DNA of 60,968 bases from Candidatus Aminicenantes bacterium. GTDB taxonomy: Bacteria > Acidobacteriota > Aminicenantia > Aminicenantales > Aminicenantaceae. How positions within the stretch are numbered: the stretch's first letter is position 1; every line of letters begins with the position of its first letter. Below are positions 1 through 60,968 of the stretch, one piece after another. The notes beneath the pieces are model-generated. The model was not told where the DNA came from, made no database searches, and was given only the letters and a program-made list of their open reading frames with translations. Both the position numbers and the translations under genes were made by a program. The DNA is taken from positions 1 through 60,968 of the forward strand of contig JAOUKO010000002.1 of assembly GCA_029882525.1 (NCBI GenBank). The letters are read 5' to 3'.

Positions 1-188
1 CCGATACGAGTTACCTGTTCGAGCCGGGCTTTAGCCTCAACTCGCATCTGGATGATATCGCCAAGAATTACATCGAGCAGGCGCGCCATGCCGCCGGAGG
101 GAAACTCAGGGAAACGGCTTCTATCCTTGGAATCAGCTACCGCACTTTGAGATACCTTATCGATAAATACGGGCTGAAATCGAGCTGA
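1..188 (+). CDS. C-terminal fragment of a sigma-54-dependent enhancer-binding protein (Fis-type HTH tail)
   Basis: Frame 3 is open from the window edge to TGA at 186-188. It translates to ...AKNYIEQARHAAGGKLRETASILGISYRTLRYLIDKYGLKSS*, the HTH_8/Fis DNA-binding tail typical of NtrC-family activators. The N-terminus lies outside the window. Confidence 0.75.
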   Translation, partial: DTSYLFEPGFSLNSHLDDIAKNYIEQARHAAGGKLRETASILGISYRTLRYLIDKYGLKSS

Positions 189-223
189 GGTAAAAACAAA
201 AGAATTTTCTTCCGTTTTGTGTG

Positions 224-290
224 GGTAAAATACGGCATGGAAACGACAGGAAAATCGCCTCGCTCCAGTCGGATTTTTAACGCCATTCCC
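224..290. repeat. Degenerate copy (D3) of the D hairpin repeat
   Basis: Shares GTAAAATACG, TCGCTCC and an exact 17-mer TTTTTAACGCCATTCCC with the D copies at 30052-30114 and 51992-52052. The right arm has diverged. Confidence 0.45.
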
Positions 291-395
291 TCACCGTCCC
301 TTTTGGCGGTCTCGAAACTCCGCACGCCAGCGAGTGAGGAAGTCGATCGTCCGAACTCTCCTGCTGCTTTACCTTCTGTCCCCAGCGTGCTCAAA

Positions 396-451
396 CATCT
401 CGACCGGCCGGCTGTGCCGGCTTCCCTCAGGGATGGTTCAGGAAGGCTAAA
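396..451. repeat. E-family repeat modules (E1), contiguous form
   Basis: CATCTCGACCGGCC..GGCTTCCCTCAGGGA followed 3 nt later by TTCAGGAAGGCTAAA. The same two modules recur at 23094-23128 and 23288-23302, separated there by a 159-bp insert. Confidence 0.4.
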
Positions 452-574
452 TCCTCGATGTCGCTCCGGCCATTTCCCTGCCGTTCCACCTGTTTAATGA
501 ATGTTTTTATTAGCCATACAATATGGAATAGGGCTAACAAAATAAATACTAGGGGAAAATGAAAACTCATAAAA

Positions 575-611
575 ATGACAATTTATGTCATTATCTGCCA
601 ATTATTGTCAT
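575..611. promoter_or_regulatory. Candidate upstream activator sequence: dyad ATGACA-N5-TGTCAT plus an extra TGTCAT half-site
   Basis: ATGACAATTTATGTCAT at 575-591 is a perfect 6-bp dyad, and TGTCAT recurs at 606-611. The site lies about 75-110 bp upstream of the -24 element at 682, the usual distance for an EBP binding site. Confidence 0.35.
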
Positions 612-654
612 TCTTTAACACAAAAACCGGCTAGAAATGCCATAAATTATTTAT

Positions 655-667
655 TATCAATTATTTA
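655..667 (+). promoter_or_regulatory. IHF-consensus site between the UAS and the sigma-54 promoter
   Basis: TATCAATTATTTA fits WATCAANNNNTTR exactly. The region is AT-rich, so a chance match is possible. Confidence 0.3.
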
Positions 668-681
668 AGAATTTTATGGGT

Positions 682-697
682 TGGCATGAAAGTTGCA
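682..697 (+). promoter_or_regulatory. Sigma-54 (-24/-12) promoter
   Basis: TGGCATgaaagTTGCA versus the consensus TGGCAC-N5-TTGCW, with GG and GC correctly spaced. It lies 83 nt upstream of the ATG at 780, and an EBP gene ends at 188. Confidence 0.75.
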
Positions 698-779
698 AAT
701 ATATATTCGCCGGCCAAGATTAAGAGGTTTTGGCCTTGTGCTTCGACGGAGAGTCGAAAAAAATATTAGGAGGTTTTAG

Positions 780-1319
780 ATGTTAAAAAAATTAAGAGGC
801 TTTACACTGATTGAGCTGCTGATCGTTGTCGCAATCATCGGTATTCTTGCAGCGCTCCTCATCCCCAACGCGATCACCGCCATCCAGAAAGCCAAGCAGA
901 AAACCGTCATGAAGGACATCATGACTATTGGCACAGCCCTTGCCGACTACGTGACTGACAACGGGACCACGCCCGTTCAGAGCGGCACTTATGATGCCAG
1001 TGCTGTCTTCTACGATGCTCTTTCCCCGTTCTATATCAAGGTTATGCCGATCAACGACCAGTGGGGCAATCCTTACAACGCCTACTGCGGTACTGATGTG
1101 GATGGAAACTACGGAATCACTGGAGCCGGTGGCGATGATTTTGTCGTTGCTTCCTGGGGAAGAGATAAGACTATTGAACCCTTTACTTTCGATGATTCCA
1201 ATCCTGAATCGGGTCTGTTCATAGTCAACCAGATGGCGCATTTTAACAATGACCTGGTCATGTGGAACGGCTCCTGGATCCGGGCTCCGAGGACCGCTGC
1301 AACCGGAACCGGTTCATAA
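780..1319 (+). CDS. GspG-like pseudopilin / prepilin-type N-terminal methylation domain protein
   Basis: AGGAGG at 768-773 sits 6 nt before the ATG. MLKKLRGFTLIELLIVVAIIGILAA is the prepilin cleavage/methylation motif. DQWGNPY and DFVVASWGRD resemble the GspG signature. Confidence 0.85.
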   Translation: MLKKLRGFTLIELLIVVAIIGILAALLIPNAITAIQKAKQKTVMKDIMTIGTALADYVTDNGTTPVQSGTYDASAVFYDALSPFYIKVMPINDQWGNPYNAYCGTDVDGNYGITGAGGDDFVVASWGRDKTIEPFTFDDSNPESGLFIVNQMAHFNNDLVMWNGSWIRAPRTAATGTGS

Positions 1320-1363
1320 TTTTATCCAGGGTTCTGCTGAACAGCTGAGTTTATCCCGAAAAA

Positions 1364-1397
1364 GGGCGATGCGCACAACGCATCGCCCTTTTTTTTT
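1364..1397 (+). terminator. Rho-independent terminator
   Basis: GGGCGATGCG-cacaa-CGCATCGCCC forms a perfect 10-bp stem and is followed by nine T. Confidence 0.85.
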
Positions 1398-1411
1398 AGG
1401 ATTGATTTTAG

Positions 1412-1417
1412 TATAAT
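1412..1417 (+). promoter_or_regulatory. Possible sigma-70 -10 box for the second pseudopilin gene
   Basis: A perfect TATAAT lies 36 nt upstream of the ATG at 1453 and just after the terminator. There is no convincing -35 element. Confidence 0.3.
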
Positions 1418-1452
1418 CCCTGCCAAACATCCGTCTAGAGAGGAGGCGTGAA

Positions 1453-2010
1453 ATGGAAAAGAGCCATAAGGGGTTCACGCTGATCGAACTGCTGATCGTG
1501 ATTGCTGTCATCGGTGTCCTGGCGGCGATACTCATCCCCAACGCTTTGTCCTCCATCCAGAAAGCCAAACAGAAGCAGACCATGAAGGATATCATAGGAA
1601 TCGCCACAGCCTGCGCGGATTACATCACCAGCACGGGGTACGCTCCTGACTCTGGAAATCAATCCGGCCCGATCAGTACGGCCAGCGATTTTATTACTGA
1701 GATCGCCCCGACTTTCATCAAAGCCTGTCCCGTTATTGATCAATGGGGACACGCTTTCCGGGCTTACACCGGGACCGCGGTGGCCAATGCCTACGGGATC
1801 CCGGCTGGCGGTCTGGGTACAGATGACTTCCTGATTGTCTCCTACGGTCGAGACGGAGCACTCGGCGGGACCATCTCTTTCACCTTCCAGGAGGACAATC
1901 CGACAGCAGGCATGTACAACGTGCGATCTATGGCGGATTTCAATAATGATATGGTCAACATGAACGGCACCTGGCTGCATGCTCCCCGGATCTCGGCGGA
2001 AGGGTCATAA
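1453..2010 (+). CDS. GspG-like pseudopilin, paralog of 780-1319
   Basis: AGGAGG at 1441-1446. MEKSHKGFTLIELLIVIAVIGVLAA, DQWGHAF and DFLIVSYGRDG. It is collinear with the upstream paralog, including the C-terminal NNDMVNMNGTWLHAPR tail. Confidence 0.85.
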   Translation: MEKSHKGFTLIELLIVIAVIGVLAAILIPNALSSIQKAKQKQTMKDIIGIATACADYITSTGYAPDSGNQSGPISTASDFITEIAPTFIKACPVIDQWGHAFRAYTGTAVANAYGIPAGGLGTDDFLIVSYGRDGALGGTISFTFQEDNPTAGMYNVRSMADFNNDMVNMNGTWLHAPRISAEGS

Positions 2011-2094
2011 GTCCAACCCGTCCTGTTCCTCCCTTAGGCCAAAGCTGCCCATAGAAAATCACCAGGGCCATCTCTGGCTGAATCCCTGCGCAAG

Positions 2095-2463
2095 CATCTC
2101 TATTTTCTTGATAGTTACTTATGAAGATGTATTCTGTTACAGCGCCGGTTCCCCTCCATCCTAGCCAAGATCCTCCCACACTCCTTCATGGGCATCGGAT
2201 GGAGGGGAACCGCCGCCGCACTTCTCAACTCATATTAACGTAATAATTCGTGTGACATTCTCTATTGAGCGGACCTGGATGCCGCTCTCGAGCCCCTGTA
2301 GCGGAGGGGAGACCCGTCGGTTTATCCGACGGGGGGAACCGACGGGACAGGTTCCCTCGGGGTCCGGGGGCTGAGGGCGGCATCCAGGCCGCACATAGAT
2401 TGTAACCTTATTTACTGCGTTTACATGAGATCAGATGTTTCCCTCCTCACGGAAATAGAGATG
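2095..2463 (+). repeat. Mosaic palindromic repeat, copy 1 (long form H-A-T with nested B element)
   Basis: TIRs are CATCTCTATTTTCTTGA (left) and TCACGGAAATAGAGATG (right). Hairpin A stems are at 2147-2161 and 2197-2211. Hairpin B spans 2274-2388. The whole copy is the reverse complement of 23382-23750. Confidence 0.85.
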
Positions 2464-2496
2464 ATTACAATCCCTGCTCTTTTTTTAAAGGAGATG

Positions 2497-2505
2497 TGAT
2501 ATAAT
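2497..2505 (+). promoter_or_regulatory. Possible extended -10 promoter (TGaTATAAT) for plsC
   Basis: TGATATAAT ends 15 nt before the ATG at 2520. That implies a very short leader and there is no SD sequence, so the call is tentative. Confidence 0.3.
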
Positions 2506-2519
2506 CTCAAAAACCGGCC

Positions 2520-3239
2520 ATGCGAACCATCGTCCTGTTTGCCTTTTGTGTTATCGCTGGTCTTCTCCTCATCCCGGTCATCATCATCTGTTTCCTGATC
2601 AGGTGGCCCTATCCTCTGTTTCCCCTGGGAAAAGGAGCGATACGCATCGGACAGAAGATCTTAGGTATGCGTCTGGATGTCTCCGGCCTGGAACACGTGG
2701 AAAAAAAGGCTTCTTATGTGTTCATGTCCAATCATCTGAGCGCCATAGACGGCCCTTTGCTTTTCATCCTCATTCCTCAGGCTATTAGGGTGATCCTGAA
2801 GAAAGAATCATTCAGGATCCCGGTAGTCGGTCAAAGCATGAGACTGGTGGGATTTGTTCCTGTGGACAGGAAGGGCATAAGAGGAGGGAAAAAGAGTATA
2901 GACCGGGCTGTTCGCATGATAAGGGAGAAAGGCCATTCCTTCCTGATATTTCCCGAAGGCACCAGGAGCAGGGACGGGAAGCTCCAGCCTTTCAAGCGGG
3001 GTGGATTCTTTCTGGCTCTGAACAGTCAGGTTCCTGTGGCACCGGTGAGTATCCAGGGGACCTTCGAACTCATGCCCAAGGGGGCTTTCTTCATCAGGAA
3101 GGGAAAGGTCAAGGTTCGCTTTCATCCGGCTGTCCCGGTTGGGGGATTTGACCGCGACAGCCTTCCGCAATTGATAGATAAGGTGCAAAAAGTTATCCGC
3201 TCAGGATTGGATGAAAGACAAAATGAGGAGGAAAGATGA
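2520..3239 (+). CDS. plsC: 1-acyl-sn-glycerol-3-phosphate acyltransferase
   Basis: NHLSAIDG (HX4D) and FPEGTRS motifs, with an N-terminal TM helix. Confidence 0.85.
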   Translation: MRTIVLFAFCVIAGLLLIPVIIICFLIRWPYPLFPLGKGAIRIGQKILGMRLDVSGLEHVEKKASYVFMSNHLSAIDGPLLFILIPQAIRVILKKESFRIPVVGQSMRLVGFVPVDRKGIRGGKKSIDRAVRMIREKGHSFLIFPEGTRSRDGKLQPFKRGGFFLALNSQVPVAPVSIQGTFELMPKGAFFIRKGKVKVRFHPAVPVGGFDRDSLPQLIDKVQKVIRSGLDERQNEEER

Positions 3240-3799
3240 GTTACCAGGATGTCATTTGCGAATGGAAGGAGACAGCAGAGGAATTTTTTAAGACCCGAGA
3301 ACATATTTTCAAGGAAGTCATTAGCCTCTCCATCGAGAGATTAAGGTCTGGAAATAAAATTCTTGTGTTTGGAAACGGCGGCAGCGCCGCTCAGGCACAG
3401 CATTTCGCCGCAGAGCTTGTCAATAGGTTTTTAAAAACAAGGCCTCCGCTTCGAGCCATAGCCCTATCCACGGATACCTCTGCCTTGACTTCCATAGCCA
3501 ATGACTCGTCCTTCGATCATGTCTTTTCCCGGCAGGTCGAGGCCCTCGGGAATCAGGGTGATGTGGCTTTGGGCCTTTCCACCAGCGGGAACTCCCCCAA
3601 CATGCTTGAAGCCATGAGGGCTGCCAGAGAGAGGGGCCTGATCACTGTGGCTCTGACAGGAAAAGGGGGCGGGAAGCTAGGTCCGCTCGTCGATTACTTG
3701 CTCGATGTCCCTTCGAAGAAGACCCCGAGAATTCAGGAAATTCATATCCTCCTCCTTCATCTTTTGGCTCAAGAGATTGAAGAGAAATCGGGATCGTGA
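3236..3799 (+). CDS. gmhA: D-sedoheptulose-7-phosphate isomerase (SIS domain)
   Basis: ILVFGNGGSAAQAQHFAAELV and STSGNSPN. ATGA overlap with plsC. Confidence 0.8.
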   Translation: MSYQDVICEWKETAEEFFKTREHIFKEVISLSIERLRSGNKILVFGNGGSAAQAQHFAAELVNRFLKTRPPLRAIALSTDTSALTSIANDSSFDHVFSRQVEALGNQGDVALGLSTSGNSPNMLEAMRAARERGLITVALTGKGGGKLGPLVDYLLDVPSKKTPRIQEIHILLLHLLAQEIEEKSGS

Positions 3800-3808
3800 C
3801 TTGCAGTT

Positions 3809-5638
3809 TTATTTCCGCCAGAACCTTTCTTTTCGGGGCCTGGATTTGAATTCCCAAAAGGCGGGAGCTTTTTCCTCAGCGGCTTGAGCCCCAGGGACAA
3901 AGATTTTTTCCTTCTCCCCGCTTTTATCGATCCGGAAAGAGCGCTCCGCTGCATACAGGATCTCTTGCCTCAGGCCCTCTGAAGCGATCTCCTCTGTAAA
4001 GCTGCGTCTTCCGTCCACCAGGTCCTTGATATAATACTGGATCTGTTCTTCGGAGTAGAAGTTCCGGATGTCGTATTCATCAAGGCTTTTTCCTTCGCAG
4101 ACCTTGATCTCCTTTGTTCCCAGGATATCTCTTTCATAATGGTTGGTTCCTCGAAGGTCACCTCTCTGGATCTGAGCCATGAGGCTGATGGGGACCCGGC
4201 TCACCTTGCGCACCAGCCTCTTCTTCTGCTGGCCGTTTACGTCGTAAGCTTCGATGATCTCACCCAGTCCACCGGTGTTGTACTGCATGAATTTGACTTT
4301 TCCCGGGAAATTGCTGACCAGAGTCATGATGATTTCATAAAAGCGGTTGACCTTTTTCGCCCTGGACCCGATGATGAACGGGTCGGTGCCGACGATGCGC
4401 ACCGATTCGCCGGCTTTGTCAGGTTGACTGGCGTAGCTGTGGGTGCTTTCTCCCCAGAGATAAGCCAGGACAGCCTGTTCGGGCGTTAACTCCTGGGCAA
4501 AGCTCATGATGGTATTCCTTCTGGTTATAAAGGCAAAGATGAGTCCGTCGAGCTCCTGAAGAGGCGGAAGGTTGATGGATTTGGAGGCGATCCCGACCAT
4601 CTTTCCTTTTATATTGGCTTGCAGCTTTCTGCGCTGGACAACGGCCCTTCCGTTGGCTGTCAGGCTTTCGTCCATGAAATCGACATCCCCGTTGGAGTTG
4701 ATCATCACATTTTCAAGGAGTGCGGATTTATCAATCAGCGCGTTGAACATCGCTTCTTGGTATTCTTTCTCAACGTCTGTCTTGACGAAGAAATTGTCTT
4801 CTGAGCCCAGCGCAGAACCGTCATTCTTCAAGAAGACGATGTCATCCTGGGTCACTTCGGTCTTTTCGCCTCTTCCATGATCCAGGCCGAGCTGATGGCA
4901 GGACCAGGTGGATTTTCCGGTCGCGCTCAGGCCGAAGAGGAACACCCCATAGGTTTTGAGCCTGTTGTCAGCATCCCTGACCGTCACCATCTTGGTCCCG
5001 GAGTGAAGGCCGAGCATGCCTTTTTCATCCGCTGTCCACATTGCCTGCCGGAGAAATCCCTTTTTATCTTCTCCCATGTAGTCGGTTCCCAGGGCGATAT
5101 TGATCTTTTCTTCGGGGATGACAAGGACCTGCTGCCTCAAGAGATGCTCTTCGGGGATGTGAATCATGATGAACTCGGGTCCCGGTCGCCTGCCTGGTTT
5201 GAACATGGTATTGCCCCACATGCAGCCCAGACGGTAGTTTGTCTGGTCGGCTTCGGATACATAGAGGTTGCAGACAGGATTATAGGTTTCGTTCTCCCCC
5301 ATCTGCCTGCGTATGCAGCAAAAAGGAAGGGTTCGCAGCAGATGGAGAACCTTGTCCAACTCTTCGGGGGCACTGGCGATCAGGTTTTTCTGAGCTTCTG
5401 TGGGGTGGGGAAGGCGGACTTTTTCACTTCCCAGGTAGACAGTTTTAGGGGCAATCCGGCTGGATATGGCCGAGCGCCAGCCGTAAGAGCCGTATTTTGT
5501 CCGCATTCCTGCAGCCTTGGCTCTGGGCTCGAGCCATTTGAGGCTGACGGTCTTGATGTTGGGTCCCTTTAATACTCTTTGAAGTTCTTCGCTAAATTTT
5601 TTATAGGCTGTTTCGTTAAAAATGCTTTGGTTATCCAT
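3809..5638 (-). CDS. Divergent ATP-type phosphoenolpyruvate carboxykinase-like protein
   Basis: Motifs are collinear with PckA: DYMGEDKKG (YAGEMKKG), LHSG (MHCS), FGLSATGKST (GLSGTGKTT P-loop), TQDDIVF (GDDEH), LENV, ANGRAV, QYNTGG (NTGWNG). I chose the start at MDNQS (ATG 5638) because the longer ORF to 5752 would overlap the upstream gene by 98 nt. Confidence 0.7.
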   Translation of the reverse strand: MDNQSIFNETAYKKFSEELQRVLKGPNIKTVSLKWLEPRAKAAGMRTKYGSYGWRSAISSRIAPKTVYLGSEKVRLPHPTEAQKNLIASAPEELDKVLHLLRTLPFCCIRRQMGENETYNPVCNLYVSEADQTNYRLGCMWGNTMFKPGRRPGPEFIMIHIPEEHLLRQQVLVIPEEKINIALGTDYMGEDKKGFLRQAMWTADEKGMLGLHSGTKMVTVRDADNRLKTYGVFLFGLSATGKSTWSCHQLGLDHGRGEKTEVTQDDIVFLKNDGSALGSEDNFFVKTDVEKEYQEAMFNALIDKSALLENVMINSNGDVDFMDESLTANGRAVVQRRKLQANIKGKMVGIASKSINLPPLQELDGLIFAFITRRNTIMSFAQELTPEQAVLAYLWGESTHSYASQPDKAGESVRIVGTDPFIIGSRAKKVNRFYEIIMTLVSNFPGKVKFMQYNTGGLGEIIEAYDVNGQQKKRLVRKVSRVPISLMAQIQRGDLRGTNHYERDILGTKEIKVCEGKSLDEYDIRNFYSEEQIQYYIKDLVDGRRSFTEEIASEGLRQEILYAAERSFRIDKSGEKEKIFVPGAQAAEEKAPAFWEFKSRPRKERFWRK

Positions 5639-5654
5639 GGCTGTGTTGTTGAAA

Positions 5655-8018
5655 TTACTCTTTTTTCTCTTCTGTCCCGGCTTCGCCGGTGATGATTTTC
5701 TTGATATCCTCCGCAGAGGCCACACCGCTGTTGAACAGATAGCATGACGCACTAGCCAGGAGCCGTTCGAAAAAGTGTCTTTCCAGCTCCAGCCTTTCCG
5801 GTGTTTTGAGCAGAAGATGCGGGTTGTAAAACGGATGAATCTTTGAGGGGCTCAGGTCGCGCTTGAGCCCGAGGCTTTCTCCGGATTCGAGCATCCGAAG
5901 GGCATCCTCGACTTCGATCTCAACACAGGGAGGCGAGGTTGTGTCATAGCGAAGGAGGAATATCCAGCGCACGACAGATCGCTTGGCATGCTTGGCCGGA
6001 CCGTCGATCCAGTAAGGGTCAAGGAGGGCATGGGCATCTTTGGAGGCCTTGTAGCAATAAGGAGAGCCCCGGTCAAGGCGGCACTCGTCGATATTCAAAC
6101 ATTCGGCATCCTGACAATCATCCTTGCGGGTGATGACATTCTCGCACTTGCTGTTGTCGAAGAGAGGAGCCAGTCGGGGGTAGGATTCCACCGTGTTCGT
6201 CGGCAGGAAAAGCTTTCTTTCCGCGGAATCCGCCAGTGCTCTTCCACCTGAAAACCGGATAAAAAGGATATCGTTGGAGTGGAGCCGGAACCGTTCGTCC
6301 TGGAGCAGCGAGAAAAAAAGCTCTGTTTTTTTTGTCCCTTTGGGTCCCATCAGGACCACGCCATTACCGTCGATATCTGCGGACATTCCCCGGAGAGTGA
6401 AGACGTTGAAAAGCCTTTCTGAGACGTCAATGGTCAAACCCAGGGCCAGGCTGCGCAGGGAAGTGTAGTTGTCCGTGTTGATGAGGAAGCCCGTGTTCGT
6501 CTCCGAGTTATAAAAAGAGTGCGGCTCCCTGCCTGGAATGCCGTCAACAGCGTAGATGATGCCGTGAGGTTCCAGGTCGGCTTCCAGCTGAGCCGGGTAC
6601 CAGTTTTCGACCCAGAAATCATTGAGATGGGAGACGTTGGTGCGAAGCTGAACAATGACACCGTTGATGTTGGCATTCCACTCGAAATAATTTTCGTAGC
6701 TGAGATGACTTTCCATCTCAGCGACCATTACCTCTTTCATCTTGACGGAAATGGCGGGGTCCACGGGTACGGATTTCTTTTCTCTGGTTAGAGTGTTGTT
6801 GAGAGCGATATACTTCACTTTTTTGGCTGTTTTGAGCTGCCTGAGCGCTTCGATGATCCTGTCCATGCCCTTTTCCAGGTTTTCCATGGAGGTGGTGTAG
6901 GAGATCCGAATGTAGTCATCGGTTCCGAAGGCATCTCCCGGCACGATAGCCACCTTCGCTTCTTTCAACAGATAATAGGCCATCCCGTAAGAGTTTCGGA
7001 TCTGGACATTATTGAATTCCTTATCATAATAGGAGGAGAAATTGGGGAATAGATAGAATGCTCCCAGGGGCTTGAAACAGGATATTTTGGGGATGGTCTG
7101 GAGCCTCATCAGGGCGTAGTTCCGTCGTCTCTGCAGCTCCGATCTCATCTTGGAGACTTCATGCTGGGGGCCGGCCAGGGCTTCCAGGCTTGCCATCTGG
7201 GAGATCGAGCAGGCGTTGGAGGTGGTGTGGCTCTGAACCCTGCCCATGGCCCCGATGATCTCTCCAGGTCCGGCCGCGTAGCCGATTCTCCATCCGGTCA
7301 TGGAGTAAGCCTTGGAAACTCCGTTGATGATGATGGTCTTCTTTTTGACGTCCTCCCCTAAGGAGGCAAAGCTCACAAATTTGAAGTCATCGTAGACGAA
7401 TTTATCGTAGATTTCATCAGCCACAACAAAGATATCCTCATCCAGGATGATGTCAGCGATGGCTTCAAGCTCATGCCTTTTGTAGGCGGCTCCTGTGGGA
7501 TTGGAGGGGTTGTTGAGGATGATAGCCTTGGTGGCCGGTGAGATGGCAGCCTTGAGCTGGTCAGGGGTGAGGATGAACCCGTTCTCCTCCTTGGTGGGGA
7601 TGATGATGGCTTTTCCCTCGGCCAGGGAAACTGAGTGAGGATAGGTCACCCAGTACGGAGCCGGGATGATGACCTCATCGCCCCCATCGATCAACGCCTG
7701 GAAAAGATGGTAAAGGGAGCTCTTTGCTCCCGGGGAAACGATGACTTCCTCTTTGGTGTAGGAAAGACCGAAGTCTTCTTTCAGTCTGTTGATGATGGCC
7801 TGCTTGAGAGCCGGGATTCCTTCGTTGGGCGTGTATTTGGTTATGTTATCTTTGATGGCCTTGATGCCTGCCTCTTTCACGTTGTCCGGAGTGAAAAAAT
7901 CTGGCTCCCCGATGCTGAGGTCCACGATGTCAATCCCCTCATCCTTCATAGACTTGGCTTTGGCGGAGATCTTGAGGGTTGGGGATGCGCCGATTTGACT
8001 CGCTTTATCTGAGATCAT
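5655..8018 (-). CDS. Class I/II PLP aminotransferase (aspartate aminotransferase-like) fused to a ~390-aa C-terminal P-loop kinase-like domain
   Basis: N-terminal ~395 aa: IGEPDF, NPSNPTG and SKAYSMTGWRIGY (PLP lysine). The C-terminal part carries LMGPKGTKKTE (P-loop, nt 6323-6346) followed by HSNDILF, an arrangement like HprK/PEPCK-fold kinases. It is one uninterrupted 787-codon ORF. Confidence 0.7.
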   Translation of the reverse strand: MISDKASQIGASPTLKISAKAKSMKDEGIDIVDLSIGEPDFFTPDNVKEAGIKAIKDNITKYTPNEGIPALKQAIINRLKEDFGLSYTKEEVIVSPGAKSSLYHLFQALIDGGDEVIIPAPYWVTYPHSVSLAEGKAIIIPTKEENGFILTPDQLKAAISPATKAIILNNPSNPTGAAYKRHELEAIADIILDEDIFVVADEIYDKFVYDDFKFVSFASLGEDVKKKTIIINGVSKAYSMTGWRIGYAAGPGEIIGAMGRVQSHTTSNACSISQMASLEALAGPQHEVSKMRSELQRRRNYALMRLQTIPKISCFKPLGAFYLFPNFSSYYDKEFNNVQIRNSYGMAYYLLKEAKVAIVPGDAFGTDDYIRISYTTSMENLEKGMDRIIEALRQLKTAKKVKYIALNNTLTREKKSVPVDPAISVKMKEVMVAEMESHLSYENYFEWNANINGVIVQLRTNVSHLNDFWVENWYPAQLEADLEPHGIIYAVDGIPGREPHSFYNSETNTGFLINTDNYTSLRSLALGLTIDVSERLFNVFTLRGMSADIDGNGVVLMGPKGTKKTELFFSLLQDERFRLHSNDILFIRFSGGRALADSAERKLFLPTNTVESYPRLAPLFDNSKCENVITRKDDCQDAECLNIDECRLDRGSPYCYKASKDAHALLDPYWIDGPAKHAKRSVVRWIFLLRYDTTSPPCVEIEVEDALRMLESGESLGLKRDLSPSKIHPFYNPHLLLKTPERLELERHFFERLLASASCYLFNSGVASAEDIKKIITGEAGTEEKKE

Positions 8019-8042
8019 GGTCGACCTACTCTTTAGAGAAGA

Positions 8043-9452
8043 TTATTCTTCTTCTTTCTTTTCAGGAGTGAGTTTGTCTTTGAGGTATTTTTTCAGGTCA
8101 ACGCCGGTCAGGGACTTCACAACTTCGGGCATCTGAGCCAGGACTTCGGCGACCTGGGAAGTCAGCTTTGATGTGCCCAACCCTTTGTCGCCGCTGACTA
8201 TCACGATCTTGTCCACCTTGGAGAGGGGTTCGGATACAGACTTTGCCAGTTCAGGGAGGATTTTCATGTAGGATTCGAAGAGGGCGGCATCGTTGTATCT
8301 CTCCCAGGCCTGAGCCTTTTTGAGCATGGATTCAGCCTCTGCTGTGCCCATCTGTTTGAGCTTTTCCGCTTCAGCCACACCTTCGAGCTTGGTGGCCTCT
8401 GCCTTGCCTTTGGCTTCGGTCAGGATGCGGTATTCTTCTGCTTCGGCTTCGGCTTTGAGCTGGTACTTCCTTGCATCGGCGGGCTTGATCACACTGGACT
8501 CCAACTCTTTTTGTCTGCGGGCGATTTCCAGCTCTTCGATTTTTATCGCTTCTCCTTTTTCGATGAGCATGGCCTTGGCTTCTTCCTTATTGAGCTCCTG
8601 GCTGATGCGGAAACGTTCCAGCTCGTAGGAGAGGTCGGATTGGGCTTTTTTCTGGTTGACCAGGACCTGGGATTCGGCTTTTTTGGCTTCGTTTTCCCAT
8701 TGGGCCTTGGCGATAAGGGCCTCGGCAGCCAGGCGGGCCACTTCTCCCTCCTTCCGTGCCTGGGAGGATTTGATTATGGCTTCCTTATCCGTCTCGGCTT
8801 CGGCGATGGCAGCGTCGCGTTTGGCTGCCGCGATCTCGGGCTTCCCCAGGGCATCAAGATAACCCTGGGTGTCGCTGATGTCCTTCAGAGCAAAGGACAT
8901 CATGGTCAGTCCCATCTTGGCAAAATCCTTTCGGGTAGCCTCTGTAACCTTGTCTGAAAACTCATGTCTTCCTCTGTAGATCTGCTCAACTGTCATGGCG
9001 CCCATGACCTCTCTCGTCTTCCCTTCGAGGATGGTCATGGAGACGTCTCTGATGCCTTCTTTGCCCATACCTAAGAACTGCTCGGCTGCGAGACGAATGG
9101 AACGGTCTGAAGAGTCGATCTTGACCTGGGCAGTGGCCTCAGCCATGATCGGGACTCCTCCGTGAGTGAGGACCTCAGGAGTCTTGATGTTCAGAGTGAT
9201 GACCTCCATGGGCAGGATGTTAACAGCCTCAAGGAAGGGGATGACAAATGTGCCGCCACCGAGGCGATAACGGTAGCCGACCTTTCTTTTGGTGCCATCC
9301 GGTTCGATAACGGCTCTTTTCCGTCCTCCCGAAATGATAAGGACTTCGTTGGGGCCGACTTTGCGATACTGTTTAGCGATAAGGATTGAGATAAGGATTA
9401 TAACGATGAGTATGATGCCTATTATGATAAGGGTTGGTATGATATCCATCAT
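8043..9452 (-). CDS. Flotillin-family SPFH domain protein
   Basis: N-terminal TM helix, a band-7/SPFH core, then a long Ala/Glu-rich coiled coil (AEAEAEEYR..AEATKLEGVAEAE) typical of flotillins. Confidence 0.8.
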   Translation of the reverse strand: MMDIIPTLIIIGIILIVIILISILIAKQYRKVGPNEVLIISGGRKRAVIEPDGTKRKVGYRYRLGGGTFVIPFLEAVNILPMEVITLNIKTPEVLTHGGVPIMAEATAQVKIDSSDRSIRLAAEQFLGMGKEGIRDVSMTILEGKTREVMGAMTVEQIYRGRHEFSDKVTEATRKDFAKMGLTMMSFALKDISDTQGYLDALGKPEIAAAKRDAAIAEAETDKEAIIKSSQARKEGEVARLAAEALIAKAQWENEAKKAESQVLVNQKKAQSDLSYELERFRISQELNKEEAKAMLIEKGEAIKIEELEIARRQKELESSVIKPADARKYQLKAEAEAEEYRILTEAKGKAEATKLEGVAEAEKLKQMGTAEAESMLKKAQAWERYNDAALFESYMKILPELAKSVSEPLSKVDKIVIVSGDKGLGTSKLTSQVAEVLAQMPEVVKSLTGVDLKKYLKDKLTPEKKEEE

Positions 9453-9553
9453 AGCCTCCTTGGATTAACGCCTCTATAAGGCCGCTTTGAGATATTGTTT
9501 GAGCCATAATTATAATGGCTTGTCGGTTTTTTTGGAATACTTTTTTTTGCGAT

Positions 9554-9582
9554 ATGTTATTGCGATAAAGGGATGTTGTCAA
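9554..9582 (-). promoter_or_regulatory. Sigma-70-like promoter for the flotillin gene
   Basis: The minus strand reads TTGACA-17 nt-TAACAT, about 100 nt upstream of the ATG at 9452. Confidence 0.35.
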
Positions 9583-9739
9583 GGAGGAATTCTCCCTTGC
9601 AAGCATCCTTTTTCCGTTGAGGTTAATATTTTTCAAGGATGGGTCCTGTCACAGTGTGTCCCCCGTCCGTCCTCGCTACACCCATCCTATTTTGGAATGA
9701 AATGGCTGTTATCCCGGATGCTTCCTTCTCCACCTTTCT

Positions 9740-10675
9740 TCATGATTGAAGCATATCTTTGAAGTAGGCGATGGTTTTCTCCAGGCCCTCATCCAGTTTG
9801 ACGTGAGGCGTCCAGGAAAGCTTTTTTTTAGCCAGGGAGATGTCCGGGCGTCTTCGAACGGGATCGTCCGCAGGCAGAGGCTTGTGGACGATTTTGGAGG
9901 CGCTTTTGGTGAGCTTGATGATCTTCTTCGCGACTTCGAGGATCGTGTGTTCTTCGGGATTTCCCAGGTTTACGGGTCCGGTGATATCTTCAGCTCCCAT
10001 TAGGGCCAGGAGAGCCTGAATGAGGTCGGAGACATAGCAGAAAGATCGAGTCTGACTTCCATCTCCGTGAACGGTCAAGGGCTCGCCTCTCAATGCCTGG
10101 ATGATAAAGTTGCTGACGGCTCTGCCGTCATTCACGGCCATCCGGGGCCCGTAGGTGTTGAATATCCGGGCAATCTTGATGTCGACTTTATTCTGGCGGT
10201 GATAGTCCATCATCAACGTCTCCGCGACTCTTTTACCCTCGTCATAACAGGCCCTGATGCCGATGGGATTGACGTTTCCCCAGTAGCTTTCGGGTTGGGG
10301 GTGGACCGTTGCGTCGCCGTATATTTCCGAGGATGAGGCCAGTAGAATGCGGGCTTTTATCCTCTTGGCCAGGCCCAGCATGTTGATGGTGCCCATGACA
10401 TTGGTTTTCACTGTTTTTATGGCATTGAGCTGGTAGTGAATCGGGGAGGCGGGGCAAGCAAGGTGGTAGATTTGATCGACTTCCAGAAAAAGAGGATGGA
10501 TGATATCATGCCGGATCAATTCGAAATAAGCGTGGGAAAAAAGATTCCGGATATTGTCCTTGAATCCAGAAAAAAAGTTATCGACACAGACAACGTCCGC
10601 ACCTTTTTCCAGGAGAGAATCGCAGAGATGGCTTCCGAGAAAGCCGGCTCCACCTGTGACTAGGATCCGTTTCAT
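9740..10675 (-). CDS. UDP-glucuronate decarboxylase (SDR family)
   Basis: [40 protein letters not shown] and [11 protein letters not shown] closely match the UXS pattern. Confidence 0.85.
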
Positions 10676-10690
10676 ATTTTTTCCTTTTTA

Positions 10691-11434
10691 TCAGTAGGCC
10701 ATAAAGAGAAGGCTCTTTTTCTTGAGCACGTCCTTTTGGATGAGGATGAGCTCTTGTATTCCTTTATCGGCCAGGCTCATGAGCTTATTCAGATCTCTGC
10801 GGGAAAAAGTTTTTCGTTCGGCTGTTGCCTGGATCTCGACAATATGACCTTTTTCAGTCTGGACCAGGTTCATGTCTAAATCCGCTCGCGCATCCTCATC
10901 GTAATCGAGGTCGAGGAGGGGTTCTCCCTCGACTATGCCCACGCTGATAGCGCTGACGAGGTGTCTGAGGGGCATCTCTTTGATAACATTCATGTCCATC
11001 ATCTTTTTCAGGGCGAGAGCCAAGGCCACGCAGGCAGCTGTTATCGAGGCTGTCCTTGTTCCTCCATCAGCCTGGATAACATCGCAGTCAAGGATGATCG
11101 TCCTCTCTCCCAGGATACTGAGCTCAGTCACCGCCCGAAGGGAACGGCCTATCAGGCGCTGAATTTCCTGAGTCCTGCCTGAGGGCCGAGACTGGACTCT
11201 TTCTCGGATGGTTCTTTTCTCTGTCGAGCGGGGAAGCATGGAATACTCGGCGGTTATCCAGCCAGTGCCGCTGTTTTTGAGGAATGGAGGGACTTTTTCA
11301 TCTAAGGACGCTGCCGCGATCACCTTGGTCTTTCCGATTTCAATCAGGGCTGATCCGTCGGCGAATTCCAGGTAATCCGTCTTGATCTTGACCGGTCTGA
11401 TAGAGTCGAAAGGGCGTTTATTGGCTCTCGTCAT
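10691..11434 (-). CDS. rph: Ribonuclease PH
   Basis: RPVKIKTDYLEFADGSALIEIGKTKV, RSTEKR..SGRTQEIQRLIGRSLR and DCDVIQADGGTRTASIT. Confidence 0.9.
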   Translation of the reverse strand: MTRANKRPFDSIRPVKIKTDYLEFADGSALIEIGKTKVIAAASLDEKVPPFLKNSGTGWITAEYSMLPRSTEKRTIRERVQSRPSGRTQEIQRLIGRSLRAVTELSILGERTIILDCDVIQADGGTRTASITAACVALALALKKMMDMNVIKEMPLRHLVSAISVGIVEGEPLLDLDYDEDARADLDMNLVQTEKGHIVEIQATAERKTFSRRDLNKLMSLADKGIQELILIQKDVLKKKSLLFMAY

Positions 11435-12144
11435 TTTGTTTCTTTGAGTATCCTGACTTCTCCCTGACAGAGTGACTTGAATTTCTCGGCGTCTTTCACG
11501 CTGCCGACCACTCCTGCTCCGTAATGCATCGGGATGAAGATATCCGCTTTTATGATATTTGCCGCCTTGGCCGCCTCCTCGGCATCCATGGTGTACTGGC
11601 CTCCGACGGGCAGCAGGGCGATGTGAACTCTTCCCAGGTCATTCATCTCCGGGATGAAATCCGTGTCGCCCGCGTGATAAACCGAGACTCCTCCAACAGT
11701 GATGATGTAGCCGAGCCATTTGCTGCCTCTGGGATGAAAAGGCTTGGATGGGTTATAAGACGGTACTCCTTTGATCTTGATTCCCCGGACATCCATCTCC
11801 TGCCCTGGGGTCAAGCTTCGGACGTCGCCGGATAGCCGGGAAACACAATCGGTGGCGCAGATGATGACGGTTCCTTCTTTTTTAAGGTTGTTGATATCTT
11901 TCGGGGAGAGATGGTCAGAATGGGAATGAGTGATGAGTATCAGGTCTGCCTTAGGGGCTGAGCTCGGGATTTTCCAGGGGTCGATGGTGATGACCATATC
12001 CGCTTCGATGGCAAAAGAAGCGTGGCCGTACCACTTGATGGATTTGAATATTTTTTCCACGTCTTCCTTGGTTGCCCCGGAAGATGAATGAACGGCCAAA
12101 AGAAGAAATCCGGTGGTCAGGATTAAAGCTGTCCCGATTCTCAT
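11431..12144 (-). CDS. Secreted MBL-fold metallo-hydrolase
   Basis: Signal peptide and an ITHSHSDH zinc motif. 4-nt overlap with rph. Confidence 0.7.
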   Translation of the reverse strand: MRIGTALILTTGFLLLAVHSSSGATKEDVEKIFKSIKWYGHASFAIEADMVITIDPWKIPSSAPKADLILITHSHSDHLSPKDINNLKKEGTVIICATDCVSRLSGDVRSLTPGQEMDVRGIKIKGVPSYNPSKPFHPRGSKWLGYIITVGGVSVYHAGDTDFIPEMNDLGRVHIALLPVGGQYTMDAEEAAKAANIIKADIFIPMHYGAGVVGSVKDAEKFKSLCQGEVRILKETK

Positions 12145-12185
12145 GTTTTTCCTCCGTTATTATTAAGATTTAGTCGGATTTGCTG

Positions 12186-13088
12186 TCAATCCTCCTTTTC
12201 GTCGTCTGGCCGCGTCCTCCATCGGTCATGCAGCCAGAACCAGTGTGCAGGATTTTTTCTTATTTGAGCTTCTATAATCTTAGTGCATAACTGGGTGATT
12301 TTCAACACTTGCTGGTCATAGTCACCTTCCTGCTCAATTTCCAGAGGTTTAAGGAATTGGATCTGATGGATAGAAGAGGATGTTGGGAAACAGAAGAAGG
12401 GGACGAGAGGAGCCCCTGTTTTAAGGAAGAACACGGCCAGGACGGGAGTGGTGGCGGCCTTTTTTCCGAAAAAGTCGATGAAGACAGCCTGGTGTTTTTG
12501 GACATTCTGGTCGATCAGAAAACCGACAATCTCTTTTGCCCGGAGGGATTTCAGGATGTGCTTTGTGGCCTGGTGTTTGTAGACGACTCTTGAGCCGTGT
12601 CTGGCTCTGAGCTTGAGGAGCTCCTTCTCCAGGAGCGTGTTGTCCATAGCCCGGGCAATCACGTTGAGTTTTCCTTGTTTGGAAATGAAAGACTGGGAGA
12701 TTTCCCAGCTTCCATAATGGGCAGAAAAGGTTATCACTCCCTTGTTTTCTCGGAGTGCATGGCGGAGATGTTCCTCTCCCTCAACCTGGATTAACCTGCC
12801 CTTTTTCTTTTCACTCAAACAGGGGAACTTGACGATTTCCATGAGAACGCCGCCGAAATGCTGGAATGAGCTTCGGGCGATTTTTTTTAGCTCATTAGAG
12901 GGGAGTTCTTTTCCGAAAGCGATATTCAGGTTGGAAAGAGCAATGCGGCGGTGTCTCCTGTCTAAGTAATATAAGGTCAATCCGAAGATTTTTCCGGCGG
13001 AGATACAGAGTTTCCTGGGCAGGATGAAGATCAGGGCCTTTAATATTTGGAAAACAAAATATTCTGGATAGTCTTTGATGCGCGCCAT
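12186..13088 (-). CDS. lpxL: Lipid A biosynthesis (Kdo2-lipid IVA) late acyltransferase, LpxL/HtrB family
   Basis: ~300 aa with an N-terminal hydrophobic anchor. Overall LpxL/LpxM-like pattern (FSAHYGSWE, FLIDQN). Adjacent to lpxK. Confidence 0.7.
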   Translation of the reverse strand: MARIKDYPEYFVFQILKALIFILPRKLCISAGKIFGLTLYYLDRRHRRIALSNLNIAFGKELPSNELKKIARSSFQHFGGVLMEIVKFPCLSEKKKGRLIQVEGEEHLRHALRENKGVITFSAHYGSWEISQSFISKQGKLNVIARAMDNTLLEKELLKLRARHGSRVVYKHQATKHILKSLRAKEIVGFLIDQNVQKHQAVFIDFFGKKAATTPVLAVFFLKTGAPLVPFFCFPTSSSIHQIQFLKPLEIEQEGDYDQQVLKITQLCTKIIEAQIRKNPAHWFWLHDRWRTRPDDEKED

Positions 13089-13100
13089 AGCGAATTATTG

Positions 13101-14171
13101 TTATATTCTCTCCAGAAGAGAAGAGATATTCAGATAGAATGCTTGTTCCGGCTCCAGGTCGATTTTTAAGTAATACACAGGGAGGGGGGCAAGATCCTTG
13201 TCATCTGATATCTTAACCACGTCCTTTTCTGTCGTGATGATAGCTTCGGCCTTGATACGATCGAATGTCTCTGAAATTCTTTTTACAGAAGGAAGAGGGT
13301 AGGAATGATGGTCAGGGAATTTCAACAGGCATGCTGGCCGGATGTTCTCTTTTTGGAGCTGAGTGAGGAATCTTTGCGGGCGAGCTATTCCGCAAAAGGC
13401 AAGGACTCTTTTCTGCTCAAGCCTATCTCTTGATTCTTGTTCGTTCTTACCAGGTCTGAAGAAGCCCCTGTTTTGAACCGTGTATTCAAAGATATCTGAC
13501 TGAGGGAATCTTTTCTTCAGCCTGCCTTTCGCTCCGGCCCCCGCCTTTTTTTCGACCAGGATGATGCGGGCTCTTTTCAGGGAGGATACAGGTTCACGGA
13601 GCGCAATTTTTTCAGCCGGGTCGTAAAGAACGATATCTAAATCGCGCTGAAGGCGCAGATGTTGGAAGCCATCGTCCAGGACAACGATTTCAAAGCCAGC
13701 GTCTCTGGCCATTCGGCAGGAAGCGAGTCGGTCTTTGCCGACGAATACTCCGGACTGGGGGATATTAGAGGCCACTAGGTATGCCTCGTCACCTGAATCT
13801 TCCCAGCTTCCCCGGATGGTTTTTCCATCCGAGAGAATTCCTCCGGTCCTTTCCCATTTTCCTTTGTACCCGCGGCTGATCAGAGCAGGCTTTAATCCAT
13901 TCCGGACAAGAAATGACAGCAGATTCATCGCCAGAGGCGTTTTGCCTGAGCCTCCGAAGGCAATGTTGCCTACGCTTATAACCGGGAGTGGAGCTTTTTC
14001 AGGTTTGAATGCCTTCCGGCTGTAGAGCCAGCTTTTCACCCGGCAGGCAGAACGGTGAAAAAGAGAGAAAAAGAGGAGAATAGGCTTCATCTTCTGGGGA
14101 ATATACACTATTCGTTTTTCTCTTTCAAGGTGTGTTCGGGATTCAGAGGGAAGATGTGAAGTCGGGGACAT
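13101..14171 (-). CDS. lpxK: Tetraacyldisaccharide 4'-kinase
   Basis: VGNIAFGGSGKTP P-loop and ISRGYKG. The ATG at 14171 is preceded by GGTGGAG. An alternative start at MKPILL (14090) is also possible. Confidence 0.85.
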   Translation of the reverse strand: MSPTSHLPSESRTHLEREKRIVYIPQKMKPILLFFSLFHRSACRVKSWLYSRKAFKPEKAPLPVISVGNIAFGGSGKTPLAMNLLSFLVRNGLKPALISRGYKGKWERTGGILSDGKTIRGSWEDSGDEAYLVASNIPQSGVFVGKDRLASCRMARDAGFEIVVLDDGFQHLRLQRDLDIVLYDPAEKIALREPVSSLKRARIILVEKKAGAGAKGRLKKRFPQSDIFEYTVQNRGFFRPGKNEQESRDRLEQKRVLAFCGIARPQRFLTQLQKENIRPACLLKFPDHHSYPLPSVKRISETFDRIKAEAIITTEKDVVKISDDKDLAPLPVYYLKIDLEPEQAFYLNISSLLERI

Positions 14172-14182
14172 GACGGCTCCAC

Positions 14183-14487
14183 CTCTGTGCGACCTGGATG
14201 CCGCCCTCAGCCCCCGGACCCCGAGGGAACCTGTCCCGTCGGTTCCCCCCGTCGGATAAGCCGACGGGTCCCCCCTCCGCTACGGGGACTCAAGGGCGGC
14301 ATCCAGGCTCGCTCAATAGAGTATGTCAAATGAATGATTTCATTAATATGAGTTGAGAAGTGCGACGCTGGTTCCCTCCATCCAAGCCAAGACCCTCCTA
14401 CCCTCCACCATGGGCTTTGGATGGAGAGGAACCATCGCCGAACTTCCCCATCAGGTCAGATGTTCCCCTCTTCACGGAAATAGAGAT
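14183..14487. repeat. Mosaic palindromic repeat, copy 2 (left-truncated, T'(+B)-A-T)
   Basis: Hairpin B at 14193-14307, hairpin A stems at 14370-14383 and 14419-14433, right TIR CACGGAAATAGAGAT at 14473-14487. The left TIR and outer arm are missing, and the copy ends 12 nt from the lpxK ATG. Confidence 0.8.
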
Positions 14488-14630
14488 TCTTACCGTCGGC
14501 GTATTTTTTTGACATGGCCTTGGGTCTTGTGCTAATTATAGCGGCAGGCTTCGGGACTCAAGTGAGTATTTTCACCCTGCTTCCATCCATTAACTTCCTG
14601 AATGCTTGCTGTGTGAAGAAATAACGAAAA

Positions 14631-15503
14631 ATGAAGGTAAAAAAGAAGCGTATAGGGATGTTTTTAGTTCTGGCGACCATTCTCCTTATTTTTTTCTGCA
14701 AGGAAGATCCCCGGCTTAAAGGTATAGAGCTGGAAGTGAGCTTTTCGGAAACTCCCCTCACGGACAGGCTGTTTACGGATGTCGAGTACCTGTGGAGAAC
14801 GAGGAAGGACTTCAAGAGAATGGACCGGGATCGGGCTGTGTTTGTCCACTTCTGGCATGGCAGCAACCTGATCGTGTATGACAATCATAGACCAGAGATT
14901 CCGACTTCTCAGTGGGAGCCGGGCAAAGAATACCTTTATTCGCGAAGGATCTACATTCCGCAGTTCATGGATGAGCTCGACCCTGAATTTAAAGGGACGG
15001 AGAGTTTAAGGCTCTCTATCGGTTTTTCCTTTCCCGAAGATGAGACAGGCCATTCCCTGAAGAAAATTTATGAAAGAAGACTGAAGGTCTTCCCCCCTCC
15101 TCCTGACACTCCCGAGATCGTCTACGACAACGGTTGGTATGGCTTTGAGATAGACGCTGATACTCACTTGAAGCGCTGGCGGTGGACGGCTCAAGAAGCC
15201 AGTTGTATTATCGACAACCCTCGTCGCGATGCCCTTCTGGTCATAAGGGGAGGAGTGCGGAAGGATATTCTTGACAGACAGAAAGTCATCTTCAGGATAG
15301 ATGGAATGACACTGGATGAGTTCATCCCGGAAAAAAGCCATTTCGAGAAATCATACAGAATTGAGAAAGAAAAACTGGGCGAGAAGGATAAATTTCTACT
15401 GACAATCACCACTGACCAGACGCACATCCCGGCTAGAGTCTTTGCTGGCTCCGGGGATAACAGAGAATTAGGTGTTCAAATAGCCTTCATATACTTCAGA
15501 TGA
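14631..15503 (+). CDS. Hypothetical lipoprotein/secreted protein
   Basis: 290-aa ORF with MKVKKKRIGMFLVLATILLIFFC (signal peptide with Cys). I recognise no family. Confidence 0.6.
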   Translation: MKVKKKRIGMFLVLATILLIFFCKEDPRLKGIELEVSFSETPLTDRLFTDVEYLWRTRKDFKRMDRDRAVFVHFWHGSNLIVYDNHRPEIPTSQWEPGKEYLYSRRIYIPQFMDELDPEFKGTESLRLSIGFSFPEDETGHSLKKIYERRLKVFPPPPDTPEIVYDNGWYGFEIDADTHLKRWRWTAQEASCIIDNPRRDALLVIRGGVRKDILDRQKVIFRIDGMTLDEFIPEKSHFEKSYRIEKEKLGEKDKFLLTITTDQTHIPARVFAGSGDNRELGVQIAFIYFR

Positions 15504-15585
15504 GGGGGCGCTTTGGAGAATTCGCTTCTGTTCAACCCGTGGGATAAGGAATTTGCTTTCCCTGGTCCTATCCCTTTTCCCTTTT

Positions 15586-16158
15586 TTATGGCCGTCTTCT
15601 GACCCGAGTGCGGCCCTTCTCCATCTCCTGCTTGGCCAGAGCTTCGTCTCGCTGAGCTTTCTCGATCTGGAGAGAAGTCTCGGCGATCTGCTTCTGGATG
15701 CTGTTTCTATCTGTCATATCGTCCATGCTGTAGTATTCCTGCCACAGTCCGCGCAGCTTTATGGTCAGCAGCTCGGTGTATTCTCTGGCTTGATAATACT
15801 TTGCTTCGAGCTCTTCTATTGAGGGCTGGCCTGGCTCTCTTTGATCCACGCTGCTGTCCTGTTGAGTCCCTGGTCTGCTTATGTCTCCGGATTCAGTAGG
15901 TTCGGCTTGGTCTCTGGCGGAGGACATGTTCGCGGGTACTGGAGTTGTGCCGGAGGTCTCAAATCCGGAAATGGAGAGGGCAGGTCTTTTTCTCAACTTT
16001 CCCAGGTCAGCATTGGTGACAACTGCAAATTTCTTGCCTTTGAGCATGGCTCTTCGTTCTCTTTCCTTTTTGGCCAATTCAGTCAGGCTCTGGGAGAAGA
16101 GGAGGGAGGAAAAGAATAAAGGGAGAGAGACGCCTACTATGAACTTTTTAAGTCTCAT
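15586..16158 (-). CDS. Hypothetical secreted coiled-coil protein
   Basis: Start at MRLKKF (ATG 16158, AAGGA upstream). Signal peptide, a low-complexity middle, and a Glu/Lys-rich helical C-terminus. Confidence 0.55.
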   Translation of the reverse strand: MRLKKFIVGVSLPLFFSSLLFSQSLTELAKKERERRAMLKGKKFAVVTNADLGKLRKRPALSISGFETSGTTPVPANMSSARDQAEPTESGDISRPGTQQDSSVDQREPGQPSIEELEAKYYQAREYTELLTIKLRGLWQEYYSMDDMTDRNSIQKQIAETSLQIEKAQRDEALAKQEMEKGRTRVRRRP

Positions 16159-16241
16159 TTTTTCCTTTTCTCTGGGGCTTATTATATACGGTATGGATTC
16201 CTGTGTCAATCAGGGGAGAAGATGTTTCTCTCAAGTTTGAG

Positions 16242-16310
16242 GGACGGTTCTTGAACCGGGAAGGATAGGAGGGAAAAGGGATTATGATGGCTGGGGTTCA
16301 AGAACCGTCC
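16242..16310. repeat. 16-bp perfect inverted repeat with a 37-nt spacer
   Basis: GGACGGTTCTTGAACC at 16242-16257 pairs with GGTTCAAGAACCGTCC at 16295-16310, followed by TTTTATTT. It lies between comEC and the 15586-16158 gene. Confidence 0.6.
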
Positions 16311-16533
16311 TTTTATTTCATCTTTTAGCATTTAACTTGTGCTTCAAACATAAAATAATCCAGGTGAGTCAATATGTAAATCGCCTTTAAGGATGATTTT
16401 TGGAGTGATTTTTTTTAGTCCTCTATCACCGGGAAAGATGATGCGTACTCATCAGGAAACGGGGCAGTTTTTAGCCCTGATTATTTTTCTTTTTTATCCG
16501 ATGGAGGGTTGAGGCTTTAAGACAAGAAACCTG

Positions 16534-18921
16534 CTAATTTTTTGAACCTTCGGATGCTGTCCGGACGGATATTTTCTTCCCGTTCGTGGAGATTTCAACG
16601 GCTCCGTGGATATCAGTCCGGTAAACTTTTGCCCCTATCTCGCTGTATCTTTTCAAGACTTCTGAGTTGGGAAATCCATAGACGTTTCCCTCCCCTGCGG
16701 AGACAACCACAATTCTGGGGGAAACCCTCAGGAGGAAGCCTTCTGAGCTCGAGGAGGGACTTCCGTGATGCGGAGATTTGAGAACCTGGCTTTGGATATC
16801 CATGAAATTTTCCATGATCTCCTCCTCAGGATGGATGCCGATGTCACCCGGAAGAAGAAAGGAGATTTGCCCGTAGGTAAGCCTGAGGACGAGCGAGTCG
16901 TCGTTGTGGACTCCGGAAACGATCAGCTCTCCCCGTTCAGGATGGAGAACTTCGATCCTGACATCTTTAACTCGTTGCGAGTCGCCCCGAAAGAACCTTC
17001 TGGAACTCACCGACCCTGGAAGCATTCTCTTGAACTCTGTGTAATCTTCGCTCTCGCTGGGGCTGAAGGCCTCCCAGAATTCCCCTATTTTGAAGTTCTT
17101 GGAGACAGCTTTCAAGCCGTTGAGATGGTCTGGATGAGCATGGGTCAGGACCAAGTAGTCGATTTTCTTTATCCCTTTCTTCCACAGAAAAGGGGAAACA
17201 ATACTTTCTCCGATATCAAAGCTCCCTTCCGGGAATCCGCCTCCGTCGATAAGCATTTTTTTCTTACCCGGGAATTCGACGAGTATGGACTCTCCCTGCC
17301 CGACATCGATGATGGTGCATTTGAGATTCTTAGATAAGGAAGGAAAAGGATGAGTGATCAGGAAGAGAAAGAATGCCAGAAAACAGAGGGACAGGATCAA
17401 TTTCTGCCTTTTTATTCTCGAAGGCAGGAGAAAAAGGTAGAGAAAGAGAAAATAGCCGGCCAGAATGAGGAGATGGGGAGTGGGGATTCGATAGGAGATA
17501 AAGGAAAACCTGTCCAGGAGATGTGAACTGCGGATGAGGAGGCCTATGAGAAAATTTATTCCCTTCACCAGATGTTGGGCCAGAGCGGGGCTGAGGAGCG
17601 AGAGGGGGAGAAAGATGAAGCCAGAGGCCATGATCAAGGCGACAAGAGGCAGTGCGGCGAAATTCAGGAGAAGAGAGGAAAAAGTCACTCTGTTGAATGA
17701 ACTGGCCACAAAGGGCAGAACACCGAGTTGGGCAGTCAGGGAAAGAACAAATATTTCGCTGATTTTCAAGGGAAGGCGGGGAAAGTACTTGATGATCCGA
17801 GGGAAGAAGAGGATGATGGCCAGGGTGGCTGAGAAGGTCAGCTGGAAACCCAGGTTAAAGAGGCTGAACGGGTTCAGGAAAAGCAGGATGAAGGCGCTGA
17901 TGGAGATCGTGTTGATGAGGTTGACGTTTCTCCAGATGAGTTTGCTGAGGAGGAAGGCAAGGGTCATGATTGTTGCCCTCATGACTGAGGGCCTCCCTTC
18001 CACCAGAAAGGCATAAAACAGGAGAGAAGCCATCACCAGCAAGTAAGAAATCCGGGTGGGAATTCGCACAAGCCTGAAAAAGGAAAAGAGGAAAAAGGAA
18101 ATGATTGCGATATGGGCTCCAGATATGGCGAAAAGATGGTAGATTCCTGATTTCTGGAGGGATTGAGTGACGGAGGGGTTCATCCTTCCTCTTTCCCCCA
18201 GGAGGAGAGCTTCGAGGATGGCTCCTCGGGCAGAGATCTGGCGCTCGCCGGAGGCCGGAAAGTGTTCCTCGATTCTGTGCTGAAGATTCTGCCTGAGGAT
18301 GGACAGGAGCCGCAGAGGAGAGTATTTTTTCCCGGGCTTCAATTTCTCGACGAGGAGAGGGCTTTTGGAGATGGCTCTATGGTGGATGTTCTGTCCTTTG
18401 AGATAGGAAGTCATCGAGAATGTGCCGAAGTTTTGAAAGCCCTTTTGAGGGAGAAGACGGGCTGAGACCTTGACCTCATCCTGGGAGATGAGATCGGAAG
18501 GCAAAGGAAATTCTGATGAATGGAGTAAGGTGATCCTGATATTCCCCTTTACCTGGAGTTCTTCATTTTGATAAGAGACTCTCTCCACTCTTAAGTAAAG
18601 GAAGTCCCTGTCGAGTCCGCGAGAGGGAGACTTATACAGCTTTCCGTAGAAATCAGCATAAGAGGAGAGCGTCAGTCTGCGGAGAGAGTTGTTTTCGAAA
18701 TCCCTGTCGGCGAGGGTGTGCAGGCTGGCGCCGATGAAAAAAGTGGCCAGGAGGATGAAGGCGAAGCTTATTTTTTCTTTCCTGACAGAGAAGAGCAGCC
18801 AGGCAGAGGCAAGAGAAGCCAGCAGGGACAGAATCCAGCTGAGCAGGGAAAGGGAGAGAAAAGAAGAAAACAGGATGCCTGATGCGAGGGAAAGGGCGAG
18901 AAAAAGAAAAGGGAAAGACAT
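16534..18921 (-). CDS. comEC: DNA internalization-related competence protein ComEC/Rec2
   Basis: 795 aa with a polytopic membrane core and a C-terminal MBL domain (LVLTHAHPDH, SPHHGS). Confidence 0.85.
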   Translation of the reverse strand: MSFPFLFLALSLASGILFSSFLSLSLLSWILSLLASLASAWLLFSVRKEKISFAFILLATFFIGASLHTLADRDFENNSLRRLTLSSYADFYGKLYKSPSRGLDRDFLYLRVERVSYQNEELQVKGNIRITLLHSSEFPLPSDLISQDEVKVSARLLPQKGFQNFGTFSMTSYLKGQNIHHRAISKSPLLVEKLKPGKKYSPLRLLSILRQNLQHRIEEHFPASGERQISARGAILEALLLGERGRMNPSVTQSLQKSGIYHLFAISGAHIAIISFFLFSFFRLVRIPTRISYLLVMASLLFYAFLVEGRPSVMRATIMTLAFLLSKLIWRNVNLINTISISAFILLFLNPFSLFNLGFQLTFSATLAIILFFPRIIKYFPRLPLKISEIFVLSLTAQLGVLPFVASSFNRVTFSSLLLNFAALPLVALIMASGFIFLPLSLLSPALAQHLVKGINFLIGLLIRSSHLLDRFSFISYRIPTPHLLILAGYFLFLYLFLLPSRIKRQKLILSLCFLAFFLFLITHPFPSLSKNLKCTIIDVGQGESILVEFPGKKKMLIDGGGFPEGSFDIGESIVSPFLWKKGIKKIDYLVLTHAHPDHLNGLKAVSKNFKIGEFWEAFSPSESEDYTEFKRMLPGSVSSRRFFRGDSQRVKDVRIEVLHPERGELIVSGVHNDDSLVLRLTYGQISFLLPGDIGIHPEEEIMENFMDIQSQVLKSPHHGSPSSSSEGFLLRVSPRIVVVSAGEGNVYGFPNSEVLKRYSEIGAKVYRTDIHGAVEISTNGKKISVRTASEGSKN

Positions 18922-19268
18922 CGGACGAAGGGCTACGGCGGATTCCTTTCCGGGTAGTTCTGCTTGTCGAGATTGTCAAAGCAGCGAATTTTCACCCGCC
19001 TATCTTAGAATCGCCCTGTAAGAAAGTCAATATTATTGCCGGAGTTGCAAGCATTTTCCATTCCCCAGCAGAAGACAAAAAAAGAGTTCAAGGTGGTGTT
19101 TCGAGAACACGTTGGTTTTGCCCCAGCGAGACCAGCACGCGATTTTCTTGACATCCACCCTGAGCCAGTTTGTATCCCGGGAAAAAGATGCTTTGCCTTT
19201 AGCTCTCTCGATTCTTTCATTAGTCTGGGTCCATGAGGATGGATATGCTCCAGAGAGGATAAGAAGAG

Positions 19269-20885
19269 TCAGAGAGAGACTGTTTCCTGAAAGGCTCCAT
19301 AGATATCCTTGAGGAGGGAGGAAATCTCGCCCAGAGTCGCCCTGGCTTTTACGGCCTCGATAATGGGAGGGACAAGGTTTTCTTCGGATTCAACGGCTTT
19401 TTTTAATGCCTCCAGCCGGATTTTGACCTGTTTGTCTGACCGCTTTGCCTTAAGGGAAAGGAGCTTCTTGACCTGAGTTTTCTCGATTTTTTCAGGTGGA
19501 GAATAGAGGCTGAAGCGGATTTGCTCTTCTTTGTTCCGGAATTCGTTCAGTCCAACGATGATCTCTTCTTTGCTTTCCACCTGCTTTTGATACCTGTAGG
19601 CGCTTTCCTGAATCTCTTTCTGGATGAATCCTTTTTCAATGGCGGTGAGCATTCCTCCCAGCTCTTCGATTTTTCTGAGGTATTCCTGGACTTTTTTTTC
19701 GATCTGGTTGGTCAGGCTCTCAATGTAAAAAGAGCCTCCCATCGGGTCGACAGTATCAGCCACGCCGCTTTCGTAGGCGATGATCTGTTGAGTCCTGAGA
19801 GCTATTTGGGCTGATTCCTCGCTCGGAAGCGCAAGTGCCTCATCTCTGGAATTGGTGTGGAGGGACTGAGTGCCGCCCAAGACTGCAGCCAGAGCTTGAA
19901 GCGCGACCCGGACCACATTGTTGTCAGGCTGCTGGGCAAGAAGAGTCACTCCACTTGTCTGAGTATGGAACCTTAATTTCCAGGCGAGGGGATTTTTTGC
20001 CTTGAATTTCTCTTTCATCAGTCTAGCCCACAAACGTCTTGCCGCTCTGAATTTCGCGATTTCTTCGAAGAAGTTGTTGTGGCAGGCAAGGAAAAAGGAA
20101 AGGCGGGGGGCGAAGGTGTCTACATCGAGTCCTGACTTCATGGCGGCCTCGACATAGGTCAGCGCATTGGCCAGGGTAAAAGCGAGCTCCTGGACAGCGG
20201 TGGCGCCTGCTTCCCTGATGTGGTAGCCGCTGATACTCATCGTGTTCCAGTTGGGAACGTTTTTATGGCAGAAGGCAAGGATGTCTGTGATGATCTTCAA
20301 AGATGCCTGAGGAGGATAGATGTACGTTCCCCGGGCAATGTATTCTTTAAGGACATCGTTCTGGATGGTGCCGGAGAGTTTGGTCCATTTGATTCCTTTT
20401 TTTTCAGCCAGGACGAGGTACATGGCCAGAATAATGGCGGCTGTGGAGTTGATGGTCATGGAGACGCTGATCCTGTCCAGCGGAATATCCCTGAAAAGGG
20501 TTTCCATATCCTCGAGGGAGTCGATGGCCACACCGACCTTTCCCACCTCCCCTTGGGAGAGAGGATGGTCTGAGTCCAGGCCCAGTTGAGTGGGCAGGTC
20601 AAAGGCAACGCTTATCCCCGTCTGACCTTGAGAGAGGAGAAAGCGGTATCTCTTGTTGGATTCTTCAGCTGTGCCGAAGCCAGCATACTGGCGCATGGTC
20701 CACAGCTTTCCCCTGTACATGGTGGGGTAGACGCCCCTTGTAAACGGATATTCTCCGGGCTGGCCCAGCTCTTGAGAGGTATCGAAGCCGGAAAACTCTT
20801 TTTCCGTGTAAACGCGCTTGATATCTATCCGGGATGATGTACAAAATTTCTGTTTTCGCTTTTTGTCTATGGTCATGGTCTGCAA
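19269..20885 (-). CDS. Methylmalonyl-CoA mutase family, catalytic (N-terminal) subunit without a B12-binding domain
   Basis: [35 protein letters not shown] and [10 protein letters not shown]. At 538 aa it ends before the cobalamin-binding domain. Confidence 0.85.
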
Positions 20886-20984
20886 ACACGAAAGTGGTGA
20901 TTCTTTCCGTTCATGACTCAGACGAAGGTCAAGGGTGTTGTTTTTTTATTGAAAACGGCTTCAGACCTTGAATTCCGTTTCCAT

Positions 20985-22334
<1,350 letters not shown>

Positions 22335-22355
22335 CTATTCCGGGGCGGATGCGAC

Positions 22356-22673
22356 TTATTTTTTTGCTGGCTCAGACTCTGCCGGCTTCTTCAAGATCTC
22401 TGATTTCTTCTTCTCGACAAAATCCTTTATGGTGTCGATTCCTTCGGCGGTTTTCTGCCTGACGACGGCTATCGCTTTTTCAGCTTCTTTGGCGACTTTC
22501 TCGTAGCTTTCCTTCGCCTTCTCTCCGGTTTTGACTGCGCTATCCTGGATTTTTTTGCGTGTTTCCGCTCCGCTTGCCGGTGCGAAAAGGATGCCCAGAA
22601 CAAACCCTGTGGCTGTGCCGATCAGGAACGATACAGCAGCTTCCAGAAAACATGAATTCCTATTATCTGCCAT
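22356..22673 (-). CDS. YtxH domain protein
   Basis: GTATGFVLGILFAPASGAETRKKI is the YtxH N-terminal signature, followed by a Lys/Glu-rich helical remainder. Confidence 0.7.
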   Translation of the reverse strand: MADNRNSCFLEAAVSFLIGTATGFVLGILFAPASGAETRKKIQDSAVKTGEKAKESYEKVAKEAEKAIAVVRQKTAEGIDTIKDFVEKKKSEILKKPAESEPAKK

Positions 22674-23037
22674 TTTTTCTCTCCTTTCTTTTTTTCTTTA
22701 TTTGCCGCCAACCAAAACGAAGAATGGGAAATAAGAGAGGCCAGTATTTAGAGGAGGGCCTGATGACTTTTGATGTCAGAAACCAGGTTATTTCTGAGAG
22801 TCCGAGCGCTGTTTTTTTGGTGGCCTCGATCGCAAGGCTTATGTCGTCCATTTTTTCCTTGAGTTTCTTGTCCGTCTCCCTCAGATTCCGGACGAGCTCT
22901 CGAACCTCGATGAGCGTATCTCCACCCTCCTTGGCGGTCCTTCGGAGCTGGAGGATGAGAGAGACAAGAAAAGTGACGAATACGACAACAGCAATAGTGA
23001 TAACAAGGAACAAAAATTGGTTTAGGGTCAGCGACAT
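22663..23037 (-). CDS. DUF948-like small membrane protein
   Basis: Single N-terminal TM helix followed by a helical region (LIEVRELVRNLRETDKKLKEKMDD). It is paired with a YtxH gene, as in the Firmicute ytx loci. The assignment rests on pattern only. Confidence 0.5.
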   Translation of the reverse strand: MSLTLNQFLFLVITIAVVVFVTFLVSLILQLRRTAKEGGDTLIEVRELVRNLRETDKKLKEKMDDISLAIEATKKTALGLSEITWFLTSKVIRPSSKYWPLLFPILRFGWRQIKKKRKERKNGR

Positions 23038-23093
23038 GGTAACTACATAGATAAACTAAAAGCTTGAGTTTGTCAAATGTAAGGTCATAAAAG

Positions 23094-23302
23094 CATCTCA
23101 ACCGGCCGAAACGGCTTCCCTTGAGGGACAACATCGTTGCGAAGAAACGATGTTGGGGGAATCCAAGGGGGTATGCCCTCTTGGTCGCAGGACGCTTGAT
23201 GGCGTCCGAGAAGGGGAGGCAGCGAGCTGTGAGAAGGCAGGCGAGCGTTGGAAGGGGGAAAGCGGAGCTGTCCCCCCTCCAAGGAGTTTCAGGAAGGCTA
23301 AA
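23094..23302. repeat. E-family repeat (E2) with a 159-bp hairpin-rich insert
   Basis: Modules at 23094-23128 and 23288-23302 match 396-433 and 437-451. The insert contains CAACATCGTT-gcgaag-AAACGATGTTG, CCAAGGGG-gtatg-CCCTCTTGG and GGACGC-ttgat-GGCGTCC. Confidence 0.45.
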
Positions 23303-23381
23303 CCTGAAAGGTCGCCTCGGATCTTTCCAAAAACATTTCTACTCTTCTTGGATATAAAGGATTTGGAAGTGCTTTAAGGGC

Positions 23382-23750
23382 TATCTCTATATCCGTGATA
23401 AGGGCAACATCTGATCTAATGTAAACGCAGTAAATAAGGCTGCAATCTCTGTGCGGCCTGAAGCCGCCCTCAGTCCCCGAACCCCCGAGGGAACCTGTCC
23501 CGTCAGTTCCCCCCGTCGGATAAGCCGACGGGTCCCCCCTCCGCTACGGGGGCTCGAGGGCGGCATCCAGGCCCGCTCAAGAGAGGATGTCACACGAATT
23601 ATTGGGTTGATATGAGTTGGGAAGAGTGGCGCCGGTTCCCCTCCATCCTCACCAAGACCCTCCCACCCTCCACCATAGGCTCCGGATGGAGGGGAACCGG
23701 CGCTTTAACAGATTACACCTCCATGATTAATTGTCACGGAAATAGATATG
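23382..23750 (-). repeat. Mosaic palindromic repeat, copy 3 (long form, inverted relative to copy 1)
   Basis: Collinear reverse complement of 2095-2463 and the same 369-bp length. Hairpin B at 23457-23571. Hairpin A has 20-bp perfect stems at 23629-23648 and 23684-23703. The 35-nt loop (23649-23683) is flipped relative to copy 1. Confidence 0.85.
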
Positions 23751-23766
23751 ATTCCCTGATAAGAGA

Positions 23767-24345
23767 CTATTTCCAGAGGACTTTACGAATCTCGACAAGA
23801 TTGTACTCGTTCTCGATTTTTTTGAAAATCTGAGGGTAACTCTCTTCTTTTTTAGATTCCTGGGCCTGTTCCCATTCTCTAAACAGGGATGACGGAATGA
23901 ACTCAAAATATTTTTTCAGAGTTCTGTTGATGCCTCTGAGAGCCTGCCAGTGGGTGATCATCAGCAGAGCCAGGACACCGAAGAAGACGTTCGGGCCGGG
24001 GAGGAAGGCGGCCAATCCGCTTATGGGAAGAAGGAGGGTCTCTCCGACCAGCAGGAGTATGTGTTTGGTCCTCTGCCTTTGGAGGAAGAAGTAAAACTTT
24101 GTTTTTATTTTTTTGTTATCAGGCTTTCCGGAATAGAATATCTGGATTTTATCCTCATTGAATTTCAGGATTTTTCCGAATGCCTGCTCCTGCCTCAGGA
24201 TTCTTTGAGGGAGAAGCATCAGCTTTTTTTTGGCCAGCTCCCAGAATTCTTTCCAGCGCGAGGTTTTGATCTGGATTTGGCTGATTGGGTCGGAGGAGAA
24301 ATACCTGTATCTATGCCTGTAGTCGCGGATAAAAAAGAATCTCAT
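23767..24345 (-). CDS. Hypothetical membrane protein
   Basis: 192-aa ORF with a central hydrophobic hairpin (LLLVGETLLLPISGLAAFLPGPNVFFGVLALLMI). I recognise no family. Confidence 0.5.
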   Translation of the reverse strand: MRFFFIRDYRHRYRYFSSDPISQIQIKTSRWKEFWELAKKKLMLLPQRILRQEQAFGKILKFNEDKIQIFYSGKPDNKKIKTKFYFFLQRQRTKHILLLVGETLLLPISGLAAFLPGPNVFFGVLALLMITHWQALRGINRTLKKYFEFIPSSLFREWEQAQESKKEESYPQIFKKIENEYNLVEIRKVLWK

Positions 24346-24396
24346 CGGAAGGAATCATTTTAGCATTTCGAGTGAAGGCCGGGCAAGGAATTCAAA

Positions 24397-25395
24397 CTAG
24401 CGGCGCTGGCTCAGCAGATAGATGAAAAAGGGAGCGCCCACAGCGGCAGTGATGATTCCGATCGGCAGCTCGGTGGGAAAAAGGAATGTGCGAGCCAGGA
24501 GGTCTGAATAGACGAGAAAGACCCCTCCTGTTAAGGAAGAAAAGAAGAAAAGATGCCTGTGGTCAGGGCCGATGAGGATACGAACCCAATGGGGAACGAC
24601 CAGCCCGATAAAACCGATGATTCCGCAGACAGAAACCGATGATGCCGCAAGCAGGGTGGATAGAACCAGGAAGGTCTTTCTCATCCGGCTCACCGGGCAT
24701 CCAAGGGCTTGAGCGGTTTCATCTCCTTGAACAAGAAGGTTCATGTCCTTGGCCAGCCACTGGGCCACGACAAAACACACCAGAAAATAGGGGAGCACCG
24801 CAGTGATGTGTTTCCAGTCGGCGAGTTGAAAGCTGCCCAGGAGCCAGAAGACGGCCTGTTCGTATGACTCCGATTTGAAGAAGATCAAAAAGGATGTCAG
24901 AGCCGAGGCCAGGGCGCCGGCAGCGATCCCTGTCAGAAGCAGGGTTTCCACTTTGAAAACTCCTTTTCTCTGAGAAAGGAGATAAACAAGGAAGACGATA
25001 CCGAAACCAGAAGCGAAAGCAAACAGGCTCTGGAGAGAGAGGCCGAGGAATGAGATGTTCCAACCGAGGTAAATACAGAGAACTGCGCCAAAGGAAGCGC
25101 CGGATGAAACGCCGACCACAAACGGCCCTGCCATCGGATTCTGGAAGTAACCCTGGAGGATTGCCCCCGAGAGGGAGAGACTGGCGCCGACCAGGAAAGC
25201 CAGGAGTGCGCGAGACAGCCTGAGGTCAATGAGAATTATCTTGAGATTTTCATCGCCTTGACCTTGGAACACAAAGCCAAACAAGTCCTTCAGATCGGTC
25301 TCCACAGGGCCCTCGAGGAGAGAAAGAAGAAAGCCCAGGACAAAAAGGAAAAGCAGACCGGAGAGGAGAATCCGTCTTTTTGAATTCGGCCTCAT
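24397..25395 (-). CDS. FecCD/BtuC-family ABC importer permease
   Basis: Polytopic protein ending in the GAPFFIYLL motif typical of the FecCD family. ATGA overlap with the upstream binding-protein gene when the start is taken at MRPNSK. Confidence 0.8.
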   Translation of the reverse strand: MRPNSKRRILLSGLLFLFVLGFLLSLLEGPVETDLKDLFGFVFQGQGDENLKIILIDLRLSRALLAFLVGASLSLSGAILQGYFQNPMAGPFVVGVSSGASFGAVLCIYLGWNISFLGLSLQSLFAFASGFGIVFLVYLLSQRKGVFKVETLLLTGIAAGALASALTSFLIFFKSESYEQAVFWLLGSFQLADWKHITAVLPYFLVCFVVAQWLAKDMNLLVQGDETAQALGCPVSRMRKTFLVLSTLLAASSVSVCGIIGFIGLVVPHWVRILIGPDHRHLFFFSSLTGGVFLVYSDLLARTFLFPTELPIGIITAAVGAPFFIYLLSQRR

Positions 25396-26300
25396 CTTTC
25401 CCTTTCGAAGCATTGGGGATGGAGAAGGCGCGCCAGCTCTTCGAGCGCATCCACGAGACGGGGCCCAGGTCTTGTGGCCAGGTTTTCGTCCAAAAAGTAT
25501 ATCCTGTCGGATGCGACTGCTTGTATCCCTTTAAGATGAGCCTCGCTTTTTATCCAGTCTCTGGTTTTCAAGAAATCTTCCTCGGACTTGGAGAGAACGA
25601 TGATGGCCTCCGGGTTTTCATGGATGAGCTGTTCCCGGTTGAAATTAAGCCATTTCCTGGAAATGCGGCCGGCGATGTTCACACCCCTTGCTTTCTGGAT
25701 AAGGTCATGGAGGAAGCTTTCCTTTCCGCAGGTCCAGAAGCCTACGCCATGGAGAGAGAGGAAGACTTTCGGCTCATGCTTGACCTCCCGGAGAGATGAG
25801 AGGACCCTATCGTATCTTTCTCTCAAGGATTGGATGAGGGCCTCCGCCTTTTGCTCATTATGGCTGACCATTCCCACTTTCTGGATGATGGAAAAAAGGG
25901 ACTCGATATTCGTCCCCATCTCAAGGACATACAGAGGAAGATGAAGGGCTCTGAGACGCTCAAGCGTCCTTAGAGGGTTCCCCCGGAAACCGATGATCAG
26001 GTCCGGGTTAAGAGCTTTTATCTTTTCCAGGTTCGGGTCGACCATTCCCCCGATCTTCTCTTTTTTCAATGCTTCTTCGGGAAAATCGCAGAAGCGGGTG
26101 ACGCCGACAACTTTTTCACCTAAGCCGAGGGCAAACAGGATTTCCGTGATGTTGGGAGTTAAAGAAATAATACGCTGAGGAGGTGAGTTCAACCTGAAGG
26201 TAAAGCCGAGGTCATCCTTGATGATCTTTTCCTGGATTCCGAGAACAGGGCTGTTCAAGGAGATGAGGAGGAGCACGATAGCTGTCTTTTTCCGTTTCAT
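25392..26300 (-). CDS. Periplasmic substrate-binding protein, BtuF/siderophore class (cluster A)
   Basis: Signal peptide, RIISLTPNITEILFALG, DLIIG. Its position between the ATPase and the permease fits. Confidence 0.75.
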   Translation of the reverse strand: MKRKKTAIVLLLISLNSPVLGIQEKIIKDDLGFTFRLNSPPQRIISLTPNITEILFALGLGEKVVGVTRFCDFPEEALKKEKIGGMVDPNLEKIKALNPDLIIGFRGNPLRTLERLRALHLPLYVLEMGTNIESLFSIIQKVGMVSHNEQKAEALIQSLRERYDRVLSSLREVKHEPKVFLSLHGVGFWTCGKESFLHDLIQKARGVNIAGRISRKWLNFNREQLIHENPEAIIVLSKSEEDFLKTRDWIKSEAHLKGIQAVASDRIYFLDENLATRPGPRLVDALEELARLLHPQCFERER

Positions 26301-27091
26301 GACTGTCTTCCCGGCTTCGGGATAAGTGATATCTCTGGGAGTCTGGAATGGGGGTTTTCCCTTATCTCCACATCCGCCTCGAAGACGTCTTTGATGTGAT
26401 CCTTGGTGATCATTTTTTGCGGGGGGCCTGAACCGTAGATCCGGCCTTGTTTGAGGAACATGAGTTGGTGGGAATAGGGCACGGCGAGGTTTATGTTATG
26501 CTCAGTCGTCAGGATGGTTTTCCCCTTCTCTTCTTGGAGTCGCTTGAGTATCTGGTAGATTTCGACCTGGTAATGGATGTCCAGATGGGAACTGGGTTCA
26601 TCCAGAAAAAGGAGCGGCGTGTCCTGGGCCAAAGCCCGGGCAATCATCACCCGCTGGCGTTCTCCGCCGCTGAGATGAGCGATCTTCTTTTCTTTCAGAT
26701 GGGCAGTCTGGGTGAGGTCCATGACTTCGTCAATGATCCCTGAGTCAACAGCCGAAGTCCCTCCCCACCGGCCCTGATGGGCGTATCTTCCCATGTGTAT
26801 GATCTCTGTCACACTGAACTCGAAGGTCAAACCGGATATCTGAGGCACGTAGGCTATTTTTTTGGCGATTTGTCTGGGATTCAGTGAGAAAAGGTCTTCT
26901 CCCTCGACCTCGATCCGACCGGATACATTCTTCAGAAGGCCTTGAAGGGCTTTGATCAGGGTGCTTTTCCCGGAGCCGTTTTGGCCGAGGATAGAGATGA
27001 ATTCCCCTTGTTCCAGGAAAAAAGAGATGTCTGTAATGACATATCCGTTCTCGTACCCGGCACAAAGGTTTGTGACATCAAGAATAGTCAT
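26297..27091 (-). CDS. ABC transporter ATP-binding protein (FecE/BtuD-like)
   Basis: Walker A GQNGSGKST, signature LSGGERQR, Walker B LLFLDEP. Confidence 0.85.
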   Translation of the reverse strand: MTILDVTNLCAGYENGYVITDISFFLEQGEFISILGQNGSGKSTLIKALQGLLKNVSGRIEVEGEDLFSLNPRQIAKKIAYVPQISGLTFEFSVTEIIHMGRYAHQGRWGGTSAVDSGIIDEVMDLTQTAHLKEKKIAHLSGGERQRVMIARALAQDTPLLFLDEPSSHLDIHYQVEIYQILKRLQEEKGKTILTTEHNINLAVPYSHQLMFLKQGRIYGSGPPQKMITKDHIKDVFEADVEIRENPHSRLPEISLIPKPGRQS

Positions 27092-27158
27092 CTCTGAAAG
27101 CGGAAGGCCCTGCCTTCTCCTGTCAGGAAGAAATCTGACTCAAATTTATGATTTTTTA

Positions 27159-27187
27159 ATTCTTTTCTAAAAGACCATTTTTGTCAA
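27159..27187 (-). promoter_or_regulatory. Sigma-70-like promoter for the ABC importer operon
   Basis: The minus strand reads TTGACA-17 nt-AAGAAT, about 70 nt upstream of the ATG at 27091 and immediately beside repeat copy 4. Confidence 0.35.
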
Positions 27188-27201
27188 GCTGGGGTCGGAA
27201 G

Positions 27202-27373
27202 AATCTCTATTTCCATGACAATTAATTATGAATGTGTAATCTGTTAAAGCGCCGGTTCCCCTCCATCCTTGCCAAGACCCTCCCGCCCTCCTTCATGGGC
27301 TTCGGATGGAGGAGAACCGTCGCCGCAATTCTCCATTAGGTCAGATGTTGCCCTTATCACGGATATAGAGATG
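27202..27373 (+). repeat. Mosaic palindromic repeat, copy 4 (minimal 172-bp form H-A-T, no B element)
   Basis: AATCTCTATTTCCATGA...TCACGGATATAGAGATG. Hairpin A stems at 27249-27268 and 27304-27319. Confidence 0.85.
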
Positions 27374-27394
27374 ATTATGTTGCGGTCAGATTTC

Positions 27395-27423
27395 TTGACT
27401 TTTAAGGGTAATGAATCTAACAT
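27395..27423 (+). promoter_or_regulatory. Sigma-70-like promoter for leuS
   Basis: TTGACT-17 nt-TAACAT, 22 nt outside the repeat TIR and about 90 nt upstream of the ATG at 27512. Confidence 0.35.
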
Positions 27424-27511
27424 TTATGATTGAATTTCTGGAGCGGAAAAACAGAAGAGAAGTCCTTTCTCTTCCTTTTTCTCCGTAAAAGAAGTTGAGG
27501 AACCGCGAGAA

Positions 27512-29989
27512 ATGAAAGATGATTACGATTTTCTGAAGATCGAAGAGAAGTGGCAGAAGATCTGGGAGAAGGAAGGGTCGTTTCAGTCCTGTGAAGACCC
27601 TCAAAAGACAAAGTATTACTGCCTCGAAATGTATCCCTATCCCTCTGGACGAATACACATGGGACAGGTCCGGAATTACACCATCGGTGATGTCATCTCT
27701 CGCTACATGTTCATGAAGGGATTTAACGTCATCCACCCCATAGGCTGGGATGCTCTGGGGATGCCAGCCGAGAATGCAGCTATTACGGAGGGAATTCATC
27801 CCCAAAAGTGGACTCTGGATAACATTGACCATATGAGAGGCCAGTTGAAACGGCTGGGATTCAGCTATGATTGGTCGAGAGAAGTGAACACCTGTTTGCC
27901 GGAGTACTACAAGTGGAACCAATGGATTTTCCTGAAGATGTTTGACCGCGGCTTGGCCTACCGCAAGGAGAGCTGGGTGAACTGGTGTCCGCAGTGCCAG
28001 ACCGTTCTGGCCAACGAACAGGTCATCGGAGACCGATGCTGGCGGTGTGATTCCCTGGTCAAGCAGAAAAAGATGGAGCAGTGGTTCTTGAAGATAACCG
28101 ATTACGGAGAAGAGCTGCTCTCCGGCCATGAGCTTCTGGAAAAATGGCCTGAGCATGTCCTTCTCATGCAGAAAAACTGGATCGGGAGGAGCACAGGAGC
28201 TCACGTCACTTTTCCTCTTCTTGATTCTTCCCGGTCCATCGAAGTTTTCACCACCAGGGTCGACACGATATACGGCGCGACTTTTATCTCCCTTTCGCCT
28301 GAACATCCCCTCAGCCAGGAGTTGATCGCCGACTCCGCAGAAAAAGAGAGGTTGAGAGAGTGGATAGAGAGAAATGTCAAGGCCATGCGCCTCAGGAAGG
28401 ACCTCGGAGATTTGGAGAAGGAAGGTGTCGACACCGGCAAAAAAGCCATCAATCCTTACAACGGCAAGGAAATACCGGTATGGATCTCCAATTACGTCTT
28501 GATGGAATACGGGACCGGCGCTATCATGGCTGTCCCCGCCCATGACCAGAGGGATTTCGAGTTTGCCCGGAAATACTCCCTGCCTATTTTGGAAGTCATC
28601 GTTCCCGAGGGGGAATCTCCCAAGGGGGAGCTTGATGAGGCTTTCGAAGGATACGGGGTGCTCGTCAACTCCGGGCCCTTTTCCGGCCTGAAAAGTGAAG
28701 AGGCGATGGAAGAGATGGCCCGGCATGCCGATGAAAACAATTTTGGCAGGAAAAGCGTGCTCTACCGCCTCCGGGATTGGGGGATTTCCCGGCAGCGTTA
28801 CTGGGGGACGCCGATTCCCATCATCTACTGTCAGAAATGCGGGATCGTCGGAGTTCCCTATGGGGACCTGCCCGTCCTCCTCCCCCCTGAGGTGGAATTT
28901 ACCGGGGAAGAGGGTTCCCCTCTTGAGAATGTGGAGAGTTTTATTAAGACCACTTGCCCCAAATGCAAGGGGGAAGCCAGGCGGGAGACAGACACCATGG
29001 ATACTTTCTTTGATTCCTCCTGGTATTACTTCCGTTACACCTCAGCCCATGAAGAAAAGTCGCCTTTCAATCCCCAGAATGCGGATTACTGGCTGCCGGT
29101 TGATCTTTATATCGGTGGTGTGGAGCATGCCATCCTCCACCTGATTTATGCCCGCTTTTTCTGCAAGTTTTTCAGGGATTTTGGCCTGACCGCAGTCGAT
29201 GAGCCTTTTCCCCGGCTGCTGGCTCAAGGCATGGTGGTCAAGGACGGGGCTAAGATGTCCAAATCCAAGGGGAACGTGGTCGATCCCGATGACATAGTTG
29301 AGAAATTCGGGGCGGACACACTGAGGCTTTTTATTCTCTTTGCCTCGCCTCCGGAGAAAGAGTTCATCTGGAATGATGAAGGGATAGAGGGATGCTTCAG
29401 ATTCTTGAATCGCCTTTGGGCGATCGTTCATGAAAACCGGGACCTGTACGCAGAAAAGGCTGCTGCTCCAAAGGGAAAGATGGGAGAAGAAGCGAAGATG
29501 TTGAGGATCAAGATGCACCAGACCATAAGAAAAGTCAGCGAAGATATCGAGATAAGATACCATTTGAACACCGCTATCAGCTCTTTGATGGAATTTTATA
29601 ACCAGATAAAGAGGGATAAAGAGAGTTTGAGGCAGAGCCAGCCGGGAAGAGTCGTGTTGAGGGAATCCCTGGAGAGTCTCGTCCTGCTTCTTTCCCCCTT
29701 CGCTCCTCACATCTGCGAAGAGCTTTGGGAGAGGACTGGCCACGAGGACTTCCTCTTCCGGACTCCCTGGCCGTCGTTTGATCCTGTACTCGCCAGTGAG
29801 GAAAGAGTCACTGTTGTTGTCCAGGTCAACGGCAAGCTGAGGGATAAATTTGAGATAGAGAGGGATTCATCCCAAGAGGAAGTCAAAGAAAAGGCGCTCG
29901 CTTTGAGCCGGATACAAGCTATCGTTGGGGACAGGAAGCTGAGGAAGATCATTCACGTTAAGAATAAGTTGATTAACATAGTGATATAG
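27512..29989 (+). CDS. leuS: Leucyl-tRNA synthetase
   Basis: YPSGRIHMGQVRNY (HIGH-type), editing domain, KMSKSKGN (KMSKS). Confidence 0.95.
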   Translation: MKDDYDFLKIEEKWQKIWEKEGSFQSCEDPQKTKYYCLEMYPYPSGRIHMGQVRNYTIGDVISRYMFMKGFNVIHPIGWDALGMPAENAAITEGIHPQKWTLDNIDHMRGQLKRLGFSYDWSREVNTCLPEYYKWNQWIFLKMFDRGLAYRKESWVNWCPQCQTVLANEQVIGDRCWRCDSLVKQKKMEQWFLKITDYGEELLSGHELLEKWPEHVLLMQKNWIGRSTGAHVTFPLLDSSRSIEVFTTRVDTIYGATFISLSPEHPLSQELIADSAEKERLREWIERNVKAMRLRKDLGDLEKEGVDTGKKAINPYNGKEIPVWISNYVLMEYGTGAIMAVPAHDQRDFEFARKYSLPILEVIVPEGESPKGELDEAFEGYGVLVNSGPFSGLKSEEAMEEMARHADENNFGRKSVLYRLRDWGISRQRYWGTPIPIIYCQKCGIVGVPYGDLPVLLPPEVEFTGEEGSPLENVESFIKTTCPKCKGEARRETDTMDTFFDSSWYYFRYTSAHEEKSPFNPQNADYWLPVDLYIGGVEHAILHLIYARFFCKFFRDFGLTAVDEPFPRLLAQGMVVKDGAKMSKSKGNVVDPDDIVEKFGADTLRLFILFASPPEKEFIWNDEGIEGCFRFLNRLWAIVHENRDLYAEKAAAPKGKMGEEAKMLRIKMHQTIRKVSEDIEIRYHLNTAISSLMEFYNQIKRDKESLRQSQPGRVVLRESLESLVLLLSPFAPHICEELWERTGHEDFLFRTPWPSFDPVLASEERVTVVVQVNGKLRDKFEIERDSSQEEVKEKALALSRIQAIVGDRKLRKIIHVKNKLINIVI

Positions 29990-30051
29990 ATTTTTTCCGG
30001 AATTGGCATGAGAAAATGGTTCTCTTCCATTGTGTGTAAGTAATTTTATGA

Positions 30052-30114
30052 GTAAAATACGCGGAAATGGCATCGCTCCCTTCAGGTTTTTAACGCCATT
30101 CCCGTGTATTTTAC
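30052..30114 (+). repeat. D hairpin repeat, copy D1
   Basis: GTAAAATACGCGGAAATGGCAT..loop..ACGCCATTCCCGTGTATTTTAC forms a ~22-bp stem. About 90% identical to 51992-52052. Confidence 0.8.
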
Positions 30115-30149
30115 CTACACTACCTGGAAGAGAATCGAAAAAATTAATT

Positions 30150-30644
30150 GTGTTACTTCTCGTCTGCCTGTTTCTCTTCCAGTGCGGATATCATCTCCGG
30201 GGGACAGGGAGCTTTCTCCCTCCTCATATAAAGAGAGTCAGCGTTCCGATGTTTAAAAACCTGACCACACGCTTTGAGCTGGACCTGAAGTTGACCCACA
30301 GCGTGATCGATGAACTCGTGGCAAGGGGTAAAGTTGAGATTATGGAAGATATTCAGTCTGCTGATGCCGTTCTGATCGGGGAGATTGTCGACTTCAGAGC
30401 GACTCCGATTGCTTTTGCCAGGGACGCTTCGGCTGATCGGTACAATATTATCGTTGTCACCAGAATCACTTTGAAGGACCTTGTCACCAAGAAGGTTATT
30501 TTCTCCAACCCTAATTTTCGTTACCATGAGGAATACGAAGTGCCGGAAGGGTTGGATTTTGAGACCGTGGAATCAGAAGCTTTGGACAAGATCGCAGAGA
30601 AATTCGCCCGGAGCTTGGTGACCAACATCCTGGAAGGATTTTAG
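30150..30644 (+). CDS. lptE: LPS-assembly lipoprotein LptE
   Basis: Lipobox-like LFLFQCGYHLRG (compare E. coli CGWHLR). The leuS-lptE-holA order is conserved. The start is uncertain: an in-frame GTG at 30150 is used here because the ATGs at 30030 and 30048 would translate through the D1 repeat. Confidence 0.75.
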   Translation: MLLLVCLFLFQCGYHLRGTGSFLPPHIKRVSVPMFKNLTTRFELDLKLTHSVIDELVARGKVEIMEDIQSADAVLIGEIVDFRATPIAFARDASADRYNIIVVTRITLKDLVTKKVIFSNPNFRYHEEYEVPEGLDFETVESEALDKIAEKFARSLVTNILEGF

Positions 30645-30647
30645 GGG

Positions 30648-31736
30648 GTGTATAGTTTTTTTCTGAACCGGGAGATCAACGAGGAGTCTCTTGTTCTTTG
30701 TTATTTTCTACACGGGGAAGAGACCTTCCTTGCCTTCCAGTTCATCGAAGAGCTAAGAGAAGCCCTGGTTACGAAGGAAGTCCGGGAATATAACGTAGAA
30801 CGGTTCAACCTGGATGAGAATTCCTGGGCAGAAATCATCGATCTGGCTCGGACCATTCCCTTTTTTCTGTCTCCCTGGCGCATCATCGTGGTCGAAGGCT
30901 CAAAAGGAAGAAGGGAAAACCTCTCTTCCCTCGACCAGAAAATATTAGAGGACTATTTTTCTTCTCCTTCTTCGAGGACTCTCATCGTCATCATCTTCTC
31001 AGGGAAAATAAGAAAAAACAGCTCCTTATTCAAGTTTTTCAAATCACTCCCCTCGTCTCTAGTGCAATCCAGGGAATTGAGGCCTTTGAAGGATAGGCCG
31101 CTCTATACCTGGATGTTGAAAAAGTTTTCGTCTCAAGGGAAGTCGGCCACGCCCGAGGCAATGAGAAGGCTTGAGGAGCTTACAGGAAATGACCTCCGCC
31201 AGATCAACAACGAGGTGGAAAAGCTCATAACGTTCACCGGTGAGAAGGCGGTCATCGAGCTGGATGACGTGAACCAAATCTCCGGCTGGGTAAAAAGCTT
31301 CTTCGAGTGGGAGATGTCTGACAGCCTGGCCAAAGCTGATTTTGAGCAATGTCTTCTTGCACTGAGCAGCTTATTCAAGGAAGGGATTAAGCCTGTGTAT
31401 ATCCTCGGCCTGGTGGTCAGATTTTTCCGGGATATCTTATTGGCCAAGCTCTTGGTGAAAGAGAAAAATACAGATAAAAAAGCGATATTCAAGGAGTTGC
31501 GGCCCCAAATCCAGGAAAAGTTTGGAGATTTCTATTCCGCCAAGTTTAAAGAGTTTTTCTCTTTAGTGGATATGTTCTCCATGCAGGATTTGCATCATAT
31601 CCTGGCTGAGCTGGAAGAAGTGGATATTAAGATGAAAACATCAGACTCAAACCCCAAGACACTTCTGGAGACCTTCCTCTTTGATTATTGCCGTTCTCGG
31701 AGAATGGAAAAAACTACTTGGAGGGAGGAGAGGTGA
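30648..31736 (+). CDS. holA: DNA polymerase III subunit delta
   Basis: GTG start. YFLHGEETFL N-terminus, about 360 aa, positioned after lptE. Confidence 0.75.
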   Translation: MYSFFLNREINEESLVLCYFLHGEETFLAFQFIEELREALVTKEVREYNVERFNLDENSWAEIIDLARTIPFFLSPWRIIVVEGSKGRRENLSSLDQKILEDYFSSPSSRTLIVIIFSGKIRKNSSLFKFFKSLPSSLVQSRELRPLKDRPLYTWMLKKFSSQGKSATPEAMRRLEELTGNDLRQINNEVEKLITFTGEKAVIELDDVNQISGWVKSFFEWEMSDSLAKADFEQCLLALSSLFKEGIKPVYILGLVVRFFRDILLAKLLVKEKNTDKKAIFKELRPQIQEKFGDFYSAKFKEFFSLVDMFSMQDLHHILAELEEVDIKMKTSDSNPKTLLETFLFDYCRSRRMEKTTWREER

Positions 31737-31992
31737 TCATTTCGACCTGGTGGCTTAGCCTCGATTTGTATCGGCTGCCTTTATTTTCGTGGATGGCTCC
31801 CTTTTTAACGGACTTATCGATGAGGGAGAATGTGGGCGGAAGAAGCGCCTGGGCGGTTTCCTTATCCTTATTCTGGATGGCTTCTCTTAATTTTTTGATC
31901 TGTTTGCGCAGAGTGGATTTGTTCATCTTGTTTATCGCGCTTCTGCGTAGACTTCGCCTCCACTGTCGTACGGCTGATTTGTGATAAGCCAT
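31714..31992 (-). CDS. rpsT: 30S ribosomal protein S20
   Basis: MAYHKSAVRQWRRSLRR...KKGAIHENKGSRYKSRL. AAGGAGAG lies upstream of the ATG at 31992. The longer ORF to 32112 was rejected. Confidence 0.9.
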   Translation of the reverse strand: MAYHKSAVRQWRRSLRRSAINKMNKSTLRKQIKKLREAIQNKDKETAQALLPPTFSLIDKSVKKGAIHENKGSRYKSRLSHQVEMITSPPSK

Positions 31993-32198
31993 TTCTCTCT
32001 CCTTTGTGAAAGTGGTATGATAAGATATATCTCCTTTAAAGTCAACATTTTTAGATTGATGAATCAGAAATGGATTGCCATGAGGAGACAGCAGAGCATA
32101 AAATGGAGCCAAGCTTCAGAAGATGCCTGAGCAGTCGGTCAGGACACAAACAGAAGGCCTTGATTTCTATGTCTCCGGCTGAAAACTCAGACTGAAGA

Positions 32199-33797
32199 GT
32201 GAGAATGAAGCAGACAGACCAGAACCGCAGAGTGCTGAGGTCAACTTTTGTCATGGCCTCCCCAACCTTTATGAGCAGGGTGCTGGGGTTATTCCGAGAC
32301 ATACTCCAAGCCAAATTCATGGGGACAAGCGATAGTATGGATGCCTTCACCATTGGCTATCTCATCCCTAATTTATTGCGAAGGTTGACGGCTGAGGGAG
32401 CGATGACCGCAGCTTTTATTCCCGTCTTCACTCAGATGAAAAAAGAAAAAACAAAAGAGGAGCTCTGGAGGTTTGCCAACGCCTTCTTCTACGACCTGAC
32501 CATGATCATGGCTGTTCTTATGGTTCTGGGCATGGTTTTTTCCCCTTTTCTGGTCAGGATTATCGCGCCGGGTTTTGGAGATGTTTCGGGCAAATGGGGA
32601 CTAACGGCTGTTCTCAACCGGGTCATGTTTCCTTATATATTTCTCATCAGCCTGGCTGCTCTGGCCATGGCTATTCTCAACTCATTCCATAAGTTCTTTG
32701 TTCCTGCCTTTACTCCGGTTCTTTTCAACCTGTCGATCATCATTGCGGCGCTTTTTTTTGCTCATAAAGCCGAGGAGCCTGCGATCGTGTTTGCTGTCGG
32801 GGTTGTGATCGGGGGTGTTCTCCAACTGGCCTTTCAGCTGCCTTTCCTGTGGAAAAATGGCATGCGCTTCAGGTTCGGGCTTTCCTTTGCTCATCCGGCA
32901 GTGCGTAAAGTCGGGAAGCTCATGGTCCCCGGTATGTTTGGTGCCGGAATTATTCAGATCAACTACGCCATAAGCAGGATATTTGCTTCCTTTTTAGAGG
33001 TAGGGAGTGCTTCCTCTCTCTATTTCGGCTCTAGAGTCCAGGAACTCACCCTCGGCCTGTTCGCGATCGGCCTTTCGATTGCCCTTCTGCCTACTTTTTC
33101 CGAGCAGGCTCTCCTTAAGGATATTTCGGGCATGAAAAGGACTCTCGTCTTTTCTTTCAAGTTCATATTTTTTATAACCTTTCCCGCTATGGTAGGATTG
33201 CTGATCCTCAACCGTCCCATAATTCAAGTTCTTCTGGAAAGAGGCCTCTTCAGTCCTCAATCCACTGACATGACTTCCCAGTGCCTTTTCTATTTTGCCT
33301 TTGGCCTTCCCTTTATCTCCGGTGTGAAAATTCTTTCCCCCGCTTTTTACTCCTTCAAGGATATAAAAACTCCCGTCATCGTGTCCTTTTTCGTCATGGT
33401 TGCCTACATCGGCCTGTCTTTGGTTTTGATGAATCCTCTTCGTGTCGGGGGTATTGCTCTTGCTTTATCCTTGTCTTCGGTCTTCAACTTCATCGCTCTT
33501 TTCTTTCTTTTGGAGAGGAAGATCGGGCGGATAGAGAAGAAAGGATTTGTCATATCTGGTTTAAAATCCGCCTTTTCAGCCGGCTTGATGGGGATTGCGG
33601 TCTGGTTCTTCATGAGACAGTTCGATTTCTCTCGGCTTGTTTTCTTGAAGCAGCTGGGTGTTCTGTGTGCAGCCGTGGCCTTGGGAATCCTGGTCTATTT
33701 GTTGTTGAGCCTGCTCTTTAGCCATGAAGATGTGAGAAGTTTGAAGGAAGTCCTGGCACGCGAAAAAATCACAACAGAAAGTAAGGAAAAGCGGTGA
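32199..33797 (+). CDS. murJ: Lipid II flippase MurJ
   Basis: SRVLGLFRDILQAKFMGTSDSMDAFTIGYLIPNLLRRL..EGAM..AFIPVF, about 14 TM segments. Confidence 0.9.
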   Translation: MRMKQTDQNRRVLRSTFVMASPTFMSRVLGLFRDILQAKFMGTSDSMDAFTIGYLIPNLLRRLTAEGAMTAAFIPVFTQMKKEKTKEELWRFANAFFYDLTMIMAVLMVLGMVFSPFLVRIIAPGFGDVSGKWGLTAVLNRVMFPYIFLISLAALAMAILNSFHKFFVPAFTPVLFNLSIIIAALFFAHKAEEPAIVFAVGVVIGGVLQLAFQLPFLWKNGMRFRFGLSFAHPAVRKVGKLMVPGMFGAGIIQINYAISRIFASFLEVGSASSLYFGSRVQELTLGLFAIGLSIALLPTFSEQALLKDISGMKRTLVFSFKFIFFITFPAMVGLLILNRPIIQVLLERGLFSPQSTDMTSQCLFYFAFGLPFISGVKILSPAFYSFKDIKTPVIVSFFVMVAYIGLSLVLMNPLRVGGIALALSLSSVFNFIALFFLLERKIGRIEKKGFVISGLKSAFSAGLMGIAVWFFMRQFDFSRLVFLKQLGVLCAAVALGILVYLLLSLLFSHEDVRSLKEVLAREKITTESKEKR

Positions 33798-34243
33798 AGA
33801 TCGTCCTGCAGAGAGTCAAACAAGCTGCAGTCGAAGTGAATAAACAAACGGTGGGGCAGATAAGCAAAGGAGTCTGCCTCCTCATCGGCGTCGAGAAGGG
33901 GGATACTGAGGAAGAGACTCTGTATTTAGCCCATAAAATCACGGAGTTAAGGATTTTTCCTGACGAAGAAGGAAAGATGAATCTTTCTCTTCTTGATATC
34001 CTGGGAGAAGTGCTTGCTGTCTCCCAGTTCACGCTTGCTGCCTCTCTGAAAAAGGGAAGGAGGCCCAGCTTTGACAACGCCGAGGACCCGGAAAGGGCGG
34101 AAAGGCTCTTTCGTTTTTTTGTGGATATGATCAAGGAGAAAGGAATTAAGGTCGAGACAGGGGTCTTCGGAGCTCTTATGGATGTCCGTTTGGTAAACGA
34201 CGGCCCTGTCACCTTCATCCTGGAGAAAAAGAAGCTTCCTTGA
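33794..34243 (+). CDS. dtd: D-aminoacyl-tRNA deacylase
   Basis: KIVLQRV, RIFPDEEGKMNLS, VSQFTL and GRRPSF. GTGA overlap with murJ. Confidence 0.9.
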   Translation: MKIVLQRVKQAAVEVNKQTVGQISKGVCLLIGVEKGDTEEETLYLAHKITELRIFPDEEGKMNLSLLDILGEVLAVSQFTLAASLKKGRRPSFDNAEDPERAERLFRFFVDMIKEKGIKVETGVFGALMDVRLVNDGPVTFILEKKKLP

Positions 34244-34278
34244 AGAATTGGGCTTTAAGGAGAGGCTTGATTCGGGAT

Positions 34279-35493
34279 TTAAACCAGTTCCAGGATATGC
34301 CCCATTTTCTCTTTCTTGGTCTTCAGGTATTTAAGGTTGTTCTTGTTGGGGGGAACTTCGAGGGGGACACGCTCGACGATCTCCAGACCGTAGCCTGACA
34401 GCCCGACGAATTTGCGCGGATTGTTGGTGATCAAACGGAGTTTGGTCGCTCCCAAGGCCACTAGAATCTGCGCGCCTATCCCATAATCTCTCTGGTCAGG
34501 TTTGAAGCCCAGCTTCTGGTTGGCCTCAACGGTGTCAGCACCATGGTCCTGGATGGCATAGGCCTTGATTTTGTTGGTGAAACCGATGCCTCTTCCTTCA
34601 TGGCCGATGATGTAGAGGATGATCCCTTTTCCTTTCTTGTCGATCATTTTCATGGCCCGCTGAAGCTGTTCCCCGCAGTCGCAGCGGATGGAACCGAAAG
34701 TGTCTCCGGTGAGGCACTGGGAGTGTGCCCTGACCAGAGTGGGCTCTCCTTCTTGGATTTCCCCTTTGACCAGAGCAATGTGATGCTCTTTGTGGATAAT
34801 GTCTTCATAGATCATGATCTTGAATTCCCCGAATTTGGTGGGAAGATGGGCTTCCTCGATTTTCTTGACAAGTGTTTCGTGATTCATCCGGTATTTTATA
34901 AGGTCAGCGATGGTCAGGATGGGGATGTTGTGAGCCCGGCTGAACTCATCCAGATGAGGCATCCTGGCCATGGTGCCGTCTTCGTCCATGATTTCGCAGA
35001 TAACCCCCGCGGGCATTAAACCGGCCATCCGGGTGAGATCGACGGCGGCTTCTGTCTGGCCGGCCCTTTCCAGAACGCCTCCTTCCCTTGCCTCTAGAGG
35101 GAAAATGTGACCAGGACGGGTGAGGTCAGAGGGTTGAGTCTGGGGATGGATGGCCGTCAATATGGTTTTAGCCCGGTCATAGGCAGAAATTCCTGTTGTC
35201 ACGCCTTCTTTGGCATCTATGGAAACAGTAAAAGCGGTTTTATAGGGAGCGGTATTGTCTCTGACCATCAGAGGAAGATGGAGCTGCTTGAGCCTCTCTC
35301 GCTTGAGGGGTAAACAGATCAAACCCCGGCCGTATTTGGTCATAAAATTGATGATCTCTGGAGTCGCTTTTTCGGCCGCGACCATAAGATCGCCTTCATT
35401 CTCCCTGTCTTCGTCATCAACGATAATGATGAGCTTTCCTGCTTTTACAGCCTTTATCGCCTGCTCGACGGACGCTGTTTTGGGTTTTTTCAT
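34279..35493 (-). CDS. ribBA: Bifunctional 3,4-dihydroxy-2-butanone-4-phosphate synthase / GTP cyclohydrolase II
   Basis: [11 protein letters not shown], then C..CDCG and GHEGRGIG. Start at MKKPKT (ATG 35493, GAGGG upstream). Confidence 0.9.
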
Positions 35494-35519
35494 TTTCTGC
35501 CCTCTGTTCTCTTGCTGTT

Positions 35520-36110
35520 CTATGGTTTTTCTTTGGATATCCAATTATACACGTATTTTCCGATCATGTCACATTCTATGTTTACCAGGTCTCCTCGTTT
35601 AATGTCCCTGAGGTTGGATTTTTCTATCGTGACCGGGATGAGCTCGACCTCGAACAAGGCAGAGCCGAGCTCCGCCAGAGTGAGACTGACACCATTCAGT
35701 GCGACTGAGCCTTTGGGGATGAAATAAGGTCCAAGTTCAGGAGGATAAGAAACGGCCAATCGCCTTCCGGTCCTTTTCTCGGATATTTTGAGAACCCTGC
35801 CAGTGGAATCGATGTGCCCTGTCACCAGATGGCCGCTGAGGGGAGAGGATAGAGTGAGAGGCTGTTCCAGGTTGAGTTTGGCCCCGGGTCTCAGAGAGCC
35901 TAAAGTTGTTTTCTGGAGCGTTTCCTGGGAGAGGTTGAAGTAGAAAATACTTTTTTCTCTCTTGCTAATGGTCAGGCAGACGCCGTTTACGGCCAAGCTT
36001 TCTCCGATCTCCATTCGGTAGATGTCGGAAGGCACCTCAACAGCCATTTCCTGTTTTCCCCGTCGATAGCCTTTGAACCGGCCTAAATGATGAATGATTC
36101 CAGTAAACAT
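35520..36110 (-). CDS. ribE: Riboflavin synthase
   Basis: [10 protein letters not shown] with duplicated [10 protein letters not shown] / [10 protein letters not shown] lumazine-binding repeats. Confidence 0.9.
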
Positions 36111-37204
36111 CAGAAATACCCCTCCATGATGATATCTTCATCGATTTGGAAAGAATGAGTTCTCTTCAGATAGAGAGAATCTTTGATAAGATCGACCCCC
36201 TTTCCCTGGAGAAAAGAAGGAGCTGTCGCCCCTCCGATCAGCTTGGGGGAGATGCTGACGAAAACTTTGTCCACCAGCTTTTCCTCGAACATCGACGTCA
36301 GAAGGCGCCCCCCTCCTTCCACCAATACGCTCGATATCTCGTGAAGGCCCAGCCAGGAGATGACTTTTTTGAGGGTGATTCTGGACGAAGAGAAAATAAT
36401 GACCTCAACTCCGCTTCTGCGCAAGGCATCGGCTTTTTTTATAGGGGCGTTTTTGGTGGTGAAAACCAGGATTTTTCCTTGCGAAAGGGTGGAAAGGATC
36501 CTGGCTTTTAAAGGGAAGCGCAGATGGGAATCGAGGATTATCCGTGTCAGCCGCTTTCCTTTCCAGTTGGGATGGCGAATAGTCAGCAGGGGGTCGTCTT
36601 TGATGAGCGTGTTCACACCGATCATCAACGCATCATATTCCCCCCTAAGAAGATGAAAATACTCTCTTGTTTGAGGAGATGAGATCCAACGTGAGGAGAA
36701 TTTTTTCGTGCCGATTTTCCCATCAAGGCTGACCGCAGCTTTGGCGGTGACAAACGGGATTTTTTTTGTGATGTATTTCAAGTATGTTTCGTTCAGACGC
36801 CTGTTTTTCTCTTGCAGAAGCCCTACTGAGACCTCGATTCCCGCTTCTCTTATCCTTTTGACCCCCTTCTTGTACACGAGCGGATTGGGGTCGAGGTCCG
36901 AGATGACGACTCTTTTCAACCCTGCCGGCAGGAGGGCATCTATGCAGGGCGGTGTTTTTCCCCAGTGGACGCAGGGCTCAAGAGTGATGTAAGCAGTGCT
37001 GTTCCTGGCCAGAGAGCCCGCTTTCCGGAGAGCCGCGACTTCGGCATGGGGCTGACCGGGTTTTTCATGATACCCGTCGCCCACGATTATATCTCCTTTG
37101 ACGAGGACCGCTCCCACATAAGGATTCGGACTGGCCCATCCTACAGCCTTTTCCGCTAGGGCATAAGCCATCTGGAGGTAGAAGATGTCTTTTTGGTTTT
37201 TCAT
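36110..37204 (-). CDS. ribD: Bifunctional riboflavin biosynthesis deaminase/reductase
   Basis: PNPYVGAVLV, HAEV and TLEPCVHWGKTPPC. Confidence 0.9.
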   Translation of the reverse strand: MKNQKDIFYLQMAYALAEKAVGWASPNPYVGAVLVKGDIIVGDGYHEKPGQPHAEVAALRKAGSLARNSTAYITLEPCVHWGKTPPCIDALLPAGLKRVVISDLDPNPLVYKKGVKRIREAGIEVSVGLLQEKNRRLNETYLKYITKKIPFVTAKAAVSLDGKIGTKKFSSRWISSPQTREYFHLLRGEYDALMIGVNTLIKDDPLLTIRHPNWKGKRLTRIILDSHLRFPLKARILSTLSQGKILVFTTKNAPIKKADALRRSGVEVIIFSSSRITLKKVISWLGLHEISSVLVEGGGRLLTSMFEEKLVDKVFVSISPKLIGGATAPSFLQGKGVDLIKDSLYLKRTHSFQIDEDIIMEGYF

Positions 37205-38094
37205 GAAAGAAGAGCGCTGGCAAAATTATGAGGAGAGAAAGAAAGCATGTCTTTTTCTCCTTCACCTATGCCGATGAATTTCACCGGAAGTTTCAGTTCG
37301 TCAACGATACTGATGACACTCCCTCCCTTGGCTGTTCCGTCCAGTTTAGAGAGGAAAATCCCGGTCAAGCCTGAGAATTTTATAAATTCCTGGGCTTGAA
37401 TCAGTGCATTTTGTCCTATGCTGGCATCGAGGACGAGCAGAATCTCTTGAGGAGCGTCTTCGATCTGCTTTGAGATGACTCGCTTGATCTTTTCCAGCTC
37501 ATTCATGAGGTTGGTGTTGGTATGGATCCTTCCGGCTGTGTCGACGAGGAGTAGCTGGTAAGAGCGAGCCTTGAAGGATTGGATGGCATCGAAGGCCACA
37601 GATGCAGGGTCTGCTCCATACTGGCCTTTGATAACAGGGATGTTCAGTTTTTTCCCCCACAAGACAAGCTGTTCTTGAGCCGCTGCTCGGAAAGTATCAG
37701 CCGCAACCATCAGTACGCTCCTCCCTTTCTGTTGAAAATGGTAAGCCAGTTTGGCCAAGGAAGTCGTTTTGCCTCCGCCGTTAATCCCGACCATCATGAC
37801 GACAGATTGGGAATGATCCACATCGAAGCTTGAAGGGTACTGAGAAAGGATCTTAACGATTTCCTCCTCCAGGGTTTTCTTGATTGTCTGAAAGGAGTCG
37901 GTTTTTTTGCTCTTCTCTCTGATGGAACCAATGATTTTCTCTGTGGAGGATAAACCCACATCAGCCAGGATCAATGATTCAGCCAGGTCCTCCAGTGTCT
38001 CTTCCAGGTCTTTGGCGCTGCGGATCAGCTCTTCAAATTTTTCTTTGAAGGCTTTCCGTGTTTCTGCCAGCTTTTCTTTAAGGCTTCCAAGCAT
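37201..38094 (-). CDS. ftsY: Signal recognition particle receptor FtsY (short form)
   Basis: GINGGGKTTS, DTAGR and TKLDGTAKGG. Start chosen at MLGSLKEKLAETRK (ATG 38094), which aligns with short FtsY N-termini. The longer ORF to 38238 would begin inside repeat copy 5. Confidence 0.85.
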   Translation of the reverse strand: MLGSLKEKLAETRKAFKEKFEELIRSAKDLEETLEDLAESLILADVGLSSTEKIIGSIREKSKKTDSFQTIKKTLEEEIVKILSQYPSSFDVDHSQSVVMMVGINGGGKTTSLAKLAYHFQQKGRSVLMVAADTFRAAAQEQLVLWGKKLNIPVIKGQYGADPASVAFDAIQSFKARSYQLLLVDTAGRIHTNTNLMNELEKIKRVISKQIEDAPQEILLVLDASIGQNALIQAQEFIKFSGLTGIFLSKLDGTAKGGSVISIVDELKLPVKFIGIGEGEKDMLSFSPHNFASALLS

Positions 38095-38210
38095 ATCACA
38101 ATCATTATATTTTTCGCGTTTTTTAAAGTCAAAGGGACGTTTGGCTCCACCCCTTATCCTCAGGCCAGGTTTATATAAAAAATTCCAAGTTGTGAATTGT
38201 TTCTGGAAGA

Positions 38211-38383
38211 ATCTTTCTTTCCGTGATGAGGGAAACATCTGACCTAACAGGGAACGGCGGTGACGGTTTCCCCTTCATCCGAAGTCCATGGTGGGGGGTG
38301 GGAGGGTCTTGGCTTGGATGGAGGGGAAACCGGCGTCGCGATAGATTACACCTTTATTATTAATTGTCACAGAAATAGAGATG
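38211..38383 (-). repeat. Mosaic palindromic repeat, copy 5 (minimal form, T'-A-H' on the plus strand)
   Basis: ATCTTTCTTTCCGTGA...TCACAGAAATAGAGATG. Hairpin A stems at 38265-38280 and 38316-38331. The loop is G-rich on the plus strand. Confidence 0.8.
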
Positions 38384-38395
38384 TCCCCTTTTTCT

Positions 38396-38482
38396 AATGT
38401 AAACGCAGTAAATATGGTTACAATCTCTAGGCGGCCCGAAGCCGCCCAAGATGGAATGTCACAAGAATTATTGCATTAATAC
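38396..38482. repeat. Stand-alone B element lacking the 115-bp core hairpin
   Basis: AATGTAAACGCAGTAAATATGGTTACAATCTCTAGGCGGCC-cgaa-GCCGCC-CAAGATGGAATGTCACAAGAATTATTGCATTAATA matches both flanks of the B element in copies 1, 3 and 6. A 6-bp-stem mini-hairpin replaces the core. Confidence 0.7.
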
Positions 38483-38530
38483 TAGGAAGAGTAGCCTGTC
38501 CCCTTTTTTTGTGGTAAATTGAGAGAGTCC

Positions 38531-40228
38531 ATGGACAACACGATCTGGGTCTACAATCCTCCTTCAGAGGAGGCCTGTGCGCTTGCCAGGGAGCTTGGAA
38601 TTCCGCTGGAAATAGCCCAGATACTGGTCAACCGGGGAATCCGAGATCCAGAGATAGCCCACACGTTTCTCTATGGAGAGCTGGGAAAGCTTCACAACCC
38701 CTACTTGATGAAGGGGATGAAAGAGGCCGTGGAAAGAATCAAGCAGGCTATCTCCCAGGGAGAGAAAATTCTCGTTTTTGGCGATTATGATGTGGACGGG
38801 GTCCTTTCTGTCGTCATCCTTCGCAGAGCACTGGGATTTTTAGGGGCTGACGTGGATTACTTCATTCCGGATAGATTGAAATACGGCTACGGCATCAAAG
38901 AGGAATTCATCGATATCGTGCTGGAAAGAGAAGCCGGCCTGGTGATCAGCGTCGATTGCGGAATAAAGGCTGTGCCGTTTACCAGAAGAGCTAAGGTCGA
39001 AGGGATCGATGTGATCATCACCGATCATCATCTCCCCGGAGAAACCCTTCCAGAGGCAGAGGCCATACTCAATCCCGTCCTTGAGGACTCAGGTTATCCA
39101 GATAAAGGCTTGGCGGGCATTGGCGTTGTCTTCAAATTGATCCAGGCGCTCTCAGAGGAAGAAGAGATGGCCTCACAGCTTGCTCACTACATGAAATTCG
39201 TCTCCATTGGAACCATAGCCGATGTATCGGAGTTGAGGGGAGAAAACAGGCTTTTCGTAAGAAATGGGCTTGAAGACCTGGGAGAGGACTCAGACATCGG
39301 GCTATCCAGCCTTTTGGACATATGCGGCCTAAAAGGCAGAAAAGTGTCTGTGGGAGACGTTGGTTTCAGGATCGGGCCAAGGATCAATGCTGCGGGGAGA
39401 ATGGGGATGGCTGACCTGGCTGTGCGCCTTTTTTTCTCCGACTCCTGGGAAGAATCGGTGGAGATTGCGTCACGCCTCGATAGCCTGAATGCCAAAAGGC
39501 AGAAAGTGCAGGAAAGGACATACAATCAGGCCTTGAATATGATCCAGAGCAGGGGGCTCGATAAGAGATACAAATTTTTAATACTGGGTTGTGAGGAATG
39601 GCATCGGGGGGTCGTCGGTATCGTGGCTTCTAAGCTGAAGGATTTTTTTCACAGGCCTGTCCTCCTTTTTACCTACGAGGATGAAAAAGCATGTGGCTCA
39701 GGAAGAAGCATCAGTGAGTTTCCGATTATTGAATGCCTGGATGAATGCAAGGATTTGTTGTCAACTTATGGAGGACACAGCATGGCTGTTGGCTGCGTCC
39801 TTCCTCTGGAAAAGATGACGGTTTTCAAAGAGAATGTCAATGCCATTGCCAACGCCCGGCTTTCCGATGAAGACCTGAAAAGAAAAATTTACGTTGATTC
39901 AAAAATAGAATTTTCTGACATCAGTTCTGATTTCTTGGGGAATTATTCCCGCCTTTCTCCGTTTGGCGTGGGGAATCCGACTCCCATATTTCTGACGAAG
40001 GGTGCAGAGGTGGCTCGCCAACCCCAGAGAATCAAGGGGAAACACAGTAAATTTTTACTGAAGCAGAAAGGTTGTTTCTTTGAGGCTCTGGGATGGGACA
40101 GGAGTGATTGGGCTCTGGAGTATCAGAGAGGTGAAAGAATCGACGTGGCTTATTCCTTACAGTTTTCTGAGTACCTCGGGGAGACAAAGATGAGCCTGTC
40201 CGTAGAAGACATCAAGAGACAGGATTGA
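38531..40228 (+). CDS. recJ: Single-stranded-DNA-specific exonuclease RecJ
   Basis: FGDYDVDGV, DCG, ITDHH and GGHSMA (DHH/DHHA1). The ATG at 38531 is preferred over the TTG at 38519. Confidence 0.9.
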   Translation: MDNTIWVYNPPSEEACALARELGIPLEIAQILVNRGIRDPEIAHTFLYGELGKLHNPYLMKGMKEAVERIKQAISQGEKILVFGDYDVDGVLSVVILRRALGFLGADVDYFIPDRLKYGYGIKEEFIDIVLEREAGLVISVDCGIKAVPFTRRAKVEGIDVIITDHHLPGETLPEAEAILNPVLEDSGYPDKGLAGIGVVFKLIQALSEEEEMASQLAHYMKFVSIGTIADVSELRGENRLFVRNGLEDLGEDSDIGLSSLLDICGLKGRKVSVGDVGFRIGPRINAAGRMGMADLAVRLFFSDSWEESVEIASRLDSLNAKRQKVQERTYNQALNMIQSRGLDKRYKFLILGCEEWHRGVVGIVASKLKDFFHRPVLLFTYEDEKACGSGRSISEFPIIECLDECKDLLSTYGGHSMAVGCVLPLEKMTVFKENVNAIANARLSDEDLKRKIYVDSKIEFSDISSDFLGNYSRLSPFGVGNPTPIFLTKGAEVARQPQRIKGKHSKFLLKQKGCFFEALGWDRSDWALEYQRGERIDVAYSLQFSEYLGETKMSLSVEDIKRQD

Positions 40229-40243
40229 ACTCGAAGGATTGAG

Positions 40244-42130
40244 ATGGGTTTCCAAAAAACCATGAAAATCGCTGTCGCAGTGCTGCTCTTGATCGTTCTG
40301 GCTGTGATCGCGAGGCATCTCTTGACCAGTTCTCAGGGAGAAGCCCTTATCCCGGCAAAGAAAGAGGAGATCGCCCAGCAAAAAATAGAGAAAAAGGAGA
40401 AGGGTGAATACATAGAGTGGAAGGGCGCAGAGGAATATGTTAAGGCCAAGGCTGACAGACATTTCGCTGGAGAGGATGATAAATATTATTTGGAAGGACA
40501 GGTCGAAGTCGTTTTTTTTAAGAGGAGAGAAGGCAGAGATATCTTCCTTAATGGGGACAGAGTCAGCCATGATAAAGACTGGAATCAAATAATCTCCTCA
40601 GGTCAGGCCAGCGCGAGATTTAAAGATCTGACGATCGAGTCCATTCTGTTGAATTATGACAATAAAAAAGAAGTTTTCAGGACTGATAAAGGGATTCTTT
40701 TTTCGTCACAGAGGCTGGAAGGGTCTGCCCAGAATATGGTGTACTGGATGAAGCAGGAAAGGCTCCAACTCAGAGAGAACGTACGCCTTCGAATAAAGCC
40801 GAAAAGAGAAACGTCTGTGCCGCTTGAAGTCTGGGGAAAAAGGCTTGATTATGATGAGAAAACGAAGCGGGGCCAAGTGGAGGGAGATGTACAGCTTTTT
40901 CATGGGGAGAGCCGTGCTTCGGCGGAGGTTGTCCGGTTTGAGCTTTCTCCTGACGGGGAACAGATAAAAACCTTGATTTTAGAGAAGAACGCCCGAGCAT
41001 ATCTGGTAGCAGAAGGAAAGGAAACCACCCCTTCGCAAGATGATTCGTCTTTTTTTGTCCAGAGTGCAAGACGTGACATTGAGGCCAGAGAGATCGCTTT
41101 GAAGTTTTTTGAGGAGATTTCAGAGCTCAATGAGGTCAGGGCTACAGGAGGTGCCTCGGTTAAGTTCATCTCTTCCAACGGCAGTTTTACTCATGTCAGG
41201 GGTGAATCGGTTGAGTTTGAGTTTGATACGGAAGGAGAACTGACCCGATTCCTGGCATCAAAGAGTGCCAGTGTGACCAAACAGGGAGAGGGTCCTGATG
41301 AGCAGCAAATGATCGAAGGCCATACTATCGCCAAAGACAGGGAGAGCGATATCCTTTGGGTCACAGGAAAAGGGGCCTATGAAGCCAGGATAGGCTCTCC
41401 GGACAGAGATGTTTTTGCCAAGGACATTGCCATTTCCCTCGAAAATGATAACCTGGAGGTGAAAAAAGGAGTCAAGGTGATCCTGAAGTCAAAATCAGAT
41501 GAGGAGAGCGCTATCGGCATGTTCTCCAAAGAACATCCTGTATTCATCCAAGCCGAAGAAATGAGATATATGGCTGAGGAAAGGCGTTTTCTTTTTAATG
41601 GAGATGTAAGAGCCTGGCAGGAGAAAAAGTTGCTCCGCGCCAGTGAAATCGTGATTGATGATAAGACGGGGAATATGATATGCACAGGCGGTGTCGAGTC
41701 TCTCATCCCACACACGCCCAAAGGGCAGGAGGAAGAGGAGCAATTGAAGATTTCTTCGGAAAGAATGACCTATATTCCTGAGGAAAACCGGGTCACCTAC
41801 CTGGAGAAAAGCACTTTAAGGATAAAAGAGGCCATTCTGACGGCCCGGTCCATTTCTCTTTATCTTGATGAAGAGGAAAACGATGTCCAGAAATTAGTCG
41901 CCCGAGATAAGGTCATCATCCAGCAGGAATGGGGGGAAGCCTATGGAGAAGAAGCTGTATACAATCCTGAAGAAGAGTCACTCGTTCTCCTTGGAAACCC
42001 CTTCTTGATGGACCGAAATAAGGGAAAAACCCAGGGGGACAAATTGACTTTTTACCTGGCCGATGGTAGAATCCGTGTTGAAAATAAAGGAAAAGAAAGG
42101 TCCGTAACTGTAATCAAACGTGAGACATGA
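40244..42130 (+). CDS. Membrane-anchored protein with multiple OstA/LptA-like repeats (LptC-LptA-like)
   Basis: N-terminal TM anchor, then repeated beta-jellyroll-like segments (LEGQVEVVFF.., GDVQLFHGESRASAEVVRFE.., GDKLTFYLADGRIRVENKG). ATGA-coupled to lptB, in the position normally held by lptC and lptA. Confidence 0.6.
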   Translation: MGFQKTMKIAVAVLLLIVLAVIARHLLTSSQGEALIPAKKEEIAQQKIEKKEKGEYIEWKGAEEYVKAKADRHFAGEDDKYYLEGQVEVVFFKRREGRDIFLNGDRVSHDKDWNQIISSGQASARFKDLTIESILLNYDNKKEVFRTDKGILFSSQRLEGSAQNMVYWMKQERLQLRENVRLRIKPKRETSVPLEVWGKRLDYDEKTKRGQVEGDVQLFHGESRASAEVVRFELSPDGEQIKTLILEKNARAYLVAEGKETTPSQDDSSFFVQSARRDIEAREIALKFFEEISELNEVRATGGASVKFISSNGSFTHVRGESVEFEFDTEGELTRFLASKSASVTKQGEGPDEQQMIEGHTIAKDRESDILWVTGKGAYEARIGSPDRDVFAKDIAISLENDNLEVKKGVKVILKSKSDEESAIGMFSKEHPVFIQAEEMRYMAEERRFLFNGDVRAWQEKKLLRASEIVIDDKTGNMICTGGVESLIPHTPKGQEEEEQLKISSERMTYIPEENRVTYLEKSTLRIKEAILTARSISLYLDEEENDVQKLVARDKVIIQQEWGEAYGEEAVYNPEEESLVLLGNPFLMDRNKGKTQGDKLTFYLADGRIRVENKGKERSVTVIKRET

Positions 42131-42855
42131 AAGACCGTTTAGAGGCCATAAAGCTGGAAAAGAGCTATCGAAAAAAGAAAGTCCTGAAAGGCATTTCTCT
42201 CTACGTCAGCAAGGGAGAGATCGTAGGACTTTTGGGGCCTAACGGCGCAGGGAAAACCACGGCCTTTTCTCTGATACTCGGACTCATACCTCAAGACGCC
42301 GGCCAGGTATTCCTTGATGGAGAAGACATCACAGCTCTTCCCATGTATATCAGAGCCCGAAAGGGATTATGTCTTCTTCCCCAGGAACCATCCGCCTTCC
42401 GGAGGTTAAGCGTGGAGGACAATCTTTTTTCCATAATCGAGACCGTAGGCGATTCTCATTCCGCAAGGAATAATGGTGTGAAAAAGATACTGAAGGAGTT
42501 TGGTCTTCAAGAGCTGGCCAAGGCAAGAGCTTTTACCTTATCTGGAGGGGAAAGAAGACGGCTTGAGATTGCTCGAGCTCTGCTGACAACTCCGAGGTTC
42601 ATGCTTCTCGATGAACCCTTCACGGGTATCGATCCTTTGGCTATTCAGGACCTGCAGGAGATCATTCTTGCTCTAAAAAATAAAGGAATAGGAATACTGC
42701 TGACCGATCACAGTGTCAGGGAAGCCTTAAAAATAACCGACAGGGCATACATCATCGATGGAGGAAGGATACTGAAAGAGGGAAATCCTCAGGAGCTAGT
42801 GGGTTCCAAAGAAGTGAGGGAAAGCTATTTAGGAGATGACTTTCTTCTGATTTAA
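42127..42855 (+). CDS. lptB: LPS export ABC transporter ATP-binding protein
   Basis: GPNGAGKTT, LSGGERRRLEIARAL and MLLDEP. Located immediately upstream of rpoN. Confidence 0.9.
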   Translation: MKDRLEAIKLEKSYRKKKVLKGISLYVSKGEIVGLLGPNGAGKTTAFSLILGLIPQDAGQVFLDGEDITALPMYIRARKGLCLLPQEPSAFRRLSVEDNLFSIIETVGDSHSARNNGVKKILKEFGLQELAKARAFTLSGGERRRLEIARALLTTPRFMLLDEPFTGIDPLAIQDLQEIILALKNKGIGILLTDHSVREALKITDRAYIIDGGRILKEGNPQELVGSKEVRESYLGDDFLLI

Positions 42856-42874
42856 TAGAGAAAGTTCAGCGGAT

Positions 42875-44371
42875 ATGAATATGGTTATGAAGCAACGGTT
42901 AGACCAGAGACAGGTTCAAAAGTTAATCCTTGCTCCTGCGCTTCAGCAGGCCATAAAGCTCCTTCCACTGACCAATCTGGAGCTTATTGAGATAATCGAT
43001 ACCGAGCTCTCCCAGAATCCTATGCTGGAGTTTGAGGAGGAAACCCTCGAAAAGAAACCTGAGGAGGGACCTGAAGAGAAAGAGAAAGACAGGACTGAGG
43101 ATGATGAGAGAGCGAGTGAGATGACTAAAGAGGATTTAAATCCTGAAGATAGCCCGGAGCCTCAGGCAGAGGCCGAAGCCACTGAATTTGAATCCTATTT
43201 TCAACAATATTTTGATGACGGCTTCCATTCATATCCTCAGGAAATAAAAGAAGCGCCTTCCTTGGAGAATGTGGTTGCTGAAAGCTCTTCTCTCTGGGAC
43301 CATCTCAGCTGGCAGGCGAATTTAACCTTTTTTGACAAAACGGATAAAGAGATTGCTCAGTATATCATCGGTAACATAAATGAAGAGGGTTATCTGACGA
43401 CATCAGTTGAGGAAATCGCCAATACGTTTGAGACTACTGAAAAGAAGGTGGAAGAGATCCGGGAGAAGATCAAAGGCTTTGATCCCATAAGCGTGGGAAG
43501 CTTGACTCTTCAGGAAGCACTTTTAAGCCAGATGGACCATTTTCAGGTCAGGGATGAAATCACGCGGACCATTGTCACGGAACATCTTCATCTTCTTGAA
43601 AAATCAGATTATTCCCAGCTCGCCAAGGTGCTCGGGATTCCCCTCTCAGCCGTGAAGTACCATATGGAATTTATCAAGCACCTGGACCCTGCTCCGGGGA
43701 GGAAATACACTCAGGAGAGGACTTTCTATGTTGTCCCTGACATAATCGTCACCAAAGAGGACGATGAGCTGAGAATCATGCTGAACAACGAGGGCCTTCC
43801 TCGACTGAGAATCAACGCTTATTACAAAAGGCTTCTGGCCAAAGCTTCGAAAGATAATCCGGATGCTTACCGCTTCTTGAAGGATAAGATGAAAAAAGCC
43901 TTCTGGTTTTTACGCAGCCTTGACCAGAGGGACCAGACGATTTACAAAGTGGCCAAGTACATCGTGGATAAGCAAAAGGATTTTATCGAGAGGGGGATCG
44001 AATTCATCAAACCATTGACTTTGATCGAACTCGCTCAGGAGATAGGGGTTCATGAGTCCACTGTAGGTCGAGTGGTGGCTAATAAATATATGATGACACC
44101 TCGAGGGGTGTTTTCCCTGAAATATTTTTTTCATAAATCTCTCACCGGAGATTACGGCGAGGAAATTTCCTCTCTGAGAATAAAAGAGAGGATCAGAAAG
44201 GTCGTTGACAGCGAAGATAAGGAGCAGCCGTTAAGCGACCTAGAGATCGGCGATATTTTAGAAAGGGAAAACCTGAGGGTGGCCCGAAGAACCGTGACCA
44301 AATACAGAAAACAGCTTGAGATTCCGCCCTCTCACATAAGAAAGAGAAGGTTTAAAATGGAGGAAGCCTGA
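42875..44371 (+). CDS. rpoN: RNA polymerase sigma-54 factor
   Basis: MKQRLDQRQVQKLILAPALQQAIKLL, an acidic region II, and the C-terminal RpoN box ARRTVTKYR. Confidence 0.95.
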   Translation: MNMVMKQRLDQRQVQKLILAPALQQAIKLLPLTNLELIEIIDTELSQNPMLEFEEETLEKKPEEGPEEKEKDRTEDDERASEMTKEDLNPEDSPEPQAEAEATEFESYFQQYFDDGFHSYPQEIKEAPSLENVVAESSSLWDHLSWQANLTFFDKTDKEIAQYIIGNINEEGYLTTSVEEIANTFETTEKKVEEIREKIKGFDPISVGSLTLQEALLSQMDHFQVRDEITRTIVTEHLHLLEKSDYSQLAKVLGIPLSAVKYHMEFIKHLDPAPGRKYTQERTFYVVPDIIVTKEDDELRIMLNNEGLPRLRINAYYKRLLAKASKDNPDAYRFLKDKMKKAFWFLRSLDQRDQTIYKVAKYIVDKQKDFIERGIEFIKPLTLIELAQEIGVHESTVGRVVANKYMMTPRGVFSLKYFFHKSLTGDYGEEISSLRIKERIRKVVDSEDKEQPLSDLEIGDILERENLRVARRTVTKYRKQLEIPPSHIRKRRFKMEEA

Positions 44372-44895
44372 TGAGTATCAATTTCACCGCCCGAAACACA
44401 AATATAACTCCGGGGATTAAAGAATACTGCGCCAAAAGATTGAAGTCTTTGGAAAGAGTCGTCGGACAAAAAATGACGGCCGATATCATTCTTTCGGTCG
44501 AGAAGTACAGGCATAAGGCCGAGATAAACGTAAAGATAAAAAGAGCACATTTGAACGCGATGGAGGAGACCAGCGAGATGATGAGTTCTCTTGGCCTGGC
44601 GTTTGATAACATCGAGAAAAGAGTTAAAAAGGAAAGGGAGAAGATAAGAGAAAGAAAGAGAAGGAAGATCCGCGAAGCAGAGGTTCCTGTTCTTCCGGTC
44701 GAGGAACAGGAGCAGCAGAAAAGAGTCATAAGAAGCCAGGACTACTCTTTAAAGCCCATGTCTCTGGATGAAGCTTTTCTTCAGTTTGAGCTCGGCAGAA
44801 AAGAGGTCTTTGTTTTCAGAAAGTTAGGTTCTGAAAAATGGGCGGTCATTTTCCGTCGAAAAGACGGGAATTACGGCCTAGTCGAGCCTGAATGA
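44371..44895 (+). CDS. hpf: Ribosome hibernation promoting factor (long form)
   Basis: MSINFTARNTNITPGIKEY plus the C-terminal dimerisation-type domain (VIRSQDYSLKPMSLDEA). Confidence 0.85.
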   Translation: MSINFTARNTNITPGIKEYCAKRLKSLERVVGQKMTADIILSVEKYRHKAEINVKIKRAHLNAMEETSEMMSSLGLAFDNIEKRVKKEREKIRERKRRKIREAEVPVLPVEEQEQQKRVIRSQDYSLKPMSLDEAFLQFELGRKEVFVFRKLGSEKWAVIFRRKDGNYGLVEPE

Positions 44896-44917
44896 ATGCA
44901 GAAAAGCGAGAAAAGAG

Positions 44918-45391
44918 ATGAAACTGTATAACTTGATTACGCAGGATATGGTTATTGAAGAGTTGGAGTCTGGTAACAGAGAAGGTGTTCTGAAAGAAAT
45001 GGTCAGTTTCTTGAAGAAGAGGAAGAAAATCGCAAGAGAAAAGGAGCTTTATGCAAAGCTGCTCCAGAGAGAAGAATTGGGAAGTACAGCCATTGGCGAA
45101 GGAGTGGCCATTCCGCACTGTAAAATAAAGGGAATCAAGAATCCTCTTGTTATGCTGGCTGTATCGAAGAAAAGCGTGGATTTTCAATCTTTAGATGGGA
45201 AGCCTTCGAATATATTCTTCCTGGTTGTGTCCTCGCCCGAGAACCCGAGCCTGAACCTTCAGATCCTGGCTGCAATAGCACATCTGGTAAGGAAATCAGG
45301 TCCTCTTCTCAAGAGAATTCTTGGAGCCAGGAATGCGGGTGATATCTTGGATATAATCCGAGAGGAAGAAGAGAAAATAAGTGAAAAGTGA
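44918..45391 (+). CDS. ptsN: PTS IIA-Ntr (nitrogen regulatory EIIA)
   Basis: GSTAIGEGVAIPHCK active-site His region. Located downstream of hpf. Confidence 0.85.
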   Translation: MKLYNLITQDMVIEELESGNREGVLKEMVSFLKKRKKIAREKELYAKLLQREELGSTAIGEGVAIPHCKIKGIKNPLVMLAVSKKSVDFQSLDGKPSNIFFLVVSSPENPSLNLQILAAIAHLVRKSGPLLKRILGARNAGDILDIIREEEEKISEK

Positions 45392-46304
45392 GAAAAATTC
45401 TCTGCTCGATGTCAAAGAATTTTTCCAGAGAAAAAAGGATTCTCTCAGGCTTAAGCCTGCTTCAGGAAGAGTGGGGTTCGCCAGAAAGCTGGCTCGGTCT
45501 TCTTTAAATATAGCCCAGTTGCCCATCCAGATATGGGGAAAGAAAGAGTTCAATGATATGGCAGACCTCTCTCCTGTCGAGAGGAAGAAACAGCTCAGGA
45601 AGAAACTGAGGGAGGATACGTTTTGTGTGATCCTTGCTGGGGGAGTCCGTTTTTTTCCTGAGGTCTTGGAGGAAGCCAGGCAGAGCGGCCTGGCGCTTTT
45701 TCTCTCTGAGCTTCCTTCAAGAAAGTGTCGCGAATCAGTAAAAGAATTCATTTCCAGTATTTCTCCAGACGTGGTCAAGATTTCTGCGGGATTGCTCCGA
45801 ATTCTGAGCCTTGGGGTTCTCATCAGAGGAGACAGCGGGATCGGAAAGAGCGAGAGCGTCCTTGAGCTTATCTCCAGAGGACACCGATTTGTCTGTGATG
45901 ATGTGGTCCAGGTTAAGAAAGATGAAAACGGCAAATTGATAGGAACAGCCCCTCGGCTGAGCCGTAATTTCATGGAGATAAGGGGATTGGGGATCATCAA
46001 CATTAAAGAGATTTTCGGGATCAGGTCAGTGCTGAAGCAATCCGGTATCGATTTAGTGATCAAGTTAAGGCGGTTAAAGAAGATACAGCAGGATAAAGAG
46101 CAAGACCGGCTTGGCCTTAAATTCCCTGAAGATTATGTGATTTTGGGGATAAAAGTCCCTCAGATCACTATTCCGGTGGCGCCAGGAAGGAACATCGCCA
46201 CCCTGATTGAGGTCGCCTGCAAGGTGCAGATGTTGCGGGGAAAGGGTTACCATGCACCTCAGGATATTGTCAGAAGACTGAATCGTGTCCTCTCGCTTCA
46301 ATAA
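45381..46304 (+). CDS. hprK: HPr kinase/phosphorylase
   Basis: GDSGIGKSESVLELISRGHRFVCDDVV and MEIRGLGIINI. Confidence 0.9.
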   Translation: MKSEKNSLLDVKEFFQRKKDSLRLKPASGRVGFARKLARSSLNIAQLPIQIWGKKEFNDMADLSPVERKKQLRKKLREDTFCVILAGGVRFFPEVLEEARQSGLALFLSELPSRKCRESVKEFISSISPDVVKISAGLLRILSLGVLIRGDSGIGKSESVLELISRGHRFVCDDVVQVKKDENGKLIGTAPRLSRNFMEIRGLGIINIKEIFGIRSVLKQSGIDLVIKLRRLKKIQQDKEQDRLGLKFPEDYVILGIKVPQITIPVAPGRNIATLIEVACKVQMLRGKGYHAPQDIVRRLNRVLSLQ

Positions 46305-46323
46305 ACCGGATAGGGGAAGGATT

Positions 46324-47181
46324 ATGAAGAGCGAAAGATTCCTCGTCATCACGGGATTATCCGGCTCGGGCAAGACCGTGGTCAGTCGGTTCCTTGAGGA
46401 CTTAGGCTATTACTGTATAGACAATCTCCCAGCCAAGCTTATTCCCAGCTTTGTTGACCTTTGGAGAAGAAAAGAAGTGGAGATAGAAAAAGTCGCTCTT
46501 GTTATTGATATCCGGGAAGCAGGGTTTGAGACCGAGTTCCTGGAGGTTTTCCATAAGATCAGGGAAAAAGTATCGCCCCAATTGATTTTTCTCGATGCAT
46601 CGGATGATACTCTGCTCAAGAGGTTCAGTGAGAGCAGGCGGCCTCATCCTCTAAAAACCAGAAAGTCCATTGTGGAGAGCATCCAGCTAGAGAGAAAGAG
46701 GCTGGCTGAAGTGAAAAGATTAGCGGATGAGGTCATAGACACCACGGATACCAATATTACTCAGCTCAAGGAACGTTTGAATGTGAGGTTTCTCAAAAAG
46801 AAAGTGGATAAGATGCAGGTCAGGATGGTCAGCTTTGGCTACAAATACGGGGTGCCTCTGGAATCGGACCTGCTGTTTGATACACGATTTTTACCCAATC
46901 CATTTTATGTGGACAAGCTGAGGGATAAGACCGGTAAGGATAAAAGCGTTAAGGATCACGTCCTGCAGGATGAGGAGACAGAAAAGTTTCTCCTCCGATT
47001 GAAAAGCTTTGTTGATTATCTGATGCCCAAATTCGTCAAAGAAGGAAAAAGCCTGCTCACGATTTCCACAGGATGCACGGGCGGGAAACATCGTTCGGTC
47101 ATCATTGCTGAGGAGCTGAAGGAGCACTTGAGGAGTCAGGGCTACTCGGTGAGAGTCTACCACCGCGACCTTTATAAATAG
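46324..47181 (+). CDS. rapZ: RNase adapter protein RapZ (YhbJ)
   Basis: LVITGLSGSGKTVV, CIDNLP and CTGGKHRSV. The ATG at 46324 is preceded by GGGGAAGG. Confidence 0.9.
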   Translation: MKSERFLVITGLSGSGKTVVSRFLEDLGYYCIDNLPAKLIPSFVDLWRRKEVEIEKVALVIDIREAGFETEFLEVFHKIREKVSPQLIFLDASDDTLLKRFSESRRPHPLKTRKSIVESIQLERKRLAEVKRLADEVIDTTDTNITQLKERLNVRFLKKKVDKMQVRMVSFGYKYGVPLESDLLFDTRFLPNPFYVDKLRDKTGKDKSVKDHVLQDEETEKFLLRLKSFVDYLMPKFVKEGKSLLTISTGCTGGKHRSVIIAEELKEHLRSQGYSVRVYHRDLYK

Positions 47182-47349
47182 ATTTATTTGTCGAATATCA
47201 GGAAAATTGATCTTTATCGGCTTGGCTCTATAAGTCCAAGAAAAACACTTAAGGTTCGATGTGGTTAATGGTAAAATGTTCGCGGTAATTATTTTTAACC
47301 CGAACTGGGATGAATAAATGACCGGTCTTCATTCGAAAGGAAATATATA

Positions 47350-47754
47350 ATGATCGGAGGACTCATCGTATCCCATGGAAAGCTGGCAGAGGAACTCTTG
47401 AATGCCCTCACGATTATCATCGGCGAAGCAGTGAACATAGAGGCCATCTCAATCGGGTGGTATGATGATGTTGAAGAGTCAAAAAAGAATATCAGCCAAA
47501 GCTTGAAGAGGATTGACCAGAAGAACGGAGTCGTTATCTTTACTGATATGTTCGGAGGAACAGCCTCTAATTTGAGTTTTTCATTTTTGAAGGATAACCA
47601 AATTGAGATTATCACGGGAGTCAACCTTCCGATGCTCATTAAATTCGTGTCTCTCCAGAGAAGCAACAACTTGAAGGAAGTAGCCAAAAAGGTTGTCGAG
47701 CAAGGCAAGAAGAATATCCATCTTGCCAGTGCTCTTTTAAGCTCTAAAAATTGA
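47350..47754 (+). CDS. PTS EIIA component, mannose/fructose family
   Basis: MIGGLIVSHGKLAEEL (His near position 9) and FTDMFGGT. Confidence 0.8.
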   Translation: MIGGLIVSHGKLAEELLNALTIIIGEAVNIEAISIGWYDDVEESKKNISQSLKRIDQKNGVVIFTDMFGGTASNLSFSFLKDNQIEIITGVNLPMLIKFVSLQRSNNLKEVAKKVVEQGKKNIHLASALLSSKN

Positions 47755-47767
47755 TCCCGTTTATTCC

Positions 47768-48037
47768 ATGGTTGAAAAGAAGATCATCATTAAGAATAAG
47801 CTCGGAATGCATGCCAGGGCCGCGGTTAAGTTTGTCAACATGGCTAACCGATTCAGCTCCGAGGTTAAAATTGAAAAAGATGGAGATGAGATTGACGGCA
47901 AGAGCATACTGGGAATCTTGACTTTAGCGGCTGTCCAGGGCTCTTCAATAATCCTGAAGGCTTCCGGAAAGGACGAGCACAGAGCGCTCAAGGTGCTTGT
48001 CGACCTGATAAACAATAAGTTTCAAGAAAAAGAGTAG
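47768..48037 (+). CDS. ptsH: Phosphocarrier protein HPr
   Basis: NKLGMHARAAVKFV (His15 region) and GKSILGILTLA (Ser46 region). Confidence 0.9.
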   Translation: MVEKKIIIKNKLGMHARAAVKFVNMANRFSSEVKIEKDGDEIDGKSILGILTLAAVQGSSIILKASGKDEHRALKVLVDLINNKFQEKE

Positions 48038-48042
48038 GTTAT

Positions 48043-49809
48043 ATGGAATATTTCAGGCTGAAAGGGATCGGAGTTTCCCCGGGAATCGCGATAGGCGAAG
48101 TCCAGCTCACTGAAAGAGTCATTTTTACTCAGAGAAAGGAGGCTCTCTCCCCCGATCGCATCGAGCCCGAATTGCAGCGGTTGAGCAAAGCAATAGAGAG
48201 GACAAAAACTCAGCTCTCTCGAGTGAAGGATCAAATTAGAAAAAAGGTGGGGGATGAACATTCTTTTATCCTGGAGGCTCATCTGCTCATGCTGGAGGAC
48301 AAATCGATGCGCACAAACCTTGAAAAGATCATCGAGGAAGAAGAATGCCGGTCTGAATGGGCCCTTTCCCGAGTTCATGCGAAATACAAGAGGCTTTTTG
48401 AGTCCATAAGCGATGAGTACTTCAGGCAGAGAGAGTCGGATATCACAGATGTGTTAACAAAGATTTATAGGAATCTTGAGGCCCCGCGCCATAAAAAGAA
48501 GATGGATGATGAGAGCGAAAGAATCATAGTGGCTCATGACCTCCTTCCTTCAGAGGCGGCCTTGAGATTGAGCCGGGGAAATGTCCTGGCTGTCGCTATC
48601 GATATGGGTGGGCAGACCTCCCACACGGCTATCCTGGCCCGCTCTCTCAACATACCTGCTGTAGTCGCTTTGCGCAATATCTCCCAACGAGTCAGGAATG
48701 GCGACTACATAATCGTGGATGGGACCGACGGGGAAGTGATTGTCAATCCTCCGCTGGCTATCAGAAAAGAATTTTTCAGCAAGAAAGAAAAATATGATGA
48801 TTACAGAAAAGAGCTGAAGAAAACAGCCAAATTAAAATCTGAGACACTGGATGGGTTCAGGTTTTATCCTTTAGCCAATATCGAGCTCCCTGAAGAGGTG
48901 AAACCCGCTCTTTCCCTTGGAGCTGAGGGAATCGGGCTTTTCAGGTCCGAATTCATCTACCTTCAGAGCACGTCCCTTCCTTCGGAAGAGGACCATTATT
49001 CCATCTATTCCCAACTCGCAAAAACAGCCGCTCCCCTTCCTGTATACATAAGGACTGTGGATATTGGAGGAGAAAAGAACCTGCCCCAGTTGAAAATAGA
49101 AAAGGAGCCCAACCCTGCCCTGGGTTTACGGGCCATTCGGTTGTCATTGAGGGACACTGACCTGTTCAAGATTCAGCTCAAAGCTATCTTAAGAGCAAGC
49201 GCTCATGGAAATGTCAAAATTCTCATCCCGATGGTAACCGAGATAGAGGAGGTGGAGGAGATCAAGATTCTTCTGCACGAAGTCAAGAATGAGCTCAGAA
49301 AAAAGCGGATAAGATTCGCTGCGAATATTCCTCTGGGTGTGATGATAGAGGTCCCCGCCGCAGCGGCGATGATTGATTTGCTGGTGAAAGAGGTGGATTA
49401 TTTCAGTATAGGAACCAACGATTTGATCCAGTATTATCTAGCGGTCGACCGTTCCAACGAGTTTGTCAGCTATTTATATAAACCGCTCCACCCATCGATA
49501 TTGAGGCTGGTCAGGTCTATCATTGAAACAGCCCAGAGAGCAGGTAGGGAAGTGGCGGTCTGCGGGGAAATGGCTGCCGACCCCGTTGCGGCTCTTGTCT
49601 TGCTCGGGTTCGGTTTGAAAAATTTCAGCATGAACCCCATTTTTATCCCAAAAATAAAGAAAGCCTTGCGTTCGGTTGAACTCAAGACGGTGAAAAGAGT
49701 CGTTCGGGAAGCAATGAATTTAAAAACGGCTCAAGAGATCGAGGAGTACGTGATTGAAAAGATTCTGGTCAAGCACCCGAACGCTTTCTTGACAAGCACC
49801 ATCCTCTAA
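48043..49809 (+). CDS. ptsI: Phosphoenolpyruvate-protein phosphotransferase (Enzyme I)
   Basis: GGQTSHTAILARSL, GLFRSEF, SIGTNDLIQY and CGEMA. Confidence 0.95.
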   Translation: MEYFRLKGIGVSPGIAIGEVQLTERVIFTQRKEALSPDRIEPELQRLSKAIERTKTQLSRVKDQIRKKVGDEHSFILEAHLLMLEDKSMRTNLEKIIEEEECRSEWALSRVHAKYKRLFESISDEYFRQRESDITDVLTKIYRNLEAPRHKKKMDDESERIIVAHDLLPSEAALRLSRGNVLAVAIDMGGQTSHTAILARSLNIPAVVALRNISQRVRNGDYIIVDGTDGEVIVNPPLAIRKEFFSKKEKYDDYRKELKKTAKLKSETLDGFRFYPLANIELPEEVKPALSLGAEGIGLFRSEFIYLQSTSLPSEEDHYSIYSQLAKTAAPLPVYIRTVDIGGEKNLPQLKIEKEPNPALGLRAIRLSLRDTDLFKIQLKAILRASAHGNVKILIPMVTEIEEVEEIKILLHEVKNELRKKRIRFAANIPLGVMIEVPAAAAMIDLLVKEVDYFSIGTNDLIQYYLAVDRSNEFVSYLYKPLHPSILRLVRSIIETAQRAGREVAVCGEMAADPVAALVLLGFGLKNFSMNPIFIPKIKKALRSVELKTVKRVVREAMNLKTAQEIEEYVIEKILVKHPNAFLTSTIL

Positions 49810-50112
49810 TCCAGCTCTTTTTCCATCCTGTTCGCAAACATAAGGTTGTTTTGGTCTTTATAATTGCTTCCTATTAATGAGAAGATTGAGATGAGGGTGG
49901 GCTGTCTCAATGTCTAAAAAAGGACCGGTCGTTATTCGGGTTTCTGTATAGGATAGAGCTTTTAAGAGGGAATGTTCGGAGCTGTGCAGCTCAGTAAAAC
50001 ATTTTTCGGTGAATTTATTATTGATTAAAAAAAGAATGAGTGAATCACTTCAATATCGGTGGGTGATGATTAGGTTGAACACCGAATAATCAGTGCAGCA
50101 GGACGTAAATCA

Positions 50113-50346
50113 TTATCCCCAAGCGCTATCTGGCTCTGTTGTTTTGATTTCGAACTCAGTCACTCGGTTGATGAGTTTTTTGTTTTTGAAATATTTTTTT
50201 ATCTCATCAGCCTTTTTCTTCTCGAATACCCCTATAAGTTGCTTGTATCCTGCTTCATCATAGAAATAGAGGACTTTTTTGTCTTTTGCCCTTTTCAGGG
50301 CCTCATCAATTTGACTTTGAAGGTCTGTTTCTTGAACAATCTGCAT
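50113..50346 (-). CDS. Hypothetical 77-aa Lys-rich protein
   Basis: ORF with GGGAGA 7 nt upstream of the ATG and a consensus sigma-54 promoter 24 nt upstream. I recognise no family. It sits in an AT-rich intergenic island. Confidence 0.5.
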   Translation of the reverse strand: MQIVQETDLQSQIDEALKRAKDKKVLYFYDEAGYKQLIGVFEKKKADEIKKYFKNKKLINRVTEFEIKTTEPDSAWG

Positions 50347-50369
50347 TTTATTTCTCCCGCGTCTAAATC

Positions 50370-50385
50370 TGCAAAAATCGTGCCA
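50370..50385 (-). promoter_or_regulatory. Sigma-54 (-24/-12) promoter, perfect consensus
   Basis: The minus strand reads TGGCACgatttTTGCA, the reverse complement of plus-strand 50370-50385. Confidence 0.7.
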
Positions 50386-50444
50386 ATTTCATCATTAGCA
50401 ATGAAGTTTCTCTGTTAGGCCTGTGATTCTTACCTTCAGCCTGG

Positions 50445-50472
50445 ATGTAAATTATTTTTGCAAATGTAAATT
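50445..50472. promoter_or_regulatory. Direct repeat ATGTAAATT x2 (19-bp period), candidate activator site
   Basis: Exact 9-mers at 50445-50453 and 50464-50472, 60-90 bp upstream (minus-strand sense) of the -24 element. Confidence 0.3.
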
Positions 50473-50628
50473 TTCTTGGCATGAACCGGATTGATTGCAG
50501 TTTGTGAAGAAGAAATCCCAACCAGAACTGTTTGGATGATAAGCCTTTTCCTTTTATTTTGCATCCCTGGGAGACAGTTGGTATCATAAATAGTGCTGCT
50601 CGGATTTTTCATTATATGTGGATAGCAG

Positions 50629-51381
50629 ATGATGAATGAAATTCCCGAAAAGTTGATTACGGCCATAAAAAAGTCTCGATATGTCGTGGCTTTTACCGGA
50701 GCTGGCATATCAGCAGAAGCCGGTATTCCTACCTATAGAGGGGAAGGCGGGCTTTGGGATAAGTATGATCCCAACTTATACGCCAACATAGACTATTTCC
50801 TTCAAGATCCCTCTTATTACTGGAATTTCTTCCGGGAAGTCCGTTATCCCCTGCTCAAAAATGCCGGACCGAGCCAGGGCCATCTCGCTTTAGCCGAGAT
50901 GGAGGCTGGGGGAAATTTGAAAACCGTTATAACCCAGAATATAGATGGGCTTCATCAGGTAGCGGGCTCTTCTTCTGTCGTGGAATTGCATGGAACGACA
51001 AGGATCATATTTTGCATGAACTGCTCTCAGGAATATACGATGGACAAGGCCTTCTCCCTATTGATGGAAGAGTTTCCTCCCCGCTGCTCAAAATGCCGGG
51101 GAAGGCTCAGGCCAGCCGTGATCTTCTTTGGAGAATCCCTTGATCCTCATGTTCTCCGTTCTGCCTATGAAGAAGCAGGAAAATGCGATATGCTGCTTGT
51201 TGTTGGAAGCTCATTGGTTGTTTACCCTGCGGCCGAGATTCCGTTGGTTGCGAGACAAAAAGGTGCCACTCTGGTCATCATCAACAAGGAGAAAACAGGA
51301 CTGGACCATGAGGCCGATTTTATAATCCAGGGGAAGGCGGGCGATGTCCTGCCTCAAATCATCCAGAGTTTAAGAGAATGA
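50629..51381 (+). CDS. cobB: NAD-dependent protein deacylase (sirtuin, CobB-like)
   Basis: FTGAGISAEAGIPTYRG, QNIDGLH, HG and a zinc ribbon C..C...C..C (CMNCSQ / CSKCRG). Confidence 0.9.
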   Translation: MMNEIPEKLITAIKKSRYVVAFTGAGISAEAGIPTYRGEGGLWDKYDPNLYANIDYFLQDPSYYWNFFREVRYPLLKNAGPSQGHLALAEMEAGGNLKTVITQNIDGLHQVAGSSSVVELHGTTRIIFCMNCSQEYTMDKAFSLLMEEFPPRCSKCRGRLRPAVIFFGESLDPHVLRSAYEEAGKCDMLLVVGSSLVVYPAAEIPLVARQKGATLVIINKEKTGLDHEADFIIQGKAGDVLPQIIQSLRE

Positions 51382-51405
51382 AAAAGCCGATGGGGTCAAG
51401 CCGAT

Positions 51406-51546
51406 GGGGTCAGGGCTCGACATTAGACACTTCAGGACCAGTCGTTATCAATAGTGGACTGAGTTAGGCAAAATACAGTTTCCAGCTATACTAACAAATA
51501 AGGCTTAGCTTCAATTCTAAATTGTCTAATGTCGAGCCCTGACCCC
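51406..51546. repeat. 24-bp perfect inverted repeat (93-bp spacer); possible terminator between convergent genes
   Basis: GGGGTCAGGGCTCGACATTAGACA at 51406-51429 pairs with TGTCTAATGTCGAGCCCTGACCCC at 51523-51546, followed by TTTTATTT. It is preceded by a tandem GCCGATGGGGTCA x2 at 51386-51412. Confidence 0.7.
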
Positions 51547-51548
51547 TT

Positions 51549-51932
51549 TTATTTACGGCCGTAATCATCTTGAATGCGGACGATATCGGACTCATTGGAG
51601 TCACCGATCCAAATTTCCATGATCCGGGCTTGTTCCTGACCGACGCAGCGCAGACGATGGGGAATTTTCCTGGAGATAAACAATTCTTCGTTCTTTTCAG
51701 GCTGCCATACTTTATCACCAACAGTGACTTCCAGTCCATTATCCAGCACAACCCAGAATTCACTGCGGTGGTGGTGGTACTGGAGGGATAGAGAAGCACC
51801 AGGATTAACGGTGATGATTTTGATGCTTCTGGCTTGTTCGTAGGGAAAAGACCGATATTTACCCCAGGGCCGGATGTCTTCTTTGATTTCACTCTTGAAT
51901 TTTTCGATATTTTTCGTTTTATAGGGGCTCAT
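51549..51932 (-). CDS. Cupin-fold protein (mannose-6-phosphate isomerase type II C-terminal-like)
   Basis: RPWGKYRSF and PGASLSLQYHHHRSEFWVV. Confidence 0.75.
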   Translation of the reverse strand: MSPYKTKNIEKFKSEIKEDIRPWGKYRSFPYEQARSIKIITVNPGASLSLQYHHHRSEFWVVLDNGLEVTVGDKVWQPEKNEELFISRKIPHRLRCVGQEQARIMEIWIGDSNESDIVRIQDDYGRK

Positions 51933-51991
51933 GAATACTCCTGAATTATTTTAAATGGTTCCCTTCCATTTTGTGAGGGTAGTTTGATGAT

Positions 51992-52052
51992 TAAAATACA
52001 CGGAAATGGCATCGCTCCCTTCAGATTTTTTACGCCATTCCCGTGTATTTTA
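51992..52052 (+). repeat. D hairpin repeat, copy D2
   Basis: TAAAATACACGGAAATGGCATCGCTCCCTTCAGATTTTTTACGCCATTCCCGTGTATTTTA. Same orientation as D1. Confidence 0.8.
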
Positions 52053-52205
52053 CCTGTACTATTGATATCCGCTTCCATCTCATTTCCTGCGCAAAAAGCG
52101 GATAGCGCGTGGGGTTTGAGATGCGGAAGAGGTGAACTTGAGTTTGGGGACCTTTGGTATCTCCCCAAATATCTAAAAAAATTTATGTTTATTTTTTATT
52201 TAAAA

Positions 52206-52667
52206 CTAAAACGGAACCTCGTCTTCGTCTTCCCACTCTTTTTCGGAAGAGGCTTCTTCTTCAGGAGAATCCTGAGGAGCTGGCTCTGACTCTTCTTCAA
52301 GCGGCTTTTCAGAGATTTCTTCCCTCTTGCCGAGAAGGATGATGTTTTGCGCTTCGATTTCTGTAGTCGACCTTTTGTTCCCCTCTCTGTCCTGCCAGGT
52401 TCGAGTCCTTAATTTCCCCTCCAGATATATTTGCTTTCCCTGGTTTAAATATTTTTCGCAGAACTCAGCTAACTTTCCCCAGGTCACGATACGGTGCCAT
52501 TCGGCACGAATATCGCTTTCGTTTGTGCTCGGATTGAAGTAGCGCTCATTCGTGGCCAGAGTGAATTTGGCGACAGCCCTTTCTGATTGCGGAAGGTACC
52601 TCAATTCAGGATTTTGACCCAGACGGCCGATAAGAATTACCTTATTGAGGCTGTTAATATCCCGCAT
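52206..52667 (-). CDS. ssb: Single-stranded DNA-binding protein
   Basis: NKVILIGRLGQNPELRY OB-fold start and the acidic tail EDEDEVPF. Confidence 0.95.
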   Translation of the reverse strand: MRDINSLNKVILIGRLGQNPELRYLPQSERAVAKFTLATNERYFNPSTNESDIRAEWHRIVTWGKLAEFCEKYLNQGKQIYLEGKLRTRTWQDREGNKRSTTEIEAQNIILLGKREEISEKPLEEESEPAPQDSPEEEASSEKEWEDEDEVPF

Positions 52668-53538
52668 CTTCTGATCTCAGCTCCTTTATTTTTTGCTGGG
52701 CGATCTTAGTTTCCTCCTCAAGGGGGAATTTGCTCACCAGAAGCTTGAATACCGACAGGGCCTCCTCTTTTTTGCCGAGTTCAGCCAGGCTGAGCCCTTT
52801 TTTCAGGTAGGCGGCAGGGATTTTGTCTCCACGGGGATGATTGAGGATCAGTTCGTTGAACTGCTCGATTGCTTCTTCATATTTTTTTTGACTGAAATAG
52901 CATTCGCCTATCCAGTAAACAGAATCATCCACAAGAGGGCTTTCAGGGAATTGTTCCCTGTACATTTTGAAACCATCGATGGCTAGTTCAAAATTTCCGT
53001 TTCGGTAATCCGAGTATGCCATGTTGAATACCTCTGCAGGGGACAGCATGGCTGAGGGGGGTGCGGGGGTTTCTTCCTCGAGCTGCTCCTCTTTTTTTTC
53101 CTCTTTGGGTTTTTTTTCGGGAGTTGTGGTCTCTGCTTGCTGGCTCTCGGGTTTTTTCTCAGGTCCTTCTGATGGTGGGAGAGAGGCTCTTTTTATGGCG
53201 ATGATCTCTTCGGAAATCTTTACAAGCTGGAAGCTCAAGGCCTCAATTTTGTCCAGAAGAATTTGAGACTGAGCCGGTATCCTTTGTTGTTCCTGCTTGA
53301 AGTTTGCCTGCTCTGATTGAAGGAGCTTGGCGATAGTCAGGAGTTCTTTCAGCTGTGACTTGATCGCGTCTATATCTTCGGCGTTCTTCTCTATATTTTT
53401 TTTCAGCAGTTCAACTTGTTGTCTGAGAAGCTGGACGTCTTTATAGATTAATTCGTAAGTTTTCTCTTTTTTGTCTGATCCTGCGGACAAAAGAGGCAAA
53501 AGCAGGATAAGAGATATCCCGACGAGCCTTTTGCTCAT
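52654..53538 (-). CDS. cpoB: Tol-Pal system protein CpoB/YbgF
   Basis: Signal peptide, N-terminal coiled coil and C-terminal TPR repeats (YWIGECYFSQKKYEEAI). Located after pal. Confidence 0.8.
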   Translation of the reverse strand: MSKRLVGISLILLLPLLSAGSDKKEKTYELIYKDVQLLRQQVELLKKNIEKNAEDIDAIKSQLKELLTIAKLLQSEQANFKQEQQRIPAQSQILLDKIEALSFQLVKISEEIIAIKRASLPPSEGPEKKPESQQAETTTPEKKPKEEKKEEQLEEETPAPPSAMLSPAEVFNMAYSDYRNGNFELAIDGFKMYREQFPESPLVDDSVYWIGECYFSQKKYEEAIEQFNELILNHPRGDKIPAAYLKKGLSLAELGKKEEALSVFKLLVSKFPLEEETKIAQQKIKELRSEDAGY

Positions 53539-53541
53539 AAA

Positions 53542-54120
53542 TTATTTTCCGATAATCTTGAATTGAGATCTCCTGTTCTTTTGCCACGCATCTTCGTTAT
53601 GTTCCAGGTCTATGGGCTCGCTTTTTCCTTTAGAAAGGATCTTTATCCTGTCAGCGGAAATCCCAAGAGAGACGAGGTAGTCCATCGTGCTTTTGGCTCT
53701 TTTTTCGCCCAGAGCAAGGTTGTATTCCTCTGTTCCTCTTTCATCGCAGTGGCCCTCGATGAGGACTTTGATCGTGCCGAATTTATTCAGCCACTCCGCA
53801 TTGGCCTCGAGAACTGGCTTGGCATCGTCCCGGATGAAGTATTTGTCAAAGTCAAAATGAATCATATCCATGTGTACTTCTGCGTTCATTTCATCGATGG
53901 ATTTTTGCAGGAAGATCTCTTCTTCGGTAAGTTCCGGCTCTTCGACCACCGGCTCTTCTTCGACCACTTCGACCACTGGCTGTTCTTCGACCACCGGCTC
54001 TTCTTGTTCAACGGGTTCAATCGGAGGTGGGGGTGGAGCCTCTTCCACTTTTTTCTTACAGGAGACTATGAAGGAAAAAACCAGTAGGAAAGCTAATGAA
54101 TAGATAGTAAGTTTTTTCAT
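53542..54120 (-). CDS. pal: Peptidoglycan-associated lipoprotein (OmpA-family)
   Basis: Lipobox FIVSC, an acidic Pro/Glu/Val linker, and an OmpA-like domain (IEGHCDERGTEEYNLALGEKRA). Confidence 0.9.
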   Translation of the reverse strand: MKKLTIYSLAFLLVFSFIVSCKKKVEEAPPPPPIEPVEQEEPVVEEQPVVEVVEEEPVVEEPELTEEEIFLQKSIDEMNAEVHMDMIHFDFDKYFIRDDAKPVLEANAEWLNKFGTIKVLIEGHCDERGTEEYNLALGEKRAKSTMDYLVSLGISADRIKILSKGKSEPIDLEHNEDAWQKNRRSQFKIIGK

Positions 54121-54186
54121 CGCAACTCCTTTTGATTTGATTTTATGCTCTCCTGGTTTTATCAGGGAGCCTTTTTATCTCCTTAC

Positions 54187-54215
54187 CTTATACAATCAAA
54201 AAGAACTTATGTCAA
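54187..54215 (-). promoter_or_regulatory. Sigma-70-like internal promoter upstream of pal
   Basis: The minus strand reads TTGACA-17 nt-TATAAG within the 197-bp tolB-pal gap. Confidence 0.45.
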
Positions 54216-54317
54216 CATGTGAAGCGAAGAACTTTATATCTTTAGTCGGTGAAAATGTTGGCATTGAGTGTGATATTTCCTCCTCATTTTGCATATTTAA
54301 GGAGCAATTTCCCTTTA

Positions 54318-55607
54318 TTATCTGGACCAGTCAGGGAGCTTGTTGTTTCCCCTGGATGTGAGACGTTTGAGGTTACGGCCGTCGTAATCGATCGTATAGA
54401 GTTGGATCGTCCCGTTCAGATTGGAGGAGAAGATGATATGTCGTCCGTCAGGCGACCAGCAGGGGGATTCGTTCCGTGCGGTGCTCTCGGTGAGTTTAAT
54501 GATCTTATTCGTCCTGAGATTGAGGACATATAAGTCAAATATCTGGTCAACGCGGGAGACGTAGATGATCCTGTCCCCTGTCGGAGACCAGGCAGGGGCG
54601 TCGTGATAGCTCCCCCCGAAGCTTACTCTCCTGACGTTTGAGCCCTCGGCGTCCATGATGTAAATTTGAGGAGTGCCGCCCCTGTCAGAAGTGAAAGCGA
54701 TTTCGCGGCTGTTCGGAGACCAAGCGGGAGAGGTGTCGATGGCGTTATTGAAGGTTATCCTCCGGATATCTGTACCATCACTATTGGCGACATAGATTTC
54801 TGAGTTTCCCTCCTCTATGGTTGAACAGAAAGCAAGCTTTTTCCCATCGGGCGAAAAGGATGGAGCGTAATTCGTTCCAGTGCTCATCACTTCTTTTCTG
54901 GTTCCCTCATAAGGATTGTAAATGTACAGCCCTGCCTCAGTTCCCCTGTAAGAGGTGTATGCGATTTTTTCACCCTCCGTAGTCCAGGCAGGCATGTAGT
55001 CTATGATCTTATTGAAGGTGAGCCGTGTCTGGTTATGACCATCGTAATCCATCATGTACAGTTCGTCATTGCCGTCTCTATCAGATATAAAGACGATCTT
55101 GGAAGTGAATATTGGTCGCTCTCCATAAATTTTCATGATCTCATCCGCCATTTTATGGGCTACCAGGCGGAGAAGAGATTTGGCGGATTGATAGCGCTTG
55201 CCAAAGATGAATCTCCCGCTTTTCACATCATAGATTTTGCCTTCAAAGAGAAAGTCCTTTTGCTCGCTTTCCGATAAGATGCCGACCAGGAGAAGCGTGG
55301 CTTGGATCGATTGCCAGTCCTTGAAAAATATATTTTTCGGGTTCAATGGCCTTATGTAGCTGTAATAGCTCTTCGGCAGAAGCTGGAAGACGCGGCTGTA
55401 ATCGAGGTCACCAGCGATGATCTGATGGAGTTCCTTTCCGAAGGCCCTGATTTCGGGGGAAGGACTCTGGGTGATAAACTCAGGGAGAGCCAACGGAATG
55501 GCGGGCATTCCATCTTTGATACTGATGACGACTTCCTGCTGAGAATAGAGGATTATCCCTGCAAACATAACCAAGCAGAGGCAAATTGCATACCGTTTTA
55601 TTTTCAT
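54318..55607 (-). CDS. tolB: Tol-Pal system beta-propeller protein TolB
   Basis: Signal peptide, an N-terminal TolB domain and repeated SPDG/WSPDG..I.F propeller blades. Confidence 0.9.
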   Translation of the reverse strand: MKIKRYAICLCLVMFAGIILYSQQEVVISIKDGMPAIPLALPEFITQSPSPEIRAFGKELHQIIAGDLDYSRVFQLLPKSYYSYIRPLNPKNIFFKDWQSIQATLLLVGILSESEQKDFLFEGKIYDVKSGRFIFGKRYQSAKSLLRLVAHKMADEIMKIYGERPIFTSKIVFISDRDGNDELYMMDYDGHNQTRLTFNKIIDYMPAWTTEGEKIAYTSYRGTEAGLYIYNPYEGTRKEVMSTGTNYAPSFSPDGKKLAFCSTIEEGNSEIYVANSDGTDIRRITFNNAIDTSPAWSPNSREIAFTSDRGGTPQIYIMDAEGSNVRRVSFGGSYHDAPAWSPTGDRIIYVSRVDQIFDLYVLNLRTNKIIKLTESTARNESPCWSPDGRHIIFSSNLNGTIQLYTIDYDGRNLKRLTSRGNNKLPDWSR

Positions 55608-56452
55608 TTGGAATGCTCAAATATCAAGTAGATTCCCAGGTACTCGTCCTCATAAGCTCTGGGGAGAGGAGGAAAGGGAGCAGAATTCTGGATGGCCCGA
55701 AGAGCGGACATATCGAGGGAGCGTATTCCGCTGCTTTCCTCGATTTTAAGGTCTGTGATCTGGCCGTTTTTATGGATTCTGAAGTGGACGGTGGTTTGGA
55801 AACTGCCCGTAATTCCGGGATCGACAAGAGAGGTGAACCAGTTCCCTGAAACCCGATTGATGATGTTTTGGAGATAATAGGTAAAGGGGAAATTGGAGAG
55901 TCCGATCTGAGAGGAGAAGGCCGACTCTGGACCGCTTCCTGAGCCTGTCCCCGACCCGCCGGTGCCCGAACCGCTGCTGCCGCCTATCCTGACACCGCTT
56001 CCGGTCCCTGACCCTTCTTCACTGCCTTTTCCGGAGACCTCTTCAGAAGTCGGGGAAGAGGTGGTCTGCTTTGTGATCGGTTTGGCCTTCTGAATAGAGG
56101 CTTTTTTTTCGCTTTTTGGTTGTGTCTCCTTTTCGGGCTTTTCGACGGGGTACTTGAAAGATGAGGTTGCCTCCTGCTGGATTTTCTCAGCGGTGGTCAG
56201 GTCTTTTAGGGTCTCTCTCTTTGGCAGCGGAGTCTCAGCGATCTTTTCTCCTCCTCCTGCAGGGCCTCCGCTGCCTGGGCCGCCTCCCCCTCCTGGAAAC
56301 GAGACAACGTTCACATAATGGATCATCTCATTTCTTCCGGGCTTCGGAAGACGGGGAGAGAGAACAGCCAGGAGGAAGATGGCCACATGCAAGGTTACAG
56401 AGAGAAAAACAGCTCTTTTAAAGGCCAGCTGGCTTTGGTCGAGTGCTGTCAT
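55604..56452 (-). CDS. tolA: TolA/TonB-family energy-transducer protein
   Basis: TM anchor (AVFLSVTLHVAIFLLAV), a Pro/Gly/Ser-rich linker and a TonB-C-like end (SSGIRSLDMSALRAIQNSAPFPPLP). The start at MTALDQ lies 1 nt after the tolR stop. Confidence 0.75.
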   Translation of the reverse strand: MTALDQSQLAFKRAVFLSVTLHVAIFLLAVLSPRLPKPGRNEMIHYVNVVSFPGGGGGPGSGGPAGGGEKIAETPLPKRETLKDLTTAEKIQQEATSSFKYPVEKPEKETQPKSEKKASIQKAKPITKQTTSSPTSEEVSGKGSEEGSGTGSGVRIGGSSGSGTGGSGTGSGSGPESAFSSQIGLSNFPFTYYLQNIINRVSGNWFTSLVDPGITGSFQTTVHFRIHKNGQITDLKIEESSGIRSLDMSALRAIQNSAPFPPLPRAYEDEYLGIYLIFEHSK

Positions 56453-56453
56453 T

Positions 56454-56888
56454 TTATTTTTTTTGGGGGAGGTCCACCGGTCTGGTGACAAGACCGATCT
56501 GTTCCACCCCGGCTTTTTTGGTAATATCCAGGATGGTCATGATAAAGCCGTAAGGGAGGTTCTCGTCTCCTCGGATAAAAACGATTTTCTTTTCTTTCCC
56601 GAAGAAGTATTCCCTCAGCTTCTGTTCCAGGAGAAACTGGTTGATGACCGAGTTTTCAATGTGGATGTATTTATCCTCGGTGATGGTCAAGGTCAAACCC
56701 TCTTCCGCCGGAGCAGAATCCGTTTCTGCTTGAGGAAGCCTGACTCCGATTCCAGACTGCATCATCGGCGCTGTGACCATGAAAATGACCAGGAGGACGA
56801 GCATAACGTCCACGAAGGGAGTGACATTTATCTCGGACAGAGAAGTTCCGAGCTGTCTTTTCCGAAGAGGGGAAGTTTTAAGGGCCAT
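56454..56888 (-). CDS. tolR: TolR/ExbD biopolymer transport protein
   Basis: SEINVTPFVDVMLVLLVIFMV. The ATG at 56888 is preferred over the TTG at 56903. Confidence 0.85.
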   Translation of the reverse strand: MALKTSPLRKRQLGTSLSEINVTPFVDVMLVLLVIFMVTAPMMQSGIGVRLPQAETDSAPAEEGLTLTITEDKYIHIENSVINQFLLEQKLREYFFGKEKKIVFIRGDENLPYGFIMTILDITKKAGVEQIGLVTRPVDLPQKK

Positions 56889-57537
56889 AGAGTCTTTCCG
56901 CAATGCTTAAGAATTCAAGGGAAAAATCCTCTATTTCCGTGATGATGTTTTTTATGCGGTGGAGGTAATAATTGTAGGCGATGACAGCTGGGATGGCGGC
57001 AAAGAGTCCGAGAGCTGTGGCGATGAGCGCTTCGGCGATACCTGGAGCAACCGTGACCAGGCTTGCTGATCTCTGGACCTCGATATTCAAAAAGGCATCC
57101 ATGATTCCCCAGACGGTTCCGAAGAGGCCGATGAACGGGGTCACGCTTCCTGTTGTGGCCAGGAAGCTCATCATGTTTTCCAGCCTGGCAATTTCCTGGT
57201 TGGATGCCTTGGCCATAGCCCTGTTTATACTCTCCAGTCCTTCCGTTGTTAAATTCCCTTTGCTGGATTTGCTTAAATAAGCAAACTCTTTGTATCCAGC
57301 CTGAAAGAGAGACGCAACAGGGCTGAGCTTGTATATTTTCGAAGCCTTGTTCACCTCTGATAAGTCATTGCTTCTGCGGAAGATCTTGAGGAATTTTTTG
57401 GATTGAGCTGAAGCGGATTTCATGGCTTTTCTTTTGAAAAAGATGATCGCCCAGGAAAATACCGAAAAAAAAATGAGGATGAGCAGTACAAGCTGGACGA
57501 CGATACTCGCATCTCCGATCAGTTTGAATACGTTCAT
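56878..57537 (-). CDS. tolQ: TolQ/ExbB (MotA family) proton channel
   Basis: The start at MNVFKLIGDASIVVQLVLLIL aligns with TolQ N-termini. TVAPGIAEALIATALGL. The longer ORF to 57606 would begin inside repeat copy 6. Confidence 0.85.
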   Translation of the reverse strand: MNVFKLIGDASIVVQLVLLILIFFSVFSWAIIFFKRKAMKSASAQSKKFLKIFRRSNDLSEVNKASKIYKLSPVASLFQAGYKEFAYLSKSSKGNLTTEGLESINRAMAKASNQEIARLENMMSFLATTGSVTPFIGLFGTVWGIMDAFLNIEVQRSASLVTVAPGIAEALIATALGLFAAIPAVIAYNYYLHRIKNIITEIEDFSLEFLSIAERLYGP

Positions 57538-57603
57538 CTTACTGAAGAAAAAGTAGCATATGCCAGGTTTAAAGTCAAACTGGCGGTTGGCATGTTGAAT
57601 CAG

Positions 57604-57975
57604 CATCTCTCTTTTATGATCACAGGTACATCTGACCTAATGTAGAGATGCGGCGGCGGTTCCCCTCCATCCAAGCCAAGACCCTCCCACCCACCGCCAT
57701 GGGCTTCGGATAGAAGGAAACCGCCACCGCACTTCCCCACTCATATTAACGCAATAATTCGTTTGACATCCTCTGTTGAGCGGGTCTGGATGCCGCCCTC
57801 TAGCCCCCGTAGCGGAGGGGGGACCCGTCGGCTTATCCGACGGGGGGAACCGACGGGACTGGTTCCCTCGGGGGTCCGGGGGCTGAGGACGGCATCCAGG
57901 CCGCACAGAGATTGCAACCTTATTTACTGCGTTACCATTAGCTCAGATGTTTTTCCCAATGCGGAAATAGAGATG
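57604..57975. repeat. Mosaic palindromic repeat, copy 6 (T'-A-T(+B))
   Basis: Left arm CATCTCTCTTTTATGATCACAGGTACATCTGACCTAATG is the reverse complement of the T arm. Hairpin A stems at 57658-57672 and 57708-57722 (3 mismatches). Hairpin B at 57785-57900. The right TIR ends at 57975. Confidence 0.85.
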
Positions 57976-57985
57976 CTGACTCACG

Positions 57986-58014
57986 TTGACAAAATATCGA
58001 TTAAATAATAGATT
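57986..58014 (+). promoter_or_regulatory. Sigma-70-like promoter for trkH
   Basis: TTGACA-17 nt-TAGATT, 10 nt outside the repeat TIR. Confidence 0.3.
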
Positions 58015-58061
58015 TGGTTTTACATCAAAATGAAGAGTTCGAGCCCGTCAGGAAAAGAGAC

Positions 58062-59399
58062 ATGAAGCCAGAAATACGGTTCCATCCAGCCCAGTTCCTG
58101 GCAATAAGTTTTATCGCGGCCATCATCGTCGGAACACTGCTCCTTTTGCTCCCTTTGAGCACAAAAACGGGCCATATTTCCTTTATCGATGCCCTCTTTA
58201 CCGCCACCTCTGGAGTCTGTGTGACAGGACTTATAGTCCAGGACACGGCGACTTACTTCACTCCTTTCGGCCAGGTCGTTATTCTTGTTCTGTTCCAGCT
58301 GGGAGGGCTGGGGATCATGACCTTCTCCACTCTCATCCTTCTGGTTGCCGGGAGAAGGGTTTCTATGAAGGACAGGATCATCATTCAGGAAGCATTTCAC
58401 TACCGGGCAACGAAAGATGTCAAGTCTCTTATCAAGGATATATTCATTTTTGCTCTGATCCTTGAGGCAGCCGGGGCCCTTTCTTTCTTCCTCCGCTGGC
58501 ACAAGGATTTCAGCTGGCTCAGGGCTCTTTTCCTTTCTGTCTTTCATTCAGTTTCCGCCTTTTGCAACGCCGGTTTTTCTCTATTCAGCGAGAGTTTTCT
58601 CGTTTACAAGGGTGACGCCTGGATAAACATCACTCTTCTGCTGCTTATCGTACTCGGCGGACTGGGATTCCTTGTTCTCCAGGAAGGGAAGGAAGTCTTC
58701 CTGAGATTCATGAGAAAGAAGCAAATCAAAGTTTCTCTTCATACAAAATTGGTCCTCACTTTGACCTCCTTTCTTATAGGATCCTGCTTTGTGTTATTCC
58801 TGGCAATAGAATGGAATCATTCCCTGAAGATGTTCACCCTGAAAGAAAAGATACTTTCTTCTCTTTTTCAGGTCATTACTCCCCGGACAGCTGGCTTCAA
58901 CACCCTGAACCTGAACACCTTGAGCTTCGCCACGGTCTTTCTTTTGATCTTTCTGATGTTTATCGGAGCTTCTCCTGGTTCGACTGGCGGAGGAGTAAAA
59001 ACAAGCACTATGGGAGCGATATTCGCCTTCCTCAAATCCAAAATCGCGGCCCGGGATTCTGTCAACTTTTTCCGCAGGACTCTGCCTGCGGAATCGATCA
59101 CCAAGGCCTTTACGGTTGTGACCCTGGCCTCAGGTATCATCTTCCTCTCTTCCTTTATCCTCCTGATTGCTCATCCCTGGGCAGCGATGAAAGACGTGCT
59201 CTTTGAGGTCTTTTCCGCTTTCAGCACGGTCGGGCTCTCCCTGGGTATAACCCCGAAATTGAGCACCCTGGGCAAAGCTGTGATCGTCCTCACCATGTAC
59301 ATCGGAAGGATTGGCCCTTTGACCCTGTTGTACGCGTTCAGCCGCCAGAAAGCCTTCGGCAGATACGAGTATGTTGAAGAAACGGTCATGATAGGATAG
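58062..59399 (+). CDS. trkH: TrkH/KtrB-family potassium transporter membrane subunit
   Basis: Polytopic protein with repeated pore-loop motifs (TSGVCVTGL, CNAGFS, RTAGFN, STVGLSLG). The ATG at 58062 is preferred over the TTG at 58014. Confidence 0.85.
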   Translation: MKPEIRFHPAQFLAISFIAAIIVGTLLLLLPLSTKTGHISFIDALFTATSGVCVTGLIVQDTATYFTPFGQVVILVLFQLGGLGIMTFSTLILLVAGRRVSMKDRIIIQEAFHYRATKDVKSLIKDIFIFALILEAAGALSFFLRWHKDFSWLRALFLSVFHSVSAFCNAGFSLFSESFLVYKGDAWINITLLLLIVLGGLGFLVLQEGKEVFLRFMRKKQIKVSLHTKLVLTLTSFLIGSCFVLFLAIEWNHSLKMFTLKEKILSSLFQVITPRTAGFNTLNLNTLSFATVFLLIFLMFIGASPGSTGGGVKTSTMGAIFAFLKSKIAARDSVNFFRRTLPAESITKAFTVVTLASGIIFLSSFILLIAHPWAAMKDVLFEVFSAFSTVGLSLGITPKLSTLGKAVIVLTMYIGRIGPLTLLYAFSRQKAFGRYEYVEETVMIG

Positions 59400-59422
59400 A
59401 ATCAGATAAGGAGTTTAGGATC

Positions 59423-60073
59423 ATGAAATTTGCAGTTATCGGGCTCGGGAGTTTTGGCTCCAACGTGGCCAAGACTCTGTATGAGAGAAAAAATGAAGTG
59501 CTGGCAGTGGATGCGAGCAAAGAAAAGATAGAGGAAGTCAAGAGCTTTGTTTCCCATGCGGTGAACATGGATGCTGCGGATAAGGAAAATCTCCAGGCTC
59601 TGGGTATCAAGGAGATGGATGTGGTCGTCGTAAGCCTGGGTCCGGAGATGGAGGCTTCCATCCTTACTGTCCTGTACCTGCATGAGATCGGAGCCAAGCG
59701 GATCGTGGCCAAAGCCCTGACAGAGGACCACGCCAAGATTTTGGAAGCAGTGGGCGCCACCGAAGTCATCTATCCGGAGAAGGATATGGCCATCAGGACA
59801 GCTTTGAAGTTGAGCTGTCCCAACATACTGGAGTACCTGCCTTTGACTTCGGGTGTTGGCATTCAGGAGATCGCGCCTCCCGAAAAATTCATCGGGAGAA
59901 GTCTCAAAGAGCTTGATTTAAGGAATAAATACGGTATTCAGGTCATTGCTATCAAGGAGCTCATTCCTGAAAAGACAAGCTTTGTTCCCCGTGCGGATTT
60001 CGTGATCAAAGACAGCGATATCCTGATTATCATGGGGGAGGAGAAGAAGCTCCAAAAGATCAACTCCCTCTAA
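59423..60073 (+). CDS. trkA: TrkA/KtrA-family K+ transport regulatory (RCK) subunit
   Basis: MKFAVIGLGSFGSNVAKTL Rossmann start (TrkA-N) plus a TrkA-C-type end. Confidence 0.85.
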   Translation: MKFAVIGLGSFGSNVAKTLYERKNEVLAVDASKEKIEEVKSFVSHAVNMDAADKENLQALGIKEMDVVVVSLGPEMEASILTVLYLHEIGAKRIVAKALTEDHAKILEAVGATEVIYPEKDMAIRTALKLSCPNILEYLPLTSGVGIQEIAPPEKFIGRSLKELDLRNKYGIQVIAIKELIPEKTSFVPRADFVIKDSDILIIMGEEKKLQKINSL

Positions 60074-60240
60074 AGTCATCGCCCGAATTCTGTAATCCCC
60101 TGGATCATTCTCATTGCCAGATACATTTGCGGGCAGGTATGCAGTGAGTGAAGGAGAGGGCAGGAGAGAAAGGCGAAACAAGGTAGTTTGCTTGGTCTTG
60201 GAGGAAGGAGATAAAAATCCAGCTCCTGTTATGCTGGCGT

Positions 60241-60968
60241 TCACTTCGATCGAAGAAGGCGAGTCAGGATCTCCAGCGTGACCTGCTTGGCCTGCTTTCC
60301 GCTGGCCCGGGTGGGACCTACGCATGACGGGCAGCCTTCCTGGCAGGGGCAGGCCTGGATGGTCTTTTGAGAGTGTTCCAACAGCGTTTTTTCCAGGTCG
60401 AAGAGCGAGGGGCTTAGCCCGATCCCCCCTGGGTAGTTGTCGTAGATAAAGATATTTGGCTCGAATGCCACGTCAGAGAAGTCCTGGAGCTGCTCCTCAG
60501 GCGAGATTTTCAAACGGATATCTCTGGGCGGGATGGATTTCCCTGTGGAGTTGTCGCCGATGGATACGCCCACATCGTGAAGGTCACACATCATGAACAG
60601 AGGTGAGACATGATGGAGAAGGTAAGCCAGGCCAAAAAGCCCGTTTATCTTCTCCTCTGAGGAAAAAGGCAGGGGCTGGAAGATCTCAGCGGGGATGGTC
60701 AGCCAGTATGCAGTGGTGTGCATCTCGTTCTGAGGCAGGCTCAGGTCTCCTGACCCCACGTTTTCTGAAGTGTGGAATTTGATCTTTTTAAAGCCCACAA
60801 CCTGGGTGGCCACGTGAACCTCCCCGTGTGAGATGGAGCTCATCGCCAGGTTCTTTTGAGCAAAGACATCGAGGATCTTGATCTTGGTATAGTCGATGGC
60901 ATCCGTGAAGTAGTCGACATCGGTTTTTTTGACATAGGCTTTTCGCTGGTCGTAATCGAGCCTTTCCA
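60241..60968 (-). CDS. C-terminal DUF1998 (zinc-ribbon) region of a DEAD/DEAH-box helicase, partial
   Basis: CPCQEGCPSCV four-Cys motif near the C-terminus, typical of the MrfA/YprA-type DUF1998. The frame stays open upstream of the listed Met to the window edge (…ERLDYDQRKAYVKKTDVDYFTDAIDYTKIKILDVFAQKNLAM…). Confidence 0.65.
   Translation of the reverse strand, partial: ERLDYDQRKAYVKKTDVDYFTDAIDYTKIKILDVFAQKNLAMSSISHGEVHVATQVVGFKKIKFHTSENVGSGDLSLPQNEMHTTAYWLTIPAEIFQPLPFSSEEKINGLFGLAYLLHHVSPLFMMCDLHDVGVSIGDNSTGKSIPPRDIRLKISPEEQLQDFSDVAFEPNIFIYDNYPGGIGLSPSLFDLEKTLLEHSQKTIQACPCQEGCPSCVGPTRASGKQAKQVTLEILTRLLRSK

Follow-up and report, generated by a model that had tools for sequence, protein, structure and literature searches.

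The six repeats in the analysed window (the whole stretch of 60,968 nucleotides) are copies of a previously undescribed, non-coding MITE of about 180 bp from uncultured Aminicenantes sediment bacteria, and we put the probability of this reading at roughly 85%. Terminal inverted repeats (TIRs), 9-bp target-site duplications, filled and empty alleles, high copy number and no coding capacity were established for the family, and the best explanation of the copies is that they are non-coding deletion derivatives of an insertion sequence. The architecture is that of an ordinary MITE; the insertion phase is unusual and sharply defined. The best-supported reading is that of a non-autonomous DNA transposon whose putative transposase would prefer targets 7 bp upstream of sigma-70-type −35 hexamers. 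All evidence presented here is computational, and the metagenome contigs that were used mix strains.

Repeat detection in the window recovered blocks of 60-270 nt with 80-97% identity and in both orientations, which showed that the six loci belong to one repeat family, as the original prediction had claimed from inspection by eye. Reading of the six loci also confirmed its list of parts: H and T arms, hairpin A (present at all six loci, with a C-rich loop of 35 nt on a stem of 15-20 bp) and hairpin B (a GC-rich hairpin of about 115 nt, present in four copies). All six copies are indeed intergenic, between ORFs, and 4 of the 6 lie between divergent genes; the adjoining genes are housekeeping genes and encode LpxK, LeuRS, FtsY, RecJ, an ABC ATPase, an acyltransferase and pilin-like proteins. 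The copies were said not to be CRISPR-like, and we agree: they stand 3.6-30 kb apart, in both orientations and between housekeeping genes, and the regular spacing, the uniform orientation and the cas or intI genes of CRISPR or integron attC arrays were not found for the window copies. The coordinates of the copies, with their limits corrected, and those of their parts and the adjoining promoter hexamers are given in Table 1.

Table 1 Copies of the element in the window, with their parts, target-site duplications and adjoining promoter hexamers
Feature	Position	Strand	Arrangement or sequence
Copy 1, long form	2090..2468	+	TIR-H arm-hairpin A-T arm interrupted by module E2-TIR
Copy 1, hairpin A	2142-2216		
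Copy 1, module E2	about 2227-2426		
Copy 1, hairpin B	2273-2388		
Copy 1, target-site duplication	2081-2089 / 2469-2477		AATCCCTGC, perfect, 9 bp
Copy 2, left-truncated	14183..14493	+	reversed E2 with hairpin B-inner T'-hairpin A-T arm-TIR; terminal TIR ends ...GAGATTCTTAC
Copy 2, reversed E2	14193-14354		
Copy 2, hairpin B	14193-14307		
Copy 2, hairpin A	14364-14438		
−35 hexamer beside copy 2	14509-14514		TTGACA, 17 nt beyond ...CTT
Copy 3, composite	about 23091..23755	-	TIR fragment-inserted repeat-T' TIR-T' arm with E2/B-hairpin A-H' arm-TIR
Copy 3, TIR fragment	23091-23099		9 nt
Unrelated repeat inserted into copy 3 TIR	about 23100-23381		~280 nt
Copy 3, hairpin B	23463-23571		
Copy 3, hairpin A	23629-23703		
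Copy 4, basic short form, 182 nt	27197..27378	+	TIR-H-hairpin A-T-TIR
Copy 4, hairpin A	27249-27323		
Copy 4, target-site duplication	27188-27196 / 27379-27387		GCTGGGGTC / GTTGCGGTC
LeuRS promoter beside copy 4, −35 hexamer	27395-27400		TTGACT-N17-TAACAT, begins 18 nt after ...ATT
Divergent −35 hexamer beside copy 4	27187-27182	-	TTGACA
Copy 5, short form, reversed	38205..38388	-	T'-hairpin A-H'; G-rich loop on + strand
Copy 5, hairpin A (reverse)	about 38264-38332		
Extra piece beside copy 5	38394..38496	+	inner T' fragment carrying E2, hairpin B collapsed to GGCGGCCCGAAGCCGCC
Direct repeat flanking the extra piece	38382-38393 and 38497-38508		TGTCCCCTTTTT
Copy 6, long form, exchanged arm	57599..57980	+	TIR-T'-hairpin A-T arm with E2/B-TIR
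Copy 6, hairpin A	57653-57727		
Copy 6, hairpin B	57786-57900		
Copy 6, target-site duplication	57590-57598 / 57981-57989		GCATGTTGA / TCACGTTGA
−35 hexamer beside copy 6	57986-57991		TTGACA

To define the ends, the TIR word CATCTCTATTTCCGTGA (17 nt, at most 3 mismatches) was searched for in the window, and 11 occurrences were found against 0.26 expected. TIRs of 17 bp had been proposed; their presence was confirmed but their length was not, since alignment of the outward flanks (147 unique ends) showed that the conserved sequence runs on as ...GAGATGCTT(A/C)C. The TIR is therefore about 22 nt long, G(G/T)AAGCATCTCTATTTCCGTGA, and the ends of the element read G(G/T)AAGCATC...GATGCTT(A/C)C. TIR columns were 82% complementary (34 copies). 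Elements with both ends were counted as complete (n = 46), and 36 of them measured 172-180 nt between the AAG and CTT boundaries, or about 182 nt with the tips. The commonest arrangement was TIR-H-A-T-TIR, which is exactly that of window copy 4.

Directly outside the tips, 2 nt outside AAG...CTT, direct repeats of 9 bp were found at a constant register. Of the duplications at the 46 complete elements, 4 were perfect, 10 matched at 8/9 and 12 at 7/9 positions, while a shuffled-partner control, in which left flanks were paired with right flanks of other elements, gave 0.05, 0.7 and 4.35, respectively. The earlier statement that there are no obvious target-site duplications thus had to be given up, as the 9-bp duplications are statistically clear and empty alleles exist. 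Inspection of the copies for coding capacity gave a single ORF-like string of 14-24 codons, which was not conserved, and a small peptide was rejected as a reading because the majority variant lacks its candidate start codon (CATTGTG, not CATGGTG). A candidate internal promoter, TTGCCA-N16-CACAAT, lies in the loop of the consensus-like copy L077 (L numbers denote related loci) and scores 9/12; it is weak, G+C-rich and variable.

Related genomes had been suggested as a source of presence/absence polymorphism, and such polymorphism was found at orthologous sites. Four syntenic 22.5-kb loci were obtained through LeuRS homologues, and across this interval the element copies numbered 3 in the window and 2, 1, 0 and 0 in the others. 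Site 3 was empty in L126 (LeuRS 96% identical) and L129, where the whole insertion of copy 3 is absent and the empty site of L126 reads ...TTTGTCAAATGGAAGGTGATAAGAGGCTATTTCC; site 4 was empty in L129; and site 5 was empty in the syntenic L127 and L129. Outside the window, a filled allele in L027 was matched by an empty one in L106, with flanks 91-93% identical. At site 4, L127 and L128 carried unrelated small insertions at the same spot. Orthologous copies of the element persisted across strains about 10-15% diverged.

The family is restricted to a lineage of Candidatus Aminicenantes, in which the density (six copies in 61 kb) is about one copy per 10 kb. LeuRS of the window is 76-79% identical to proteins named Candidatus Aminicenantes, and metagenome contigs of ENA and JGI also carry window proteins. 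When one genome per species was scanned with the hairpin-A pattern, matches were obtained in the Candidatus Aminicenantes MAGs Kmv29 (four contigs) and CSMAG_549 (one contig) and in one contig binned as "Eubacteriales" (L010), which may be a binning error; two further matches were due to chance. The metagenome scan with the same pattern gave at least 113 stretches. Judging by the record names (e.g. SMTZ1, which we take to mean sulfate-methane transition zone), these come from sediment samples, and altogether more than 100 further copies were found in estuarine and marine sediment metagenomes and Aminicenantes MAGs. Both large scans used the hairpin-A pattern, so the sample is biased towards copies with an intact hairpin A.

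The repeats had been described as a mosaic of building blocks, and they are modular, but the more fitting description is a basic unit of 182 bp, a second palindromic module nested in it and secondary rearrangements. Long copies carry this module, E2, which is about 200 nt long with hairpin B at its centre, and the place of E2 in the T arm is always the same, with ...CTTCTCA on one side and ATTAG... on the other. Long and short forms are each found at many unrelated sites and have therefore both transposed. Inversion of the 35-nt hairpin-A loop was seen between orthologues, namely between copy 5 and L056, which have identical arms, and between copy 1 and L014, which has the same element without E2/B. 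In copy 3 the loop is flipped relative to the arms, and across the data set the C-rich loop was on the H-to-T strand in 56 copies and flipped in 9. Exchange of arms was seen as T'-A-T forms, including window copies 2 and 6. Hairpin B, collapsed in the extra piece beside copy 5, is still there in the L056 version of this piece with about 85 nt. In L027, hairpins A and B are fused by a deletion at the word GGGGAACCG, which they share; GGGGACGTTCCC-type palindromes are nested in element copies of L126, L029, L105, L095 and L097; and mini-relics consisting of two degenerate TIRs were found in L079 and L065.

We infer that the 20-bp inverted repeat of hairpin A mediates loop inversion and arm exchange after insertion. 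Together with the palindromic E2/B it may drive all the post-insertion changes (inversion of the 35-nt loop, arm exchange to T'-A-T, collapse of hairpin B and nesting of small repeats) that would produce the mosaic appearance. Minute hairpin-loop inversions have reportedly been described in chloroplast non-coding DNA by Kelchner and Wendel in 1996, and they are similar in that a short loop between 15-20-bp inverted repeats occurs in either orientation in close relatives. Unlike the chloroplast inversions, the Aminicenantes hairpin lies inside a mobile element and its orientation is biased (56:9).

A putative transposase would act in trans, bind the TIRs of about 22 bp and make 9-bp staggered cuts in the target. 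The original prediction that no transposase is present in the window was upheld for transposases with matching ends, and searches of the window, of about 1.1 Mb of related loci and of the viral collection yielded neither an autonomous element nor a transposase with such ends. The search for an autonomous partner by TIR pairs spaced 450-4000 nt yielded a kinase gene (L065) and a chance site (window 56923) and nothing else, and the large indels that set orthologues apart were due to ordinary genes. No IS came out of a general inverted-repeat scan that covered all loci, and the viral collection gave 0 matches for the TIR and one chance match for the hairpin pattern. Many accepted MITE families are likewise without a known autonomous partner, so its absence is not disqualifying. 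The 9-bp duplications support a MITE derived from a DDE transposon, and it is from them that a putative DDE mechanism is deduced, as the searches above gave neither an autonomous partner nor its transposase.

The architecture had been compared with both BIME/REP mosaics and MITEs, and of this comparison the MITE half was borne out by the TIRs, the duplications and the empty alleles, while the BIME/REP half was contradicted by the 9-bp duplications. REPs are hairpin units of 20-40 nt with a conserved 5' GTAG and an associated Y1 transposase, and the Aminicenantes repeats resemble BIME/REP mosaics and REPINs in that palindromic units alternate in orientation in intergenic regions and come with two types of arm (H and T here, Y and Z in BIMEs). 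If the repeats were REP/BIME-like elements (REPINs) spread by a RAYT (Y1, IS200/IS605-like) transposase acting on single-stranded hairpins, their palindromic, intergenic and modular nature and high copy number would be expected, as would the GTAGCGGAGGG-like words in hairpin B and the fact that both single strands fold far better than shuffles (z = -5 to -9.6). However, the unit has 182 bp and 22-bp TIRs and is not a pair of 20-40-nt hairpins, and no Y1 transposase or RAYT gene was seen near any copy in a non-exhaustive look. In addition, 9-bp target-site duplications flank the elements; to our knowledge, movement of the RAYT/IS200 type makes no target-site duplication, and we know of no target-site duplication or long terminal inverted repeats in REPs. 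The duplications therefore exclude a RAYT/REP mechanism, and we regard this origin as extremely improbable. A reading in which the element is first of all a structured RNA gene in many copies, or a cis-regulatory RNA, and became a dispersed repeat only later is also very unlikely; an example would be a small RNA that base-pairs with Shine-Dalgarno sequences through its C-rich hairpin loop CCCUCCCACCCUCC. In favour of an RNA one could cite the strength of the hairpin, its C-rich loop with a likeness to an anti-Shine-Dalgarno sequence, the bias in loop orientation (56 standard, 9 flipped), the better folding of the G-rich strand as RNA (-72.6 vs -58.6 kcal/mol), and the asymmetry of wobble-type mismatches in hairpin A (49 vs 15). 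But copies stand in both orientations, promoters in the flanks fire away from the element, orthologues differ in the direction of the loop, and no terminator-like site was found in L077, the copy scanned. Rfam gave no match at the gathering threshold in the whole window, and a permissive search with copy 1 gave at best E = 0.7 and 12.5 bits against a gathering score of 37; the family stays unclassified, as had been stated. With RNAalifold the stems came out in part only, and the covariation term was close to zero. There is very little variation in hairpin A, in which 4 of 20 pairs are changed on both sides and compensatory change is almost lacking; the excess of C·A over G·U mismatches (49 vs 15) comes mainly from two columns, the asymmetry being a matter of one or two columns, and the TIR pair showed no strand asymmetry (39 vs 50). 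The impression that hairpin A is far more conserved than the rest proved to be mostly an artefact of the hairpin-A scan pattern: outside the pattern, identity to the consensus was 0.88-0.91 for hairpin A and 0.82-0.85 for the arms, so hairpin A is slightly better conserved. The element is therefore probably not a structured RNA.

As a non-coding MITE, the family stands out by where it inserts. Four copies had been placed in divergent promoter regions, often close to TTGAC(A/T) boxes, and this proximity proved real and could be sharpened to an exact phase. The outward flanks were informative only at the two tip bases, at offsets 18-22 and at offsets 41-42. Offsets 18-22 after ...GCTT read TTGAC, and offsets 41-42 read TA, which is the start of a −10 hexamer 17 nt after the −35 hexamer. 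When related flanks were collapsed to 137 independent ends, 18 of these had TTGAC starting at offset 18, and 24 had it starting within offsets 17-19 (4 at offset 17, 2 at offset 19 and 0 at offset 20), against a background of 0.22 per position at offsets 24-109 (Poisson P = 2e-28). A −10-like TAnnnT was carried at the right spacing by 16 of the 24 phased ends. The phased promoters fire away from the element, and the reverse motif was not enriched in the outward flanks. The geometry is a tip of 2 nt, the 9-bp duplication, 7 nt and then TTGAC, which therefore places the duplicated target at about −51 to −43 of the promoter; in phased elements, the duplicated 9 bp end 7 bp (±1) upstream of TTGAC(A/T).

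Among the 46 complete elements, 17 (about 37%) were phased on exactly one side and none on both. The phased fraction was only about 18% of ends, and no target motif was found in the flanks of the remaining insertions. By type of arm, 17 of 74 T ends and 7 of 63 H ends were phased, a difference that was not significant (p = 0.076). As a control, a second MITE family in the same DNA had 0 of 20 ends phased, a small sample with P about 0.02. The phased promoter of copy 4 is the conserved LeuRS promoter, TTGACT-N17-TAACAT, and in the empty L129 allele no more than 20 nt separate the two −35 boxes. In 3 of 3 usable empty alleles, the −35 hexamer already stood beside the future duplication, which means that the promoter was neither created by the element nor evolved after it.

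Target-site selection next to sigma-70-type −35 hexamers is somewhat more probable as the cause of the phase than selection after insertion. The transposition complex might recognise the −35 hexamer, or something bound there, and would cut one and a half helical turns upstream of it. The more specific version, in which the transposase reads the −35 hexamer as a pseudo-end or via promoter-bound RNA polymerase and inserts exactly 7 bp upstream, has in our view an even chance. The inner part of the terminal repeat carries GTGACA 19-24 nt from the tip, and the promoter TTGACA, which points the same way as this GTGACA, is 17-22 nt away from the far cut in the target, so an end-binding domain might, speculatively, read the −35 hexamer as a pseudo-end, with a mismatch of 2 nt in register (17-22 vs 19-24). 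The H arm contains an inward-facing GTGACA-N16-TAATCT, which would fit derivation of the element from the promoter-bearing left end of an insertion sequence.

Alternatively, insertion could be random and the phase could arise from selection afterwards, either because only insertions just upstream of the −35 hexamer keep compact intergenic regions functional, or because a terminal repeat at about −54 to −75 benefits the promoter as a binding site or as bent DNA and such copies are kept. All retained copies are intergenic and beside housekeeping genes, orthologous copies persist over the divergence of 10-15% given above, and three lineages have each acquired a different small insertion at site 4, between divergent −35 boxes, independently of one another, as would be expected of a "safe haven"; the unrelated insertions there mean that the region between divergent −35 boxes is also simply tolerated. 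A tolerated zone, however, predicts a broad distribution with a lower bound and not a peak of one nucleotide, the other MITE family in the same genomes has no such peak, and positive selection would be needed on about a third of all copies. We thus consider selection after random insertion an unlikely source of the phase.

Correia elements (CREE/NEMIS) of Neisseria are non-coding, 100-160 bp long, with TIRs of about 26 bp and hundreds of copies. They lie between genes, often beside promoters, with short forms that arose from the long ones by internal deletion, and no autonomous partner of theirs is known; they duplicate TA and themselves supply promoter and IHF-site sequences. The Aminicenantes family is like them in being small, non-coding, high in copy number and intergenic, often next to promoters, with TIRs, long and short forms and no partner found. 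Unlike Correia elements, it makes a 9-bp duplication, and its promoter lies outside the element and pre-exists in the empty alleles. From BIME/REP elements it likewise differs by its 9-bp duplications, its 182-nt unit and its 22-nt TIRs. Other prokaryotic MITEs (QMITE2, ERIC, RUP and BrickBuilt), as covered by a 2024 review (PMC10969869), share the size class, TIRs, flanking direct repeats and strong hairpin folding with the Aminicenantes family, and also the intergenic location and the clustering or nesting with other small repeats; QMITE2 of Coxiella, for instance, has 7-9 bp direct repeats and TIRs of 23-29 bp. In its insertion-site section, this review speaks only of "intergenic", "3' UTR" or clustering, and of no fixed phase to a −35 hexamer.

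A non-exhaustive literature search for bacterial precedents of promoter-phased insertion gave only eukaryotic analogues. Integration guided by the transcription machinery is described for Ty1 and Ty3 of yeast (Pol III genes) and Tf1 of fission yeast (Pol II promoters) (PMC5911963, PMC10050235, PMC3553992). The likeness is one of outcome only, i.e. insertion at a defined short distance upstream of the transcription start with the promoter left intact, and Ty3, Ty1 and Tf1 are eukaryotic LTR retrotransposons tethered by integrase-protein contacts, unlike the bacterial DNA-transposon relic of Aminicenantes. A full-text search of open papers found no paper on MITEs in Aminicenantes, and within the scope of our search the family is new, being absent from Rfam and from the full text of open papers.

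A high-copy family in this large uncultured sediment phylum breaks metagenome assemblies, because several matches sit at contig ends, and it marks differences at the strain level. In this family one can also see a simple MITE become a mosaic by way of its central hairpin, through flips of the loop, exchange of arms, collapse of palindromes and nesting. If the reading of the phase is true, a DNA transposon that docks at a fixed distance from the −35 hexamer would be a new mode of target selection for bacterial elements and a bacterial counterpart of the guided integration of Ty3 and Tf1. Such a "promoter-docking" transposon would avoid genes and follow a natural "safe-harbour" rule of insertion, and it may rewire upstream regulation. 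The DNA upstream of position −44 of housekeeping promoters would then be replaced repeatedly, with regulatory effects that can be tested.

At site 4, the position of copy 4 of the main ~182-bp MITE family, the ABC-ATPase and LeuRS genes have divergent -35 boxes, and the sequence between these boxes was compared among the window and four syntenic loci, L126 to L129, found through their LeuRS homologues. L129 had no insertion, and the two -35 boxes were separated by a gap of about 20 nt. The occupant was the main-family MITE in the window and in L126, a different element of about 90 nt in L127, and an insertion of about 150 nt in L128. Site 4 is an insertion hot spot common to unrelated elements.

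We also found a second MITE-like family, which was 141 nt long, unrelated to the main family and carried 30-nt terminal inverted repeats (GGGGTCAGGGCTCGACATTAGACACTTCAG). Relatives were inserted at site 4 of L127 and at site 5 (the position of copy 5) of L129. Analysis of its 20 unique ends from the window and the loci showed that its flanks lacked the TTGAC phase, that is, the TTGAC of a -35 hexamer 18 nt beyond the main-family element end. A third repeat was intergenic; AAAATACRCGGAAATGGC ... GCCATTCCCGTGTATTTT formed its central hairpin and ATCGCTCCCTTCAGRTTTTTAAC the loop of this hairpin; an Rfam scan of the window gave no match for it, and a relative was present at site 3 (the position of copy 3) of L127.

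Features and their positions
Feature	Locus	Positions	Remark
Site 4	window	27092-27511	
Hairpin-A loop (example)	window	27269-27303	bottom strand
Second MITE-like family	window	51406-51546	
Solo end of second family	window	near 9541-9563	
Third repeat	window	30014-30122, 51953-52061, 241-290	78-88% identical
G-rich insert in copy 3	window	about 23100-23381	
Pieces of this insert	L092	about 7700-7800	within another element copy
Palindrome ATATGGGGACGTTCCC...GGGAACGTCCCC	L126	about 9770-9850	also L029, L105, L095, L097, L116
Relic/full-element pair	L079, L080	12366-12398, 861-1038	flanks 97-98% identical
12-nt direct repeat TGTCCCCTTTTT	window	38382-38393, 38497-38508	
Tandem paralogous genes	window	780-1319, 1453-2010	DNA 70% identical over 188 nt
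Repeat AGGGGTCGCATCTTAACATTTAACATTTCA	L068	2071-6057	28-30 nt

Main-family copies were themselves interrupted. The terminal repeat of copy 3 contained a G-rich insert of about 280 nt, flanked by GCATCTC / GCTATCTC, which is probably a further small mobile repeat because parts of it recur in the L092 element copy and at site 5 of L128. A short palindromic repeat broke up main-family copies repeatedly; the loop of hairpin A and the T arm were among the places that it interrupted. The complement of this loop was a run of G-tracts, GGAGGGTGGGAGGG(TCTTGG), which has potential for a G-quadruplex, and the C-rich strand has potential for an i-motif. The loop of the majority variant contained TTGCCA-N16-CACAAT, a weak promoter-like match whose direction would reverse upon a loop flip.

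The two strains of the L079/L080 pair differed: one carried a full element, whereas a degenerate TIR-TIR palindrome of about 55 nt, with its repeats mismatched in 5 of 17 positions, was all that the other had. The difference is not a simple deletion; an element may have inserted into an older relic, or such a relic may have been converted.

Immediately upstream of copy 1 lay a tandem paralogous gene pair, whose proteins carry an N-terminal methylation (type IV pilin-like) motif. On one sediment contig (L068), a stretch of 4 kb contained at least five occurrences of a further high-identity inverted or direct repeat.

Adjoining copy 5, the 12-nt direct repeat bracketed a 103-nt piece bearing E2, the nested module with hairpin B. 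The L126 counterpart of this piece was CTCGAAAAAGTAGCC only, and E2 lay on the opposite side, within the T' (reversed T) arm. This difference suggests that E2 or its carrier fragment is able to move, or undergo conversion, independently.

Follow-up and report, generated by a model that had tools for sequence, protein, structure and literature searches.

What does the C-terminal half of a protein do when the N-terminal half is an aspartate aminotransferase (AspAT) and the next gene encodes a PEPCK-like protein? The window analyzed here, 60,968 nucleotides of a Candidatus Aminicenantes bacterium contig, raises this question on its minus strand (Table 1). A first-pass annotation had described a 787-aa ORF joining a PLP aminotransferase to a ~390-aa C-terminal domain (CTD), followed after 16 nt by a 609-aa PEPCK-like gene, and had proposed a module leading from aspartate through oxaloacetate to PEP. 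We give an even chance to a reading, drawn from sequence comparisons, in which the CTD is a pseudo-PEPCK partner domain holding AspAT and PEPCK together where oxaloacetate is exchanged.

Table 1. Minus-strand features of the AspAT-CTD locus, in window coordinates
Feature	Position (nt)	Strand	Basis
Promoter-like site TTGACA-17-TAACAT, upstream of flotillin gene	9554..9582	-	Consensus scan, 10/12 matches, weak
Flotillin gene, 469 aa	8043..9452	-	Pfam Band_7 1.2e-27 + Flot 1.6e-07
AspAT-CTD fusion ORF, 787 aa	5655..8018	-	ORF list
Class Ib PLP aspartate aminotransferase domain, aa 1-395	6834..8018	-	Pfam PF00155 1.5e-77
PLP lysine K236 of aminotransferase domain	7311-7313	-	
CTD, aa 400-787, modeled truncated PEPCK-fold domain, degenerate catalytic residues	5658..6821	-	AlphaFold2, Foldseek, hhalign
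Best-conserved CTD block, aa 439-499, YFEWNANINGVIVQLRTNVSHLNDFWVENWYPAQLEADLEPHGIIYAV	6522..6704	-	Conservation across 81 sequences
NTDNYTSLRSLALG, aa 514-527	6438..6479	-	hhalign column map
TLRGMS, aa 541-546	6381..6398	-	Profile alignment to HprK
Altered P-loop GPKGTKKTE, aa 558-566	6321..6347	-	Motif position
HSNDILF, aa 580-586	6261..6281	-	Alignment to PEPCK
Cys-rich insert, aa 625-655, five Cys	6054..6146	-	Alignment
16-nt spacer, fusion stop codon to PEPCK-like start codon	5639..5654	-	Sequence
Divergent ATP-PEPCK-like gene, 609 aa	3809..5638	-	Pfam PEPCK_ATP, NCBIfam NF006821

The fusion protein and its operon

By sequence, the aminotransferase domain is an ordinary class Ib aspartate aminotransferase and is probably active. 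It matches Pfam Aminotran_1_2 over aa 30-388, and its top NCBIfam models are aspartate transaminases. The closest solved relatives, all matched over their full length (E 1e-91 to 2e-101), are the class Ib enzymes AspAT 1J32 from Phormidium lapideum (2e-101), 6F35/6F77 from Sinorhizobium, the prephenate/aspartate aminotransferase 5WMH from Arabidopsis and 1BJW from Thermus thermophilus. Like these, the domain has the PLP-lysine motif SKAYSMTGWR (aa 235-244), the GAK lysine (K99) and NPSNPTG. It differs from 1J32 by a 9-residue insertion near aa 328-340, and from every one of these structures by the ~390-aa C-terminal extension. The aminotransferase and CTD share a single unbroken ORF of 778-791 aa in 74 of 75 independent assemblies of Aminicenantes whose N-terminus is complete, which shows that the fusion is genuine and not an assembly error.

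The flotillin, fusion and PEPCK-like genes are co-oriented, in that order, and probably form one three-gene operon. A gap of 24 nt separates the flotillin gene from the fusion, whose stop codon TAA (5655-5657) stands 16 nt from the ATG (5638) of the PEPCK-like gene, a spacer read directly in the sequence; a terminator scan of this spacer found no terminator-like site on the minus strand. The site upstream of the flotillin gene is a possible operon promoter. Translational coupling of the fusion to PEPCK, as earlier suggested, is not conserved, the intergenic gap varying from -9 to 248 nt among Aminicenantes loci. The flotillin gene, unmentioned in the first-pass annotation, encodes a protein with an N-terminal membrane segment.

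By its alignments, the 609-aa product is a motif-complete, though divergent, ATP-type PEPCK, and it looks active. It matches Pfam PEPCK_ATP above the gathering score (6.8e-26) and NF006821 over aa 19-560 (5.2e-88), in the latter case with 295.9 bits, below the 369-bit cut-off. Alignment to 1YTM and 1AQ2 places R61, Y187, K192, K193, H212, S238, K242, S243, D265, D266 and R331 opposite E. coli R65, Y207, K212, K213, H232, S250, K254, T255, D268, D269 and R333, the R61/R65 pairing being made by eye only. The PEPCK catalytic residues are invariant throughout the family (alignment A2). All catalytic motifs are therefore kept, as had been noted; the protein is nonetheless divergent, its sequence similarity to solved PEPCKs being confined to aa ~175-332. 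An alternative GTG start at 5752 would give 647 aa, and homologs have 609-619 aa.

Fold and residues of the C-terminal domain

The CTD (~385 aa) has a truncated ATP-PEPCK fold. A Pfam search of aa ~400-787 gave no match. When an AlphaFold2 model of the domain (pLDDT 90.9, pTM 0.89) was compared with the PDB using Foldseek, the top 35 matches were all ATP-PEPCKs (E ~1e-17; query-normalized TM 0.65-0.74), which rules out a P-loop mimic alone. The domain shares core fold and motif order with PckA (PF01293; 1AQ2, 1OEN, 2PC9, 1YTM), but identity is only 13-19%. hhalign pairs CTD residues 103-369 (alignment A1) with residues 172-459 of the 609-aa family (E 2e-5), and stand-alone relatives of the CTD match NF006821, also the best model for the 609-aa neighbor. 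By these alignments the domain is a shortened paralog of the neighboring PEPCK's clade, with the core fold kept, the last ~150 residues (the adenine-binding region) missing and the N-terminal part also shortened. The earlier assignment to the HprK/PEPCK fold can thus be narrowed to a truncated PEPCK-fold paralog.

HprK and related kinases (PF07475; HprK_rel_A, TIGR04352; HprK_rel_B, TIGR04355; ScmC, TIGR04249/PF27840) share the P-loop/Asp superfold with the CTD and resemble a minimal PEPCK core in size. Similarity of the P-loop region to HprK profiles is weak (hpr-ser E 0.0023; PDB HprK E 0.025), all CTD scores fall far short of what the families require (17 bits, cut-off 240), and ScmC and Hpr_kinase_C matches of the stand-alone relatives are weak or faint. 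Unlike HprK, the CTD has Arg for the conserved His and an altered Walker A, and the structure search ranks PEPCKs first. A true HprK is encoded elsewhere in the window (45381..46304; Hpr_kinase_C 2.8e-53).

Within Aminicenantes, the residues that stand in for the lost catalytic ones hardly vary. NTDNYTSLRSLALG is the counterpart of PEPCK GTxYxGExKK, with N517 for Y207, R522 for K212 (80 of 81 Aminicenantes sequences) and S523 for K213 (79/81). R543 of TLRGMS, found in 81/81, replaces the Mn2+-ligand His232 and lies under the LHG His in the profile alignment to HprK; stand-alone relatives retain IHSIHG. HSNDILF corresponds to PEPCK GDDE, with D268 mostly but not universally changed to Asn (N582 in 78/81) and D269 retained as D583 (80/81). 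Two of three Mn2+ ligands are thus lost (K213 and H232) and the third is kept; Y207, D268 and R333 are gone as well, the last position being variable. This bears out the annotated absence of the Lys-Lys pair and His ligand. The P-loop, located as annotated ahead of HSNDILF, departs from Walker A (GxxxxGK[ST]) by a Lys for the second Gly and retains K564 and T565; within Aminicenantes its pattern is G-P-K/P-G-T-K/R/N/Q-K-T/S. Because metal ligands, other catalytic residues and the ~150-residue adenine-binding part have been lost, the CTD is predicted to be unable to catalyze the PEPCK reaction.

Genomic association of the domain with PEPCK

Of 76 evaluable Aminicenantes loci, 62 have a PEPCK gene downstream of the fusion; the other 14 have none in the following 2 kb or more, and the Zixibacteria locus (L085) also lacks one. 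In Aminicenantes, much of this synteny may reflect simple inheritance. PEPCK adjoins or is near the fusion in three lineages beyond Aminicenantes, lying on the downstream side in both L086 and Calditrichota L087 (PCK 63% identical), and divergent, upstream of the flotillin-fusion pair, in L092 (56% identical).

The association extends to direct joining of the degenerate domain with PEPCK. The two form one 899-aa polypeptide present on three contigs (P0256) and are likewise fused in P0383; the stop codon of the domain overlaps the PEPCK start in L094, and in Jordarchaeaceae L095 the domain is frameshifted yet continuous with the PEPCK frame. These PEPCK partners (archaeal, other contigs) belong to the same clade as the 609-aa protein. 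A structure model of a natural domain-PEPCK fusion was of low confidence (pLDDT 40). Relatives that keep the catalytic motifs (P0118, P0247, P0391, P0430) stand alone, with no PEPCK or aminotransferase in their flanks (3-8 kb read; less on one short contig). A neighbor-joining tree grouped aminotransferase-linked and PEPCK-linked forms apart from stand-alone ones in just 39 of 100 bootstraps. For the proposed module, the fusions and overlaps strengthen the functional link, but the gene pair is not obligatory. The CTD is equally conserved where the PEPCK neighbor is missing, so there it would either cooperate with a PEPCK from another locus or act independently of PEPCK.

Models for the function of the fusion

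In the model that we favor, the CTD would be a pseudoenzyme partner subunit that binds PEPCK, as inactive paralogs do in other enzyme pairs, and the AspAT on its N-terminus would place an oxaloacetate-forming or -consuming transaminase (Asp + 2-oxoglutarate <-> oxaloacetate + Glu) beside PEPCK (oxaloacetate + ATP <-> PEP + CO2 + ADP). The ligand-replacing arginines and basic P-loop could bind an anion such as oxaloacetate, PEP, phosphate or nucleotide. The gene arrangements suggest, short of proof, that enzymes which make and use oxaloacetate are physically linked; binding of the CTD to PEPCK, channeling and the direction of flux are inferred. Enzymes paired with inactive paralogs include the trypanosomatid AdoMetDC with its prozyme, HisZ-HisG and the alpha/beta subunits of plant PPi-phosphofructokinase. 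Like the inactive members of those pairs, the CTD is a catalytically degenerate paralog that selection has retained and that is genetically linked to an active paralog; unlike them, it also carries an unrelated second enzyme, AspAT, and its complex is a putative one. We found no published description of an AspAT-pseudo-PEPCK fusion.

An active CTD with a new substrate, either a kinase regulating AspAT or PEPCK or a metal-independent oxaloacetate/PEP enzyme using arginines for Mn2+, is unlikely. K564, T565, D583, R522, R543 and R601-K602 are invariant or near-invariant in Aminicenantes, and canonical Walker A motifs (GxxGxGK[ST]) occur in L076 (GPPGTGKTE), P0242 and P0384, so that the CTD may bind ligands or even catalyze. 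The stand-alone relatives, which resemble active kinases, and the weak HprK similarity near the P-loop also speak for this reading. Set against this, the PEPCK/HprK His is Arg in all complete aminotransferase- or PEPCK-linked forms, and neither the adenine-binding part nor a fixed R333 position remains. P-loops of other lineages range from GGPGSGKTG to loops whose Lys or entire motif is gone: GPKGMKRGS (Zixibacteria), GSSENDIAT (P0256), GETGRGVST (P0385) and HAPNVKKER (P0241). Loss of the P-loop lysine in several lineages makes it improbable that the CTD acts generally as the regulatory kinase earlier envisaged.

A rather doubtful alternative makes the CTD an allosteric sensor that tunes AspAT in response to oxaloacetate, PEP or nucleotide, independently of PEPCK, with adjacency reflecting shared regulation or inherited synteny. 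The unchanged conservation in the 14 PEPCK-less Aminicenantes loci and Zixibacteria would fit, as would pocket residues swapped for conserved basic ones, not decayed; but the domain is fused to or overlaps PEPCK where an aminotransferase is neither attached nor nearby, and Zixibacteria keeps the CTD although its aminotransferase part is reduced to aa 258-395 and lacks the PLP lysine.

It is quite improbable that flotillin is the main partner, with the fusion as cargo of flotillin microdomains (for example, coupling amino-acid/dicarboxylate uptake to transamination) and PEPCK a secondary passenger. In 73/73 evaluable Aminicenantes loci, as well as in L086, L087, L092 and L093, a flotillin gene directly precedes the fusion at a distance of about 18-30 nt, and this link is more constant than that to PEPCK. 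Yet flotillin was not called near the domain in Zixibacteria or in PEPCK-linked L088 and L095 (the upstream flank of L094 is too short to judge), the adjacency is possibly inherited, no mechanism is known that connects flotillin to soluble AspAT/PEPCK enzymes, and we found no literature support. Any role for flotillin alongside AspAT-CTD and PEPCK would be hypothetical.

That the CTD is a functionless relic of gene duplication and fusion, as the loss of most catalytic residues might suggest, is strongly disfavored, with hardly any chance of being correct, by the intact ORFs, by relatives in 485 species genomes and by sequence constraint. Mean identity to the window sequence is 71% for the CTD, close to the 75% of the aminotransferase and 77% of PCK, and is indicative of constraint. 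The block at aa 439-499 (conservation 0.90-0.93 in 20-aa blocks, over 81 sequences) is near-identical across phyla in fused forms, with 89% identity even in PCK-less loci, and is a candidate interaction or ligand surface. Bacterial fused forms have the Cys-rich insert, the Zixibacteria form has a reduced version of it, and the archaeal PEPCK-fused form has none; just two of its five Cys are near-invariant in alignment A1.

Architecture and spread of the aminotransferase fusion

The open reading frame, its two domains and their motifs, the 16-nt gap after its stop codon and the PEPCK-like neighbour are all present in the sequence as the first-pass annotation described them. The N-terminal aminotransferase (AAT) domain matches Pfam PF00155 (Aminotran_1_2) over fusion residues 30–388, corresponding to profile positions 2–361 of 361 (E 1.5e-77; 261.7 bits against a gathering threshold of 19.7), and carries the PLP lysine, K236, within SKAYSMTGWR. 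Its nearest solved relatives, with which it aligns end to end, are the class Ib aspartate aminotransferases (AspATs) 1J32 (2e-101), 6F35, 6F77, 5WMH and 1BJW (4e-91). The best NCBIfam models are also aspartate transaminases, the top one, NF004769, scoring 426.8 bits, below its cut-off of 617. By these alignments the domain is an AspAT-like enzyme of ordinary class Ib type, outside the NF004769 equivalog. Class Ib aminotransferases can also accept prephenate, 5WMH being such a relative. Relative to 1J32 the domain has a nine-residue insertion, SSYYDKEFNNVQIRNS, and a similar sequence occurs in fused homologues of other phyla.

With one genome scanned per species, 485 genomes proved to encode a relative of the C-terminal domain (CTD); the locus counts given here refer to the best 80 loci of that scan, nearly all labelled Aminicenantes or unclassified. 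Of the 75 loci whose N terminus is complete, 74 carry AAT and CTD in one uninterrupted reading frame of 778–791 amino acids. The same fusion is found in a Calditrichota genome (locus L087) and on three contigs of unplaced lineages (L086; L092, encoding protein P0242; and L093, encoding P0241), which are 57–61% identical to the window in the AAT and 42–54% in the CTD. The assembly or frameshift artefact against which the first-pass annotation had cautioned is therefore excluded. In the Zixibacteria chromosome CP070796.1 (L085), only the final ∼138 residues of the AAT (aa 258–395) are left, without the PLP lysine, and these are joined to a full CTD. The Calditrichota contig holds two fusion copies in opposite orientation. 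The first breaks off mid-CTD at a point where the contig changes strand, and the arrangement may reflect a chimeric assembly, an inversion or a genuine duplication. Many database entries are labelled “partial”; selenocysteine or a stop codon was rejected as the cause, since they are fragments at contig ends or products of frameshifts in assemblies prone to error.

The arrangement is thus widespread in Aminicenantes, which are abundant uncultured sediment bacteria. The database name of the fusion is only “pyridoxal phosphate-dependent aminotransferase,” so it has been missed by metabolic reconstructions of the group. Literature searches gave no description of the fusion, of a pseudo-PEPCK domain or family, or of the operon, in keeping with the initial impression that the fusion was undescribed.

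The neighbouring gene encodes what looks from its sequence like a working, though divergent, ATP-type PEPCK. Pfam PF01293 (PEPCK_ATP) matches it at 91.4 bits (gathering threshold 26.5), aligned over residues 96–355 only. NCBIfam NF006821, a PEPCK subfamily, aligns over residues 19–560 (model positions 12–517 of 525) at 295.9 bits, below its cut-off of 369, which marks the protein as a divergent sister of that subfamily. Alignment to the solved PEPCKs 1YTM and 1AQ2 matched every catalytic residue compared, the pair R61/R65 having been matched by eye, and so bears out the earlier view of a divergent protein with its catalytic motifs kept. All of these residues but S238 are invariant in the family alignment; the window has Ser at this position, where the consensus, followed by most members, is Thr (GLTATGKST). 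A homologue search with the protein recovered close Aminicenantes relatives only, at ≥77% identity.

The first-pass annotation picked out the fusion and PEPCK pair and missed the gene on its other side, which encodes a flotillin and ends 24 nt before the fusion. Flotillin lies immediately upstream of the fusion at L086, L087, L092 and L093 and at every one of the 73 Aminicenantes loci whose upstream sequence is long enough to judge. No flotillin was called at the Zixibacteria locus, nor at L088 and L095, where the CTD is linked to PEPCK; the upstream flank of L094 is too short to tell. No terminator-like site was found between the flotillin, fusion and PEPCK genes on the (-) strand, so they likely form one transcription unit, closed by a convergent SIS-domain gene. 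Elsewhere in the window, methylmalonyl-CoA mutase and enolase genes lie adjacent to each other ∼11 kb from the flotillin side of the operon; enolase supplies or consumes PEP. Two further adjacent genes encode a type IV pilin/T2SS pseudopilin N-terminal methylation motif.

Coordinates of the features discussed, in the window unless a locus is named
Feature	Coordinates	Strand	Remarks
Pilin/pseudopilin-motif gene	780-1319	(+)	
Pilin/pseudopilin-motif gene	1453-2010	(+)	
SIS gene	3236..3799	convergent	
PEPCK-like gene	3809..5638	(-)	609 aa; ATG at 5638
Fusion ORF	5655..8018	(-)	787 aa; TAA stop at 5655-5657
Cys-rich insert of CTD	6054-6146		fusion aa 625-655
AAT insertion	~7000-7035		fusion aa ~328-340
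Flotillin gene	8043..9452	(-)	Band_7 + Flot
Methylmalonyl-CoA mutase, large subunit	19269-20885	(-)	
Enolase	20985-22280	(-)	
rpoN	42875-44371		
HprK	45381-46304	(+)	Hpr_kinase_C 2.8e-53 + Hpr_kinase_N
rapZ-like	46285-47181		
ptsI-like	48043-49809		
Fusion, L085	8003-9577		Zixibacteria, CP070796.1
NDK, L085	9587-10015		
NDK, L086	11149-11562		
NDK, L087	8527-8940		
Fusion copy, L087	2593-4422		ends mid-CTD
Fusion copy, L087	10985-12422		opposite orientation to the other copy

Fold and active site of the C-terminal domain

The CTD (aa ∼400–787) has no Pfam match at E≤10, and single-sequence and profile searches of the PDB gave only marginal P-loop matches, to ABC ATPases and HprK, so its fold had to come from structure prediction. 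An AlphaFold2 model built with 39 homologues (pLDDT 90.9, pTM 0.89) was compared with the PDB by Foldseek, as had been suggested for the proposed HprK/PEPCK fold. The first 35 matches are all ATP-PEPCKs (E ∼1e-17; domain-normalised TM 0.65–0.74; 13–19% identity), followed by GTP-PEPCKs at ∼1e-12. Profile–profile alignment with the family of the 609-aa protein (hhalign, E 2e-5) pairs CTD residues 103–369 with PEPCK residues 172–459. More conservative stand-alone relatives of the CTD match NF006821 (7e-9 to 3.5e-18), while the window CTD matches no PEPCK model. The CTD is therefore a shortened PEPCK-fold paralogue, nearest to the clade of its neighbour. Its N-terminal part is reduced, and its end aligns at about residue 459 of 609, such that the last ∼150 PEPCK residues, which contain the adenine-binding region, are missing. 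In the model the domain has the PEPCK core fold; in its sequence it falls outside PEPCK by every family-level and active-site test.

It also falls outside HprK/P, with no Pfam Hpr_kinase_C match, 17.2 bits against the 240 of TIGR00679, a P-loop that departs from GxSGxGKS, and an Arg at the conserved His; other sequence profiles showed no more than a faint resemblance to HprK near the P-loop. No match was found between the window CTD and the ScmC or HprK-related kinase A and B models (TIGR04249, TIGR04352, TIGR04355), for which the stand-alone relatives score 12–32 bits against cut-offs of 125–200. PF27840 (“ScmC”) was rejected as the CTD family, being weak or faint on distant relatives and lacking the SynChlorMet-cassette context; no radical SAM/SPASM or PqqD genes of RiPP-type cassettes flank the fusion. 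A genuine HprK is encoded in the window, in a cluster with rpoN (sigma-54), rapZ-like and PTS enzyme I genes, so the organism's true HprK and the PEPCK-fold CTD are different proteins.

Active-site residues of the CTD were mapped through the 609-aa protein, by way of its alignment with solved PEPCKs and the hhalign map.

Catalytic positions of PEPCK and their counterparts
E. coli PEPCK	609-aa protein	CTD (fusion numbering)	Aminicenantes CTDs with the CTD residue
R65	R61		
Y207	Y187	N517	
K212	K192	R522	80/81
K213	K193	S523	79/81
H232	H212	R543	81/81
S250	S238		
G253		K563	
K254	K242	K564 (kept)	81/81
T255	S243	T565 (kept)	
D268	D265	N582	78/81
D269	D266	D583 (kept)	80/81
R333	R331	H663	varies: H, Y, F, V

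The Lys-Lys pair and the His reported missing in the first-pass annotation are indeed replaced. With K213 and H232 substituted, D269 is the only one of the three Mn2+ ligands that is kept. The window P-loop, GPKGTKKTE (aa 558–566), departs from the canonical kinase-1a motif GxxGxGK[ST] and is followed by HSNDILF at aa 580–586. The same P-loop is typical of Aminicenantes and Calditrichota; other forms are GPKGAKKSN (L086), GPKGMKRGS (Zixibacteria), HAPNVKKER (P0241) and GSSENDIAT (the archaeal protein P0256). Canonical motifs occur in P0242 (GGPGSGKTG) and at L076, an Aminicenantes locus without a PEPCK neighbour (GPPGTGKTE, a Walker A). Unlike L076, other Aminicenantes have K, R, N or Q at the second P-loop glycine, a position that is thus evolutionarily labile. 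A defined nucleotide site is not a common feature of CTDs linked to PEPCK or AAT. What these share is Arg in place of the His and S, Q or N in place of K213, in most cases along with a K212-to-Arg change; the exception is P0255, a truncated AAT-linked representative, which still has the His.

Mean identity to the window is 71% for the CTD, 75% for the AAT and 77% for PEPCK, and the CTD block at aa 439–499 exceeds 90% conservation and hardly differs from one phylum to another. This pattern indicates that the domain is not decaying, and the idea that it is a functionless relic is effectively excluded by its conservation. A Cys-rich insert (C-x10-C-x4-C-x5-C-x9-C), possibly a site for metal or a disulfide, is conserved among the majority of fused forms in bacteria; the Zixibacteria version contains fewer Cys residues, and the archaeal fusion to PEPCK lacks the insert.

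Linkage of the degenerate domain to PEPCK

The expectation that the gene pair would be conserved held in part. Among the best 80 loci, PEPCK follows the fusion at 62 Aminicenantes loci; it is absent from 14 at which 2 kb or more could be read downstream, and there the convergent SIS-domain gene comes directly next; four are too short to judge. The intergenic spacer in Aminicenantes spans -9 to 248 nt, so the translational coupling proposed from the window is not conserved. Outside Aminicenantes, PEPCK (63% identity) follows the fusion at L086 and L087 and is itself followed by a nucleoside diphosphate kinase (NDK) gene. At L092, PEPCK (56% identity) is divergent and upstream of the flotillin–fusion pair. 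The Zixibacteria chromosome has no PEPCK or flotillin nearby, and NDK follows the fusion. No NDK gene was found in the 61-kb window. NDK adjacency could bear on the nucleotide used by the neighbour's PEPCK clade.

The strongest evidence for the linkage came when 1.84 billion representative proteins were searched by profile, which showed the CTD family to be small (391 clusters at E≤1e-3) and revealed further arrangements. P0256, of 899 amino acids, joins a 330-residue N-terminal CTD of the degenerate type (LRS, LRG, GSSENDIAT, SND) to a full NF006821 PEPCK (416 bits, above cut-off), 40% identical to the window PEPCK, and is intact on three contigs with archaeal-looking neighbours. P0383 is a CTD–PEPCK fusion ending at a contig edge. 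For P0384 (L094), the CTD stop codon overlaps the start of the PEPCK gene, and at a Jordarchaeaceae locus (L095) the CTD is frameshifted and continues into the reading frame of PEPCK. No PEPCK or aminotransferase was found in the flanks read of four stand-alone relatives that retain catalytic motifs (P0118, P0247, P0391 and P0430), the contig of P0247 being only 3.2 kb long. Only the degenerate form is therefore repeatedly tied to PEPCK, in four gene arrangements.

Proposed function and alternatives

Considered together, these data are best explained if the CTD acts as a pseudo-PEPCK: a paralogue without activity, retained as a partner of the PEPCK clade from which it came and, in several bacterial phyla, fused to an aspartate aminotransferase. 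Such a fusion would bring together two enzymes of oxaloacetate, the AspAT that forms or uses it and the PEPCK that converts it to PEP and back. Binding of an anionic ligand by the CTD may persist through its conserved arginines and basic P-loop. The analysis establishes what the domains are, the fold, the lost residues, the existence of the fusion and the gene associations; the shared operon, the physical contact, any channelling, the direction of flux and the part played by flotillin are inferences. A more elaborate proposal, which we consider rather unlikely, is that pseudo-PEPCK and PEPCK form a specific heteromer that, with the dimeric AspAT, makes a genetically hard-wired complex channelling oxaloacetate (Asp <-> OAA <-> PEP), possibly at flotillin membrane domains. 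If so, the CTD family, present in bacteria and Asgard-type archaea, would be the first pseudoenzyme subunit described as dedicated to a PEPCK.

Several results weigh against a model in which the CTD binds PEPCK and tethers the AspAT to it. The Aminicenantes P-loop region retains Lys, Thr and Asp, and the foremost alternative is that the CTD is catalytically active, as an enzyme or kinase of new chemistry; set beside this are the lost metal ligands and the missing C-terminal PEPCK residues. Some loci keep the CTD with no neighbouring PEPCK, a distribution compatible with a second alternative, a PEPCK-independent allosteric sensor of AspAT; the Zixibacteria form, with its truncated aminotransferase, is a difficulty for the tethering model, and the archaeal CTDs fused directly to PEPCK sit poorly with a sensor of AspAT. 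A third alternative is a module centred on flotillin, which accompanies the fusion at all 73 evaluable Aminicenantes loci and was not called at two PEPCK-linked loci. The tethering model has two further weaknesses: a single origin of the AAT-linked and PEPCK-linked degenerate domains received 39 of 100 bootstraps in a neighbour-joining tree, and a model of the natural fusion P0256, made from a shallow alignment for the packing of its halves, reached pLDDT 40 and pTM 0.36, too low to be informative.

The pseudo-PEPCK reading matters because of the intermediate concerned. Oxaloacetate, an unstable compound, is where amino-acid metabolism, the TCA cycle and gluconeogenesis branch, and its direct transfer between enzymes has long been proposed and is hard to prove. 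Here an oxaloacetate-producing transaminase is tied to a PEPCK-derived domain that is itself repeatedly fused to or beside PEPCK. This multi-enzyme fusion, with its putative pseudoenzyme partner, is assembled from known folds. It offers a concrete, testable candidate for a natural oxaloacetate-channelling complex and the first candidate for an inactive-paralogue subunit of PEPCK.

The searches also brought out a small family that has yet to be characterised. Its proteins, mainly archaeal and ∼380 aa long, are “mini-PEPCK/HprK-like” and have intact kinase motifs. Its stand-alone members (P0118, P0119, P0244, P0247–P0249, P0253, P0262, P0266, P0278, P0281, P0294, P0391 and P0430; loci L081–L084, L091 and L096–L099) are mostly ∼360–460 residues long, with longer relatives to ∼560, and many come from Bathyarchaeia or Methanosarcinales-like archaea. 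Neither PEPCK nor an aminotransferase neighbours them in the flanks read. They have a “mini-PEPCK” fold and carry the kinase-type motifs NTxYYGQxKS, IHSIHG, APTGTGK[ST]T, DDW and NSRA.
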